In this document: positions 1-64,000 of the stretch, piece by piece
How positions within the stretch are numbered: the first letter of the stretch is position 1
Layout of the letters: each line of letters opens with the position of its first letter
Assembly (NCBI GenBank): GCA_010909165.1
Contig: MU008176.1
Location: forward strand, 299,114 to 363,113
Direction: 5' to 3'
Length of the DNA stretch: 64,000 bases
Origin: Anthoceros angustus
Taxonomy: Eukaryota; Plantae; Anthocerotophyta
Made by a program: the position numbers and the translations under genes
The notes under the pieces: generated by a model
Seen by the model: only the letters and a program-made list of their open reading frames with translations
The model's database searches: none
Told to the model about the DNA's origin: nothing

Positions 1-1910
1 TAGATATGGGTATGTTCACACTCAAAGGCCACTCCTTAGCACAACAAGATATAGCCTATAGAACTTAGCTAGCTAGCTCCGGACATATGGGAAAAATATC
101 ACAATTTTCCTAATATAGTACTATATATCAATAATTTTATTTAATATTATAATTTTACTACTATTAAATCCTAAGATACTCTATATCGTATCACTTAGGA
201 ATGTGTCGGTGTATCTTTCAATCCATAAAAATATCCTTTGAATTGCAAATCATAGAAGTACATGGATAGATCTAGATGTCATGGCATAGACTGACAAGAG
301 GCTCTGTACATAATAAAGTTGTAGGCTGTGTATCTAAGACGGCATGATAGATGATGCCAGGGGTGCATGGCATGTGTATGTGCATGTGACCGATGTATGT
401 CATGTGGCATGTGGATGGATGTATGGCATGTGGTATGTGGATGGGCATGGACATAAGGATTTGTCCATAAATATTAGTCTTAGAATATTAGGATTAATAT
501 TTAAAGGATAAAGAATATTTATACAATAGATATGCAAGAGACTATAAATATTATGTAGCAGGCGAATATCGAAATAAAAGAAATGTGGTAGCGAGATAAA
601 GAGCAGCCACACAAATTATCTTGTTGATAATAAAGATAGACATACTTGTCCCACATCTTGTCCTTCTTTCCTCGCATCTTGTGGGTTGCCACCAGCATCT
701 CAGGTGGCTGGGATCGCTTTTCACTGTTCGCGGGATTAGGATTTTGCCTAGTTCTTCTTTTACTTTGTAGTTAGCTGATAAGCCTATTTTGGAGGCTTAC
801 GAGGCAGTGAATGGCGATTTCACAAAATTTGACATGAGCCATGACCTAATGTGGCCATGGACTATCTTGCCTCACGGTGGGACATAGACGCCCTATAAAA
901 AGTTGTTTGGATTGCAAATCATAGAAGTACATAGATAGATGTAGCCCCCCTCTCCGACCCACTAACTATGTACTTCCTATTAGTGATGCAGAAAATGGGA
1001 AAGAGAACAGAAGCTGGTGTGAACTCTTGTAGAAGACCCAAGCCATTCAAAACCGCTTTTTGACCCAAGTTCTTTAACGCTAGCACCATTTTGTATGATA
1101 TTGATATATGTGAGGGTGACCTATGATTGAGAGTTTCTAAAGAAACTCACAAACCCTATAGAAACGAGGGCCATTACTATTTGACTACTCATATGATGGT
1201 TTAGGCTTTTAGCACGTCGGAAATGTTTTTTTAATGCCTTATTCTTTTCATAAAAAAATATTTCAATCAAGATCTTTTTTCAAAATAATTTATTTTGAAG
1301 AAAGTCCTTCATCAAAATGGACTCTAAGGATTGTTGATGTTTAATTGTTGCTTCTATCGTGATAGTAAAGCTAAGTGGAGCCAAAGATACTCATCCCACG
1401 CAATCCAAACTCTAGTACATTCTTTCATTCTAGATTGATTTAGATTGTGTTTAATTAACAAGGAAGGTGGCGGTCTTGCAAGTTCGTTCTTTTGGTCGTG
1501 CCTATGCGTTATGGGGTTTAGGGCAGTAAAGTTTGCGGAGTTGCAAAAAAGCAGCTCTTCTGAAATTGTGCATTTTGGAATTTAAGCTTTCAAACGCGCT
1601 GCTCGTGCTAGTTCACAGAGTTCGCGAACATCGCAATTTGTCAACATTTTCCAATTTCTCTTTTCAGTTCACGAACCAGTTCAATCCTTCCGACGTGAGT
1701 ATCCAACCAAAATTGTTAGGGACTCAGGACTTAACTAATCTATTAAAATGAATATTATACTTAAATTATGCCATATTCTATTGTATTGGGAACTAAGAGA
1801 TTACCCCCTTAATATACAAAAGGCTAAATGAGAAACCTTCCTAATTGGTGAGTGAGAACTTTTAAAAACTTAGATTAAGATTGAGCAAGAGGATTTATTT
1901 TACATAAGTT

Positions 1911-3410
1911 TCCACGCCCATCTTAGTCCTCATCAGTTTGGGATTGCTACGTCGGGGGGCTGTGGGTCTGTGGCTTTTGGGGTGGAGGCGGTTCTCGAGA
2001 CCCACCTGATTGGGTTGCTTTTTAGGTCGACGTGGAGAATGCCTTCAACTCTGTCTCACGATCGGCCATCTTCGATGAGCTCAAGAACGCAGGTGGGCAG
2101 CTGGCCAGCCTTATTCCTTTTGTCCGTTATGGGTCTCCTTCCAACCTCTATTATCACCATGGCCCCTTGGTGGAAGGGGTCTCTGTGCTGAGCTCGACAA
2201 CGGGCACTAGGCAAGGTGACCCTCTGGGGGGTGCTCTCTTTGCCATGGCGCATTTCAGGGATTTGTCTTCTACTGCCTCTGTGTGGGAATGCTTGTATCC
2301 GTCTGTGGCCAACGATACCCATATTCTTGGGCCTGGAGACAAGGTTAAAGTGGCATTTGATTTCTTCGCAGCTCCCGCCCCGTTTGAAGGTCAAAATCAT
2401 CAACCGCAGGTTTGGTCTCTCGCTGCAGTGCCTTTTCTCCAGATCCGAGGGGATATTGCTTCTCCGCCGGGGCTTCGGGTTCTTGGTGTCCCGATTGGGC
2501 CTCCTGCCTTCACCTGGGATTATGTGGACGCGGCTTTGGCTAAGGATTTGGCGCACATCGATGACCTTTCTCAACTGGGAGACCCGCAAGTGGCATTTGG
2601 GATCCTCTCCTTTTGTTTTGCGCGCCGGCCAGGGTACCTTCTCTGAACGGTTGCCCCCTCCCCGGTTTTCCTGTCTAGCCTAAGGAATTTCGAAAGCGCC
2701 TGTGTGTTTTAGGCGACATCATCGGCCCAGCACCTTCAATGTGCGGCCGGGATCTTAAGCGCGACCCTTCCCATCGCTTTTGGGGCACCGTCCGGCCACG
2801 AAGGCCTCCGCACTAGCGGCTTTCTTAGGGAGCTGGGCCTCCCGCCCCAATCTTGTCCTCCTGCTTTAATTCGGCATTCACATATCCTCGGAGGCTTTTG
2901 TCATGCTGACGAGGGACTTTTCCCATGCAGCCTCACTAAGATTAGCCTGAGACTCTTTATCCTCCAAGGCGAGGGCTGCTATGTCTTTTCCTCGCTCGAG
3001 GTTGGGCTCGGGCTTCAGCGTCCCCTCACGGAGAAATAGTACGGGCAGCGCAATTGGCCCTCCTTGGATTCCTCCATTTCTAGGCCCACTCTAGTCTCCG
3101 CTGCTCGGAAGGGGGTTCACGGCTCGGCTCGACCTAGTATTCAGCGCCGCATCGCACCAAGAACTTTTCCACCGCGATGCATTTTCGCCTTGGCTTGGTC
3201 CATCCTCCGCTTGCTCTCTTTCTACTTGTAGGCGGGCTCCTCTTGATGACTCGGGACGCACTTGGCTCACCGTCGGGGTGGCAACGATCGCTACACATGA
3301 CGCCGGACGCGTCATGTTCTCTATTGCTAGGGGCGGGTTCCTTCCATTTAGGGCGCCTTTCACCTTGCTCAGGGGTTTCGCAAGGCGTGGACTACTGGAC
3401 TTCCCTGGGG
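1911..3410 (+). mobile_element. 5'-truncated, decayed CRE-clade-like non-LTR retrotransposon (RT domain plus CCHC knuckle)
   Basis: Translates to HQFGIATSGGCGSVAFGVEAVLETH...VDVENAFNSVSRSAIF...TGTRQGDPLGGALF...SVANDTHILG...LRVLGVPIG (CRE-like RT). A frameshifted C.CG..LDD.GTHLAH knuckle region near 3230-3310 matches 45300-45400. The left boundary is set by the empty site at 46135-46145 (minus strand). Confidence 0.75.
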
Positions 3411-6400
3411 TTAGAAAATAGGTAGGGTTTGTTTTTTGGAGGATGAAGGATAGAATGAGGCGAAAAGGAGGAAATAAGCCCTGCTAGCACTGACGGCACT
3501 CCGGAGTATATACCGACCGGAGTGAGGAACGCGTCCCACGATGGCGCACGGTAAGTCCCGGACCCACCTGTGACCGTGCAAGATAAGTACGCCAGGAAAG
3601 TAACTTAGAAGTTGGAACGTATGAGGATGGGCGACGCCACGTGGACGACCCCGAGTGGAGGACGGCATGCGCCGGGTCAGACCGTGAACTTGCCGTGAGG
3701 CCGTTATAGCAGTATTCACGCCCGCGCCGCGCTGCGAGGGCCGAGGCACACGCGCGAGTAAGGCCGAGTACGCGGCAGAGGGGCCGAGTAAGCCATGCAC
3801 TCGGCCACGGACAGTGGAAGAGGCGCCCCGCCCACGGTTACTCCCAAGGCGTGGTCGCGAAGAAGGTCATGCCGCCGAGACAATCCGCGATCTCGCGCCC
3901 GCAACCGGGCGGTATCTCGTGGACACTGGACGCCTCGCGCGCGGCTCACCGCTGAGGCCTGGAAGCGAACGCGCGAAGGAGGCTCAACGCGCCAGCCTCC
4001 GACAAGCGGCCATGACCAAGGGAGGAGAAGGCGATGGCACCCAAAAGCCCGCGAAGTTTGGGAGCCATGGAACCTTGTGGAGCGCAACATTGTGACCCGC
4101 GCTATCCGGACTTTGGGCTGCCCGTGAAGCGGAGAATTGGTGGGTGAGTGGCATTTGGACGTGTTCCAAATGGTCCGGACATTTGACACCACTGTCCGGA
4201 GTTTGCCCTAAGATGCCGGGCGGGCGGTCAACAAGGAGGTGCGGTCCAAGAACCTCCGAGAGACCCAAGGCGATGGACCTTGAGGTCCCGGCGGCCTACA
4301 ACCGCCCCAAGGAGGAAGAGGGGAGTGGTGCCGAGCCCTCAAGGCGGGGAAGATAGGTCAGCCAGCACCGATGCTAAGGCTCGACGAACGGACCACCAAC
4401 GGTTGGTCGATATCCGACCTGGACCGAGTCGTGGCGTGGCCCGATCATCGCCCATCGGAACCACTCACCAAGGTGGATCACCTTGGTGATAATCTATTGG
4501 TGTTCCCGCACGCGCTGGGGAAGAGGGCTGGATCAAGGATTATCTTCGCTTAGCTGTGAAGCTCGCAAGCCTGTGGAGCGAGAAGCCTCGCCATCTGGCT
4601 CCCCATACCGATCCATGTATGGGGGCATTTCAACTCCTCGGAAGGAGAGCTTGAGCGAGGCCCAAAGGACCGGAGGCCCTCCCAAGTGGAGCGGCAAGGG
4701 CGCCGGAGGGAGGAGGCGACAAAACCAAACGGGGAGGAGGACGATCGAGGATTCCGACCCATACGCCGAACGGACCCCTCACCACCTGTGGAAGTATGGG
4801 AAGCACCCCGCCTCCTCCTTCCGTGCCCCAACTGTAATCACCCAGAAGCGCCCCACAGCCCCGCCACCGCCATCACCCGAGGAGCCCCGACTGTGAGAGA
4901 GTCAAGAAACGCAAGACCACGGCCACCAACGCTGACCCGCCGGTGCCAAGATTCTTCCCCGACGGAGTGGCAAGAAGCGAGGAAGTGAAGGAGGGCGTAA
5001 AGGACGCCGCCTGTGGACCTTGAGGTCAAGGCGCCTACAACCGCCCCAAGGAGGAAGAGGGGAGGGTGCCGGAGCCCCTCAAGGCGAAAGATAGATAGCC
5101 ACAGAAGATGCTAAGGCTCGACGAACGACCACCAACGGGTCGATATCCGACCTGCTGGACAATGAGTCGGGGCCCGGATCATCGCCCATCGGAACCTACT
5201 CACCAAGGTGGATCACCTTGGTGATAATCTATTGTGTTCCCGCACGGCTGGGGAAGAGGGCGACTGGGAGGATTATCTTCGCTTAGCTGTGAAGCTCGCA
5301 AGCTGTGAGCGAGAAGCCTCCATCTGGGCCCCCATACCGATCCATGTATGGGGGCATTTCAACTCCTCGGAAGGAGAGCTTGAGCGAGCGCCCGGAAAGG
5401 ACCGGAGGCCCTCCTGGAGCGGGCAAGGGCGCCGGAGGAGGAGGAGGCCGACAAAACCAAACGGACTGGAGGAGGACGATCGAGGATTCCTGACTCCATA
5501 CGCTGAACGGACCCCTCACCACCTGGAAGTATGGGAAGCACCCCGCCTCCTCCTTCCGTGCCCCAACCGTAATGCCCACAGAGAAGGGCCTACCGGCCAC
5601 CGGCCATCACTCCTACCGAGGAGCCCACGACTGTGAGAGAGCCAAGAAACGCAAGACCACGGCTACCAACGCTGCACCCTGGGCCGGCCAAGATTCTCCC
5701 CGCCGACGAGTGGCAAGAGAAGCAAGAAGGAGGGCGAAGGACGCCTGTGAGCGGAGGACACCGCCAGCCAGATCCAGAGCCGGCCCCGCCGATGAAGGGG
5801 CAAAGGGCGGCTCCTGACTCCATCACCTCCGCCGAGCCCTGTGGAGGAAAAGGGCGAGAAGGAGCTCGCGCCAAAAGGGCCAAGGAGGGGAAGCCCGAGC
5901 CAAGACTCGTGACCTAAGGGTCCCGATTGTCCGGAGAACCCGGTCTGCCCCGATCAAGATGGAGGTCCTGACGACGGAGATGCCGGCCCCGCAACGGACT
6001 TTGTGGGAGCCTCACTCAGCCGGAGGAAACACGGTCCTGCCACTGCCATGGAGGGTATGCCTGGTCTCAAGGCGGATGGCCGAGAAGGCCTGTGGAGGTG
6101 GAAGCCACCCGAGGGCATGGTGCTCCTCCAGAGCAGCTGGAGGGAGCCCAGAGGCGAGAAGGAAGGTCAAGCTCAGGATTGAGGAAGGAAAACGCCGGGA
6201 GGCGGAGAGGGAGGTTTGGTCCATCCGCAAGGACCGGACTAAATTCCTTCAGGAGGAATAAAGGCAGCCAAGGAGGCCCAAGCGGGCGGAGGACCTCAGC
6301 AGTGAGCGAGCGCAGCAGAAGCGGACGCGCAACGGGCGCTGGATCTCGCGAGGCAGCCTGACCGACCAGAGCCAAGTCGGAGAGGCTCGTGAAAGGTGGC

Positions 6401-8530
6401 GGAGGCCACGGCCGCGATCACTATCGGCGTGATCGAACCGTGGAGAGAGGCGCCGAGAGAGCCGCGCCAATCAAGGCCGAGCAAGTGGCGCAGCAAGCCA
6501 GTCGGCCGTGAGGCGGAGGCCGGCACCGGGAGATTGGGGACCCTGTGCACGCAGGAGGTAGAAGGGCGCAGGAGCCGGAGGACAACAAGGACACCTTGGA
6601 GTTGCAACCCAAGATGCACGGAGCAGGGGTTCTCAACGAGAGAATCCAAGACTTCGAGCGAGAGGTGGAACGCCCAGCCCGCTTGAAGACGGAGGAGAAC
6701 AGGCGTGCAAGGAGTTCGACGCGCAAGGTTGCGCAGGACGTGGCGGAAGCTGTGAGCCTGACGGGATACGCCCGCCCGGAGAAGGAAGTGGAGGACCTCC
6801 GGAAAGAATAGAAGAAGGGGAGGAAGGCAATCGGAGGAAAAGGTACCGTCGTCCGGCCAGGAAGCAGAGAGCTCACCATGGCCATGTGAAATCAAGTGAG
6901 TCAAGCAACGACGGAGGAGGAGAACGCCGAGCAGCAGCAAGGTTGCAAGAGGTAACTGAGGCAGCCTTGACGGCCTCAAGGGAGTCCGCCCGCTACAGTA
7001 AGCTTGGCCACGGAGACAAAGCCAAGTGGGCGATCCGCCTGCCACGAGCACCTGAGGAGGGAGTGTGCCCGGCTCATGTGGAGGAGGCGATTCAAAGTCG
7101 ATTCGACCGCTTACTACCACGCAGAGCTCCTCAAGGCCTCGAGGTCCCGCGCCACCCCAGGCAGGAGGGTGGACTTAAGGGATGGAAGGAGGAGCGAGAG
7201 GACGGACCCGGGACAAAGACAACCGCTGGAGTCCTAGGAGCGCCTGCTTGACGAGCAGGCAGCAGGCGAGAGCAGGGAGGAACCGGAGGAGGAAGGCGCC
7301 ACACCGAGGTAAGTTTCAAGACCTCGCATGGAAGGACGAGGGAGGATCTTGAGAGGAAGGAAAGGTGCAACCGGCATTCGGGAACCAAGGGAGGGCTCTG
7401 GATGAACCCGTGACCAGCGAGGAGGCATGCCCAGAGTCGAGGGTCCTGACTTTGTCCTGACTCGAGGAAAGGCCGATCCCGAGGTCCGGAAGTCCGACTT
7501 AGGGATCCAGACTCAGTGACGAGTCCGACCCCGAGGTCCGACCCTGTGGAAGGGTTGGGTCCAAGACCGACCTCAGAGGCCGCCCGGCCCCGAGGACCTG
7601 ACTCAAAGAAGGCCGCCTGTGAGACCGGACCTAGAGGGAAGACTGACCTAGAGGTCCGGACCGAGTCGAGACAGGGTCCCGAGGTCCAAACTCGGGAGTG
7701 GGGAGAGCCACCACCACCAACCCCAGCAGATCCAACTTGAGGGCCCACCGCGCAGGGCCCGCCAGAGAGAGAAGAGGGAGGACGAGAAGACTTGGTGGTG
7801 GCCGTTGTCGAGGCCCGGTGGCTGACAGACCCTCGGGAAGAGGAAGGGTCCGGATCATCCGATTGGCGCGCCGGGCTGTGGCTTGGGCCGTGCCAAGAAG
7901 GAATGAGGGGCTATCCACCCCACCACCGACGGCGCGATAGGTGAATAGGTGGTAGTAGGCGGTTAGGTACCCGAAATGGCCTCACTAATAGAGGTGTAAT
8001 AAAGGCGCCGACCTTCGAGTATAAGAGGGCTAAGGCCGCCTCAATAAATCATCTTTCTCTTGGTGTTGATGCCGCTCTGCACCTTTGTGTGTCTTCTGCT
8101 AACGTGAGTCCCGAGTCACCGAAAGGTGCACGATACCCGGGAGATTGATCGGTCCCGTGACGACCTAACGCGTTGTGGTGTGTGTGGAAGGGTGATCGGT
8201 GACCCGTGTCCCGAGCCGCGCCCAAAGACCGAACGGACCGAACGTGAGCCGGAGGAACTCCGGAGGGCGGCAGAGCCCGGACGGAGAGGCCCGAACGACG
8301 AGGAGGTCCGACTGTAACCCGCGCTGCTTTTCTAAGAGAGGAGTGTAGCGTGAGGGAGAGAGGAAAGGACCGATGTGAGTGACGGATGTGAACGATACGA
8401 CGCGAACGGTCTCAAACGCTTGGCCATACCGGCCTCAGACGGTGAACGCTGGAGTAGTTAGAGTATGTGTGTTGAGATCAACGAGCGCATGCGGTAGGAA
8501 TCACCAAACGCTGTAAACGGAGCCTATCAT
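3411..8530 (+). mobile_element. Unclassified retroelement-like insertion (broken Arg/Glu/Pro-rich and coiled-coil ORFs; LTR-like 3' part)
   Basis: GC-rich and purine-skewed, with fragmented ORFs and no RT, IN or PR motif. The 3' part has TATAAG and AATAAA (~8019-8047) and ends ...GCCTATCA at ~8529. No matching second LTR was found. Confidence 0.35.
4274..5748. repeat. Tandem duplication, ~740 bp unit (4274-5013 / 5014-5748)
   Basis: Both copies start TGGACCTTGAGGTC and share GGATCACCTTGGTGATAATCTATTG and GGGGGCATTTCAACTCCTCGGAAGGAGAGC. They differ by many indels and substitutions. Confidence 0.9.
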
Positions 8531-8544
8531 TCCCTTTGGGAACG

Positions 8545-9142
8545 GACTTCTTCCTACAACGACATCGGATTGCGCGCGCTGGCCATCAGAAAGTCGCGCC
8601 ACATGGACCTATTTTGACTGGAGGGATCGGTTTGATTCTGTCGATGTGGTTGTAACCGATCCCACCGGGAGAAGCGCCTGCGAACATGTTATTCTTAACC
8701 CTCCAGTTGGGCGGGCGGAGGGATGCGCGATGGCTAAGGTCCACAAGTACTCTCCTATGCAGATCCATGCGTCCCTTGCCATTGAGACTCACGGAGCCAT
8801 GGGCAAGGATTTCTCTAGGTTCGCCAAGGCTGCGCCAATGCTTATCATAGCAGCAGAAATGGGGTTGGCCTCCCCTTTCTATTGTTGTTTCTTCCCAGAG
8901 GGTTTCCATCACTCTGCAGAGGGTGTTCAATGCAGATATAGAACGACAGAAAAGTGGGAGATGCGGCTTCGACATCGGTGGTGGGTAGGCCTTTTCACAT
9001 CCCCGACTAGTTCTCACGGGTTGGTAGTTTTGAAATGCGTGATCGTGGGGCTAGTCCCGGCATTGTGCCCTTCGTTGGGTTTTTCCCTTTGTTTTGGGTG
9101 GATTGGTTTTTCCATCTCTTTTTATAATAAGTCTTCTTTCCG
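8545..9142 (+). mobile_element. 3' end of CRE-like LINE: restriction-like endonuclease (RLE) region and 3' UTR
   Basis: DVVVTDPT...AKVHKYSP...LAIETHGAMG...RVSITLQR (frameshifted), followed by a T-rich 3' UTR ending CCATCTCTTTTTATAATAAGTCTTCTTTCCG. Confidence 0.8.
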
Positions 9143-12100
9143 TTTGATAAAGTGACATATTGCCGAGTTGGTTGGAGATGGGTTGGTTAGAGATCATGAT
9201 GACAAAGTTGTGGTAACTCGACGGGGTCCATACGGTTGAATGAAGGTAACGTCTTCAAGAGGAGACTGTCGTTGTGATGCGTCAACTCGCACTTAAGCGT
9301 CCAAGGGGACGAGCTGAGATGGAGCTTGGCGGAGGAGGTGAGATTGGCCCTCCTGTGCAACCGCCAACGGGACGAGGTGAGATTGCCGCTGCTGTGCAAC
9401 CGCCACGTGCACGACTTCAGACTGGCGTCGCTATGCAACCCCAGTGAGCATCCAAGTCCTGATCATACATTGCCCCGTTCCGCGGACCCGTCGATGCAAG
9501 ATATTCATCGTGCCTTTGCAGCAAGGCATAGTTTAGGAGAAGGCGAGGAGAGCTTGCTCATACTTTGCCGACTTCCGCGGATGCATCTGCGGTAGATGTT
9601 CATCGTGCCTTTGAGACAAGACACCATTTGTGAGAATGTAGAGAACTGCTGGCCAAGACGTGGATGAGGAGTTTCTCAAGCAAGCTTGAGTGTCCCATTG
9701 CTTGTGAAGATTTTTGCAGCTCTTGGCCTTCCGCAACTTTCACTTTTGCAGCTCTCAGTTTCTCCATTCCTGTTAGGATTTTGTCTTCACGAGGTGCTCA
9801 GTTCTCATGCATGTCCATAGCTTTGCCGTGAAGGATGGGTGTAAAAGAAACTGTGCTGCTGCAAAAGCGAACTCTTGAACAGTCTTGCAACGTTAATCCA
9901 GTTGTCCGGGAACTTGAACTTCTAGGTCCAGTTACAGCAATTTCTGCTTTTGTTGCTGTTGTCCTTCATACGGTTATTGGCCCTTTTCATTTTAAGGTAG
10001 GCTCCTTGGTGAAGGATACAAACTGCGTTGCCTCTACATACTTGGTCCAATGGGACAGGCTGCAGGTTCTCCTCCGCGGGATTGACTGAGTGTTGTCGGA
10101 ATTGATACAGAGAGAGAAGAGGGAGGACGAGGAAGACTTGGTGGTGATCGCTGTCGCACCGCTGGCACCCTCGGAAGAGGAAGGGTCCTCCGCTGGATCA
10201 TCCGATTGGTGCGTGGCTGTGGCTTGGCCGTGCCAAGAAGGAATGAGGGGCTATCCACCACCCACCACCGCGATAGGTGGAATAGGTGGTAGTAGGCGGC
10301 CGGTTAGGCACCGAAATGGCCCTCAAATAGAGGTGTAATAAAGGCCGACCTTCGGCGAGTATAAGAGGGCTAAGGCCGCCCAATAAATCATCTTTCTTGG
10401 TGTTGATGCCGCTCTGCACCTTTGTGTGTCTTCTAACGTGAGTCCCGAGTCACCGAAAGGTGCACGGCCCCGGGAGATTGACGGTCCCGTGACGACCTAA
10501 CGTGTGTGTGTGTGTGGAAGGGTGATCGGTGACCCGTGCTCCCCGAGCCGCGCCCAAAGACCGAACGGATCGAACGTGTGAGCCGGAGGAACTCCGGAGG
10601 GCGGCAGAGTCTGGACGGAGAGGCCCGAACGACGAGGAGGTCCGGACTGTAACCCGCGCCTTTTCTAAGGTCAAGGAGTGTAGCGTGAGGAGAGAGGAAA
10701 GGACGGATGTGTGAGTGACGGATGTGAACGATACGGACGCGAACGGTCTCAAACGCTTGGCCATACCGGCCCGTGACGGTGAACGCTGGTAGGAGTATGT
10801 GTGTTGAGATCAACGAGCGGTAGGAATCACCAAACGCGGTAAACGGAGCCTATCATTCCCTTGGGAACGGACTTCTTCCTACAACGACACGGATTGTGCG
10901 CCCGGCTGGCCATCGCGAAAGTCGCGCACATACGACCTATTTTGACTGGAGGGATCGGTTTGATTCTTGATGTGGTTGTAACCGATCCCACCCGGGAGAG
11001 CGTCTGCGAACATGTTATTCTTAACCCTCCAGGTTGGGCGAAGTGAGGGATGCGCGATGGCTAAGGTCCACAAGTACTCTCCTATGTGATGCCATGTTTT
11101 CTGTCCCTTGCCATTGAGACTCACGGAGCCATGGGCAAGGATTTCTCTAGGTTCGTCAAGGCCTGCGCCAATGCTTATCATAGCAGCAGAAATGGGGTTG
11201 GCCTCCCCCTTTCTTGTATTGTTGCTTTCTTCCGGCAGAGGGTTTCCATCACTCTGCAGAGGGTGTTGGCTGACGCAGTATATAGAACGACAGCGAGTGC
11301 GGGAGATGCAGCTTCTTCGACATCGGTGGTAAGTAGGCCTTTTCACATCCCTGACCACGAAGTTCTTCGGACGGTTGGTAGTTTTGAAATGCGTGATCGT
11401 GGGGGCTAGTCCCCCTGGCATTGTGCCCTTCGTTGGGTTTTTCCCCTTTGTTTTTGGGTGGATTGGTTTTTCCCATCTCTTTTTTATAATAAGTCTTCTT
11501 TTCCGTTTGATAAAGTGACATATTGCCGAGTTGGTTGGAGATGGGTTGGTTAGAGAGATCATGATGACAAAGTTGTGGTAACTCGACGGGGTCCATACGG
11601 TTGAATGAAGGTAACGTCTTCAAGAGGAGACTGTCGTTGTGATGCGTCAACCGCCACTTAAGCGTCCAAGGGGACGAGCTGAGATGGAGCTTGGCGGAGG
11701 AGGTGAGATTGGCCCTCCTGTGCAACCGCCAACGGGACGAGGTGAGATTGCCGCTGCTGTGCAACCGCCACGTGCACGACTTCAGACTGGCGTCGCTATG
11801 CAACCCCAGTGAGCATCCAAGTCCTGATCATACATTGCCCCGTTCCGCGGACCCGTCGATGCAAGATATTCATCGTGCCTTTGCAGCAAGGCATAGTTTA
11901 GGAGAAGGCGAGGGAGAGCTTGCTCATACTTTGCCGACTTCCGCGGATGCATCTGCGGTAGATGTTCATCGTGCCTTTGAGACAAGACACCATTTGTGAG
12001 AATGTAGAGAACTGCTGGCCAAGACGTGGGGATGAGGAGTTTCTCAAGCAAGCTTGAGTGTCCCATTGCTTGTGAAGATTTTTGCAGCTCTTGGCCTTCC

Positions 12101-13033
12101 GCGCAACTTTCACTTTTTGCAGCTCTCAGTTTCTCCATTCCTGTTAGGATTTTGTCTTCACGAGGTGCTCAGTTCTCATGCATGTCCATAGCTTTGCCGT
12201 GAAGGATGGGTGTAAAAGAAACTGTGCTGCTGCAAAAGCGAACTCTTGAACAGTCTTGCAACGTTAATCCAGTTGTCCGGGAACTTGAACTTCTAGGTCC
12301 AGTTACAGCAATTTCTGCTTTTTGTTGCTGTTGTCCTTCATACGGTTATTGGCCCTTTTCATTTTAAGGTAGGCTCCTTGGTGAAGGATACAAACTGCGT
12401 TGCCTCTACATACTTGGTCCAATGGGACAGGCTGCAGGTTCTCCTCCGCGGGATTGACTGAGTGTTGTCGGAATTGATACATCGCGTCCAGACCAGCTCC
12501 CGGCATACCAAGTCCACAGTGAGCCCTTGATGGTGAGGAGCAGCGAGGGAAATAATCTTAAGTGTCCTCCTCTGTGGCACCTCATCCCAACCTCTCTGCT
12601 CCAGCCATCTTGTCTTGCGGAGACTGACAAAGTCAGCAAAGTGGCGGTGCCTGCTAGAGGAGCACAGCTTACCAAAATTGCCGCTCACCCTCTGTCTGTT
12701 CAGAGCTAAGTCAAGAAAACATCTTGGTTCCCTGCAGAGAGGTTGGGATGAGGTTGTAGGCATACAAAGAGACCACATCCTGATGTCGCTACGCAGACCA
12801 TCCAGAAAAGTGTGTTGGCAGGACAACAAAGATGATGTGCGATCCCATTGGCTTTCCATTTGACCAGACACTAGACATTCGACCTTGCCCAACCCACACA
12901 GCTGATTACCAGCTCCGAAAGAACCTCAAGCAAATGCTGGGCCTGTCTGGTAACGACTTCCTCCGAAAAAATGGTTTTCTAACCAGTGACAGATGCCACG
13001 GGCCGCGGTGCTCGTGATACATATGGAATGTGT
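9143..13033. repeat. Inverted paralog of 43630-45104 plus 46090-46135 (its left part is duplicated by the 2.35 kb tandem repeat)
   Basis: For example CAGCTGATTACCAGCTCCGAAAGAACCTCAAGCAAATGCTGGGCCTGTCT (~12900) is the reverse complement of ~43715-43765. The ORF track gives near-identical peptides on opposite strands (12615..12863+ vs 43799..44071-). Confidence 0.9.
10865..11505 (+). mobile_element. Second copy of the CRE-like RLE 3' end (part of the 2.35 kb duplication)
   Basis: LILDVVVTDPTRESVCEHVILNPP...SLAIETHGAMGKDFSRFVKA...FFRQRVSITLQRVLADAVYR; same 3' UTR as 8545-9142. Confidence 0.8.
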
Positions 13034-13469
13034 GATATGGAATGGACACAGACACGAACTCTATTGGACTCACTGATTCTAGGAGGGTCCTTTTACAATA
13101 TGGCACACCTAGCTCACAAAGGACGATACTTTTCCAGACTTCGCTCTCCCCAGTCATCTAGCTGAAAGATTGCAGCTTGTCCAGGAACAAGCCAACGTAA
13201 GTGACCAGCTTCTTCAGGTAAGTGGATAATGACAACGTTCATATGAACATAAATCCCTGAGGATATCATGGGAGAAGTACTCCTGACCTCCTCCTCAAAT
13301 ACAAGGGAGTCTCTTTCCTCTTCTACCTTCTTCATCTCAACCTGAAGACTCACACTGGTGAAAGGACTGCCAGAGAACTTGCAGGGTCACTTTCATCATA
13401 ACGCGTCTAGTTCGACGGCATGCCACAAATTAAATGGAATGCACGGTCCGCTCTTCTAAATACATTTCA

Positions 13470-13700
13470 TTCTTGTATTCCCTGTCACTACATCTTAGGT
13501 TGCCAATCTATCCAACACGTTGCAAGCATCTGCCAAGTGCCGGACCAAGCTCCGGCACTTGGCATAACTGGACACCAGGGTATTACCCAAGGAGAAAGAA
13601 GCTTCCTCAAGACCTTGCTAGAGAACGTGAGCACGAATCTGCTTGTCTTCCTGCAATGCCCCTATCCCAGCACACAAGCTCAAAGGATAGACACAAATAA
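13470..13700 (-). pseudogene. PLS-PPR relic (L-S-P motif fragment) paralogous to 41715-41940; repeated at ~15260-15490
   Basis: The minus strand reads ...GATAGGGGCATTGCAGGAAGACAAGCAGATTCGTGCTCACGTTCTCTAGCAAGGTCTTGAGGAAGCT...TATGCCAAGTGCCGGAGCTTG, aligning to the intact PPR gene but with in-frame stops and an insertion. Confidence 0.8.
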
Positions 13701-13828
13701 GGAAGCGGGAGTGAGTTCGGCATGCAAAGGTGGCGGACACACATCAGGAGTCCCAACAGTTCTTCGGGTTTGAGTGCCCTCTTCCTCCATATTTTTCACT
13801 AAGCTGGCAAGGACGAGGGCGTACATGG

Positions 13829-14686
13829 TTATTGCAACGTCCGTACATACTGGTCCAAAACACTGTTGAAAAGTTCACACCTGCAATGGCAATCCAGAAG
13901 TCAGTACAAGTAGAAGTGATCAACACGAGAAGTGGGTGTCATACAATCAACGCCTAAAAGAAAAGAAACATCTCAGCCAAATTTATTCCACAGCCAGGCC
14001 ATATTGCAGTGACTCACCTAAAGGGTTGACCAGGCGTATACAAAGGGTTCTTCACCACAAATTCAACGTAAATGTTGCTGTACACGTAGTTCAATGCTTC
14101 TCGCAAATCTCCCATTTTGGGATCCGTGATGAGCACCAACTGCAGATTGCCCATTCAGATTCGCCGCGCTGTTTGATATCGCTCACAAATTGGTGGCACG
14201 CCAGCCCAATCGTAGGCACCCAAACAAAACATAAAAAGAAAGGCAAGGGCAAGGGCAAGGGCAAGGGCAAGGGCAAGGGAAAACCTTGATTCCTGAAGGT
14301 GTCCAGCAGGTGCAGCTTGTACGAGTTAGTCCGAGCTGTGGAACGAGCAAGCTTGGCCAACCAGCTGTGGCGCTCCTAGATTGCCCTTACTCGAGCTGAA
14401 AGGTAGCCGAAACAAAATGGCTTGATCCAACTGCCGACATGCCTCACAGACACACCCTACCCCGGCCTAAGAATTTTGCAAAAGAAACAGCGATGTGGCC
14501 CTGACCTGACTGGATCCATCTTCGCTGTGAAGGACTTGAGTGAAAACAGGAGGCCAAACATGAGCTTCTGGTCCTGCTGCTGACTTAGCGTGGTGAGCGG
14601 TCTCAGCCACATGGTAGTGCATGCACTCCGTTTCTGTTGAAAATGTACAGGCAGCGCATCCGCTGGGTTTGGGACATCCCCAACAT
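13829..14686 (-). pseudogene. BET5: Frameshifted copy of BET5/TRAPPC1
   Basis: Same four exons as 15622-16491, but with two CA deletions in exon 1 and two 2-bp deletions in exon 2. It may be an assembly duplicate. Confidence 0.75.
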
Positions 14687-15621
14687 GGCTTTCCTGCACC
14701 ACGCTCCGAAAGAACCTCAAGCAAATGCTGGGCCTGTCTGGTAACGACTTCCTCCGAAAAAATGGTTTTCTAACCAGTGACAGATGCCACGGGCCGCGGT
14801 GCTCGTGATACATATGGAATGTGTGATATGGAATGGACACAGACACGAACTCTATTGGACTCACTGATTCTAGGAGGGTCCTTTTACAATATGGCACACC
14901 TAGCTCACAAAGGACGATACTTTTCCAGACTTCGCTCTCCCCAGTCATCTAGCTGAAAGATTGCAGCTTGTCCAGGAACAAGCCAACGTAAGTGACCAGC
15001 TTCTTCAGGTAAGTGGATAATGACAACGTTCATATGAACATAAATCCCTGAGGATATCATGGGAGAAGTACTCCTGACCTCCTCCTCAAATACAAGGGAG
15101 TCTCTTTCCTCTTCTACCTTCTTCATCTCAACCTGAAGACTCACACTGGTGAAAGGACTGCCAGAGAACTTGCAGGGTCACTTTCATCATAACGCGTCTA
15201 GTTCGACGGCATGCCACAAATTAAATGGAATGCACGGTCCGCTCTTCTAAATACATTTCATTCTTGTATTCCCTGTCACTACATCTTAGGTTGCCAATCT
15301 ATCCAACACGTTGCAAGCATCTGCCAAGTGCCGGACCAAGCTCCGGCACTTGGCATAACTGGACACCAGGGTATTACCCAAGGAGAAAGAAGCTTCCTCA
15401 AGACCTTGCTAGAGAACGTGAGCACGAATCTGCTTGTCTTCCTGCAATGCCCCTATCCCAGCACACAAGCTCAAAGGATAGACACAAATAAGGAAGCGGG
15501 AGTGAGTTCGGCATGCAAAAGGTGGCGGACACACATCAGGAGTCCCAACAGTTCTTCGGGTTTGAGTGCCCTCTTCCTCCATATTTTTTCACTAAGCTGG
15601 CAAGGACGAGGGCGTACATGG

Positions 15622-16491
15622 TTATTGCAACGTCCGTACATACTGGTCCAAAACACTGTTGAAAAGTTCACACCTGCAATGGCAATCCAGAAGTCAGTAC
15701 AAGTAGAAGTGATCAACACGAGAAGTGGGTGTCATACAATCAACGCCTAAAAGAAAAAGAAACATCTCAGCCAAATTTATTCCACAGCCAGGCCATATTG
15801 CAGTGACTCACCTAAAGGGTTGACCAGGCGTATACAAAGGGTTCTTCACCACAAATTCAACGTAAATGTTGCTGTACACGTAGTTCAATGCTTCTCGCAA
15901 ATCTCCCATTTTGGGATCCGTGATGAGCACCAACTGCAGATTGCCCATTCAGATTCGCCGCGCTGTTTGATATCGCTCACAAATTGGTGGCACGCCAGCC
16001 CAATCGTAGGCACCCAAACAAAACATAAAAAAAGAAAGGCAAGGGCAAGGGCAAGGGCAAGGGCAAGGGCAAGGGGAAAACCTTGATTCCTGAAGGAGTG
16101 TCCAGCAGGTGCAGCTTGTACGAGTTAGTCCGAAAGCTGTGGAACGAGCAAGCTTGGCCAACCAGCTGTGGCGCTCCTAGATTGCCCTTACTCGAGCTGA
16201 AAGGTAGCCGAAACAAAATGGCTTGATCCAACTGCCGACATGCCTCACAGACACACCCTACCCCGGCCTAAGAATTTTGCAAAAGAAACAGCGATGTGGC
16301 CCTGACCTGACTGGATCCATCTTCGCTGTGAAGGACTTGAGTGAAAACAGGAGGCCAAACATGAGCTTCTGGTCCTGCTGCTGACTTAGCGTGGTGAGCG
16401 GTCTCAGCCACACATGGTAGTGCATGCACACTCCGTTTCTGTTGAAAATGTACAGGCAGCGCATCCGCTGGGTTTGGGACATCCCCAACAT
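15622..16491 (-). CDS. BET5: TRAPP complex subunit BET5/TRAPPC1 (157 aa, 4 exons: 16491-16307, 16196-16082, 15933-15812, 15673-15622)
   Basis: The spliced protein is MLGMSQTQRMRCLYIFNRNGVCMHYHVWLRPLTTLSQQQDQKLMFGLLFSLKSFTAKMDPVSSSKGNLGAPQLVGQACSFHSFRTNSYKLHLLDTPSGIKLVLITDPKMGDLREALNYVYSNIYVEFVVKNPLYTPGQPFRCELFNSVLDQYVRTLQ*. All introns are GT-AG and in phase (474 nt), and the sequence matches the plant BET5 signature. Confidence 0.93.
16038..16076 (+). repeat. (AAGGGC)n microsatellite in BET5 intron 2; also at ~14241, ~18518 and ~20047
   Basis: About six units are directly visible. It explains the spurious KGKGKG/ARARAR/LPLPLP ORFs. Confidence 0.95.
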
Positions 16492-16901
16492 GGCTTTCCT
16501 GCACCACGCTCCGAGCTCCTGCCCCCTGTGTGTCACCTGCTGCCCGAGCAGGGCCTGACGCCTGACGATGTAGAACTGAACCGGGATCGGAGTTAACTGA
16601 ACACTAACTGGCGTTAACAAACCGGTGTGGCGGGTTAGCCGATGGAGCTTCTCGTTCTCTCCCGCCATTTTGCGCTTCCGAATTCGCCAAGCCAAGCCCA
16701 GCTCCACCAGATCCAATTCGTGCCAGTGCGCGAATCCGAGGTTGCGTGAATTCCAGAATGTCCCGACGGAGACCCTCAGCTTGCAAGAGCTTGGATTGCC
16801 CAATGAACAGGCGGAACCAGGGAGCGTGATGCTCTGTCCTCCGAGCTCGCAAATTCTGCCTCGACTTTCCGGGTGCAGGTGCACGAGCGCGTTGTGCAGC
16901 G
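16492..16901. promoter_or_regulatory. Putative bidirectional promoter between BET5 and DNA2 (410 bp between start codons)
   Basis: Inferred from divergent ATGs at 16491 (-) and 16902 (+). Confidence 0.6.
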
Positions 16902-18398
16902 ATGCCTCCCAGGAAGGTCGCATTGAAGCGGCAGCACGCTGCGCCTCCGCCGGCTCGGTTCGGGATCCAGCATTTCTTTTCCAAGCATGCTGCGAATTCC
17001 CAGGCTGTGAGGCCCCTAACCGCGCCTCCAGCTCCTGTGGGAGCCAGCAATGCGGTGGCGAGGCACTCGGGGAGCAGGAATGGGGGAGCTGCTGGCGTCC
17101 CACAGCCGGTTGGAACCGCCCACCCAGCTGGTGAGTTGGAATTTTGGTGGGTTTGCCTTGCCGTGGCATGGCATGGGGCATTCTGGTTTGCTTGGGTTGG
17201 GTGTTCTGGTGTGTTTGTGTCCAGTGGAGGAGTCATGTTTGGAGAACGCAGGTTTTAAGCAGAAAGCGGCTGAGGTCAGGGGTGATGATCGTGAACGGGG
17301 AGATGGAATCGGGTGCCCCCAGCTCCAAGCAGGTGCTCGGGAGGGGGGGGATTGGGCTGTCGCCAAGCAATGCGATGCTCCTCCATTCGACACGGCAGGA
17401 TTCGCTTCTTCTGGAGTGTTTGTGCCTGCAGAAGCGACCAGTGGAAGAGGTGATTGTTTGAGGTATTGCAAAGCAGTAATTATGGGCAGGTGTGGAGGAA
17501 GAATCTCATGGCCTTCTTCAGTGGCCGTGCCAGGTCCGGATGTTGCACATGATGTGCTCAATGTGGCTATAACGGAGAAGGATCCCAAGGGTTTCCCAGC
17601 TTCCAACGTCATGCCGCCTCCTGCAGCCGAAGAAGATCATCAAGCGAGACAGGACTCAAGGCCTGCAGCAGAGAGAAAGAAACGACTCAGATATTCACCT
17701 GAGATGGTACGGTGTGCCCAATGCCAGCATTTGCTCGTAGTGGAGTTGGCAGCGGGTGCCTCTGGCTGACGCGAGGTATGTTCCTTCATGTGGTTGGACT
17801 CTGTGACAGGTCATCACGCAGAGTCAAGATGACGGAGGAGATGAAGTAGTGTGGAGGGCGTCTCCAACATCCGATCGTCTGCTTGCAGCGGCCGCAAACC
17901 AACCCTCTGCTTTGATGGGAGGTGAAAGGCCTGCTCTGCGGCCCTGCAATAGTGCTGGAAACACGGGGCCCTCCAGGAATTCCTTGTCAAAGCCACCTCC
18001 ATTGCAGCCAAATCGGTGCGTCTCCCAAGAAGGTGCGCATCGTGTGTTGGCTTTCTAAGCTTTGAAAGCAATGCAATATCATTTGGGTGCGCTCTTTGAG
18101 GTTGAGGTTGCTTGTCTGAGAGCCTTGGCGTGCAGAAATCCCCGGGGATAGCAGGCAAGCTGGAAACTTGGCTGTCATCATCAAACCTGCTGATGATGGT
18201 GCACCTGCAGCATCCAAGTTCTCACTCGCTGGGAATAAGGAGAATATCTCCAGTGCGTGCCCTGCTGAAGGTGTGGAGAAGGACGTAAAGGAGTCTACTG
18301 CAAAGGAGCGTCGTCGAGCTCGCCGCCGTTCTTCCTTCGTAAGTGGGCTATGCACACAAGTTCTCTATGCACATGCTCAGGAATTCCTTCATTTTGGG
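16902..18398 (+). pseudogene. DNA2: 5' part of DNA2/JHS1 (exon 1 16902-17130 and exon 2 from 17225 are in frame; the later part has 1-bp deletions); truncated at a duplication junction
   Basis: [26 protein letters not shown]...RYSPEM|[28 protein letters not shown] resembles the plant DNA2/JHS1 N-terminus. It breaks at CATTTTGGG (18390-18398) into BET5 sequence. Confidence 0.8.
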
Positions 18399-18966
18399 AT
18401 CCGTGATGAGCACCAACTGCAGATTGCCCATTCAGATTCGCCGCGCTGTTTGATATCGCTCACAAATTGGTGGCACGCCAGCCCAATCGTAGGCACCCAA
18501 ACAAAACATAAAAAGAAAGGCAAGGGCAAGGGCAAGGGCAAGGGCAAGGGCAAGGGAAAACCTTGATTCCTGAAGGAGTGTCCAGCAGGTGCAGCTTGCA
18601 GAGTTAGTCCGAGCTGTGGAACGAGCAAGCTTGGCCAACCAGCTGTGGCGCTCCTAGATTGCCCTTACTCGAGCTGAAAGGTAGCCGAAACAAAATGGCT
18701 TGATCCAACTGCCGACATGCCTCACAGACACACCCTACCCCGGCCTAAGAATTTTGCAAAAGAAACAGCGATGTGGCCCTGACCTGACTGGATCCATCTT
18801 CGCTGTGAAGGACTTGAGTGAAAACAGGAGGCCAAACATGAGCTTCTGGTCCTGCTGCTGACTTAGCGTGGTGAGCGGTCTCAGCCACATGGTAGTGCAT
18901 GCACACTCCGTTTCTGTTGAAAATGTACAGGCAGCGCATCCGCTGGGTTTGGGACATCCCCAACAT
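18390..18966 (-). pseudogene. BET5: Third, 3'-truncated and frameshifted BET5 copy
   Basis: Exons 1-2 and part of exon 3 are present with small deletions; exon 4 is absent. Confidence 0.75.
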
Positions 18967-19375
18967 GGCTTTCCTGCACCACGCTCCGAGCTCCTGCCCC
19001 TGTGTGTCACCTGCTGCCCGAGCAGGGCCTGACGCCTGACGATGTAGAACTGAACCGGGATCGGAGTTAACTGAACACTAACTGGCGTTAACAAACCGGT
19101 GTGGCGGGTTAGCCGATGGAGCTTCTCGTTCTCTCCCGCCATTTTGCGCTTCTGAATTCGCCAAGCCAAGCCCAGCTCCACCAGATCCAATTCGTGCCAG
19201 TGCGCGAATCCGAGGTTGCGTGAATTCCAGAATGTCCCGACGGAGACCCTCAGCTTGCAAGAGCTTGGATTGCCCAATGAACAGGCGGAACCAGGGAGCG
19301 TGATGCTCTGTCCTCCGAGCTCGCAAATTCTGCCTCGACTTTCCGGGTGCAGGTGCACGAGCGCGTTGTGCAGCG

Positions 19376-22300
19376 ATGCCTCCAGGAAGGTCGCATTGAA
19401 GCGGCAGCACGCTGCGCCTCCGCCGGCTCGGTTCGGGATCCAGCATTTCTTTTCCAAGCATGCTGCGAATTCCCAGGCTGTGAGGCCCCTAACCGCGCCT
19501 CCAGCTCCTGTGGGAGCCAGCAATGCGGTGGCGAGGCACTGGGGAGCAGGAATGGGGAGCTGCTGGCGTCCCACAGCCGGTTGGAACCGCCCACCCAGCT
19601 GGTGAGTTGGAATTTTGGTGGGTTTGCCTTGCCGTGGCATGGCATGGGGCATTCTGGTTTGCTTGGGTTGGGTGTTCTGGTGTGTTTGTGTCCAGTGGAG
19701 GAGTCATGTTTGGAGAACGCAGGTTTTAAGCAGAAAGCGGCTGAGGTCAGGGGTGATGATCGTGAACGGGGAGATGGAATCGGGTGCCCCCAGCTCCAAG
19801 CAGGTGCTCGGGAGGGGGGGGATTGGGCTGTCGCCAAGCAATGCGATGCTCCTCCATTCGACACGGCAGGATTCGCTTCTTCTGGAGTGTTTGTGCCTGC
19901 AGAAGCGACCAGTGGAAGAGGTGATTGTTTGAGGTATTGCAAAGCAGTAATTATGGGCAGGTGTGGAGGAAGGGGCAACCGGAATGCACTCTAAGACATG
20001 ATTCAAGGAAAAACTCTCTTGCCTTAAAGGCAACTTCAAAGCAGGAAAGGGCAAGGGCAAGGGCAAGGGCAAGGGCAAGGGAAAACCTTGATTCCTGAAG
20101 GTGTGGAGGAAGAATCTCATGGCCTTCTTCAGTGGCCGTGCCAGGTCCGGATGTTGCACATGATGTGCTCAATGTGGCTATAACGGAGAAGGACGTAAAG
20201 GAGTCTACTGCAAAGGAGCGTCGTCGAGCTCGCAAATTCTGCCTCGACTTTCCGGGTGCAGGTGTGGAGGAAGAATCTCATGGCCTTCTTCAGTGGCCGT
20301 GCCAGGTCCGGATGTTGCACATGATGTGCTCAATGTGGCTATAACGGAGAAGGATCCCAAGGGTTTCCCAGCTTCCAACGTCATGCCGCCTCCTGCAGCC
20401 GAAGAAGATCATCAAGCGAGACAGGACTCAAGGCCTGCAGCAGAGAGAAAGAAACGACTCAGATATTCACCTGAGATGGTACGGTGTGCCCAATGCCAGC
20501 ATTTGCTCGTAGTGGAGTTGGCAGCGGGTGCCTCTGGCTGACGCGAGGTATGTTCCTTCATGTGGTTGGACTCTGTGACAGGTCATCACGCAGAGTCAAG
20601 ATGACGGAGGAGATGAAGTAGTGTGGAGGGCGTCTCCAACATCCGATCGTCTGCTTGCAGCGGCCGCAAACCAACCCTCTGCTTTGATGGGAGGTGAAAG
20701 GCCTGCTCTGCGGCCCTGCAATAGTGCTGGAAACACGGGGGCCCTCCAGGAATTCCTTGTCAAAGCCACCTCCATTGCAGCCAAATCGGGTGCGTCTCCC
20801 AAGAAGGTGCGCATCGTGTGTTGGCTTTCTAAGCTTTGAAAGCAATGCAATATCATTTGGGTGCGCTCTTTGAGGTTGAGGTTGCTTGTCTGAGAGCCTT
20901 GGCGTGCAGAAATCCCCGGGGATAGCAGGCAAGCTGGAAACTTGGCTGTCATCATCAAAACCTGCTGATGATGGTGCACCTGCAGCATCCAAGTTCTCAC
21001 TCGCTGGGAATAAGGAGAATATCTCCAGTGCGTGCCCTGCTGAAGGTGTGGAGAAGGACGTAAAGGAGTCTACTGCAAAGGAGCGTCGTCGAGCTCGCCG
21101 CCGTTCTTCCTTCGTAAGTGGGCTATGCACACAAGTTTCTCTATGCACATGCTCAGGAAATTCCCTTCATTTTTGGGCATGAACCATCCTTCCTTCAAAT
21201 TTTCAGGTGTCTTTGGATCGTCCGTTCAAGACAGGAACGAAGAAACAGGCACAGTCCGGGCATAGGCGAAAGGTGCTTTCGTCCCTCCAAATTCTTGCTG
21301 AGAGGATGAAAGGGCTGATTATCGACATCGCCTTTCTTGCTTTTGCCGAAAGTATTTGGCATTGGATGCGGTTATTGACAGGCATCATCTTCCTGTACCA
21401 GGCACTACTGGATCTTTTAGAACAGGTGAAAGATGCGATAGTTGTGGAGGAAGGGCAACCGGAATGCACTCTAAGACATGATTCAAGGAAAAACTCTCTT
21501 GCCTTAAAGGCAACTTCAAAGCAGGAAAGGGCAACTTCAGAGCAGAAACGGTCCACGACCGCAGATTGTTGTGAACAATCGAAGGAAGTGGTAACAAGCC
21601 ATAGCCTGAGGCCGTGTGACAGAGCTCATATTGACTCCGGAGATGGCTCTGGAGTTTGGAAAGGATCTGGAGGTCAAAATCATGTGGTACTTGATGTGGA
21701 AGGATTTATACCGTCAGCTGGCGTTGAATGCTTGGCCACGGATTGTGCCACACTCTGCATTTCAATTGATAAGCCCAGGCGATCAATGGAAGAGAGCAGA
21801 AGGGACGAGGTTTCTCTCGCCACCACAGCAGGACAGAGTAGGAAATGTATTGATGCCACTGATCACATAGCCAAAAGTACTTACCCGGACCTTGAATTGG
21901 CTGAGCTCTCTGATACCGCTGAGCATGATTGGCAAGCAAGCGCACACTTTATTGTTCTGGAGGTGAATCTCAAAACCTGACCCAACTCTGTCTACCTGCT
22001 TCAGGTTTTCATTCGGTCAGGCATTGTCCATGCAATAAGAACTCACCCTTCTGCTGTTATCATGTTCAAAGGTTGCCGAAGGCGAGTTTCAAGAAGAGGG
22101 ACATCCAGGATTGAACGACCAGCAGAAGGTTCTGCTGCACTGCTGTGGGAATTGCATGGATAGTAAAATACAGGAACATGCGCACCTGAAGTTCACCTGT
22201 TTACATGACATCGTTTGGTGCTCGTGCCTGGCCAGGTCTTAAGACTGCTGCAAGAAGGGAGTGGGATGGAGCGTGTGGTGTATCTTCGGGATTCCTGGTG

Positions 22301-25300
22301 AGGTGAATTCTTTCAGGAAGTCGCAGAGAGATCAAAACCAGAAGTGCACTTTGTGTTCACAGCCAGTGGCTTGCAGGGATCAAAGGACTTGAATGATCAG
22401 GAGTAGTCTTCCAGTGTCCCTAATTTTGAGCATGGGCAGGTTCTACTCGACTGTGAAACCAGGCGATACTGTGAATGTAATTGGAGATTTTCAGGAGGAT
22501 GGCAGTTGTGTGATTGATGCGATGAATCACCTTATCGTTGTCCATCCGGACATTCTTGTATCTAGTTCTAGAGTGAGTCTGGACCTCTGCATGTCCCTGG
22601 GTTCCATTATTATGATGCGCGTCATAGGTGGAGTCAATCCTGTTGCTGAAGTTTGGCTCCACCTCGGCAGGTGGGAGCAAGCTTCAGCTGTCCACGACGA
22701 TCTGTGCTGGATGAGCGGATCAAGTCCACTGATGTGTCAATTGCCGCTCTCATGGGTACAATGCTGCATCAGCTCTTTCAGGTACTCCCTTTCACTGTTC
22801 AAGGACCTGACCTGTTTGGTCTGGGAGGCTGTCATTATACTTGTCTGGGATTATGGCAACTTACAGAGGCTTGAGCGTCTGATCCGTGAGAAATCGCAGG
22901 TGGCTTTGCTCTCGCGAACACCTTCGAGGGATTTGCTGGAATCTGAAGCTCAGGCAATTGTGCTGCGGCACATAGATGGCTTATATGCAGCAAATGGTAA
23001 GTTCCAATTCCTCCACATGTCAAATTGTATCGCTATCCCTCTCCCTCTGGCTAGTTGATTGTGTAACTGTGGCTCCATGCTCCAAATGAAAAAAACTTAA
23101 GACATTTGTACGCAGGTAGTCAGAAAGAGGCATACAAGCAGCTCATGGACGCAATCCCAACCATATTGGGCTGGGTGCGTGGTCATATTGTACAAAACGT
23201 ATGTGTTCTATCTCCACTCGGAACCAAGAAATCATGCAGTTTGAGCCCCAGACATCTCAACAAATAATCTGGGTCCTGTAATGTGTGGGTCCAGGTTTCA
23301 GGAGACTTCAATGTTGACAAAAGCCAGGACAAGGCACCATGCGTCGAGGAGGTCAGCTAGCACTTCTGACCAACGTTGATATAACGTAGGGTAATAGCTA
23401 GTGGAGGGAAAGTACAAGGTTCGAGCTCAATTTGAGCACGACTCTTGTCTGCTGCTGAAACGGTGCTCACTAAATGGAATTGTCTCGCACTTCCGCAGGT
23501 GGTAGACATCGAAGAGACAATCTGGTCCCCTATGTATGGCCTGAAAGGCATGATAGATGCTTCGTTAATGGTGCGTGACAGAGCTAGTGCTGATTCACAA
23601 GCCCGTGTTCTGCCATGGGAGCTGAAGACTGGAAAAGGGACCACCGGAATGGTAGGGACAGAGCTGAAACAGTTGCTGCTTAAGACTGAATTTTGCTTGT
23701 AGGTCAGCGAATCAATAGCATCCCCTGTTATCCAAAGGACAAGCTTAACATACGGGGAACTGGCTGTGGCAGGCTGCCATGGAGCATCGTGCACAAGTAT
23801 TTTTATACACCCTGCTTATGTCTGACAGGTTACTTGTCTGGTCATACTCCTTTGATCGCCAATGCTTCAAGCACATTATCAGTCATAAGCTTGTACCGCT
23901 CGTATGTTGGTGTGCAGTAGGAAGCATTCTGAATGTCCTCTTCATATTTGCAGATACAAGGAGGAAGTGAAAGACGGGATGATTTACTATATGCACACTC
24001 GTGAAACCCAGGTACAGATTTCCACTTCATATTAGCAGGGGCTTGCAGCTTACCTCTCTAATCATCTCATTGGCTGCTAATGTTGTTTGCTCCTCGGCAA
24101 GTAGGAGGTTCAAGTGCAGCGTGCGGACATTGTGGGTCTGATGATGCGTCGCAATGAGCATGCAAACAGCTTACTGTCTGCATCTACCACCCAGCTTCTT
24201 CCACCCATGCTTAAGGTAGTCCAGTCTCTTGTCCATGAACTCTTGACATGACCTTCCCAGCCAATAGAAACTTCGTCGAGGGAGATGGACATTGATGTTG
24301 GACCCATACTGTGCTTGTAGAGCGCTCATATGTGCCGAGGCTGTCGTCATCTCGATGTTTGCAACGTGTACCACAAAGTATTCTTGCTCAACCCTTCCCG
24401 CCTCTTCTTATGGATCTAGCCCTCTCTAGTTCGATTCTACGCTTTGTCTCTGTCGCTGATATTAGTAATCCATCCGTTCCACAGGTGAATGAAGGAGGCT
24501 CACCTGAGAGCAGTGGCCTTGGGGACTTATTTCATGACCTCACTGGCCATCTCAGTACCAGCCATGCGGAGTTTCTTCAGCAATGGGATCGTCTGATAGA
24601 TCTTGAAGCTCAGGACATGCAGGTCCTGTGGCTTGAAATGGTTTAAGTAGTTATCACCAGCCTCAGCGCTCCAATGCTGATGGGTCCTACCGATGTGTTG
24701 GATTCTACTTGCAGGTGTCTCACAGGGAGATCTGGAGAATGAGCAGCAAGAAAAGAGAGCTACATGGTCGCTGTCTTTCATCCTTGATCATTTACATGAC
24801 ATCTGGGCATCCGGAAACACAGGATGCTAAGAGTGACAGGCACACGTATTGCTTTCGACGGACAAATTGGCCTGACAGCCAGGGTGTAGGTCTCAACACT
24901 GCAGGCAGCTTCCTAGACCGTCCATTCTCTTCTGGAGACTTTGTGGTAACGTCTGATTGTCTTTTGTAAAGCAGCCTGTGGACCATTCAATTGTGTAGAT
25001 AAACGAGTTGTGGACGCACCATGGTGTTAATCCACCACATGTTTGCACATCAGATTTTAAGTACAGAAAGTGGACACACCGCTGTTGCAGCAGGAGTCAT
25101 CACCAGCATCACTAAAGACTCTCTACAAGTGAGTTCCTGGTTTCTGTTGACTAAAATATTCCACTGACGGTTTCATTCTGCCATGCTGGAGCGCAGTCTC
25201 TAACGCCTGCATCTTCAAGTATTCCAGCTATCTTTATCACGCCGGCTACGGTTGCCGAGCAAGCCTGGGATGCTAGATGCCGACAGGCTAAGTCAGGAAG

Positions 25301-28270
25301 TATGGCGTATCGACAAGGATGAAACAGCCTCCTCGGTGGCACTCATGAGGTGTTTAGCTCAACACCTTGCATCGACTTGGGTGATTGCATGTGGACAAGC
25401 ACCTTTCGGGGTACTGCATGCTGACCATGCAAGGACTGGACAGTACTCAAATCTCAGAGCATGTGATTACAATGGTGTGTCCTGGTCTATCTAAGCTGAA
25501 AAGTCCTTTTGTCAGGTATAATCTGCTGCAGCTATTCATCAAGCAGTCTGGAAATGAGAACCACAGGCAACTGATTGTCGACTTGGAGGTATGCCTTGGT
25601 TGAAGTGAACGTGAAGCTGGTTTCCATATGTCATCACACTTCGCTTCCAGATCAAAGTTTGGATTAGCAAGTCGATACGATTCTTAACAGGCCCCAAGGT
25701 TCGAGTCAGGAGCACTCAGCAGTCAGGACCCTGCAAGCCTTTATGTGAGATGTGCTTCGGGTTTGAATGATGATCAGAGGAAAGCTATTCATAAGGTTTG
25801 TTGGTGATGGGGTACCAGATTCAGTCAGGCAAGCCTTGGTATACCTCATGTTTGACAGCAGATGCTTGTCCTACTCTTGACAGATTTTGGCTGCAAGGGA
25901 CTATGCACTGGTACTAGGAATGCCTGGAACAGGGAAGACGTCGCTTATTGTTCATGCAGTCAAAGCCCTTCTCACCCGTGGATGCTCCATCTTGCTAACT
26001 TCATACACGAACTCAGCAGTGGACAACATCCTGTTGAAGTTGAAGGCGGAGGTCTCTGTTCCTATCTCTACCCAAGTTTCCAACGGCCTTTGAACAAATC
26101 GTGTCTGCTTATCTGGACAATACGTTGTATTTGAGGATGCTAGCCAACCGAAGCGCCTTCGTGTGTCACTTGCAGGGGGTGGATTTCATCCGTGTTGGAC
26201 GCAACGAAGCCATTCATCCTGAGTTGCGGAAGCACGCCTTAAGTGGTGCAGGTCTGATTTTGTGCAGTCAGTATCCTTGAAATGTCTGTCACCACACTCT
26301 TGTTTTCTGAAGTGGTTTCTGGTGGAAACAGATGGTCATGTAGCACCTGTGGAAGAGCTAGATGCTAAGGTTCAGCGAGCTCAAGTTGTTGGGGCTACCT
26401 GTCTTGGCATCACGCATGCTTTGTTTTCAAAGCGGAAATTTGATGTGTGTATCGTCGATGAGGCTGGACAAATAACACTTCCTGTACGTACAAAAGGTCT
26501 CCTCCCTTTATGGTATTGGCAATTGGTGTGTCATGATATGGATCCCTGATCTCTGCGGCCGCAGGTGTGCCTTGGACCTCTGCGTTCTGCTAGCAAGTTT
26601 GTGCTTGTTGGTGATCATTATCAGCTGCCTCCTTTAGTTCGGGTACCTTTCCCTGCTTGTCTGCGTTCCCCTTCGTTGTCCTCGAGTTTCAGCAGCTTGG
26701 CGGCTGTGTCAGCCTGCTTGCAGTGGCCGTGCTAAATGAAATACGTTTGACAGAACTCGGAGGCTCGGGAAAAGGGCATGGCTATCAGCCTGTTTCGAAG
26801 GCTCTCTGAAGCCCAGCCTCAGTCTGTGTACGCTCTTCAAAGCCAGGTGACAGTGGTTGATTTGAGTATTCAAGCAACAAAGATGCTCTTTCTTCAGACC
26901 CTTTCGCTTAATTAGTACTGAAGCAAGATAGGCCTTTGTACAGGCATATGCTGATGAGAAAGCATCGACATTTGCAGTATCGCATGTGTGCAGACATCAT
27001 GGCTCTGTGCAATGCTCTAATTTATGGAAACAGGTTGAGATGCGGATCAACTGAAGTAGCGAGTGCCCAGCTAAACCTGCAGAAAAACTACGCAGATAAC
27101 TGCCACCCATGGCTAGCTGAGGTGCAATTTGTGCTGGCCTTGTCAAGTTTCACTGAGGAACTTCCTCTGCTCCCTGCCTGGACATGGATAGATTGTGTGC
27201 CTAAGACAAGGGTGGTGGTTTCAGGTGCTGGACCCTGCGCGCCGAGTTCTCTTTCTAGACACAGGTAGGAAGAAAATCGTCCAGCTCATTGATGATTTTT
27301 GTCTTCTCCAGCATCTTCAATGCAAGCATGTCAGCAATAATGCATCCCAAAAGAGCAAGGCTGCATGAAACTTGATTCATGAGTTCAAGCGCTGGTGGTC
27401 TGTTACAGACGCTCTGGCTGCAGAGGAAACACGAATGCGGAAGGCGGTGCATAATGTGGGTGAATCGTCGCTGGTAGTGAAGGTGAGGTCCCCAGAGCAG
27501 GAAAAGCATAAAGGCGTCAGCAGAGACAGCAACAAAGCTGACATGTGATCCAACTGTTTACAGGTTACCAAAGGTTTGATTTCGGCTGGCATTTCCATAC
27601 AAGACATCGGTGTGATCAGCCCATACAATGCTCAGGTGGACACCATCCGTCGCATGGCATCCGAAGCAGGCCTCCCTTCCCTGGAAGTGCACACCGTGGA
27701 CAAATACCAGGTGGGTGGTGGCAGAACACGGAGACAAATAGCCTGCCTGGATGGTTTGTGGGCGGAGGAAGCAAAGCCTGACCAGGGCCAGTGTGGGTGT
27801 GTGGGTGTGGCAGGGCCGAGACAAGGAGTGCATCTTTGTGTCTTTTGTCAGGTCGCATGCCTCCTGTGGCGGAGCAAATCCCGGCTCCCTGCTCGCAGAT
27901 TGGCACCGCATTAATGTGGCCATCACACGGGCCAAGGTAGCGATCCAGCAACGTCTCATCTTTTTGATCATGTTGCTTTTCTCCTAATCCTCCTGACGTG
28001 GAAGCTTTCTCCTGTCTCTTCCTTTCTCCGGTTCTCATGAGCAGAAAAAGCTGATCATGCTGGGGTCTCAAAGGACGCTGTCATCCACACCCTTGTTGAG
28101 TCTTCTCATCCGCCAGGTGAGCAGGCAGACCCAGGCCCAGGCCCAGGCCCAGGCCCAGGCCGGGTCATGTGCCGATGCTGATGCTTTTGGATAAAACGTC
28201 TGAGCCGCATTGAAACTGGCAGGTGAGGCATCTCGGAGGCCTGGTGGAACTCCCTCCCGGCATCCCTTAA
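19376..28270 (+). CDS. DNA2: DNA replication helicase/nuclease DNA2 (JHS1 homolog), multi-exon. As assembled, the 5' end is frameshifted and interrupted at 19963-20264; the body from 20265 appears intact
   Basis: Motifs seen: [12 protein letters not shown] (Fe-S Cys), [19 protein letters not shown] and PWELKTGK (nuclease), [26 protein letters not shown] (Walker A), [40 protein letters not shown]|[14 protein letters not shown]|KKLIMLGSQ. The predicted last exon is 28223-28270 ([15 protein letters not shown]). Confidence 0.93.
28130..28159. repeat. (CCCAGG)5 microsatellite in the last DNA2 intron
   Basis: Directly visible. Confidence 0.9.
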
Positions 28271-30439
28271 AGCTGGGCGGATTTGGGTGAGGTCTGGATA
28301 GGACTGGAGTCGGCTTCCCAGTCCCCGATATGTACCCATGTGTGGAGCTGTACGGTCTCGTGGCGGTAGCCAGAGCAGCCACCATGTGTGGCTGGCTCAA
28401 GAACGGTCTGTGGATGATGCACATGATGGTAATGTGACGGAGAGGAGCGACGGCACGAATTCTGTCCGCCTGCCACCGTAATGTGTAGTTTACTGCAGCG
28501 AGCCACATGGAGCGCAACGAGCAGTGCAAATGGCGGTGCGGCAAGTGTGCGTCTTCTCGTTTGTGTGTGGGCCTGGTGCGTGCCCGCATCGGGAGTCTGG
28601 CCTGGCCGCCATCGCCTGTGCGCTTCTGTGTGGGCCACTAGGGCACGCCATTTCTTCCCTCTAGAACCCTAGAGAGAGGGGAATTCAATTTCCTTCCTCC
28701 ATCGCCTCCTTTCTGACGCGAGCCACGGGCTGCGCTCGATGGCTGCCTTCCGTGCGGCCATGCAACCTGACTGCGGCGCAGCGGCAGCCACTCGCTGCTT
28801 TGGCGCTCCTGTGGTGAGTGATGTTGAGCGAGTTCTCCGAAACGGCACAGTGCAGGCGCAAATGGCTCCGCCTCCGTCTGACACCCCGCGGTGTGCATGT
28901 CAGTGCGCGTAGCAGGCGGCAAGCGTCGAAGGAAGGGATGCGTGAATTGTAGGGCAGAAGGGGACTCCGCCGTGCGCACGTCCCGACTCACTGGCACGCT
29001 CGCAAAGAAAGCACACACAGAAAAAACACACGCAGGTGCCTGCTCTGCTTCCCGGTCTGCTCCTGCTCGTCGTCCTGCTCCTGCTGGTACCAAGCAGATA
29101 CGAGCGGCAGGGAGACAGACATGCGATTGCTGCTGCTGCCGCTGCCGAGTCGTGGATTCCTGATTCGCGTGCGACTCCCTGTCGCGCGGCGAGACGCGAG
29201 ACGCGAGACGCGTTCCGTTACCTGCAGCCGAGTGGAGCGCCAGTACACAACCCTGACCGGGACTGAAGCCCGCCAGTCGCGACTGGCCCGAGTCGCGTCG
29301 AGTCGCCTCGAGTCGCCGGGAACCCGGCGGCAGTGTCCTGAGTCGGGGACCGGCCGGCGTCGCGGGCCGTGACTGGCTGCGCACAAGTTGCGTTTTCTCT
29401 GGGACCGGCGCGCTGGCTGCAGAGAGCGCCAATACGGGACGGGGAAGTAAAGTGAAGAAAATCGAGCAATGCAGCGCCGCGGGGTCGGGGTCGGGGTTCG
29501 GGGTCGGGGCCAGCCCGGGACCCGGTTCTTTTCGCCGCCGCCACGTCCGCACGTCGCCCCTCGCCCTTCATGCAACTGTCAGGGGAAAAGGGTGCGGATG
29601 GGCCAGTGGGAAACATGACTTTTCTAGTCCGGCCCAATAATAGCGTAATCAGATTTTTAGACGCGCCAGTGGATGGTGGGAGGCCACGCCGCCCCGGTCC
29701 GTCATGTCGCCTGACCCTCCCCCCAAATCGAATGCTCGGAATGATGTGGTTGGGTAAAAACAGGCGCGTAACGGAAACCAAACCAAACACCAAACCAAAG
29801 AGGGAGCCGAATTGATGACTGCCTCTGTCGTGTCGTGCTTCCCACTCGCTTTCAAATTTTGCGCACTCATCTCATCAAGATGGTGGAACGTGAAACCAGA
29901 AAAAGCTTTTCCCATAACCACGTCATCTTATTTACGTACATGCAGTGACATCATATGGAAACCATGGAGAGGATGAATTTTGAGAAAGGATAATATTTTC
30001 TAGGTTTAGAAGTAAACCAATATAGATAATTTCATTGTCATTCCAATCTCTCTCTTGGTCTTCCCTTAGTGGATTTTAATGGGATTCTTCTGCACATGGA
30101 CGAAACTAGTAAATAGATTGTGTAGTCTCAAATGGCCTCTGCTAGGTAGTACTTTAATAAATAATGCTCATTTTTTGTTCTCTTATCTCTAAGATCTATC
30201 CAAAGATGCGGATGATAGTGCTAGCATGGGCAGCTCAGTGACACCAGTCTAACGCATAATGTAATTTCATTAAAAATATGAAAGTGGTTTCAATATTATT
30301 TATTCATATAAGTCCTTGGAGAAGATGTGCACTACTTTGCAATTTCAGGGATTAGAAACATAACAGCACAAGACCTTGGCTGAGTTTTTTGAAACCACAT
30401 ACCCTACCTAACAAGACGGTTCACATCATTTGAAGAAAA

Positions 30440-33400
30440 AGTAGCCTCATCAAGTAGCCTCATTCTCGCATGTTCCTTGGTCGAGGATACGGCCTTTCGC
30501 ATGCGGGGCTCCGTGTTTGAATGGGAGGCCTAAGGGGAGTCCCCACGCTGGTATTGATAGCCCGGTGTACCATCCAAGAGTTTGTGTGGAGTGGGTGAAT
30601 CACTTCCTCTCCTCCTCCCTGTCTGGCTGGGAGTTCCCTGGCGTGTTCGATGCGTTGGGGGCCCTGCTCATGTTCTGGGGCGAGGGGCGAGGGGCGAGGG
30701 GCGAGGGGCGAGGGGAGGGGAAGGGGAACCCCGTAAAAGCATCTTTTAGCTATGATGTTGGGAACAGTAAGCTTTATTGAATGGCGGGAAAGTCGCCAGC
30801 TGTGGATACAAGTATCTTGGTGTCCCACAGGGTCATACGAGGGTCGGGGCGCAGAGAGGTCTTCGCTGCATGAAGAAGGGCCGCTAACTGCCGTGGTGGT
30901 GAAGGGGGGGCCGGTGGTATAGGCGTTTGCGTCGCCTCCCTCCTTTAGCAAGTCCCAGGTGCTCCACAATTTGAGGTTGAAGTTAACCACCGCTTTATTG
31001 ATCTCGTCATATAGCCAGGAGACCTTTGCGCCTGGGACAAGGGCTTGGAGGGACTTGTGGAGTGAGTGTGGGATCGTACCAATGACTCCCACAATAAATG
31101 GGATGAATTTGATGGTAGAACGGGGATAAGTCCATTGGATTGTTGCCGCCAGGGCTGCGTACTTGGCGGTTTTCTCTTCTTGGGTCTTGGCTATATAGCA
31201 ATCCTGGGTCACTGCAACATCAATGATTATGATCCAGCTGCGAAAGGAGTGATCCAACTCCTCCGAGCGTGGCCCTCTCTTATCATAACAGATGATTAAG
31301 TCCGGTTGGAGCCGGCTGGCGACCTTCCAGAAGTGTGGGAAGGTAAGGAGTTCGGTTGCATCTAGGAACTGACCGAACTTATTATGTGCCGTATAGACCT
31401 GTCCCCTGCGGAGGGGTCGGCCGTTGAAACGGAATGTGAACCATTTTGCCACTTCCATGATAATCTTGTCGTGTCGGAGGATCCGTAGGGTCTTGAGGCG
31501 TGGCTCGGGGCATGCGCAGAGGATATGGGCGCATGTTTCCCACTTACGGAGGGTGCAGTTGTGGCATAAAGGGTCCTCTCCTTGTGCAATGGCTCGGCGG
31601 GAGTTGTGGGTATGCAGTTGAGGAGGAACCAACACATGGTGGTGAACTCGACTGTGGGGACATTGGGGTGGGTGATCTAGCTCTGACTACCCGGGGATTG
31701 GGGGTTGGGGAAGTGCCATTGCTTCCAGCCTTCATAGCGTTTCATCTCCCGAATGGTTCCAAAATTGCGCTGATGCTTTATATATATTGTCAGCTTGGCT
31801 ATATTGGCAAATGGGGATGGATTTGACCCAAAGTCAGTCATAACTCCCTGCCCATTCACCTAGACTTGGACTTGTCGACAAGCAGAGTATAAAGCAAACC
31901 ATTTGGCGAAAAGGGAGTTCGGTTGGTCCAACTCCGCTTCCGGGAGGGTGAGGGTTAGGTCCCAATCAAAGAAGATGCACCCAGTGCCGTTGGGTACCTC
32001 GCGACACTTGGCAAGTTCGGCTATGATTCGGGCATGGCCTATAAAAAAAGGCTCAGAAACGTGGTTGTTGTAGCCAGCGGAAGAGGCTGGGAACCAGCGT
32101 GTCTTGTCGTATTTTGATGAAGTCTCGCAAGCCTAGGCCTCCCAACTCTCTGGGTGCACAGAGTTGGCCTCGGACTCTTTCTCTGTCCCCCAAACCTAAG
32201 ACCCGGTGGGCCGAAACCAACATGCATAATATGGCTTGGTGAAGGGTTTCATCCAGAATGTTCAGGTGTGCTAAGGGGTAATATATGACTGGGTTTTCCC
32301 ATTCACGGATCACCTAGATGCGGGACTGGGGGTGAACTAACTTGAGACGTTGGGTGTCATCCCTGATGAGTGCAAGCCGTTTAGTGAATTTGACGAAGGT
32401 CCCGGTCCCGGTCCCCACATCGTTCAGCGTCCCGAAGACGTGTGATTCCACTGCTCTCACCTGTGGGTCGTCTGTGGATGCCCGGTGTTGATAGTGTCGC
32501 ATGGGAAGCTGGGCACCGGCCTTGTAGATAGTCTCCCTAACTCGATTCATCCGCATTCAATCCCCACCATTCGCACTTGGTTATGTCGAATTCCATTCCC
32601 ACCTAGTCGTCAAAGGCGGACCCCCGATGAGCCATTGCTTGGATATCACTCCAAGTACTGGAGATTCGAGCCTTATCTTCCATATAGTCTATCCCGTGGG
32701 TCGCGATGCCGTGCATCCTGTATCCGTGGCAGTCCCATTCCACCCATTTGGAAAGGATGTCGCACAAACAACGAATATGAGTGGACTTATGGTGTTCTCT
32801 TGGGGAATACCTTGGGAAATGAGCATCTCGTCAGAGGTGTTTTGGCCCTTGAGGAGACACATCTTGCTGGCCCGAACAATTTCAAACCAAAAAGCCTTGA
32901 GCAAGGGGTGAAGAGGGTTTAGGTGGATGATATTTCCACAATTCCGAAAGTGTTTTCGAGGTCTGTGAAGAGAACAAAGACCGCCTATTGTGCTCTTCGA
33001 GCGTATTGTACCACCAGGGCTAGGGTGATGTGGCCATCTAGGTATCCCCGCTACTCCATGTGTAACTTCAACTTGCATAGTAGATCAGAGGTTGAAGCGA
33101 TGGAGGTCTCTGTGAATTGCTGCTGAAATCATGTTGGAGAAGACCTTTGTGACCGCCGGGAAGAGCGTGATAGGTCGCCAACTCTGGGGTCGTATGAGGG
33201 GTCACCGTGACTTGGGGGCCAAGCGGACGAACCCAACCTTGTATGTTAGGAAGATGCGGCGAGAGGTTATTTGGTACGAGAAGACCAGACGCAAGCAGTG
33301 AGCCAAGTTTGGGGGCATAGCTTAAGGACTTCATAAGAGAGTTGATCATATCTCGGCCCCCGTTTCCCGTCTCCCCATCGGATCCATTTAGAGATATCTT

Positions 33401-33545
33401 TGAGAATTGGCGAGAAGGTAGGTCCTAAGGAGCCTTCGCGGCTCCACAGGTTTTGGAGCATTGTCTCGATTTCAATGCCTTGGGGGGAAAAACCTGAGGG
33501 AAATACCTTGGTAAACAAAACAAGGCCTACTTTGTACGTACCCAT
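30440..33545 (-). mobile_element. Decayed RLE-type non-LTR retrotransposon (R2/R4/NeSL/HERO-like architecture), distinct from the CRE-like family
   Basis: The C-terminal ORF 30460..31635 has CHNC...ETCAHILCAC (CCHC), RHDKII, QPDLII, IIDVAVT, EKTAKY and IPFIVGVIG (RLE). Upstream broken RT motifs include YDQLSYEVLKLCP, WRPITL, DLENTFG, GIPQENTISPLIF and YMEDK. The 3' tail carries a (GTAGCCTCAT)2 repeat. Confidence 0.85.
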
Positions 33546-35063
33546 TCAATGAAAGTGATAGATGAAGTGCAAAGAGATCCTGTATGTATCTAAGTCCGAA
33601 ATGACAAACCGAAAGGCAGATGCTAAAGGTAAGACTAAAACTCATTGCATTTAACGGAAAGGCATGGAGAGGCGAGGGTCATAAAGCGGGCAAGGGCGTG
33701 CCTCGGTTTCAAATTCCCTCCCAAAATACGAACTTTGAATGCTCGCGGCCCCACCTTTAACGGGATGGATTCACACGTTCCGTTGCGCAACTGGCAAACT
33801 TTGGCTGCCATTCTAGAACATCCCTCCCCGGTTTGCGCATTTAGGTGAACGTTAAAGGCAAGCGCAAGGAATAAAGCATTGTTGGTTCCCGAGACGGAAG
33901 CAGCCCGCCCCTTGTTTTTCTCTGACGCCACCCACCCAGCCTCCCTGGGACATGAAACCACCTCGTAACCCGACCCGACCCGGCCTCGAAGAAGGAAGTC
34001 GTCCGGGCCTGGAGTGACGGCAAGCGTCAAAACCACGCAGAAGGAGAAGCAGAAGAAGACTCTAGCCCCAGACGAGACGAGAGCCAAAACGGAGCAGGCA
34101 ACGCGAAGGCAAAGGCGAACGCTCTCCTGCCTGCGGGTCCCTGCCACAACCAGCCAGCCGCTCCAGCCAGCGCGCCATTCATCGGCCATGGCGGATGCTC
34201 GCCTCCGGGTGCCCAGCTGCTGCCGCTTGTCTTCGTCGTCCCCCGCTTCCCTGCGCTCGCCCCCGCTCTGTTGCTGATATTTGCGGTGCGTGCTCGTGCG
34301 GTGCTCGGGAGCGGGGTTGAGTCAGGAGCGGCCGGCTTGCCGGTCTTGGACGGGCGTCCCGGCTCCTCGTCCTCCTCTGCTGCTGCACAGGTTGCCCTCG
34401 GGTGGAGCAGGATTTTGGAGATCCCGAGGTGTCTGGGAGGTGAGGCCCGGGCCGCCGCCGGGGTGGAACCAATTCCGCTCACCAGTTGAGATTGTCTGTT
34501 GCCAAGCTTGGCGCAGCTGCGGCAAGTCGGGGAGGAAGGGGGGGTTGAGGAAAGGGAAGGAGGGATTGGAGCGCGGGAGGATTGCTGCTGCGATGGGAGT
34601 TAGGGTATGATGCAGATTGGAGGACTGGCTCCTTGGTCGGAGGTTTCGGATGTGCACTGATGGCAGGTTTGCAGAGGCGTTTGTGATTCTAGACCGAGCT
34701 TGTAATTTCAACTACTGTGGTGCCGCCCTGGGGTTCCGTAGGGATGACGGGGGTACGTGCGCCGTCGCTGGGGTAGAAGGTCATGGCCTTGAGTGCTGCC
34801 ATTTCTGCTGCGGGTGAGGGTTTGTGGTGTGTGCATCGCATGGCTGGAGTCGGCTGCTGCCGTAGATTGAGGCGGCCGTGTGTTTGTCTAACTTGGCCTG
34901 ATCGCCGTGTTGCGCAGCCTTGATGTCCTCAAGCTGGAAGAGTTGGTTCGGAACGTAGAGCTGCGGCGCAGGGTGTAGCAATTTCAGGTCTGGTTTGTTC
35001 GAGCTTGGGCGGGGTGTTGGTTGCCGCACATGTGCTAGGTTTGGTTTTTCCACACTTCCGACC

Positions 35064-37446
35064 ATGGCGCAGCTTTCGGTGGAGGAAGCGGCCGTGTATG
35101 GTCACAGTCCCGTGCACTATGCTGTGGCTAGGAGGGACTACAGCGGTCTGCACAGAATTCTCACCGGCTTGCCGCGCCCTGCTAAAGCGGGGGAAGTGGT
35201 GACGGAGTCGGAGTCTATCGCCGCCGAGCAGCGGGCGGAAACCATTTCGGCCGTGGTTGACAGGAGGGATGTGCCGGGCAGGGAAACGCCGTTGCACCTG
35301 GCAGTGAGGCTGGGCGACGCTGTGGCAGTGGAAATGCTGATGACAGCAGGCGCGGATTTTAGTCTGCAGAACGAGAATGGTTGGAGTGCGTTGCAGGAGG
35401 CTGTGTGTGCAAGGGAAGAGGGAATTGCCATGATCATCACTAGGCATTACCAGCCTATGGCTTGGGCTAAGTGGTGTCGCAGGCTCCCCCGTGTGACGGC
35501 CACAATGCGCCGGATGCGGGACTTTTACATGGAACTCACCTTCCACTTTGAGAGCTCTGTCATCCCGTTCATAGGACGGATCGCGCCGTCCGACACGTAT
35601 CGGATTTGGAAGCGAGGCTCCAATCTCCGGGCTGATATGACTCTTGCAGGGTTCGATGGTTTTAGGATCCACAGGTCTGATCAGAGTTTCTTATTCCTAG
35701 GGGATGGTAGCGAGGATGGGAAACTACCCTCTGGCTCTTTGGTGGTTCTCACTCACAAGGAGAAAGAGGTGACCAATGCTTTAGAAGGCGCTGGCATTCA
35801 GCCTTCTGAAGCAGAAATAGCACAGGAAGTGGCTGCTATGTCCCAGACAAATATGTTCAGGCCTGGCATTGATGTGACACAAGCTGAGCTCATTTCGCAT
35901 TTAACTTGGAGGCGCCAGGAGAGGACGGAGATGGTCGGGGCCTGGAAGGCCAAGATTTATGATATGCATCATGTGCAGGTGAGCGTACGATCCAGGCGGG
36001 TTCCAGGTGCCATGACTGACGAGGAACTGTTTGCTACAGAGGGGGAGAGGCCAGATGAATTAGATGAGGACTATGGAGACTTGCTTACGGAGGAGGAGAA
36101 ACGGCAGCTGGAGGTTGCCTTGAAGAGTGAAAATGCTGATTATGATTCTGAGGCTGGCTTTGAGAGTGACAGGCCTGGAACTCGATATGGGGTGTACGAT
36201 GATGAGAGAGGCTTTGATTATGCAGGGAGTGAAAATGGGTATGATCACCGTCCTAGTCCCGAGCAAAATGGTGCAACCACTCCCCTGGGTGGAACTCCGA
36301 GGGGAGGGCCACTCAGTACTAAGGAGGAGAAGAAAGGCTGGTTTGGCTGGGGTAAAAAGAAAGGGGATGGGAAGCGATCATCCTTTTCTAGGGAATCCCC
36401 AAATCGGGACAGGAGTTTTGATTTTGCAGGCACTAGTTCGGATCCTGGTTGGAGAAATCCCTCAAAAAAACCTGGGAAAGAACTCACTCGAAGGTCTGCT
36501 GATCGGAGGCCTTCAAACTTCGGCGCTGAAGATACTTTGGCTATGAGGAAAGCTAAAGAACGGCACTCTAGTTTTACAGCAGAAGAGGCTATGGCTTACA
36601 GAAAGGCTAGGGAAAGAACTTCAAATGTCAGTGCAGATGAGGCTGTTGTCTACAGGAAAGGCAAGGAGAGCAGCAGACGAGCAGCCAAAGAGGCAGGACG
36701 CAGGAAGAAAGGTGCTGGCAGTGAGCCTGGGAGTGAAAGTGAGTACAAGAAGGGATTGAGACCTGTCCTTTGGTTGACACCAGATTTTCCGTTGAAATCT
36801 GAGGAGTTGCTGCCACTGCTGGATATCCTAGCAAACAAGGTGAAAGCAGTTCGGCGCCTTAGAGAACTCCTCACTACTAAGCTCCCAACAGGGACCTTTC
36901 CTGTCAAGGTCAGTATGCGCTTTGTGTCATGCAAAAACAATGGGTGCTTGTTTCTGTTGCTCATTGAATATTAGTTGTGAAAAAATTTTGCCCTGACGAG
37001 AGGGACCACCTTGTTCTGGCCTCGGTTCTCAACCTTGGGTGTTGACCTTGCAGATTGCTATCCCGGTCGTCCCTACGATTAGGCTGTTCGTGACTTTCAC
37101 CAAGTTTGAGGAGTTGCGTCCGTCTGAAGAGTTCTCCACTCCTCTTTCAAGTCCTGGGCACTTTCAAGAATCAAAAACTATCAAGGAGGGGGACATACCG
37201 CCTCCATCTTCAAGCTCTTGGTTTTCATGGATCAGGGGATCTCAACCACAAAGTACCACTGGACCACATGATGATTGTCTTGATGATGAAGTCGATCCTT
37301 TCCTTATTCCCAGTGACTACAAGTGGGTGGATATGGCCGAGAAGAAAAGAAGGCTCAAGGAAAAGAAAGACAAGAAAGCAAAGAAGAGTGGCTCAAAGAA
37401 ATCCCATCGAAGGGACGATGGCCATGAAAGTGATCTTGATGATTAG
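35064..37446 (+). CDS. Ankyrin-repeat protein of the ANKRD13/DUF3424 (GPCR-chaperone domain) plant family; 2 coding exons (35064-36908, 37054-37446)
   Basis: YGHSPVHYAV...RETPLHLAV...QNENGWSALQEAV...WAKWCRRLP...FYMELTFHFESSVIPFI...ADMTLAGFDG, then KKGLRPVLWL..DFPLKSEELLPLLDILANKVKAVRRLRELLTTKLP.GTFPVK|IAIPVVPTIR...FTKFEEL. The intron is GT-AG and in phase. Confidence 0.9.
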
Positions 37447-37970
37447 ATCCACCTGCTATGTCCAGGGGTGATGGGTGTGCATCCGTCTGATGCGCCATGT
37501 CTGCGGTCGGAAGGTAGATATTACCTCCAGTGGGTTCGACCTGTTAACTGCCTTGTCCAGGTGCAGCTCAGGTTGCTCATCAAGTCGTCCTTGTGGGGTA
37601 AATTTAGATGAGATTTGACATCCTGGAGGATTTGAGGATGTCCTCCATTCTCTTATTCCAGTGTCTCACAGCAGGAGAAAAGAGTTAAGCTGTGAAGCTG
37701 CGTTTCAGCTGTATATACCTTCGTCAGCCCATCTTATTGTTCACGTCGTAACTTATCAGTGATATGCTGTGCGTAGAGCAGGATATCCGTTTTTTTTCTC
37801 TTACAATTCGCACGAAGTGCAGGCTAGCCTGTCACTTTGCCCACTGCGAGGGAGAAGATCGTGACTTGTGTAGGTAAAATTTTTTCTGGCGAAGAATGCT
37901 ACCAGGTTCTATCCGGAATTTTCTAGACTCTCACATTCACCTACTAAGCTTGGAATGTGGCACTTCTAGA

Positions 37971-40277
37971 TTAGGCTAGTGGAAACAACTGATCAACGAG
38001 TTCGTTGGCCAGAATGTTGTGAGGGTCAAGCTCTTTGCGAGCCTTACTGAACTCATCAACAGGATATCGCCTTCTCAATCTTTCCCTAAGCAGTTTCAGC
38101 GAATCCTCATCCTCCGGAACCTACGACAGCAGCCAGGGAGCAATTATCCATCGTCAGTTCCAGCACACAGCTTCTCCTTAGACAGGCGCGATGATTCTGT
38201 CAAGTGTCACATACCTCAATTTTGGCCCAATGTTCGTAGGCTCCATATCTGTCCCAGAGGTGCTGCTCTGCAGCTTTGCGGTACTCAAAGAACTTCCTGG
38301 TAATGGCTGCTCTTTGCTGGTCGTCTTCAGTAGGAAGGTAGTTTATGATTCCGACCTACACAGCCACAAGAGCACAGAAATGAGAACGTAAGAGTCGCTA
38401 AGAATAAGGCTGCTTCTTACAAGATCAGTCCAGTCCGCACGCTTACCCAAGAGAAAATGCACTCAGGCACAGCATCCGAAGCAGGACTCATCGAGCTTGA
38501 GCTGCGTGCAGTCCAGCGTTGCTCGATGGGCGCCGGTGCAGGAATGCGGTCCTTCTGAATGAGATGCAGCAGCTCCCTCATGAAGGTCAGGTCTCTCGTG
38601 TCTGGGTGCGTGACGGTGCCAGTGTGGAAGCAGACCTCCGAGACCCACTGCGCTCCACCGCAATCAAACCCCAAGATCTGGTCACTCCAGCCATGCCTAT
38701 ACCCTTCGCTGCGCTTCCAGTACTCCGCCTCTACTCTGTTGATGGACACAATGTGGTCCCTGTTCAGCGGATCCAAAGCAATCAGCTTGTCCCGGAGCTC
38801 CGTGAATGTGAGCTGCTGTAGCTCCTCCTCTGCCAGTTTTTTCACAGGGGTCCTGTTCGAGGCCTCAGGCAAGGACTGGTACTTGGTTGCTGCTTCCCTG
38901 TACAGGTCTCTGGCAGGCTTCAATGCGTCATCGGGTGTATACTTGGACTTGAAGGATGGCAAATCCTTGCCCTCAGGCCAGGGATTACACTGGACGACCA
39001 CCACACAGTCTGTATCAGGGATCCACATGTATCTCAGATGCTTGTTCTCCCTCAGCCATTTCCTGCAAATCACATGGTGTCCACCTTCAGCCTCAAAACC
39101 TATCACTTCCCCGGCTTTCAAAGCCATGGCTTCAACACGTCCTCAGAAGCACTACCACCATCACACATGCTTCTTACGTATGCTTCTTCTTGACGACCTT
39201 TGGGTGTGTCACAAATGTGTACTCCAAAAGACGATGAGCAGGAACACATTGCAGCGTTACTTCAGCAACAACCCCAAGAGTTCCAAGGCCACAGCGAGCC
39301 AGGCGAAACAGATCTGGATCAGACTCAGCAGAAAGGTCCAGCGTTCCCTTCCCTGGCGTCACAAGCTTCAAGCTCAAGACTTGCTCATCCACTGGGGGGA
39401 TATGTGAACCAGTGCCATGGGCACCCACCTGGCAGTATCACAAACAGCAACCCATCACTCCAGTCCAGCCTTCAAGTCGCCAAAGCTGACGATTTTCTTT
39501 CAATCTCAGCCACATTGCTTGGCTTACCTGGATGAAACCTCCAATCTGTTGCTGCCTGATGGAAGCAAAGTTCTGCAAGGTCAGACCATGGGGCCGGAGA
39601 GCATCCACAACGTCTTGCACCTGTGCCCCAGCCTGCACTGTAACAGTCCGCTTCTCAGCATCCACGAGCAAGACCTGGTCCATTTTCTCCAAGTTAACCA
39701 TGCCCTCATTACTCAGCCCGATTCCATTCGGGGAAAGCCCAGTCCCCACAGGCCTCACCCTCTGCTTCTTCCTATGGCAATATTCCACAATGCCCTCCAG
39801 CTGCCGCAAAGTCTGCGGTTGGAAGTAAAATCTGGTAGAAGCTTCGTGCGTGCCACTCCAGTTGATGATTGTCTGCTCCTCGTGCATTGCCTCCTCCTTC
39901 TTTGCGCCATGGAAGGTGTAGTAGGTAAGCAGCCCACTAGCACCTAACAGTCCCCCATAAGCCAAGTACCGCCCCACCGAAGAAGACGGGGCCGCGGCCA
40001 GAGCAGCAGCCGAGGCAAATGTTCTGCATGATCTGAATGATTCAGCTGAAGCCTGTGGGATGCCCCTCAAGCCTCCGCACCTGGACAGGCTCCTGGTCTC
40101 TCCTAACCCTCTGCTGCCTCCTGCTGCCCTGGTTGTGGTGGCCTCGTTGGCAATTCCCCGGACCTGTCTGCTACAATCCGCACTCCAGTTCAGCACTTCT
40201 GGAAGCAAAACTCCAGAGCTCCTGCAAAGCTGAAGAGTACTGAATGCTGCCTTTGTGGCTCCACCCAACTTGCTCAT
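37971..40277 (-). CDS. GLDH: L-galactono-1,4-lactone dehydrogenase, mitochondrial (5 exons: 40277-39528, 39428-39178, 39062-38447, 38355-38215, 38120-37971)
   Basis: Transit-like N-terminus and hydrophobic anchor, then INWSGTHE, RVRPVGTGLSPNG, LQNFASIRQQQIGGFIQ|VGAHGTG, IPAPAPIEQRWT, FSW|VGIINYLP, YEHWAKIE|VP, ARKELDPHNILAN...LFPLA*. Introns are GT-AG and in phase. Confidence 0.95.
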
Positions 40278-40637
40278 GGCTCTTCAGCCTAGAACTCTTG
40301 CCGACTTCCTTGCCTCCGATGTCTCTACTTCGATCAATTCAGCTCCCTTGTCTCAGCAATCACGATCCAAGTGCTCATGCAGACTGCAGAGCAAACTAAT
40401 CGCCCACAAACCAGGTTATACAACCCTAGTTATTCCAATTACAGTAGTTATTCCAATTCTATCTATGTACACCGCCATAACTCTATAACATTCCATCGCA
40501 TCTAGTGTTGGTCTGATGCTAGAATTCGGCCGCAGCAAGGCCTCGCTGTTGCAACGACACTTTCAGACGCATTATGGATTTCGCGCTTCCCATTTGGTTT
40601 GGTTTGAATCAGCGGAAGCAAGCTTGGGGTGGGGGCG
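40278..40637. promoter_or_regulatory. Putative bidirectional promoter between GLDH and the PPR gene (~360 bp between predicted start codons)
   Basis: Inferred from divergent ATGs at 40277 (-) and the predicted 40638 (+). Confidence 0.5.
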
Positions 40638-43419
40638 ATGCTGGCGCCGGGTTACCATCACACTTTGCACTCCGGGACTTCTGCTTTCCTTCGGTTGAAC
40701 AAGGCTGGTCACAGGATCCTTCACATGGGATGCCTGCTACACATGTTCACAGCAACATACCCAGTGCCTGATCTAGTACCGGCCTACAGTGCAGTCCGTG
40801 GCCACGATGAATGTGCTGTTGAAACGTCTGCCAGGTACTGATCCCCTTCTAGCCACTGCATGATGCATTTTTCGCCCTGAAGGTTGATCCAACTAAAGTA
40901 CGTGCCCTGGAGCATGAGGTATGGAGTGTAGAAAGCAGATATGGTTGTGGTGACAATTTATCTTTGGGCTATACAGGGTCTGCAGGGATGAGAGCTCATC
41001 AGAGTCTGCAATCTGGAAGGAGCATTGTGACAAAGGAAGGCTGGATGAGGCCCTCCAAGCAGTGGAGAGTATGTACCAGCGGAGAAGTCGTGTATCCGTA
41101 CAGATGCTGTTCCATTTGCTCAAAAAGAGCATTGAGAAGAAAGATTGGGACGTCGGCAGACGAATACATGCCTTCTCAGTGATGATGGGTTACGACTGCA
41201 ATTCTTTTGTAGCCAACCATATCATTCGCATGTATGCATCCCACGGGAATCTGCTGGAAGCTAGCAAAGTTTTCAAGAAAATACCAGTACCAGACACGTT
41301 CATGTGGGATTCCATCATATTAGCACATGGTGAACATGGGCAGGCGAAGGAGGTCGTGCTTCTGTATAAGAAGATGCGGCAGGCAGATGCCAAGCCCACT
41401 GAGCATGTTCTTGTAGCGGTTCTTAAAGCTTGTGCTAGCACAGGGGATTTGGCGTCTGGGAAGATGGTTCACGCAGATGTCCTTCATAGTAGTCTGTGTT
41501 CACATCTGTCTGTTGCCAATACCCTGGTGGACATGTATGCTAAATGTGGAAGTGTGGCTGAGGCTCGCAGAGTTTTTGACAGGTTGCCGTCCAAGAATGT
41601 AGTGACCTGGAGTGCCATGATTTCTGCCTATGCCCAGCATGGCCAAGGGCATGAAGCCCTTAGTCTCTACGAGAGGATGCAAAATGATGGTATGACAGCA
41701 GCTAACAACGTCACTTTTGTGTCTATCCTTAAAGCTTGTGCTAGGATAGGGGCATTGCAGCAAGGCAAGCAGATTCACGCTCACGTTCTGGAGCAAGGTC
41801 TTGAAGAAGCTTATGTCTCCATGGGTAACACCCTCGTGGACATGTATGCGAAGTGCCAGAGCTTGGAAGATGCTCGCAGCATTTTTGATAGATTGTCAAC
41901 CAAAGATGTGGTGACATGGAATACAATGATTGCTGGATATGCGCAGCACGGGTATGGGCATGAAGCTCTGATGATTTACAGCTTCATGCAGCAGGCCGGC
42001 ACAATACCAGACCAGATCACATTTGTGAGCATTCTGAAAGGATGCAGCAGTGTAGGTGCCGTGCAGGAGGGAGAGAGAATATGTGCACATATTCGAGAAC
42101 TGGGTTTGGACGCAGACCCATTTGTAGCCAGCTCCATGGTTGACATGTATGCCAAGTGTGGGAGTTTTGGGGATGCTCGCACAGTTTTTGACAAGCTTGT
42201 CATCAAGGACGTGGTGGCATGGAATGCCATGATAGCTGGCTACTCTCAGGCAGGGTTTTTCCAACAAGCTCTAGATTTATTTATGAGGATGCGCGATGAG
42301 GGGGTTGCCCCGGACTTAGTGACATATGTAAGCATTCTGAAACTGTTGGCCAGCTCTGGGGCTAGACAGCAGGGTAGGCGGATTCATGTGCAGATCCTTG
42401 AAAGAGGGCTCGAGGCTGACATCCTGATTGGCAACACCTTGGTGTACATGTATGCTGAATTTGGGAGCCTGGTTGAGGCACAGTGTGTGTTTGACAGGTT
42501 GCCAGATAGAGATGTTGCAACATGGACAGCACTGATTCATGGCTATGGCCAGCAGAACGAGTGTCAAATGGCCATCCGCTGTTTCGAGGAGATGCAACAA
42601 CGTGAAGTTGAACCTGATGTGAAGACATTCACATCCCTTCTTGCAGCCTGCAGTCATGTTGGCTTGGTGAATGCAGCTCGGCAGTATTTTAAAGCAATGA
42701 CAGAAATATATGGGATCACTCCCTCCGTTGAGCACTACAACTGCATGGTTGACGTTATGGGCCGTGCAGGCTACTTGTACGATGCAGAACGTTTTCTGCG
42801 AAGCATGCCGGTTAGGCATGACAGTGTGGGTTGGACATCTTTGCTAACTGCGTGCAAAAAGCATGGCAATTTGGAACTTGGAAGGTGCTGCTTCAATCAG
42901 CTTTTGAAACATGAACCTCAACAGGCTGCTAGCTATATGCTCATGTCGAATATGTATGCAGATGCTGGCAGGTGGGAGGAAGCAAACATGATAGACCGTA
43001 TGAGGAAATCTGCTGGTGCTCAAAAGAAGCCTGCAAAGGCAATCATTGAAGTGGAGAAGAGTGTCTATGAATTTGTTGTGGGAGACAAGACGGATGATAT
43101 TTCTTCCAAGCTACGGAGTCTGAATCAAAGGCTGGAGCAGGGAAGCGTTCTTCATCCAGAGTTGGTGCTGCCAGTTGCAGGTAATGAGAGAGAGGATGCT
43201 CTCTGTGGACATGCTGAGAAACTGGCCTTAGCCTTTGGTCTGCTTAATACACCTTCTGGCACACCACTTCTCATCACTAAAAATCTTCGAATGTGCAAGC
43301 ATTGCCATAGCGGTACCAAGATCATCTCCAGGGTTGAACAGCGAGAGATTGTGATCCGAGATGCTCACCGTGTCCATCAGTTTAAAGATGGGGTATGTTC
43401 TTGTGGGGACAATTCTTGA
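40638..43419 (+). CDS. PLS-class PPR protein with E1, E2 and DYW:KP deaminase domain (candidate organellar U-to-C editing factor); predicted exons 40638-40834 and 40977-43419
   Basis: About 13 P/L/S motifs, then P2-L2-S2-E1-E2, KKPAKAIIEV in place of the PG box, HAEKLALAFG, NLRMCKHCH and the terminus CSCGDNS*. The GT(40835)-AG(40976) intron joins an upstream ATG exon in phase; that first exon is less certain than the main ORF. Confidence 0.9.
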
Positions 43420-43629
43420 CATCAGCCTGCTGCCTTGCCCGATGTGGACATCCGGCGAGCCAGGAAGCTGACAGCGTGGGCGTTGTGCAAGGGAATGGTT
43501 GAACATCTATCAACCTGACACACCTTGGGAAGAGGATTAATCGTGTGGCGAAGCATTGGCTGCCCATGCAGAGCACCGGCATGTTTCTGTGGAAGAGCCA
43601 CGTTGAGCAGGAGACGATGGTGGCCCACG

Positions 43630-45104
43630 GGACACATTCTAAATCTATCACGAGCACCCCGGAGCATTTTTTACTGGTTAGTGAAAACCATTTTTTTGGA
43701 GGAAGTCATTACTAGACAGGCCCAGCATTTGCTTGAGGTTCTTTCGGAGCTGGTAATCAGCTGTGCGGGTTTCGCAAGGTCGAATGTCTACTGTGTGGTC
43801 AAATGGAAAGCCAATGGGATCGCGCATCATCTTTGTTGCCCTGCCAACACACGTTTCTGGATGGTCTGCGTAGCGACATCAGGATGTGGTCTCTTTGTAT
43901 GCCTACAACCTCATCCCAACCTCTCTGGAGGGAACCAAGATGTTTTCTTGACTTAGCTCTGAACAAACAGAGGGTGAGCGGCAATTTTGGTAAGCTGTGC
44001 GCCTCTTTGCTGACTGTTGTCAGTCTCCGCAAGACAGGATGGCTGGAGCAGACGTTGCACAGAGTCATCATGGACCGAGTGCCACAGAGAAGGACACTTC
44101 AGATTATTATTTCCCTCGCTGCTCCTCACCATCAAGGGCTCACTGTGGACTTGGTATGCCAGGAGCTGGTCTGGACGCGATGTATCAATTCCGACAACAC
44201 TCAGTCAATCCCGCGGAGGAGAACCTGCAGCCTGTCCCATTGGACCAAGTATGTAGAGGCAACGCAGTTTGTATCCTTCACCAAGGAGCCTACCTTAAAA
44301 TGAAAAGGGCCAATAGCCGTATGAAGGACAACAGCAACAAAAAGCAGAAATTGCTGTAACTGGATCTAGAAGTTCAAGTTCCCGGACAACTGGGTTAACG
44401 TTGCAAGACTGTTCAAGAGTTCGCTTTTGCAGCAGCGCAGTTTCTTTTACACCCATCCTTCACGGCAAAGCTATGGACATACATGAGAACTGGGCACCCT
44501 CGCGAAGACAAAATCCTAACAGGAATGGAGAAACTGAGAGCTGCAAGAAATGAAAGTTGCGCGGAAGGCCAAGAGCTGTCAAAATCTTCACAAGCAATGG
44601 TACACTCAAGCTTGCTTGAGAAACTCCTCATCCCCACGTCTTGGTCAGCAGTCCTCTACATTCTCACAAATGGTGTCTTGTCTCAAAGGCACGATGAACA
44701 TCTAGCGCAGATGCGTCCGCGGAAGTCGGCAATGTATGAGCAAGCTCTCCCTCGCCTTCTCCAAAAATGTGCCTTTTTGCAAAGGCACGATGAATATCTT
44801 GCATCGATGGGTCCGCGGAACGGGGCAATGTATGATCAGGACTTGGATACTCACTTGGCGGTTGCATAGCGACGCTAGTCTCAACTCGTGCCCTTGGTGG
44901 TTGCACAGCAGCGGCAATCTCAACCCGTCCCGTTGGCGGTTGCAGAGAAGGGCTCCATCTCAGCTCGGGGCGGAGGTGGAGCCCTTCTCTGCAACCGGCG
45001 CTTAAGTGGCGGTTGATGCATCACACAACGCAAGTCTCTTCTTCATTACCTTCATTCAACCGTACGCACCCCGTTTAGTTATCACAACTTTGTCATCATG
45101 ATCT
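43630..45104 (-). other. Unidentified segment with degenerate peptide-like repeats; inverted paralog of 9185-13033
   Basis: The minus strand encodes (V/M)QPP repeats about 13 aa apart and two 32-aa HTLPxSADxSxxDxHRAFxxRH repeats. No known family was recognised. Confidence 0.4.
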
Positions 45105-46089
45105 GATTACGGGCAGGCGCAGCTCGGCCTACTTCGAGATTCCGTCATTCTCACGTACCCATTCTCGGATTCGCTCTTGCTTGGGGAAGGGAGCAGGTTG
45201 CTGCAGGTTCGTGGCTTCTGGCTCGTCCCAGTGTCGAGGTATTCCGCATCGCACTTGCAACCTTTTCTATCGCGATGCATTTTCGTCTGGGTCTGGTCCA
45301 ACTTTGGCCTATTCACTGCTTGTAGCTGTGGGGCTTCCTTCGATGACCCCGGGACTCATCTGGCCCGCTGTTCCACTGTCCCGCTAGTGGGCAGCGCATT
45401 GCTACGCATGACGCCATCTGGGATGTCATATTCTTTCTTGGTGGCCAAGGAGGGCAGCTTTTTGCCCTACAGGGAACGTCGAGATACCTTACTCAATGGT
45501 GTGTCTCTCAGGGCTGACCTTTTCTTGACCTGGGGGGACCAGGTTTCTATCGTTGATATGGTTGTAACAGACCCCACCCGAGACAGTGTCGGTGAGCACG
45601 TTATCCTCAACCCCCAGAGTTGGGCGGCGGAAGGCTGCGCGACGGCCAAGGTCCACAAGTACTCTCCTATGCAGAACGGACACACTTTTATCCCTCTTGC
45701 CATCGAGACTCATGGGGCCATGGGTCGGGACTTCTCGAAGTTCCTCAAGGCCTTTGCTAAGGCTTACCACGATTGTAGGAATGAGGTTGGTCTCCCCCTT
45801 TCTTGTATTGTGTCTTTCTTCAAGCAACGGGTGTCCATCACCCTACAGAGGGTGTTGGCAAACATAGTGTACAGGATGGCGACTAACGCAGGGGAGGCGG
45901 CTTCTTCGGCGGCGGTGGTAGGTAGGCCCACGAGATTCTTAGGGCGATAGGCAGTTTTAAGAAAAGCGATCGCGGGAGTTAGTCCCCCTTGGCATGGTGC
46001 CCTTTGTTGGGTTGACCCTTTTTTTTCCGGTGTTGATGGTATTTTTTCCATCTCTTTTCTAACTACATAAATTCTCTCCGTGATATTTG
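45105..46089 (+). mobile_element. 5'-truncated CRE-like LINE (CCHC plus RLE plus 3' UTR), ~985 bp insertion
   Basis: CSCGASFDDPGTHLARC...LRADLFLTWGDQVSIVDMVVTDPT...AKVHKY...FIPLAIETHGAMG...QRVSITLQRVLAN. Both boundaries are defined by the empty site at ~9180-9200. Confidence 0.88.
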
Positions 46090-46224
46090 TAACCAACCCA
46101 TCTCCAACCAACTCAGTAACATGTCACTTTATCAAATAACTTATGTAAAACAAATCCTCTTGCTCAAGCTTAACAAAAAGAAACACCAAGCTCTTTCTCA
46201 CCTCCTCCCCTTGGATTCTTAAGT

Positions 46225-46480
46225 AAAAGGTAGAGACTTTATGTTAAAAGAGATGGGAAATCCCATCTACCCCGAGAAAAAAGGGGAACAACCCAACGAA
46301 GGGTACCATGCCAAGGGGGACTAACCCCCGTGATCACTCATCTCGAAACTACCAACAGCTCCAAGAATTTCGTGGTCAGGGATATGAAAAGGCCTACCTA
46401 CCACAGGGGCCGAAGATGCCGCATTCCCAGCGCTTGTCGCCATCTTGTACACCGTGTTCGCGAACACCCTCTGCATGGCG
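46225..46480 (-). mobile_element. Short 3' fragment of the same CRE-like family, opposite orientation
   Basis: The reverse complement reads TGCAGAGGGTGTTCGCGAAC...GGTAGGTAGGCCTTTTCATATCCCTGACCACGAA...CCATCTCTTTTAACATAAAGTCT, matching the 11260-11500 tail. Confidence 0.8.
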
Positions 46481-46509
46481 AGCGCTTGAGCGCGCGGAAG
46501 GGGGGCGCG

Positions 46510-47150
46510 ATTGCTGGAGGACCAAGTTACTATTTTGGTGTTGGTTTTTTACAGGCGCAATGGCCCTGTTGATGCAGAGGACCCTGGCGCATCAATTGAG
46601 AAGTACTCTTACTTTTATATTAGCGATGACATGGTCCATGACACTCTATTTGTGCAACACTGCTTGCTAAAACAAAGTGGCGTGGATGGATGCGGATTCC
46701 TCAACCTCGAGAACACCGGTGCTTTGGTCGGATGGGGAGCCAATTCAAAGCGTGTCGACCTAGCTACTTTATTGCTCGGTATCCTAGCATCACAGGTGGG
46801 TGCAACATGCTTTGGTCTTATTTTGAAGTGGGCGCGGAAGGGGAGCACGATGGTGCGGTGCCATCTTGAAGGCGTCATGCAGCAGTCGTTCCCCTCACGG
46901 CAGGAATGGAAAATGCTGCAGATGTGGTGGAGTACTGCAAAGAAAACATCTCTCTGGTGCAGCCAGCTCTTATGCAAGTGCTGATCATGCGAGTTCAAGT
47001 TTTTGGCTCATTGGAAAGACAGAGGTAAACCAATAAACAAATTTGGTTGTGACCCCATACCTGGATCCAAGCAAATGCACAGCCTGTATGGTTGTGACAT
47101 GCATGACCCCACGCAATTGCGAATGCGGAGCCTTGCATGTTTCTGTGCAG
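46510..47150 (+). mobile_element. Degenerate fragment of a DD[D/E] transposase (paralog of 51930-52640, inverted)
   Basis: EDQVTILVLVFYRRNG...YFYISDDMVHDTLFVQHCL, plus frameshifted WSDG, MLWSYF..GH.KGEHDG and QLRMRSLACFC. Confidence 0.7.
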
Positions 47151-47590
47151 AGCTTGCAGATTTGGGATTCGTCCCTTAGGCTCTGCTTGTGGCCTTCCAC
47201 TAACACCTACACCTCTAATCCTCTACTCATCCTCTCATCCTCTTCCTCCTATTCTAACCTCGCTTCGCTGACCGCCTCTTGCACAACCTGGGTCGGCCTC
47301 CACCAAAGAAGTTCTTCCTTGGGCAGTTGCTATGAGTTTGACACGGGGCGAGAACCTCCAGTCTTTCCTGTAGTCTACCCTCAAGCCGAGAGTTCCCTGG
47401 GCATTGCCACACACCCAAAGCAAAGCAATTTCACAGCAACCATTCACAAGGGGAGCAACTCGTTTAGGCACTTGCAAGGAGCAAGTCCTCCACCAAGCAC
47501 TCCGACCACCGCGACTTCCTCTCTACCAGACGCTGCGTTGGCTCACAGCCGGCACGAAATTCCTCTGTAATGGCAAAGGACTCGATGAGT
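47150..47590 (+). repeat. Dispersed repeat 'X', part B; direct copy at ~63555-64000
   Basis: CTTGCAGATTTGGGATTC...CCTTCCACTAACACCTACACCTCTAATCCTCTACTCATC...CAAGGAGCAAGTCCTCCACCAAGCACTCCGACCACCGCGACTTCC is shared. Confidence 0.9.
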
Positions 47591-48204
47591 GTGGAAGCGC
47601 AAGACGTGATACTTTACTTTGTGAAATCCTCCTCCTCTTATAGGAGGCCTTCCACATACAACCTCCCTTAGGTGACCCTACTGCAGGTCACCTTTTCCAA
47701 TTTTCTATTATTCCTACATGACATTTAATGCCCTGCACCTAAGTCTACTTATGGATCCTTGGTAAATTCTATTCTAGTAACTTCACCTAAGATCATCCTT
47801 AAAGGATGTCAGCCTACCTCACCTATCCTTTCTATTATTCCTCTCATCATTTATGGTCTTTGACCATATCTAGTCTTCACTCTGCTGGATTAGTGACGCG
47901 TTCGTTGCGGATTGGCTCCCTCGCCCTCCTTTTGCTCTTGCCCCTTCCCAGTCCTTGTCATCTTCCCAATGTGCGGGGCAAGTACAATCTTGCCCCTTCC
48001 CCCATCTCCGCGGGGCGGCGCCCTGATTCCTGTTGGAAGTGCACGATCAACAATCATCAGTGCAGGGACTTGCTGGTCAACCGCTTGTCGTGTTTGTCTG
48101 GGGCCAGCAGCCTGTCCATGAGGTGTGATTCGCACTGACCTCCAAAAGCCAGCATGAGGCACCATTTCACACGCTGAATGGTTGCTCTCAAAGGGCACTC
48201 CCTG

Positions 48205-48580
48205 AGTGGAGAAGAGTGGTCTTAGAAGTAGGGACGAAATTGCGGTGTGGATCGGGGGGTCCCCGGCGCCCGTGATAGGCTCCTCGCTGCTAAGGCAGGG
48301 CCTGCAATTGTGTTGTGTCGTTGTAGGTCGAGGATTGGTGATTTTTCGAAGCAGTGCAAGTGGTGCAGCTGCTGTAAGAGGGTGAGTAGAGGGCGCCTTG
48401 CTCGTTTAGAAGGCTGAGAAGTTGTGTCTCTGCAGGTAGCGATCGGTCATCGCAAGGCCTCGAACTTTCACACAAGTCTCATGGGACGAAACCCAACGTA
48501 CGAAGCGACAGTGGGATAAGTGTGGCCGCTATAGTGGGAGGATCTTGGAAGCCCCGGGGTTTTCCCTACCACACTGACAC
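48205..48580 (-). repeat. Dispersed repeat 'X', part A; inverted copy of ~63195-63540
   Basis: AAACCCCGGGGCTTCC.AGATCCTCCCACTATAGCGGCCACACTTATCCCACTGTCGCTTCGTACGTTGGGTTTCGTCCCATGAGAC is shared in reverse complement. Confidence 0.9.
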
Positions 48581-48776
48581 ACGGCCATGTAGACATTTTG
48601 TGCCCTCCGCCGCCCAATCCGGAGGGTTGAGGATAACTTGCTCACAGACACTATATGGGGTAGGGTTTGTTATAGCCACATCAGCAACATAAACCTCGGG
48701 TCAAAAACAGGTCAGCCCTGAGAGATTCGCCATTGAGTAGGGTGTATGGGCGCTCTCTAAAGGGAAAGAACCTGCT

Positions 48777-49723
48777 CTCCATAGCCATCTAGAACATGAC
48801 ATCTTGGACGGCGCCATGCATAGCAATGCGTTGCCCGTCAGTAAGATAGCGAGCCAGGTGGGTCCCGAGTTGTCGAGGGGGTCCCACAGCTACATGTTGA
48901 GAGAGAGCAGGCAAGAGGTTGAACCAACCCAAGACGGAATTGCATCGCGGTGGAGGGCTTGGGAATGGAGGAATCGAGGAAGGGCTGGGCGCCCGCCCAA
49001 TGCTTCTCCAAGAGGGATGCTTGAAGCCCAACCTCGTGGAGTGAGGAAAATGAGGCATGGCGGCCCTAGCCTTTGAGGATAAAGATCCCCGCCAACCTTA
49101 AGGACGCTGCAGGGGAAAACTTCCACCTCAATGCCCAAGACAAAAGCCTCTAAGATGCACGAATCCCAATTAAGAAACGAGAGGCCATGATGGGGCAGAG
49201 AAGGCCCCTAAGAAAGCCACTAGGGTAGAGCCTCCATAGCCATCTAGAACATGACATCTTGGACGGCGCCATGCATAGCAATGCGTTGCCCGTCAGTAAG
49301 ATAGCGAGCCAGGTGGGTCCCGAGTTGTCGAGGGGGTCCCACAGCTACATGTTGAGAGAGAGCAGGCAAGAGGTTGAACCAACCCAAGACGGAATTGCAT
49401 CGCGGTGGAGGGCTTGGGAATGGAGGAATCCCAGAGAAGGGCTAGCTGCGCCTGCCCATAATGCTTCTCCAAGAGGGATGCTTGAAGCCCACACAGCCCA
49501 ACCTCAGGGAGTGAGGAAAAATGAGGCATGGCGGCCCTAGCCTTTGAGGATAAAGATCCCCTGGCCAACCTTAAGGACGCCTGCAGGGGGAAAACTTCCA
49601 CCTCAATGCCCAAGACAAAAGCCTCTAAGATGCACGAATCCCGAATTAAGAAACGAGAGGCCATGATGGGGGCAGAGAAGGCCCAGCTCCCTAAGAAAGC
49701 CACTAGGGTAGAGCCTCCATAGC
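48777..49723. repeat. Tandem duplication, ~455/483 bp units (48777-49231 / 49232-49714)
   Basis: Units begin CTCCATAGCCATCTAGAACATGAC. CTCCATAGC recurs at the end (~49715). The first copy is deletion-rich. Confidence 0.92.
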
Positions 49724-49854
49724 TAGCAGACCAGTGCCCCCAAAAGCGATAGGACGGAACACATACCGCCTTGCCAAATCCCCGTCATTGCACTCGAAAG
49801 TGCCCAGGCCGACGATGTCGCCCAATGCCAGCATAATCTGTCTTCGTGCATAGA

Positions 49855-50195
49855 GACGAGGGAGAGGAGGAGGGAAAGAGGCAAGGAGGAAAAGGGGGAG
49901 AGGGATTTGAGATAGAGGAGGAGGAGGAGAAGGGGGAGAGGGAAAGAGAAAGGAAGTGGGATGGGTGATCTCAGGTCCCAAAGATGAGGAGGGCAAGAGG
50001 GAAGGAGGAGGAGGGGAAAAGCGGAAGCACATGCGGGGAAGATTATAAGGAGGAGGAGGGAGAGAGGGAAAAGAACAGAAGTAAGAGGAGGGGGAGAGAG
50101 AAAAGAAGACGAGTAAGAGGAGGAGGAGATAGGACGGAATAGGAGGGGGAGATGGGAAGAAAGAGGAGGGGGAGAGGGAAAGGAAGAGGAGGAGG
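49855..50195 (+). repeat. ~340 bp polypurine (GA-rich) low-complexity tract
   Basis: Almost only A and G (GGAGGAGGAGAAGGGGGAGAGGG...). Confidence 0.9.
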
Positions 50196-50224
50196 CCCGT
50201 TCGATGCTGTGATTTTAGGCATAG

Positions 50225-50760
50225 ACCCGTCCCATGCTGTAATTTCCTATCTCAATTTTTCAGCTGATGTGTAACCAGTGTGACATGACGTTGGTGAAGG
50301 GATGGTGGCAGGGCGGGATCATGTGTACAGCCGCAAACAGATCTTGTACTTGCAGAGCATTGCAAGGTCAAGCCAAGACCCGTTCCAATGCCGTGATTTC
50401 CGCTCAAATTTTCAGCTGTTGCGTAACTAGCTAGTGTGATGTGATGTTAGAGAAGGCAATAGTAGCATGGCGGGGTGTCTCGTGTACATGTACAATTGCA
50501 AGTAGTTGCAAGGTGATGCCAAGACCCATTCCATGATGTGATTTCCTATCTCAAATTTTCAGCTGATGCGTAACCAAACTATGATGTGAAGTAGGGAAGG
50601 CGATGGTAGAATGGCGGGGTCTCATGTACATGTACACCTGCAAGGTGAGGCCAAGACCCATTCCATGCTGTGACTTCCTATCTCAAAATTTTATTTGATG
50701 CGTAACCAGACTATGATGTGACGGTAGAGAAGGCGATGCTAACAGGGCGGGGTCTTGGGT
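50225..50760. repeat. Four diverged ~130-150 bp tandem repeats
   Basis: Units start AGACCC(G/A)T(T/C)CCA.., at ~50225, ~50376, ~50523 and ~50655. Most carry TTTCCTATCTCAAATTTTCAGCTGATGCGTAACCA-like and GGCGGGG cores. Confidence 0.85.
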
Positions 50761-51561
50761 GAATAGGGAGTGACGAGGCCTGTGCACGGCAGGAAGGATG
50801 TGTCTGGAGGACCGGAATCGGGTGCTGTAGTATAAAGAGGGGCGAGTGTACCATCACCAGCAAGTAACATACATGTGTTGACTGTGGACAGTGAAAACAT
50901 TGTAGGGGGAGTGGAAGAGGCGGGTGGCAGAGGGAGGACAGGAGTGGAGCAGCCAGCAGCAGCCATGATCGGGGCAAGGGCAAAAAGGCGCGTAACAAAT
51001 ATGAGGCAGTTGTCTAGGGGGAGAGAGAAGGAGGGAGGACTAGGGGGAGAACATTCAGGTGTGTTAAAAAAGAGCCAGGGGCACTCGACAGTTCATGGCC
51101 GGGGGGAGGACACGTACTAGCGGTGACGCAGAGGAGAACATGGAGGCAGAAGAGGAGGCAATCGATGAAATTCGAGATGTGCCTTTTTAGGAGGCACCGG
51201 ATAGAGAAAAATAGGCTGGTGTGCTAGAAATTTGGGGTATAAAGATGCATCAAGATTTGCACAAATGGTAAATACAAAGTAACGTATAATGAACATGTAC
51301 AGACCAGTATATGTACGTAACCCGTATGACATACATATTTATTATATACAAAATATAATACAAACATATATCATTGAAAATACGATACCGTATATATCAC
51401 CGTAAATTATACACAAATAGTACGAAGGATGTATTGATATGGGCATTTATGTGTGGTGGTATTCATGGCCGTATTAGTAGTAACTACTATGTAAAATGTG
51501 GTATTCGATAGGGCAAAAGTAAAAGGGCAATGGTAGATGGGGAGGAGGTTCGGTACCAAGC

Positions 51562-53006
51562 CTAGAAAAGTGTTACAAGACTTTTCTTGTAACACTTTAT
51601 ATGTTGCAATCTTGTTGCAATCTTGAGAGAGGACAAAATATATAAGAAAGTGTAACAAGGGGCCCAAAAAGTGTTACATAGCCTCAAAATTGCAACATGA
51701 GTGTTACATCCAAGGGTCCAAATCTTAACATAAAGTGTAACATAAGCAGACATTTCTAGTAGGGAGCCAACTTCCAAGATGTCAGCCAGGTGAGACACAT
51801 CAACAACATCCTCCTCTTCACGATCAGCCAATGCAGGTACAGCACCCTCCACCATTGCTGCTGCCTGGTTGGCTGCATGCCTGGGAATTCGAGGAACACT
51901 GTTGTCTACATGAGGTCCGATCGTAACCGGCTTCCAAAATCTAGAGTGAGGGACCGTGGCACAATCAACATAGTTGCTCTCAAGGCACTCAACACAAAAG
52001 CAAGCCAAGCTCCGCATCCTCAATTGCGTAGGGTCATCCACATTACAGCCATACAGGCTATGCATCAACTTTGAGCTTGGAATGGGGTCACATCCATGCC
52101 TGTTCCTCCTGTTCACCTCATTTTTCCCTATCAGCCAAAAACTCCTATGCACGCCATGTTCTCCAGATGCATAGGAGGCTGATGCGCCACTTGAGATGTA
52201 GTTGCGAAGGTACTCCACCACATCTTGAGCATTCTGCAGCCGACCAGCTGTTGGGGAGGACTCTGTTTCACGAAGAGCTCGCTTGAGGATTGCACCAGCA
52301 CCGTCATGCTCTCCCTTACCGTGCCCACTACCAAAATATGACCAAAGCATGTTACACCCTCCCATGAGGCTTCGATACCAAGCAATGAAGTAGCTTGGTC
52401 GGCATGCCTTGAATTGGCTTGCTGCCCCATCTGACCAGCACTAGTGTTCCCGAGGTAGTGGGAATCCAAAATCTTGCATCGAGCGCCATTGATGTAGCAA
52501 ACAATGTTGCACAAGAAGAGTGTCATGAACCATATCGTCACTAATATAAAAATGGTAATACTTCTCTATGGTTGATGAAGGGTCTTCTGCATCTAGAGGG
52601 CCATTGCGCCTGTAAAACACGAGAAGCAGAATGGACACCTGGTCGTTTTGCCAATGCATAGATTGGATTTCGTTCTGCACGCCAAAAGCATAGTTTTGCG
52701 AAGAGTCCATCACAGAAACTACAACATCTAGGGGAAACCATTCTAGGCACTATCTGAACTCTATCCCTTGCCAACGTTGGACAAAATCATGGAGCACAAA
52801 CTCCTTCAGCTTGACCTTCAGGTGTTCCACAAACTCTGATGGGTGTGTTTCCATGAAGACTAACTTGATGCGTTTCTTATGATGGCCATCTGAATCTTTG
52901 CCAACAACTTGGTACTGAAAACATCGCCACTTGAGAACAAAGTCAGGTTGGATATTTTCATCTACCTCTGAGGGACAGAAGGCAAGTGTACTAACACCAT
53001 CAAGCT
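51562..53006 (-). mobile_element. Decayed DD[D/E]-type DNA transposase of uncertain superfamily (Sola-like motif pattern)
   Basis: LKWRCFQY...KRIKLVF...EFVEHLKVKLKEFVLHDFVQRWQ...VMDSSQNYAFGVQNEIQSMHWQNDQV...HFYISDDMVHD...MLWSYFGSGHGKGEHDGAGAILKRAL...RSLACFCVECLESNYVDC. Confidence 0.65.
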
Positions 53007-55240
53007 AACCAGAGTCAAAGTATTGTTTTTGATCAATGAGTTATACTCATCATCGATGGCCGGTTTCCATTTAGCTGCCTCGGGTCTGGAGTAAGCCTCC
53101 TATAGTGTTAAAGGATCTCCCTCTGTTGCAGCAACACTTAAGGCAAAGAGAGTATCTGAAATACCAACATAGGTCAATCCAGCTTGATTAAACTCAATGT
53201 CAAATGGTTGTTCCTTCTAGAGATGCCTAGGCTGTCTCTCACGTGTAGGATATCTACGCTCGAGAGCAGGCATAGACCTAGGAGGGGATGGAGGAGTGAT
53301 AGGTCAAGGGAAATCAAGGGCACCACCAAATCTAGATCAACATGTTCAAAGTCTTGGTGGGTGGGTTTTCCGCCTCGGTTTATCTCCACTTCCCCTCTCG
53401 GTAGGAGCAGGTGCACCGGGTGGCTGGGGTTAAGCGGGACCAACAACCCGAATCAACTGCTTGAGGAGAGGAGCCACGGAGGCACAGGAAAAGCAATGGG
53501 GAAACGAGAAGCGAATGGACACCGGTCGCTTTGCCAATGCATAGATTGGATTTCGTTACACGCGTAAAAGCATAGTTTTGCGAAGAGTCCATCACGAAAC
53601 TACAACATCTAGGGAAACCATTCTAGGCACTACACTCGAACTCTATCCCTTGCCAACGTTGGACAAAATCATGGAGCACAAACTCCTTCAGCTTGACCTT
53701 GGTGTTCCACAAACTCGATGGGTGTGTTTCCATGAAGACTAACTTGATGCGTTTCTTATGATGGCCATCCTAATCTTTGCCAACAACTTGGTACCGAAAA
53801 CATCGCCACTTGAGAACAAAGTCGTTGGATATTTTCATCTACCGAGGGACGAAGGCAAGTGTACTAACACCATCAAGCTAACGAGTCAAAGTATTGTTTT
53901 GATCAATGAGTTATACTCATCATCGATGGCGGTTTCCATTTAGCGCCTCGTCCGGAGTAAGCCTCCTATAGTGTTAAAGGATCTCCACTGCAACACTTAA
54001 GGCAAAGAGAGTATCGAATACCAACATAGGTCAATCCATTGATTAAACTCAATGTCAAATGGTTGTTCCTTCTAGAGATGCCTAGGCTGTCTCTCACGTG
54101 TAGGATATCTACGCTCGAGAGCAGGCATAGACCTAGGAGGGGATGGAGGAGTGATAGGTGCCGAAGGGAAATCAAGGGGCACCACCAAATCTAGATCAAC
54201 ATGTTCAAAGTCTTGGTGGGTGGGTTTTCCGCCTCGGTTTATCTCCACTTCCCCTCTCGGTAGGAGCAGGTGCACCGGGTGGCTGGGGTTAAGCGGGACC
54301 AACAACCCGAATCAACTGCTTGAGGAGAGGAGCCACGGAGGCACAGGAAAAGCAATGGGGAAACGAGAAGCGAATGGACACCGGTCGCTTTGCCAATGCA
54401 TAGATTGGATTTCGTTACACGCGTAAAAGCATAGTTTTGCGAAGAGTCCATCACGAAACTACAACATCTAGGGAAACCATTCTAGGCACTACACTCGAAC
54501 TCTATCCCTTGCCAACGTTGGACAAAATCATGGAGCACAAACTCCTTCAGCTTGACCTTGGTGTTCCACAAACTCGATGGGTGTGTTTCCATGAAGACTA
54601 ACTTGATGCGTTTCTTATGATGGCCATCTGAATCTTTGCCAACAACTTGGTACTGAAAACATCGCCACTTGAGAACAAAGTCAGGTTGGATATTTTCATC
54701 TACCTCTGAGGGACAGAAGGCAAGTGTACTAACACCATCAAGCTAACCAGAGTCAAAGTATTGTTTTTGATCAATGAGTTATACTCATCATCGATGGCCG
54801 GTTTCCATTTAGCTGCCTCGGGTCTGGAGTAAGCCTCCTATAGTGTTAAAGGATCTCCCTCTGTTGCAGCAACACTTAAGGCAAAGAGAGTATCTGAAAT
54901 ACCAACATAGGTCAATCCAGCTTGATTAAACTCAATGTCAAATGGTTGTTCCTTCTAGAGATGCCTTTTGTCTCTCACGTGTAGGATATCTACGCCGAGC
55001 GTGCATAGACCTAGGAGGGGATGGAGGAGTGATAGGTCGGAAATCAAGGGGCACCACCAAATCTAGATCAACATGTTCAAAGTCACCGAGTCGCTTTGGT
55101 GTTTCTGGTTTATTTATCTCCACTTCCCTCTCGAGGGTGCAGGTGCCTGCTGGGGTTAAGCAGACCAACAACCCGGAATCAATCGCTTGAGGGAGAGGAG
55201 CCACGGGAGGCACAGGAAAAGCAATAGCAGGAAACGTAGA
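52620..55240. repeat. Three tandem copies of a ~870 bp unit spanning the transposase/copia junction
   Basis: CGAGAAGC(A)GAATGGACACC at ~52620, ~53505 and ~54363. The middle copy is deletion-rich. Confidence 0.9.
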
Positions 55241-58200
55241 AGGCAGAATAAGGTGATCAATAGAAATATCACCAGACGAGCGTGGAGTGCTCGAGCCAGA
55301 AGAAGCACCAGGAAGGACGTCAAAGGAAGACGCCAATGACGTCGCAAGAGCAAGCACTATCTTGGCCTCATCAAAGGTGACAGTGCGGGCATAGATTGGA
55401 GTCCGAGTAGCCAAGTCCACAAGCTTGTAGGCTTTGCGATCTTCACCATAGCCCACAAACACCAGCTTCCGAGCACGAGCATCAAGCTTGTCACGGTGCT
55501 GCTTGGGGACAAGAGCATAGGTAGGGCAACCAAAAACACGAAGATGTGAAATTAAAAAGCTTGCATCCATGCCAACACTCGTATGGCATACGGCTTGAAA
55601 CCGACTTGGTAAGAACTCTGTTTTTAATGTATGCCGCAGTAGACACAGCCTCAGCCTAGAAGGACTTGGGCAGCTGAGACTGGGTGAGCATGGCACGGGC
55701 CATGGACATCAAATCGCCATTAGCCTTCTCAGCCATTCTGCTCAGAGGTGTAAGGCACGGTGAACTGCCTCAAGATGCCGCGCTCCTTGCAGAAAGCACG
55801 AAACTGATGGTTGTTGAGTTCACCCGCATTGTCGGATCGAATACACCGAAGTTTATGGCCAGTCTATAATTCGGCCATAGCAACAAAGGGTGAGAACACA
55901 TTATACGAGTCACTCTTAAGACGGATTGGAAACGCAAACGATATCGATCAAGTCATCAACATAAAATGGTTGGCTCCGCCTAAAGACGCAATAGGGAGAG
56001 GGCCACATAGATCTACATGGACCGATCAAGGGTGCCAGAACGACTAGCGTGAAGAGGGAGGGATAAGGAGAACTTCTTTGTTTCACAAGCACACAGGCCT
56101 CGCAAAGAGGCTAGGTCGAGGAAATCCTTGGAAGCTTATCTTTGTACAGATCCAGAGGTGTGCGCCAAGCATGATGGAAATGCCTGCCGACAATGCCAAA
56201 GGAGAGGCCACAAAGGTGTGACCTCCTTTGAGGCCGGGCTTCGTGAGAAGGGACCACTGTGGAGGAAGCCACCCAAACACGGCTTGCCTGTGAATACATA
56301 CAAGTCATGACGACGACCTCTAGCAACGATAACATGAGGGTTAGAAGACCGATATAACAAGCAACTCGAACAAACTCGAGGCGAGGCATAGACCTAGGAG
56401 GGGATGGAGGAGTGATAGGTGCCGAAGGGAAATCAAGGGGCACCACCAAATCTAGATCAACATGTTCAAAGTCACCTGGAGTCGCTGGTGGGTTTTCTGT
56501 TGCTGCCTCGTGGTTTATCTCCACTTCCCCCTCTCGAGTAGGAACAGGGTGCACCGGGTCGGGCTGCAGGGGTTAAGCAGGACCAACAACCGGCGGCACT
56601 GAATCTGCTTGAGGGAGAGGAGCCACGGGAGGCACAGGAAAAGCAATAGCAGGAAACGTAGAAGGCAGAATAAGGTGATCAATAGAAATATCACCAGACG
56701 AGCGTGGAGTGCTCGAGCCAGAAGAAGCACCAGGAAGGACGTCAAAGGAAGACGCCAATGACGTCGCAAGAGCAAGCACTATCTTGGCCTCATCAAAGGT
56801 GACAGTGCGGGCATAGATTGGAGTCCGAGTAGCCAAGTCCACAAGCTTGTAGGCTTTGCGATCTTCACCATAGCCCACAAACACCAGCTTCCGAGCACGA
56901 GCATCAAGCTTGTCACGGTGCTGCTTGGGGACAAGAGCATAGGTAGGGCAACCAAAAACACGAAGATGTGAAATTAAAAAGCTTGCATCCATGCCAACAC
57001 TCGTATGGCATACGGCTTGAAACCGACTTGGTAAGAACTCTGTTTTTAATGTATGTAAAGAGACACTCACTAGAAGGACTTGGGCAACTGAGACTGGGTG
57101 AGCATGGCACGGGCCATGGACATCAAATCGCCATTAGCCTTCTCAGCCATTCTGCTCAGAGGTGTAAGGCACGGTGAATGCCTTAAGATGCCGCGCTCCT
57201 CGCAAAATCACGAAATCGATGGTTGTTGAGTTCACCCGCATTGTCGGATCGAATACAAGCTTTATGGCCGCCTATAACCGCCATAGCAACAAAGGGTGAG
57301 AACACATTATACGAGTCACTCTTAAGACGGATTGGAAACGCAAACGTATATCGACTGAAGTCATCAACAACGGTCATAAAATGGTTGGCTCCGCCTAAAG
57401 ACGCAACAGGGAGAGGGCCACATAGATCTACATGGACCAGATCAAGGGGTGCCATAGAACGACTAGCAGGAAGGGAGGGATAAGGAGAACTTCTTTGTTT
57501 CACAAGCACACAGGCCTCGCAAAGAGGCTAGGTCGAGGAAATCCTTGGAAGCTTATCTTTGTACAGATCCTGCTGAGAGGTGGCAAGCAGCCAAGCATGA
57601 TGGAAATGCCCAAGCCGACAATGCCAAAGGAGAGCGTCACAAAGGTGTGACCTCCTTTGAGGCTGGGCTTCGTGAGAAGGGACCACCAGGGAGGAAGCCA
57701 CCGGAAACACGGGCTTGCCTGTGAATACATACAAGTCATGACGGGGACGACCTCTAGCAACGATAACATGAGGGTTAGAAGACCGATATAACAAGCAATC
57801 TCCAGGGCCAAACTCGAGGCGAAAGGAGCCGTCCCGCACAAGTTGTCGAAGAAGATGAGGTTCTTGGCCATCTGGGGAACATGTAAAACGTTAGATAGAA
57901 ACATGAAGGATCCGTCAGCCAGAGTGAAGGCAACGGAACCACTCCCCGCAATCGAAAGACCAGAGTCATCTCCAAGCAGCACGAAGCGCTGAGAGTCGTC
58001 AACCGCCTCGTACTGTGTGAACATGGTCTTGTGACTGACGCGGCGGAATCTATCAGCCATGAAGTTCTGTACTCAGAGGCCACAAGACAAACAGTGAGAG
58101 CAATCCCAGGTTGAAAAGAGTTCTTGGCCTTAGGTGAGACAGCAATGGGGTTAGCCGTTCGAGGCTCCCGCTTGGCCTCACTAGCTTGCTTCTTCCTGCA

Positions 58201-59150
58201 CTCTCGTTCCCAATGATCTGGTTTCTGACACCAGTTGCACGTTCCTTGCCGCTTTGATGTCTTCGACGAGGAAGCTGCCGAGGAAGCAGGCTTGTCTGAG
58301 CCTTGGGAATTGTTCCTGCGGTTATTTTTATTAGAATTCTTACGCTGTGGTGGATGTCCTTTGGCGACGAACGTGACCCATTCTCCTCCATGTTTTGAAG
58401 TACCGACGTTGAACCTGGCAGACTCCTCTTGAAGGAGAGCTCCAGCGGTCTCGGACACGGTAATGTTGGGCACCTGGCCCAACTTCACAGCTTGGTGAGC
58501 ATTTCTCACCGTCTGATTTTGGGAGGAGACAAAGGTCTGGTAGCTAGCCGGAAGGCTAGCGAGTAACAAACGACAATATCAAATTCGATGGTCGTTGAGG
58601 CGTTGGTATGCTGTAAATACAAACTTGCTAATATGGTGAGCAACACTATCGTTAGGCCCCATATGCAAAGAATAAAATTCTAAGCGTACTGTAACCAACG
58701 TCATAACATTGGTTGATTGATAGATGTCGGTTATTTGCTTCCACGCTTCAGCAGAAGTGGACGCGCCATCCATGTGGTGTAAGGTCACCTCGTCAAGACC
58801 AGACACAAGCATCTGCATGGCCTGTCTATCCTGCTGATCCCAAGCATCAATCGCTGGTTGGGGACCGGAGGGCTGAGGGACGGTACCTTCCACAATGGGG
58901 AGTAAATCCCTCGTATTCAGCACTATCTTCATGCGCTTGGACCACACCTCGAACTTTGTGCCATTGAACCTGTCCTTCTCCTTGAAGTCAATATTGACAT
59001 TCACGATGTTGAAGTACGGCAACGAAGGCGCAGGTGTCGAAGTAGAAATCGATGGTGTGCCGATGGGTGCACCCTATGGTGGTGGAGTGGGTGACGGAGG
59101 TCGTGAGGGCGGCACTGGAGAGCCATACATGCCCGCCATCTCAAGAGCAC
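53007..59150 (-). mobile_element. Ty1/copia LTR retrotransposon, gag-PR-IN intact in order, truncated at the start of RT; internally duplicated and frameshifted
   Basis: gag DRFNGTKFEVWSKRM...AEAWKQI; CCHC CNWCQKPDHWEREC; PR WLIDSAAS; GAG-pre LWHCRLGH; IN DLVHVDLCGP...VVDDFSRYT...IRSDNAGE...LRVFGCPTY...KLDARARKLVFVGY; pre-RT DPLTL*EAYSRPEAAKWKPAIDDEYNSLIKNNT. No LTR pair was identified. Confidence 0.92.
54990..57820. repeat. Tandem duplication, ~1.4 kb unit, inside the copia integrase region
   Basis: GCATAGACCTAGGAGGGGATGG at ~55003 and ~56386. The junction CTCGAG.C.AGGCATAG (~56366-56392) joins AAACTCGAGGCG (57811) to GCTCGAGAGCAGGCATAG-type sequence. Confidence 0.88.
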
Positions 59151-60289
59151 TCAAACACCACTCGTGAGCCGACGAATTGTTATGACAAGGCGCCGAGAGC
59201 ATGAGTTAGAATTTAAAGCATGATATTCTTTAAAGATTGGCAGCAATGTTACCCCACTCCGTCAAGCCAGCACTCCATGCACAAATTACGCCAGCTCTAG
59301 ATCTGGCAGATCAGAAGCTTGCAAACTCGGAGTTGCAGAATTTTCCAGTGTGCGAACACGAGCAGTTAGATCCATCAAGAATCTTGTTGTCTTCTCAATT
59401 GGTGTGAGAATTCGACAACTGAGAAGACAAATCCGGCAATTGGTGGTGTATCAGAATTTCCAGGAGGATACGGGTGGGGATGTGAAACGGCGCCAGTAAG
59501 AACCCATTTGGAACCGATGCCAAAATAGGCCGCGTTCACACCGGTTCAGGGGATAAATGACCCCCCACCCCACGTCGTTTTGCAGTGGGCGCGGTCGTGA
59601 TGCGCAGTGCCGGCGCCACAGGCGCTGCGGCAGCGTGATGGCGGCAAGGCCTCATTGAGCGCGCGCCTCGCCTCCTCGCGATGGGGTGCTGGCGGTGGTG
59701 TGCCCCATAGTAGTCTTCCCCATTATCAAGTATCTGCTCCTCAGGAAGAGGCAAGAGGCTCCTAGACGCCTCGGGGACGAGATCGTCTTCGGAAAAGCCA
59801 TGTTGGAAGCAGTTTGCTTTTGGGCTGGATGTGGGTGTGCAAATTGGCGGCGGCGGCCGGTCCAGCGCGAGCACGGCCCGAGGGCACCCGGCCTCTCGGG
59901 TCCATCCGCCTCAGTCGCCGGGCCTCGGCCGGCCGGGCGGCCGCGCCGCGCTGTTGCCCGTAGATGCGCCGCCTCGCTCGGCCAGCGCGCCCGCCTCCGG
60001 GTCCATCCGCCTCAGTCGCCGGGCCTCGGCCGGGCGGCCGGCCGGGCGGCCGGCCGGGCGGCCGGCCGGGCGGCGGCGAACACGAGCCCGAGGGCACCCG
60101 GCCTCCAGTCCGTCGCGCTGCGGTTCGGCCCTCCGGCTGGGCCGGAGGCCGATCTGGTCAGCGCCACGGCCTTGGGGACGAAGAAAGGATGTCTCAACCT
60201 CCACCTTGCACCAATCGTCGGGAGAGGTACGGTCCCCAAAACTCCGCATACATAGCCAAAGGCAGCGGCGTATGTTGAATAACCACTAC

Positions 60290-60640
60290 CGAGTGGGGAT
60301 GTCCTTGATGTGCATCAGAGCACCGTCTTGAATCCCATGACGCCACACCCTTGATGATGCGGCGAGGCGAGCTTCCGAAGTGTCAGCCATACAGAAGTTC
60401 CACCCAGATAGACATAAGATCGAACTACCTCGGACAAGTTCACCATTATAGTAGAACTTGAGATTGTGCTGCATCGATCCCGCACAAAGAACATGACCTT
60501 AGTCTTCTTGAGATTGACCTCCAAATCTCTTTATTTGCAGAGCGCGACATGTCCAGCTTGTTGGAGGCCGGAGGAGAGTGGGAGAGAAGGGCAATGTCAT
60601 CCGTGACACAAGAGAATAGCAATGTAGACCAAGGAAAGGA
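60290..60640 (-). mobile_element. Short RT fragment of an RTE/L1-type LINE
   Basis: LFSCVTDDIALLSHS...LEVNLKKTKVMFF...FYYNGELV...YVYLG across frameshifts. Confidence 0.7.
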
Positions 60641-60959
60641 TGCAACCAGGATCCCTCTCTTCTTTCCCAGTTCTCTTCTCTTCCTTGGCCGAGGATCCGG
60701 CACCGGAGGCCTAACGCAAAGAAAGGGCCAGGCTCCAGGGGCGAGGCTGCAGTGAGAGCCCCATCGGCCAGTGAGCTGGGGCCTCGGCCGGCCGAGGAGC
60801 GGGGACCCGGCGTCGAGGAATCGGGGGCCCGGCGGTCGACGCCCACCTCCTCCCTCCCCCCCGCCACATACCTCCAGCTAGGGAGCGGAGGTCGACGGCG
60901 AAGGGGCGGAGGCCGGCATGATTCATCTACCGGGACTCCCCCAGCTTTTGGCCTATGAA

Positions 60960-62536
60960 GGATAGGGTGCATTACACCATCCGGTGGCTTTGCAATCCGC
61001 TCATTAGTGTTTTTTGAAATCAAACTGAAGCCACTGTGGTCCATGTTGAACAATGCATCAGGCAAACTATTTCAGGTCCTTGGTCATTTGAAGCCATTGT
61101 GATGCAGTTTTTTGGGACTAATCTGAAGCATTGGCGGAACAATGTGAGGAAGGAGGCCCGAAAGTTTCTGGAGGGCAAGAAGAAAAACCCTGCCTATGTT
61201 CCGAAGAGTGTAAAACCAGAGTACTGGGAGGTGTTTTTGAGAGAGGAGAAGGAGAAGATGGATGGTGTTGTAGCCCTAGCCGCCAAAAGTAGCCGCCATG
61301 AAGAGGGTGAAGGATACGGGTAGCAATACCTCGCATGCTTGACCATGGGGGGCGCTGGTTTTCGGATAGGTTTAGAGGAATGTTTGGGAGGGAGCCAACC
61401 GTGGATGAGATCGGAGAATTTGTTACAATTCACGGAGTTGGTGGCTGCGATTTTGGATGAATTCCAAAATCACAAGTCCTTCTTTGGGTCCACAGGTTAA
61501 CTCACAGGGAGGGATTGACACCGCTATTAACGTGTGGAACCTGCTATCGAGGCGTGTTACCCAACCGATGAATGCGATGGCAAGGTCATGGATGCCATCA
61601 TGAAAAAATGTCTTAGACGATGGGTGGATGGTAGGGCACTACCTTCCTAAAGTGGCTAAGGATGTCGAGGAAGTCCCAAAGATGATTAAGGTTAGAGTCT
61701 GATGCTGTTACTTTCATCATTTCCATGTTCCATAATTTGTCTGAAATTTCTTGTTGCAGGACCTCATATTTTGGGTGTGTAAATTTTCTGTAGGATGCCA
61801 GGTTTTCTAATAGCAATGCCATGGATTTGGCCGGCTGGCTGGAGAGGTCAACTCTTGTTTTTTGCATACAAAGGAGAGGCGGAATTGCAGGTGTATGACG
61901 GTCTGAAGAATTTTACTACGGGCTTTTTACCATAGAATTTTACTACATACTTTTACCATAGAATTTTACTACGTATTATTACTATAGAATTTTCCTACAT
62001 ATTATTACTATAGAATTTTACTACGTATTATTACTTCAGAATTTTACTACGTATTATTACTTCAGAATTTTACTACATATGTACAACAGGAATTTACAAC
62101 GGGAATTTACAACTGAGCTGTCAGATTACTTAACCGTGATTAATTAACTATGGTCAACATATGATTAACCAAACCCACTCATTTAAGCTGCAGGTTAATA
62201 TCATGATTAGCTAATCTCGGTTAACTAACCATTATTTTTAACCACGATTAGGCCAGTAGTAAAGTCCATGGTTGTTCGACGGAGTAAAAACCGTGGTAAA
62301 AGGTTTGGTAGTTTACAGAGTAACTAGTATACGGTAGACTTCATTAACATACTCCGTACATAGTCCGTATAGAATATTATAGAATACAGAGTATAGCCAC
62401 CATATACGATGTACTGGACTTTACCACGGACACTAACGCTATGTGATTACTACTGCCATTTTACTACGGGAGTAGTAATGCCCGTTGTAAAGTCCGTTGT
62501 AATGTCCGTGGTAAAAGTACACTTTTCCTAGTAGTG
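60960..62536 (+). mobile_element. Right end of a CACTA (En/Spm) element: TnpA/Ptta-like ORF remnant, subterminal repeats and terminal inverted repeat
   Basis: Ends TTTTCCTAGTAGTG (reverse complement CACTACTAGGAAAA) at 62536. TTACTACG/CCGTTGTAA-type subterminal repeats occur in both orientations. ORF remnant LKHWRNNVRKEARK...KPEYWEVFLREEKEK. The left TIR was not found. Confidence 0.75.
61907..62080. repeat. Seven tandem ~26-bp units (AGAATTTTACTACGTATTATTACT..), CACTA subterminal
   Basis: Unit starts at 61907, 61934, 61960, 61986, 62012, 62038 and 62064. Confidence 0.92.
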
Positions 62537-62977
62537 TATGCACGAAACGTGCCCTAAAGTGTGTATGGCAACATGACTTGAAACCACAGTGCTAAAACCC
62601 GATGATGTGCAGCTTTGGATCTAATTCTCGAAGTGCACCTACTCCATCACGCCGCGCAAGCTACTCAAGCCCATCATCGCTGCCACCTTGCCCATCACCA
62701 TGTCGACGGTTTCCTAACCCATCGTTTGCAGGACCATCTCGCAATCATTCAAGCACACTTCCTGTCAGGACAATTGTTACACATGAAGACCTGAAGACAC
62801 ATCTTTCAGCAATCGAGTATCAAATCGAGTCACTCCATCTTGCAGTAGAGAGAATTTCTCTTAGCAATAGATTGTAGATAGTATTCTAGCATTCTACACA
62901 CCATTTAGAAGGCGTTTATGCTCGCTTTTGATCCTCTTAAGAACTACAAGAGAAAAACTGAGAAACACACAACAATC

Positions 62978-63187
62978 ATGAGTGCACCAGTCTCCACAGT
63001 AGTCAACACCACCAAAATTGAGTTCCGTGACCGAGACCGATTTAACGGAACCGATTTTGTGGTGTGGAAGATGAGGGTTACCGCTCTACATGAAGAGCAC
63101 GACCTGATGGAGATTGTTGATGGCACGCTCCCGGTGCCAGGGCCCAATTCTAATCCCGTTGGAACGCCTGATACAATCGCAGCCTAG
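62978..63187 (+). mobile_element. Ty1/copia gag N-terminal fragment, truncated by repeat X
   Basis: KIEFRDRDRFNGTDFVVWKMRVTALHEEHDLMEIVDGTLPVP, homologous to the gag at 58579-59022. Confidence 0.75.
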
Positions 63188-63194
63188 AACAAAA

Positions 63195-64000
63195 GGGACA
63201 AGTGTGGTGGGGAAAACCCCGGGGCTTCCGAGATCCTCCCACTATAGCGGCCACACTTATCCCACTGTCGCTTCGTACGTTGGGTTTCGTCCCATGAGAC
63301 TTGTGTGAAAGTTCGAGGCCTTGCGATGACCGATCGCCACCGCAGACACAACTTCTCAGCCTTCTAACAAGCAAGGCGCCTCTACTCTCCTCTTACAGCA
63401 CCACTTGCACCGCTCAAAATCACCAATCCGACCTACAACGACACAACACAATTGTGTCCAGCAAGAGGAGCCTATCACGGCGCCTGTGGACCCCCGATCC
63501 ACACCGCGATTTCCCCTACTTAAGACCACTCTTCTCCACCTGTGGAGCGCTTTACTTGCAGATTTGGGATTCTGGCCCTTAGGCTCGCCTGTGGCCTTCC
63601 ACTAACACCTACACCTCTAATCCTCTACTCATCTTCTCATCTCCTCATCCTCTTCCTCCTATTCTAACCTCGCCGGGCTTCATCGGTTTCGACTCGCCCT
63701 TACGGCACAACCGCCTGGGTCGCCTCCACCAAAGAAGTTCTTCCTTGGGCGGTTGCTATGAGTTTGACACTGACAATGAACCTCCGTGGAGTCTTTCCTG
63801 TAGTCTACCCTCAAGCCGAGAGTTCTCGGCATTTGCCACACACCCAAAGCAAAGCAATTTCACAAAGAACCATTCACAAGGGAGCAACTCGTTTAGGCAC
63901 TTGCAGGAGCAAGTCCTCCACCAAGCACTCCGACCACCGCGACTTCCTCTCTACCGAGACGTTGGCAACCGCACGAAATTCCTCCAGAATGGCAAAGGAC
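63195..64000 (+). repeat. Dispersed repeat 'X' (parts A+B contiguous), runs off the window
   Basis: Matches 48205-48580 (inverted) and 47150-47590 (direct). Confidence 0.88.

Follow-up and report, generated by a model that had tools for sequence, protein, structure and literature searches.

A patchwork insert among nested tandem duplications at the BET5-DNA2 locus of Anthoceros angustus that may well be a low-support aberrant molecule or assembly path

The BET5-DNA2 locus in the 64-kb stretch of Anthoceros angustus DNA analysed here (the window) carries a 285-nt patchwork of exact copies of nearby sequence, set among two tandem duplications that are themselves joined on short matches. The distribution of small errors in the assembled sequence suggests that this nest is an aberrant molecule or assembly path of low support and not fixed germline sequence, a reading to which we assign a probability of roughly 57%. 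The chaining of templated copies at microhomologies, which the original prediction took as the signature of template switching, is borne out far beyond chance and is unrelated to splicing. The rare germline record that it considered as one of two origins finds no support in the internal evidence: the mosaic lies in contraction-bearing blocks, the surroundings of the junctions are laden with errors and the clean path through the locus skips the mosaic.

A maximal-exact-match walk over 19940-20290 resolved the interval 19973-20257 (285 nt) into a chain of five exact local copies of 92, 58, 95, 49 and 40 nt, reproducing within 1 nt the five fragments that had been predicted; their donors, predicted to lie on the same strand within a few kb, are indeed all on the plus strand and 0.6-3.9 kb from the insert. 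The host sequence, which corresponds to 17469-17501, stops at 19972 and resumes at 20258, the equivalent of 17486. Fragment 1 (19962-20054, plus strand, as are all five) is a copy of 21443-21534, DNA2 N-terminal exon sequence, entered through the 11 nt TGTGGAGGAAG and differing from its donor by a single extra G within a G-run at 19973. Fragment 2 (20047-20104), entered through AAGGGCAA (8 nt), equals 14245-14302, also matches 16037-16100 and 18518-18580, and consists of (AAGGGC)5 and 20 nt of the antisense edge of BET5 exon 2. Fragment 3 (20099-20193) copies 17488-17582 and 20260-20354, the latter adjoining the insertion site on the right, and can be entered through AGGTGT (6 nt), through AGG (3 nt) or over a bridge at 18265. 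Fragment 4 (20185-20233) copies 18275-18323 and 21050-21098, in a DNA2 N-terminal exon, with GGAGAAGGA (9 nt) as its entry, and fragment 5 (20225-20264) copies 16842-16881 and 19316-19355, in the DNA2 5' leader, with CGAGCTCGC (9 nt) as its entry and GCAGGTG (7 nt) as the return to the host. Owing to the duplication of the region, most of the donors occur two or three times. In net terms the insert adds 301 nt, with the 16-nt direct repeat GCAGGTGTGGAGGAAG on both flanks and zero host bases lost.

The overlaps at the six joins are, in order, 11, 8, 6 (or 3), 9, 9 and 7 nt. Random junctions drawn within the same 8.7 kb have a mean overlap of 0.68 nt, with P(>=6) = 0.0018 and P(>=7) = 0.0005, and thus six such joins are not attributable to chance. 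The predicted microhomologies therefore hold as a set, with a reservation for the join between fragments 2 and 3: the AGG(TGT) proposed there reaches 6 nt only if BET5 copy I, with its probable 2-nt error at this very place, is taken as the donor, and shrinks to 3 nt (AGG) against copies II and III, unless the join is read as a two-step switch through CTGAAGGTGTGGAG at 18265, with overlaps of 7 and 10 nt. No inverted repeat of near-identical sequence turned up anywhere in the 64 kb by self-BLAST at a word size of 20. Three words within 4 kb (17488-17501, 18268-18281 and 21443-21453) share, almost letter for letter, the form (A)GGTGTGGAG(G)AAG, and most of the switches begin or land on them; this recurring purine-rich word may make the spot slip-prone, in the cell or in the tube. 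Another landing site is the (AAGGGC)5-6 microsatellite of BET5 intron 2 (GCCCTT on the gene strand), found at 16037-16075 and also at 14239-14280 and 18516-18556.

Comparison of the window with itself revealed a setting that the original prediction missed, namely that the host of the patchwork lies inside nested tandem duplications: a 2.5-kb tandem duplication, of which it forms the second copy, adjoins another of 1.8 kb. Between 12908 and 21177 a unit of about 3.7 kb, which we denote X-Y-Z, has grown to 8.3 kb, with X-Y (12908-14709) repeated at 14698-16514 and Y-Z (15907-18398) repeated at 18390-21177, the second Y-Z copy being the one that carries the insert. The first junction (J1, 14698-14709) falls on ACCA(C)GCTCCGA, an overlap of 7 nt if exact and of 11-12 nt if one indel is allowed, and the second (J2, 18390-18398) on the 9 nt CATTTTGGG. 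Since J1 and J2 also lie on short matches, the whole of 12908-21177 amounts to a single nest of switches, eight or nine in number, all short-range and on the same strand. The left edge of this young duplication (12908) is inside one copy of a dispersed repeat of about 1.5 kb and about 90% identity (9191-10109, 11556-13033 and, inverted, 43632-45104), which is probably a transposable element.

Two genes lie head to head at the locus, BET5/TRAPPC1 (Sybindin, PF04099) on the minus strand and DNA2 on the plus strand. In Pfam searches by reference, exon by exon, the DNA2 exons with matches to Dna2 (PF08696), AAA_11 and AAA_12 occupy 22393-27984 (plus strand), outside the rearranged zone, and the first Pfam-recognisable Dna2 exon begins at about 22420. 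The N-terminal exons of DNA2 are at about 20880-21113 and 21183-21977, and its start codon is likely the one at 16902. With a start at 16902 and exons from about 20880, the insert falls inside the DNA2 transcription unit, and it is in this sense that the original prediction was right to place the patchwork inside DNA2.

Between the duplicated blocks we count 24 gap events of 1-2 nt but only 2 substitutions, both at CpG; in the other tandem duplications of the window the scored differences are mostly substitutions. The gap events fall mostly in homopolymer and dinucleotide runs (e.g. A7 to A5, G4 to G3, (CA)3 to (CA)2, A3 to A1), and within each block every contraction is on one side, with 10 of 10 in 12908-14709, 9 of 9 in 18390-19956 and 5 of 5 in 17486-18398, a one-sidedness with P of about 5e-7 if errors hit either copy at random. 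The contractions divide the plus strand of the locus into two contracted blocks and the two halves of a clean path. The first contracted block (12908-14697) is the extra copy I of X-Y, holds a BET5 copy with frameshifts and has all 10 contractions relative to copy II (14698-16514). The second (17486-20257) comprises the right part of Z copy 1, J2, the truncated BET5 copy III, a frameshifted second DNA2 exon 1 and the 285-nt mosaic, and has all 14 contractions relative to its twins. The left half of the clean path (14698-17485) contains BET5 copy II with intact exons on the minus strand, the shared promoter region and DNA2 exon 1, with its ATG at 16902; the right half (20258-21177), the right part of the second Z copy, runs on into unique DNA2 sequence. 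When unit Y is compared three ways, copy II is longer at every site, and copies I and III have 4 identical contractions in common, indicating systematic read errors.

Wherever a reading frame allows a verdict, namely in the BET5 exons, at the DNA2 start and in the exon at 20880-21179, it shows the longer state to be correct. BET5 exons 1-2 give a single-frame alignment in copy II alone, the DNA2 start MPPRK at 16902 is in frame only in that first copy, and the frame of the exon at 20880-21179 is open further upstream in the clean copy only.

The interpretation also draws on where the uncorrected contractions lie, since both large junctions have some of them less than a read length away. Two (14607, 14623) are 75-91 nt from J1, further ones (18360 and three in 18383-18389), four of them within 30 nt, are 1-38 nt from J2, and another (18509) is 111 nt past J2. 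Reads that span real unique junctions would map uniquely and repair the errors nearby, given how aligners and polishers behave, and the persistence of errors beside J1 and J2 thus suggests that accurate or deep data do not cross these junctions and the contracted blocks. The one-sided errors likewise point to low read support for the extra copies, and low support in turn to sequence that would not be fixed in the germline of the plant. When both contracted blocks are removed, 14698-17485 and the sequence from 20258 onward form one collinear single-copy locus, and reads from such a locus would pass over precisely 12908-14697 and 17486-20257, in two gaps. The extra copies are near-identical to their neighbours but of lower consensus quality, the combination by which false duplications in assemblies are recognised. 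Two other sources of one-sided errors were considered and set aside. Copy-specific DNA methylation does not fit, since 0 of the 24 contractions overlap CWG, as against 11 of 20 deletions in a tandem array at 52.6 kb where that error type is clear. The idea that short reads polish only near unique anchors, with the duplication itself real, fails on a clean copy II that is distant from anchors and on junction-adjacent sites that are contracted.

We therefore favour a model in which the mosaic and the two tandem duplications would together make up a nest in which a polymerase switched templates eight or nine times, always on the same strand and over a short range, the growing 3' end re-priming at each switch on a match of 7-12 nt within about 4 kb. 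Its carrier in the assembly would be a path with poor support, most likely a single aberrant long-read molecule or a few of them, synthesised perhaps by a polymerase in vitro, perhaps in some rare somatic cell, and the data of accurate consensus would follow the single-copy locus from the left flank through 14698-17485 to 20258 onward, without the mosaic. Between the two origins offered by the original prediction, the internal error pattern makes the assembler or library chimera the more likely, although it is unproven. Some observations run against such a low-support origin. With 2-3 indels over its 285 nt, the patchwork matches its donors at about 99%, which is better than a single raw nanopore read of older chemistry would give and would require several reads or an accurate one. 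To its left, 409 nt are error-free, which has a chance of about 0.1 and is what one expects from polishing anchored on a real mosaic. In addition, PCR-free long-read libraries are reported to produce artefacts of the ligation, follow-on and fold-back kinds, not microhomology chains (10.64898/2026.06.24.734375). If the nest is an artefact, then the assembly holds false extras, two BET5 copies and a second DNA2 5' end, as well as chimeric inserts, and it offers a signature that can be read without reads (zero substitutions, one-sided homopolymer contractions, uncorrected errors beside junctions), with which similar mosaics in the genome could be screened before biology is built on them.

A possible but doubtful alternative is that the rearrangement is real, fixed and very recent in the germline, with one or a few serial replication slippage or MMBIR-type events having made both the duplications and the five-piece insert, and with the differences between copies being sequencing errors that polishing could not clear from identical repeats. 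The near absence of errors in the mosaic and in its clean left flank would follow naturally, the junction overlaps of 7-12 nt are far above chance, and the combination of local donors with copy-number gain is that of replicative template switching (PMC2621351). Five other tandem duplications are present in the window, of which the older-looking one at 48777/49232 has an exact junction overlap of 9 nt, CTCCATAGC; its 18 scored substitutions suggest a real, older event, and such joins may well arise in vivo here. Neither BET5 nor DNA2 need be inactivated, as the duplicate could be skipped by splicing from the exons of copy 1 straight to the unique ones. An argument against the structure from the essential nature of DNA2 in a haploid plant was dropped, as splicing could still yield a normal mRNA from the structure as assembled. 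Uniform read support, however, predicts errors on both copies or errors cleaned near the junctions, and what we see are errors that are one-sided block by block and packed beside J1 and J2, with the clean copy (II) the one far from unique anchors. The overlaps, none of them shorter than 7 nt on a two-step reading of the join between fragments 2 and 3, also exceed those reported in vivo, and the joins are all in the same orientation. Nor is there a graded series of ages, the substitutions amounting to 0.05% in these copies and to a scored value of about 3% or more in the other duplications. Should the rearrangement nevertheless be real, it would be a rare base-resolved record of multi-step template switching in the germline of a non-seed plant and, taken together with similar candidate mosaics elsewhere in the genome, would indicate that replication or repair works in an unusual way in the lineage.

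A broader version of this alternative, which we hold to be unlikely and slightly more so than the single germline event, is that the nest is real and part of an ongoing, genome-wide process in this seedless plant, in which replication or repair synthesis would switch templates in a distinct, direct-only mode with unusually long microhomologies, the matches being of 7-12 nt and a few kb apart. Young tandem duplications and multi-piece inserts would then mostly be lost before they gain substitutions, and the process would shape gene neighbourhoods. A purely computational origin, in which a consensus or correction step working on a local graph of small k jumps at shared words of about 7 nt or more, appears improbable: each junction does have an exact overlap of at least 7 nt (three or four of exactly 7), the joins are all on the same strand and within a few kb, and fragment 2 matches copy I exactly through the probable 2-nt error of that copy, but the overlaps vary from 7 to 12 nt and are not of fixed length, the match through the error is equally explained by the join with fragment 3, and no specific tool is known to us that would bring in pieces lying 4 kb away.

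Among known systems, the nearest fit at the level of sequence would be same-strand serial slippage or template switching. Template switching is recognised by at least two junctions in cis that join copied sequence, of which there are here six in the insert plus J1 and J2, and by microhomology beyond chance, which here is 6-12 nt against a mean of 0.68 nt. The nest resembles FoSTeS/MMBIR (PMC2621351; PMC13065848) in its serial templated segments, its microhomology joins, its gain in copy number and its return to the original template, but it differs in being confined to the same strand and to within 4 kb, with overlaps of 7-12 nt, and in being known from assembled sequence alone. Published in vivo events extend to distant loci; in mitotic MM-BIR of human cells the copied pieces come from many loci and in either orientation, and the median overlap is 3 bp (PMC13065848). 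Serial replication slippage, as named in PMC3597517, is a second relative. It shares with the nest the same-strand forward and backward slips between nearby short direct repeats that give rise to duplications and templated inserts. The usual scale of such slippage is tens of bases, whereas here the pieces are 40-95 nt long, the jumps reach 3.9 kb and the duplications are of kilobase size.

Polymerase-theta filler is usually shorter than about 50 nt, with overlaps of 1-6 nt and flanking deletions. The filler DNA of plant break repair and T-DNA junctions (PMC8395108, PMC10923293) is like our mosaic a patchwork of nearby templated pieces, but we reject polymerase-theta templated insertion for an insert of 301 nt net, with pieces of 40-95 nt, donors up to 3.9 kb away, overlaps of 7-11 nt and no base lost. 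The chimeras formed by phi29 in multiple displacement amplification (MDA) are similar to the nest in being multi-level, with local partners and short overlaps (partners 0-10 kb away, overlaps ranging over 3-30 nt and peaking at 5-8 nt; PMC4595205; 10.1101/2022.08.13.503872). They are 85-90% inverted, with a direct to inverted ratio of 1:9 (same sources), and none of the eight or nine joins here is inverted, which rules out this origin on orientation. Splicing, a processed retrocopy and template switching by reverse transcriptase are also excluded, as the ends of the pieces lie off splice sites and intergenic DNA is part of the kilobase duplications; the end of fragment 4 falls 15 nt short of its GTAAGT donor, and fragment 2 is antisense BET5 intron plus exon edge. 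False duplications in assemblies (PMC9516828) share the near-identical adjacent copies, one of lower consensus quality, and the false gene copies, here BET5 I and III, but differ in that the causes commonly given (uncollapsed haplotypes and sequencing errors) leave no chains of microhomology joins.

Searches for copies of the locus elsewhere returned related sequences from other organisms. For BET5 exons only other species were found, a Sphagnum-like sequence among them at 96% protein identity, and four metagenome loci (L001-L004) are about 79% identical in exons, with no alignment outside the exons. Eight ORFs, four of them touching the mosaic, had no exact match in the protein collection, nor did a word search of that collection match the 239-aa ORF across the insertion site. 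Elsewhere in the window, 41062-43419 (plus strand) is an uninterrupted PPR ORF of 785 aa, whose best relatives, annotated DYW (PF14432), come from a lycophyte, a fern, a gymnosperm and other contigs; these are only about 40-52% identical, and hence the species and its close relatives are absent from the protein collection.

The density of tandem duplications is unusually high for 64 kb. Four further ones, of 0.46-2.4 kb and 86-93% identity, lie at 7763-12481, 4274-5745, 48777-49723 and 55003-57822, and apart from the one at 48777/49232 their junction overlaps are 0-2 nt. At 52619-55242 a unit of about 885 nt stands in three tandem copies, with long identical stretches and in each copy a patch of small deletions. 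The deletions that remove the middle base or bases of CAG/CTG, the 11 of 20 mentioned above, compare with a background of 6%, and CAG/CTG is a context of CHG methylation in plants; from their sequence context the deletions look like methylation-induced long-read errors, in which case the identity of 92-93% would overstate the age of the array. Finally, an open frame of 671 aa with ankyrin-like sequence is present at 34959-36971 on the plus strand.
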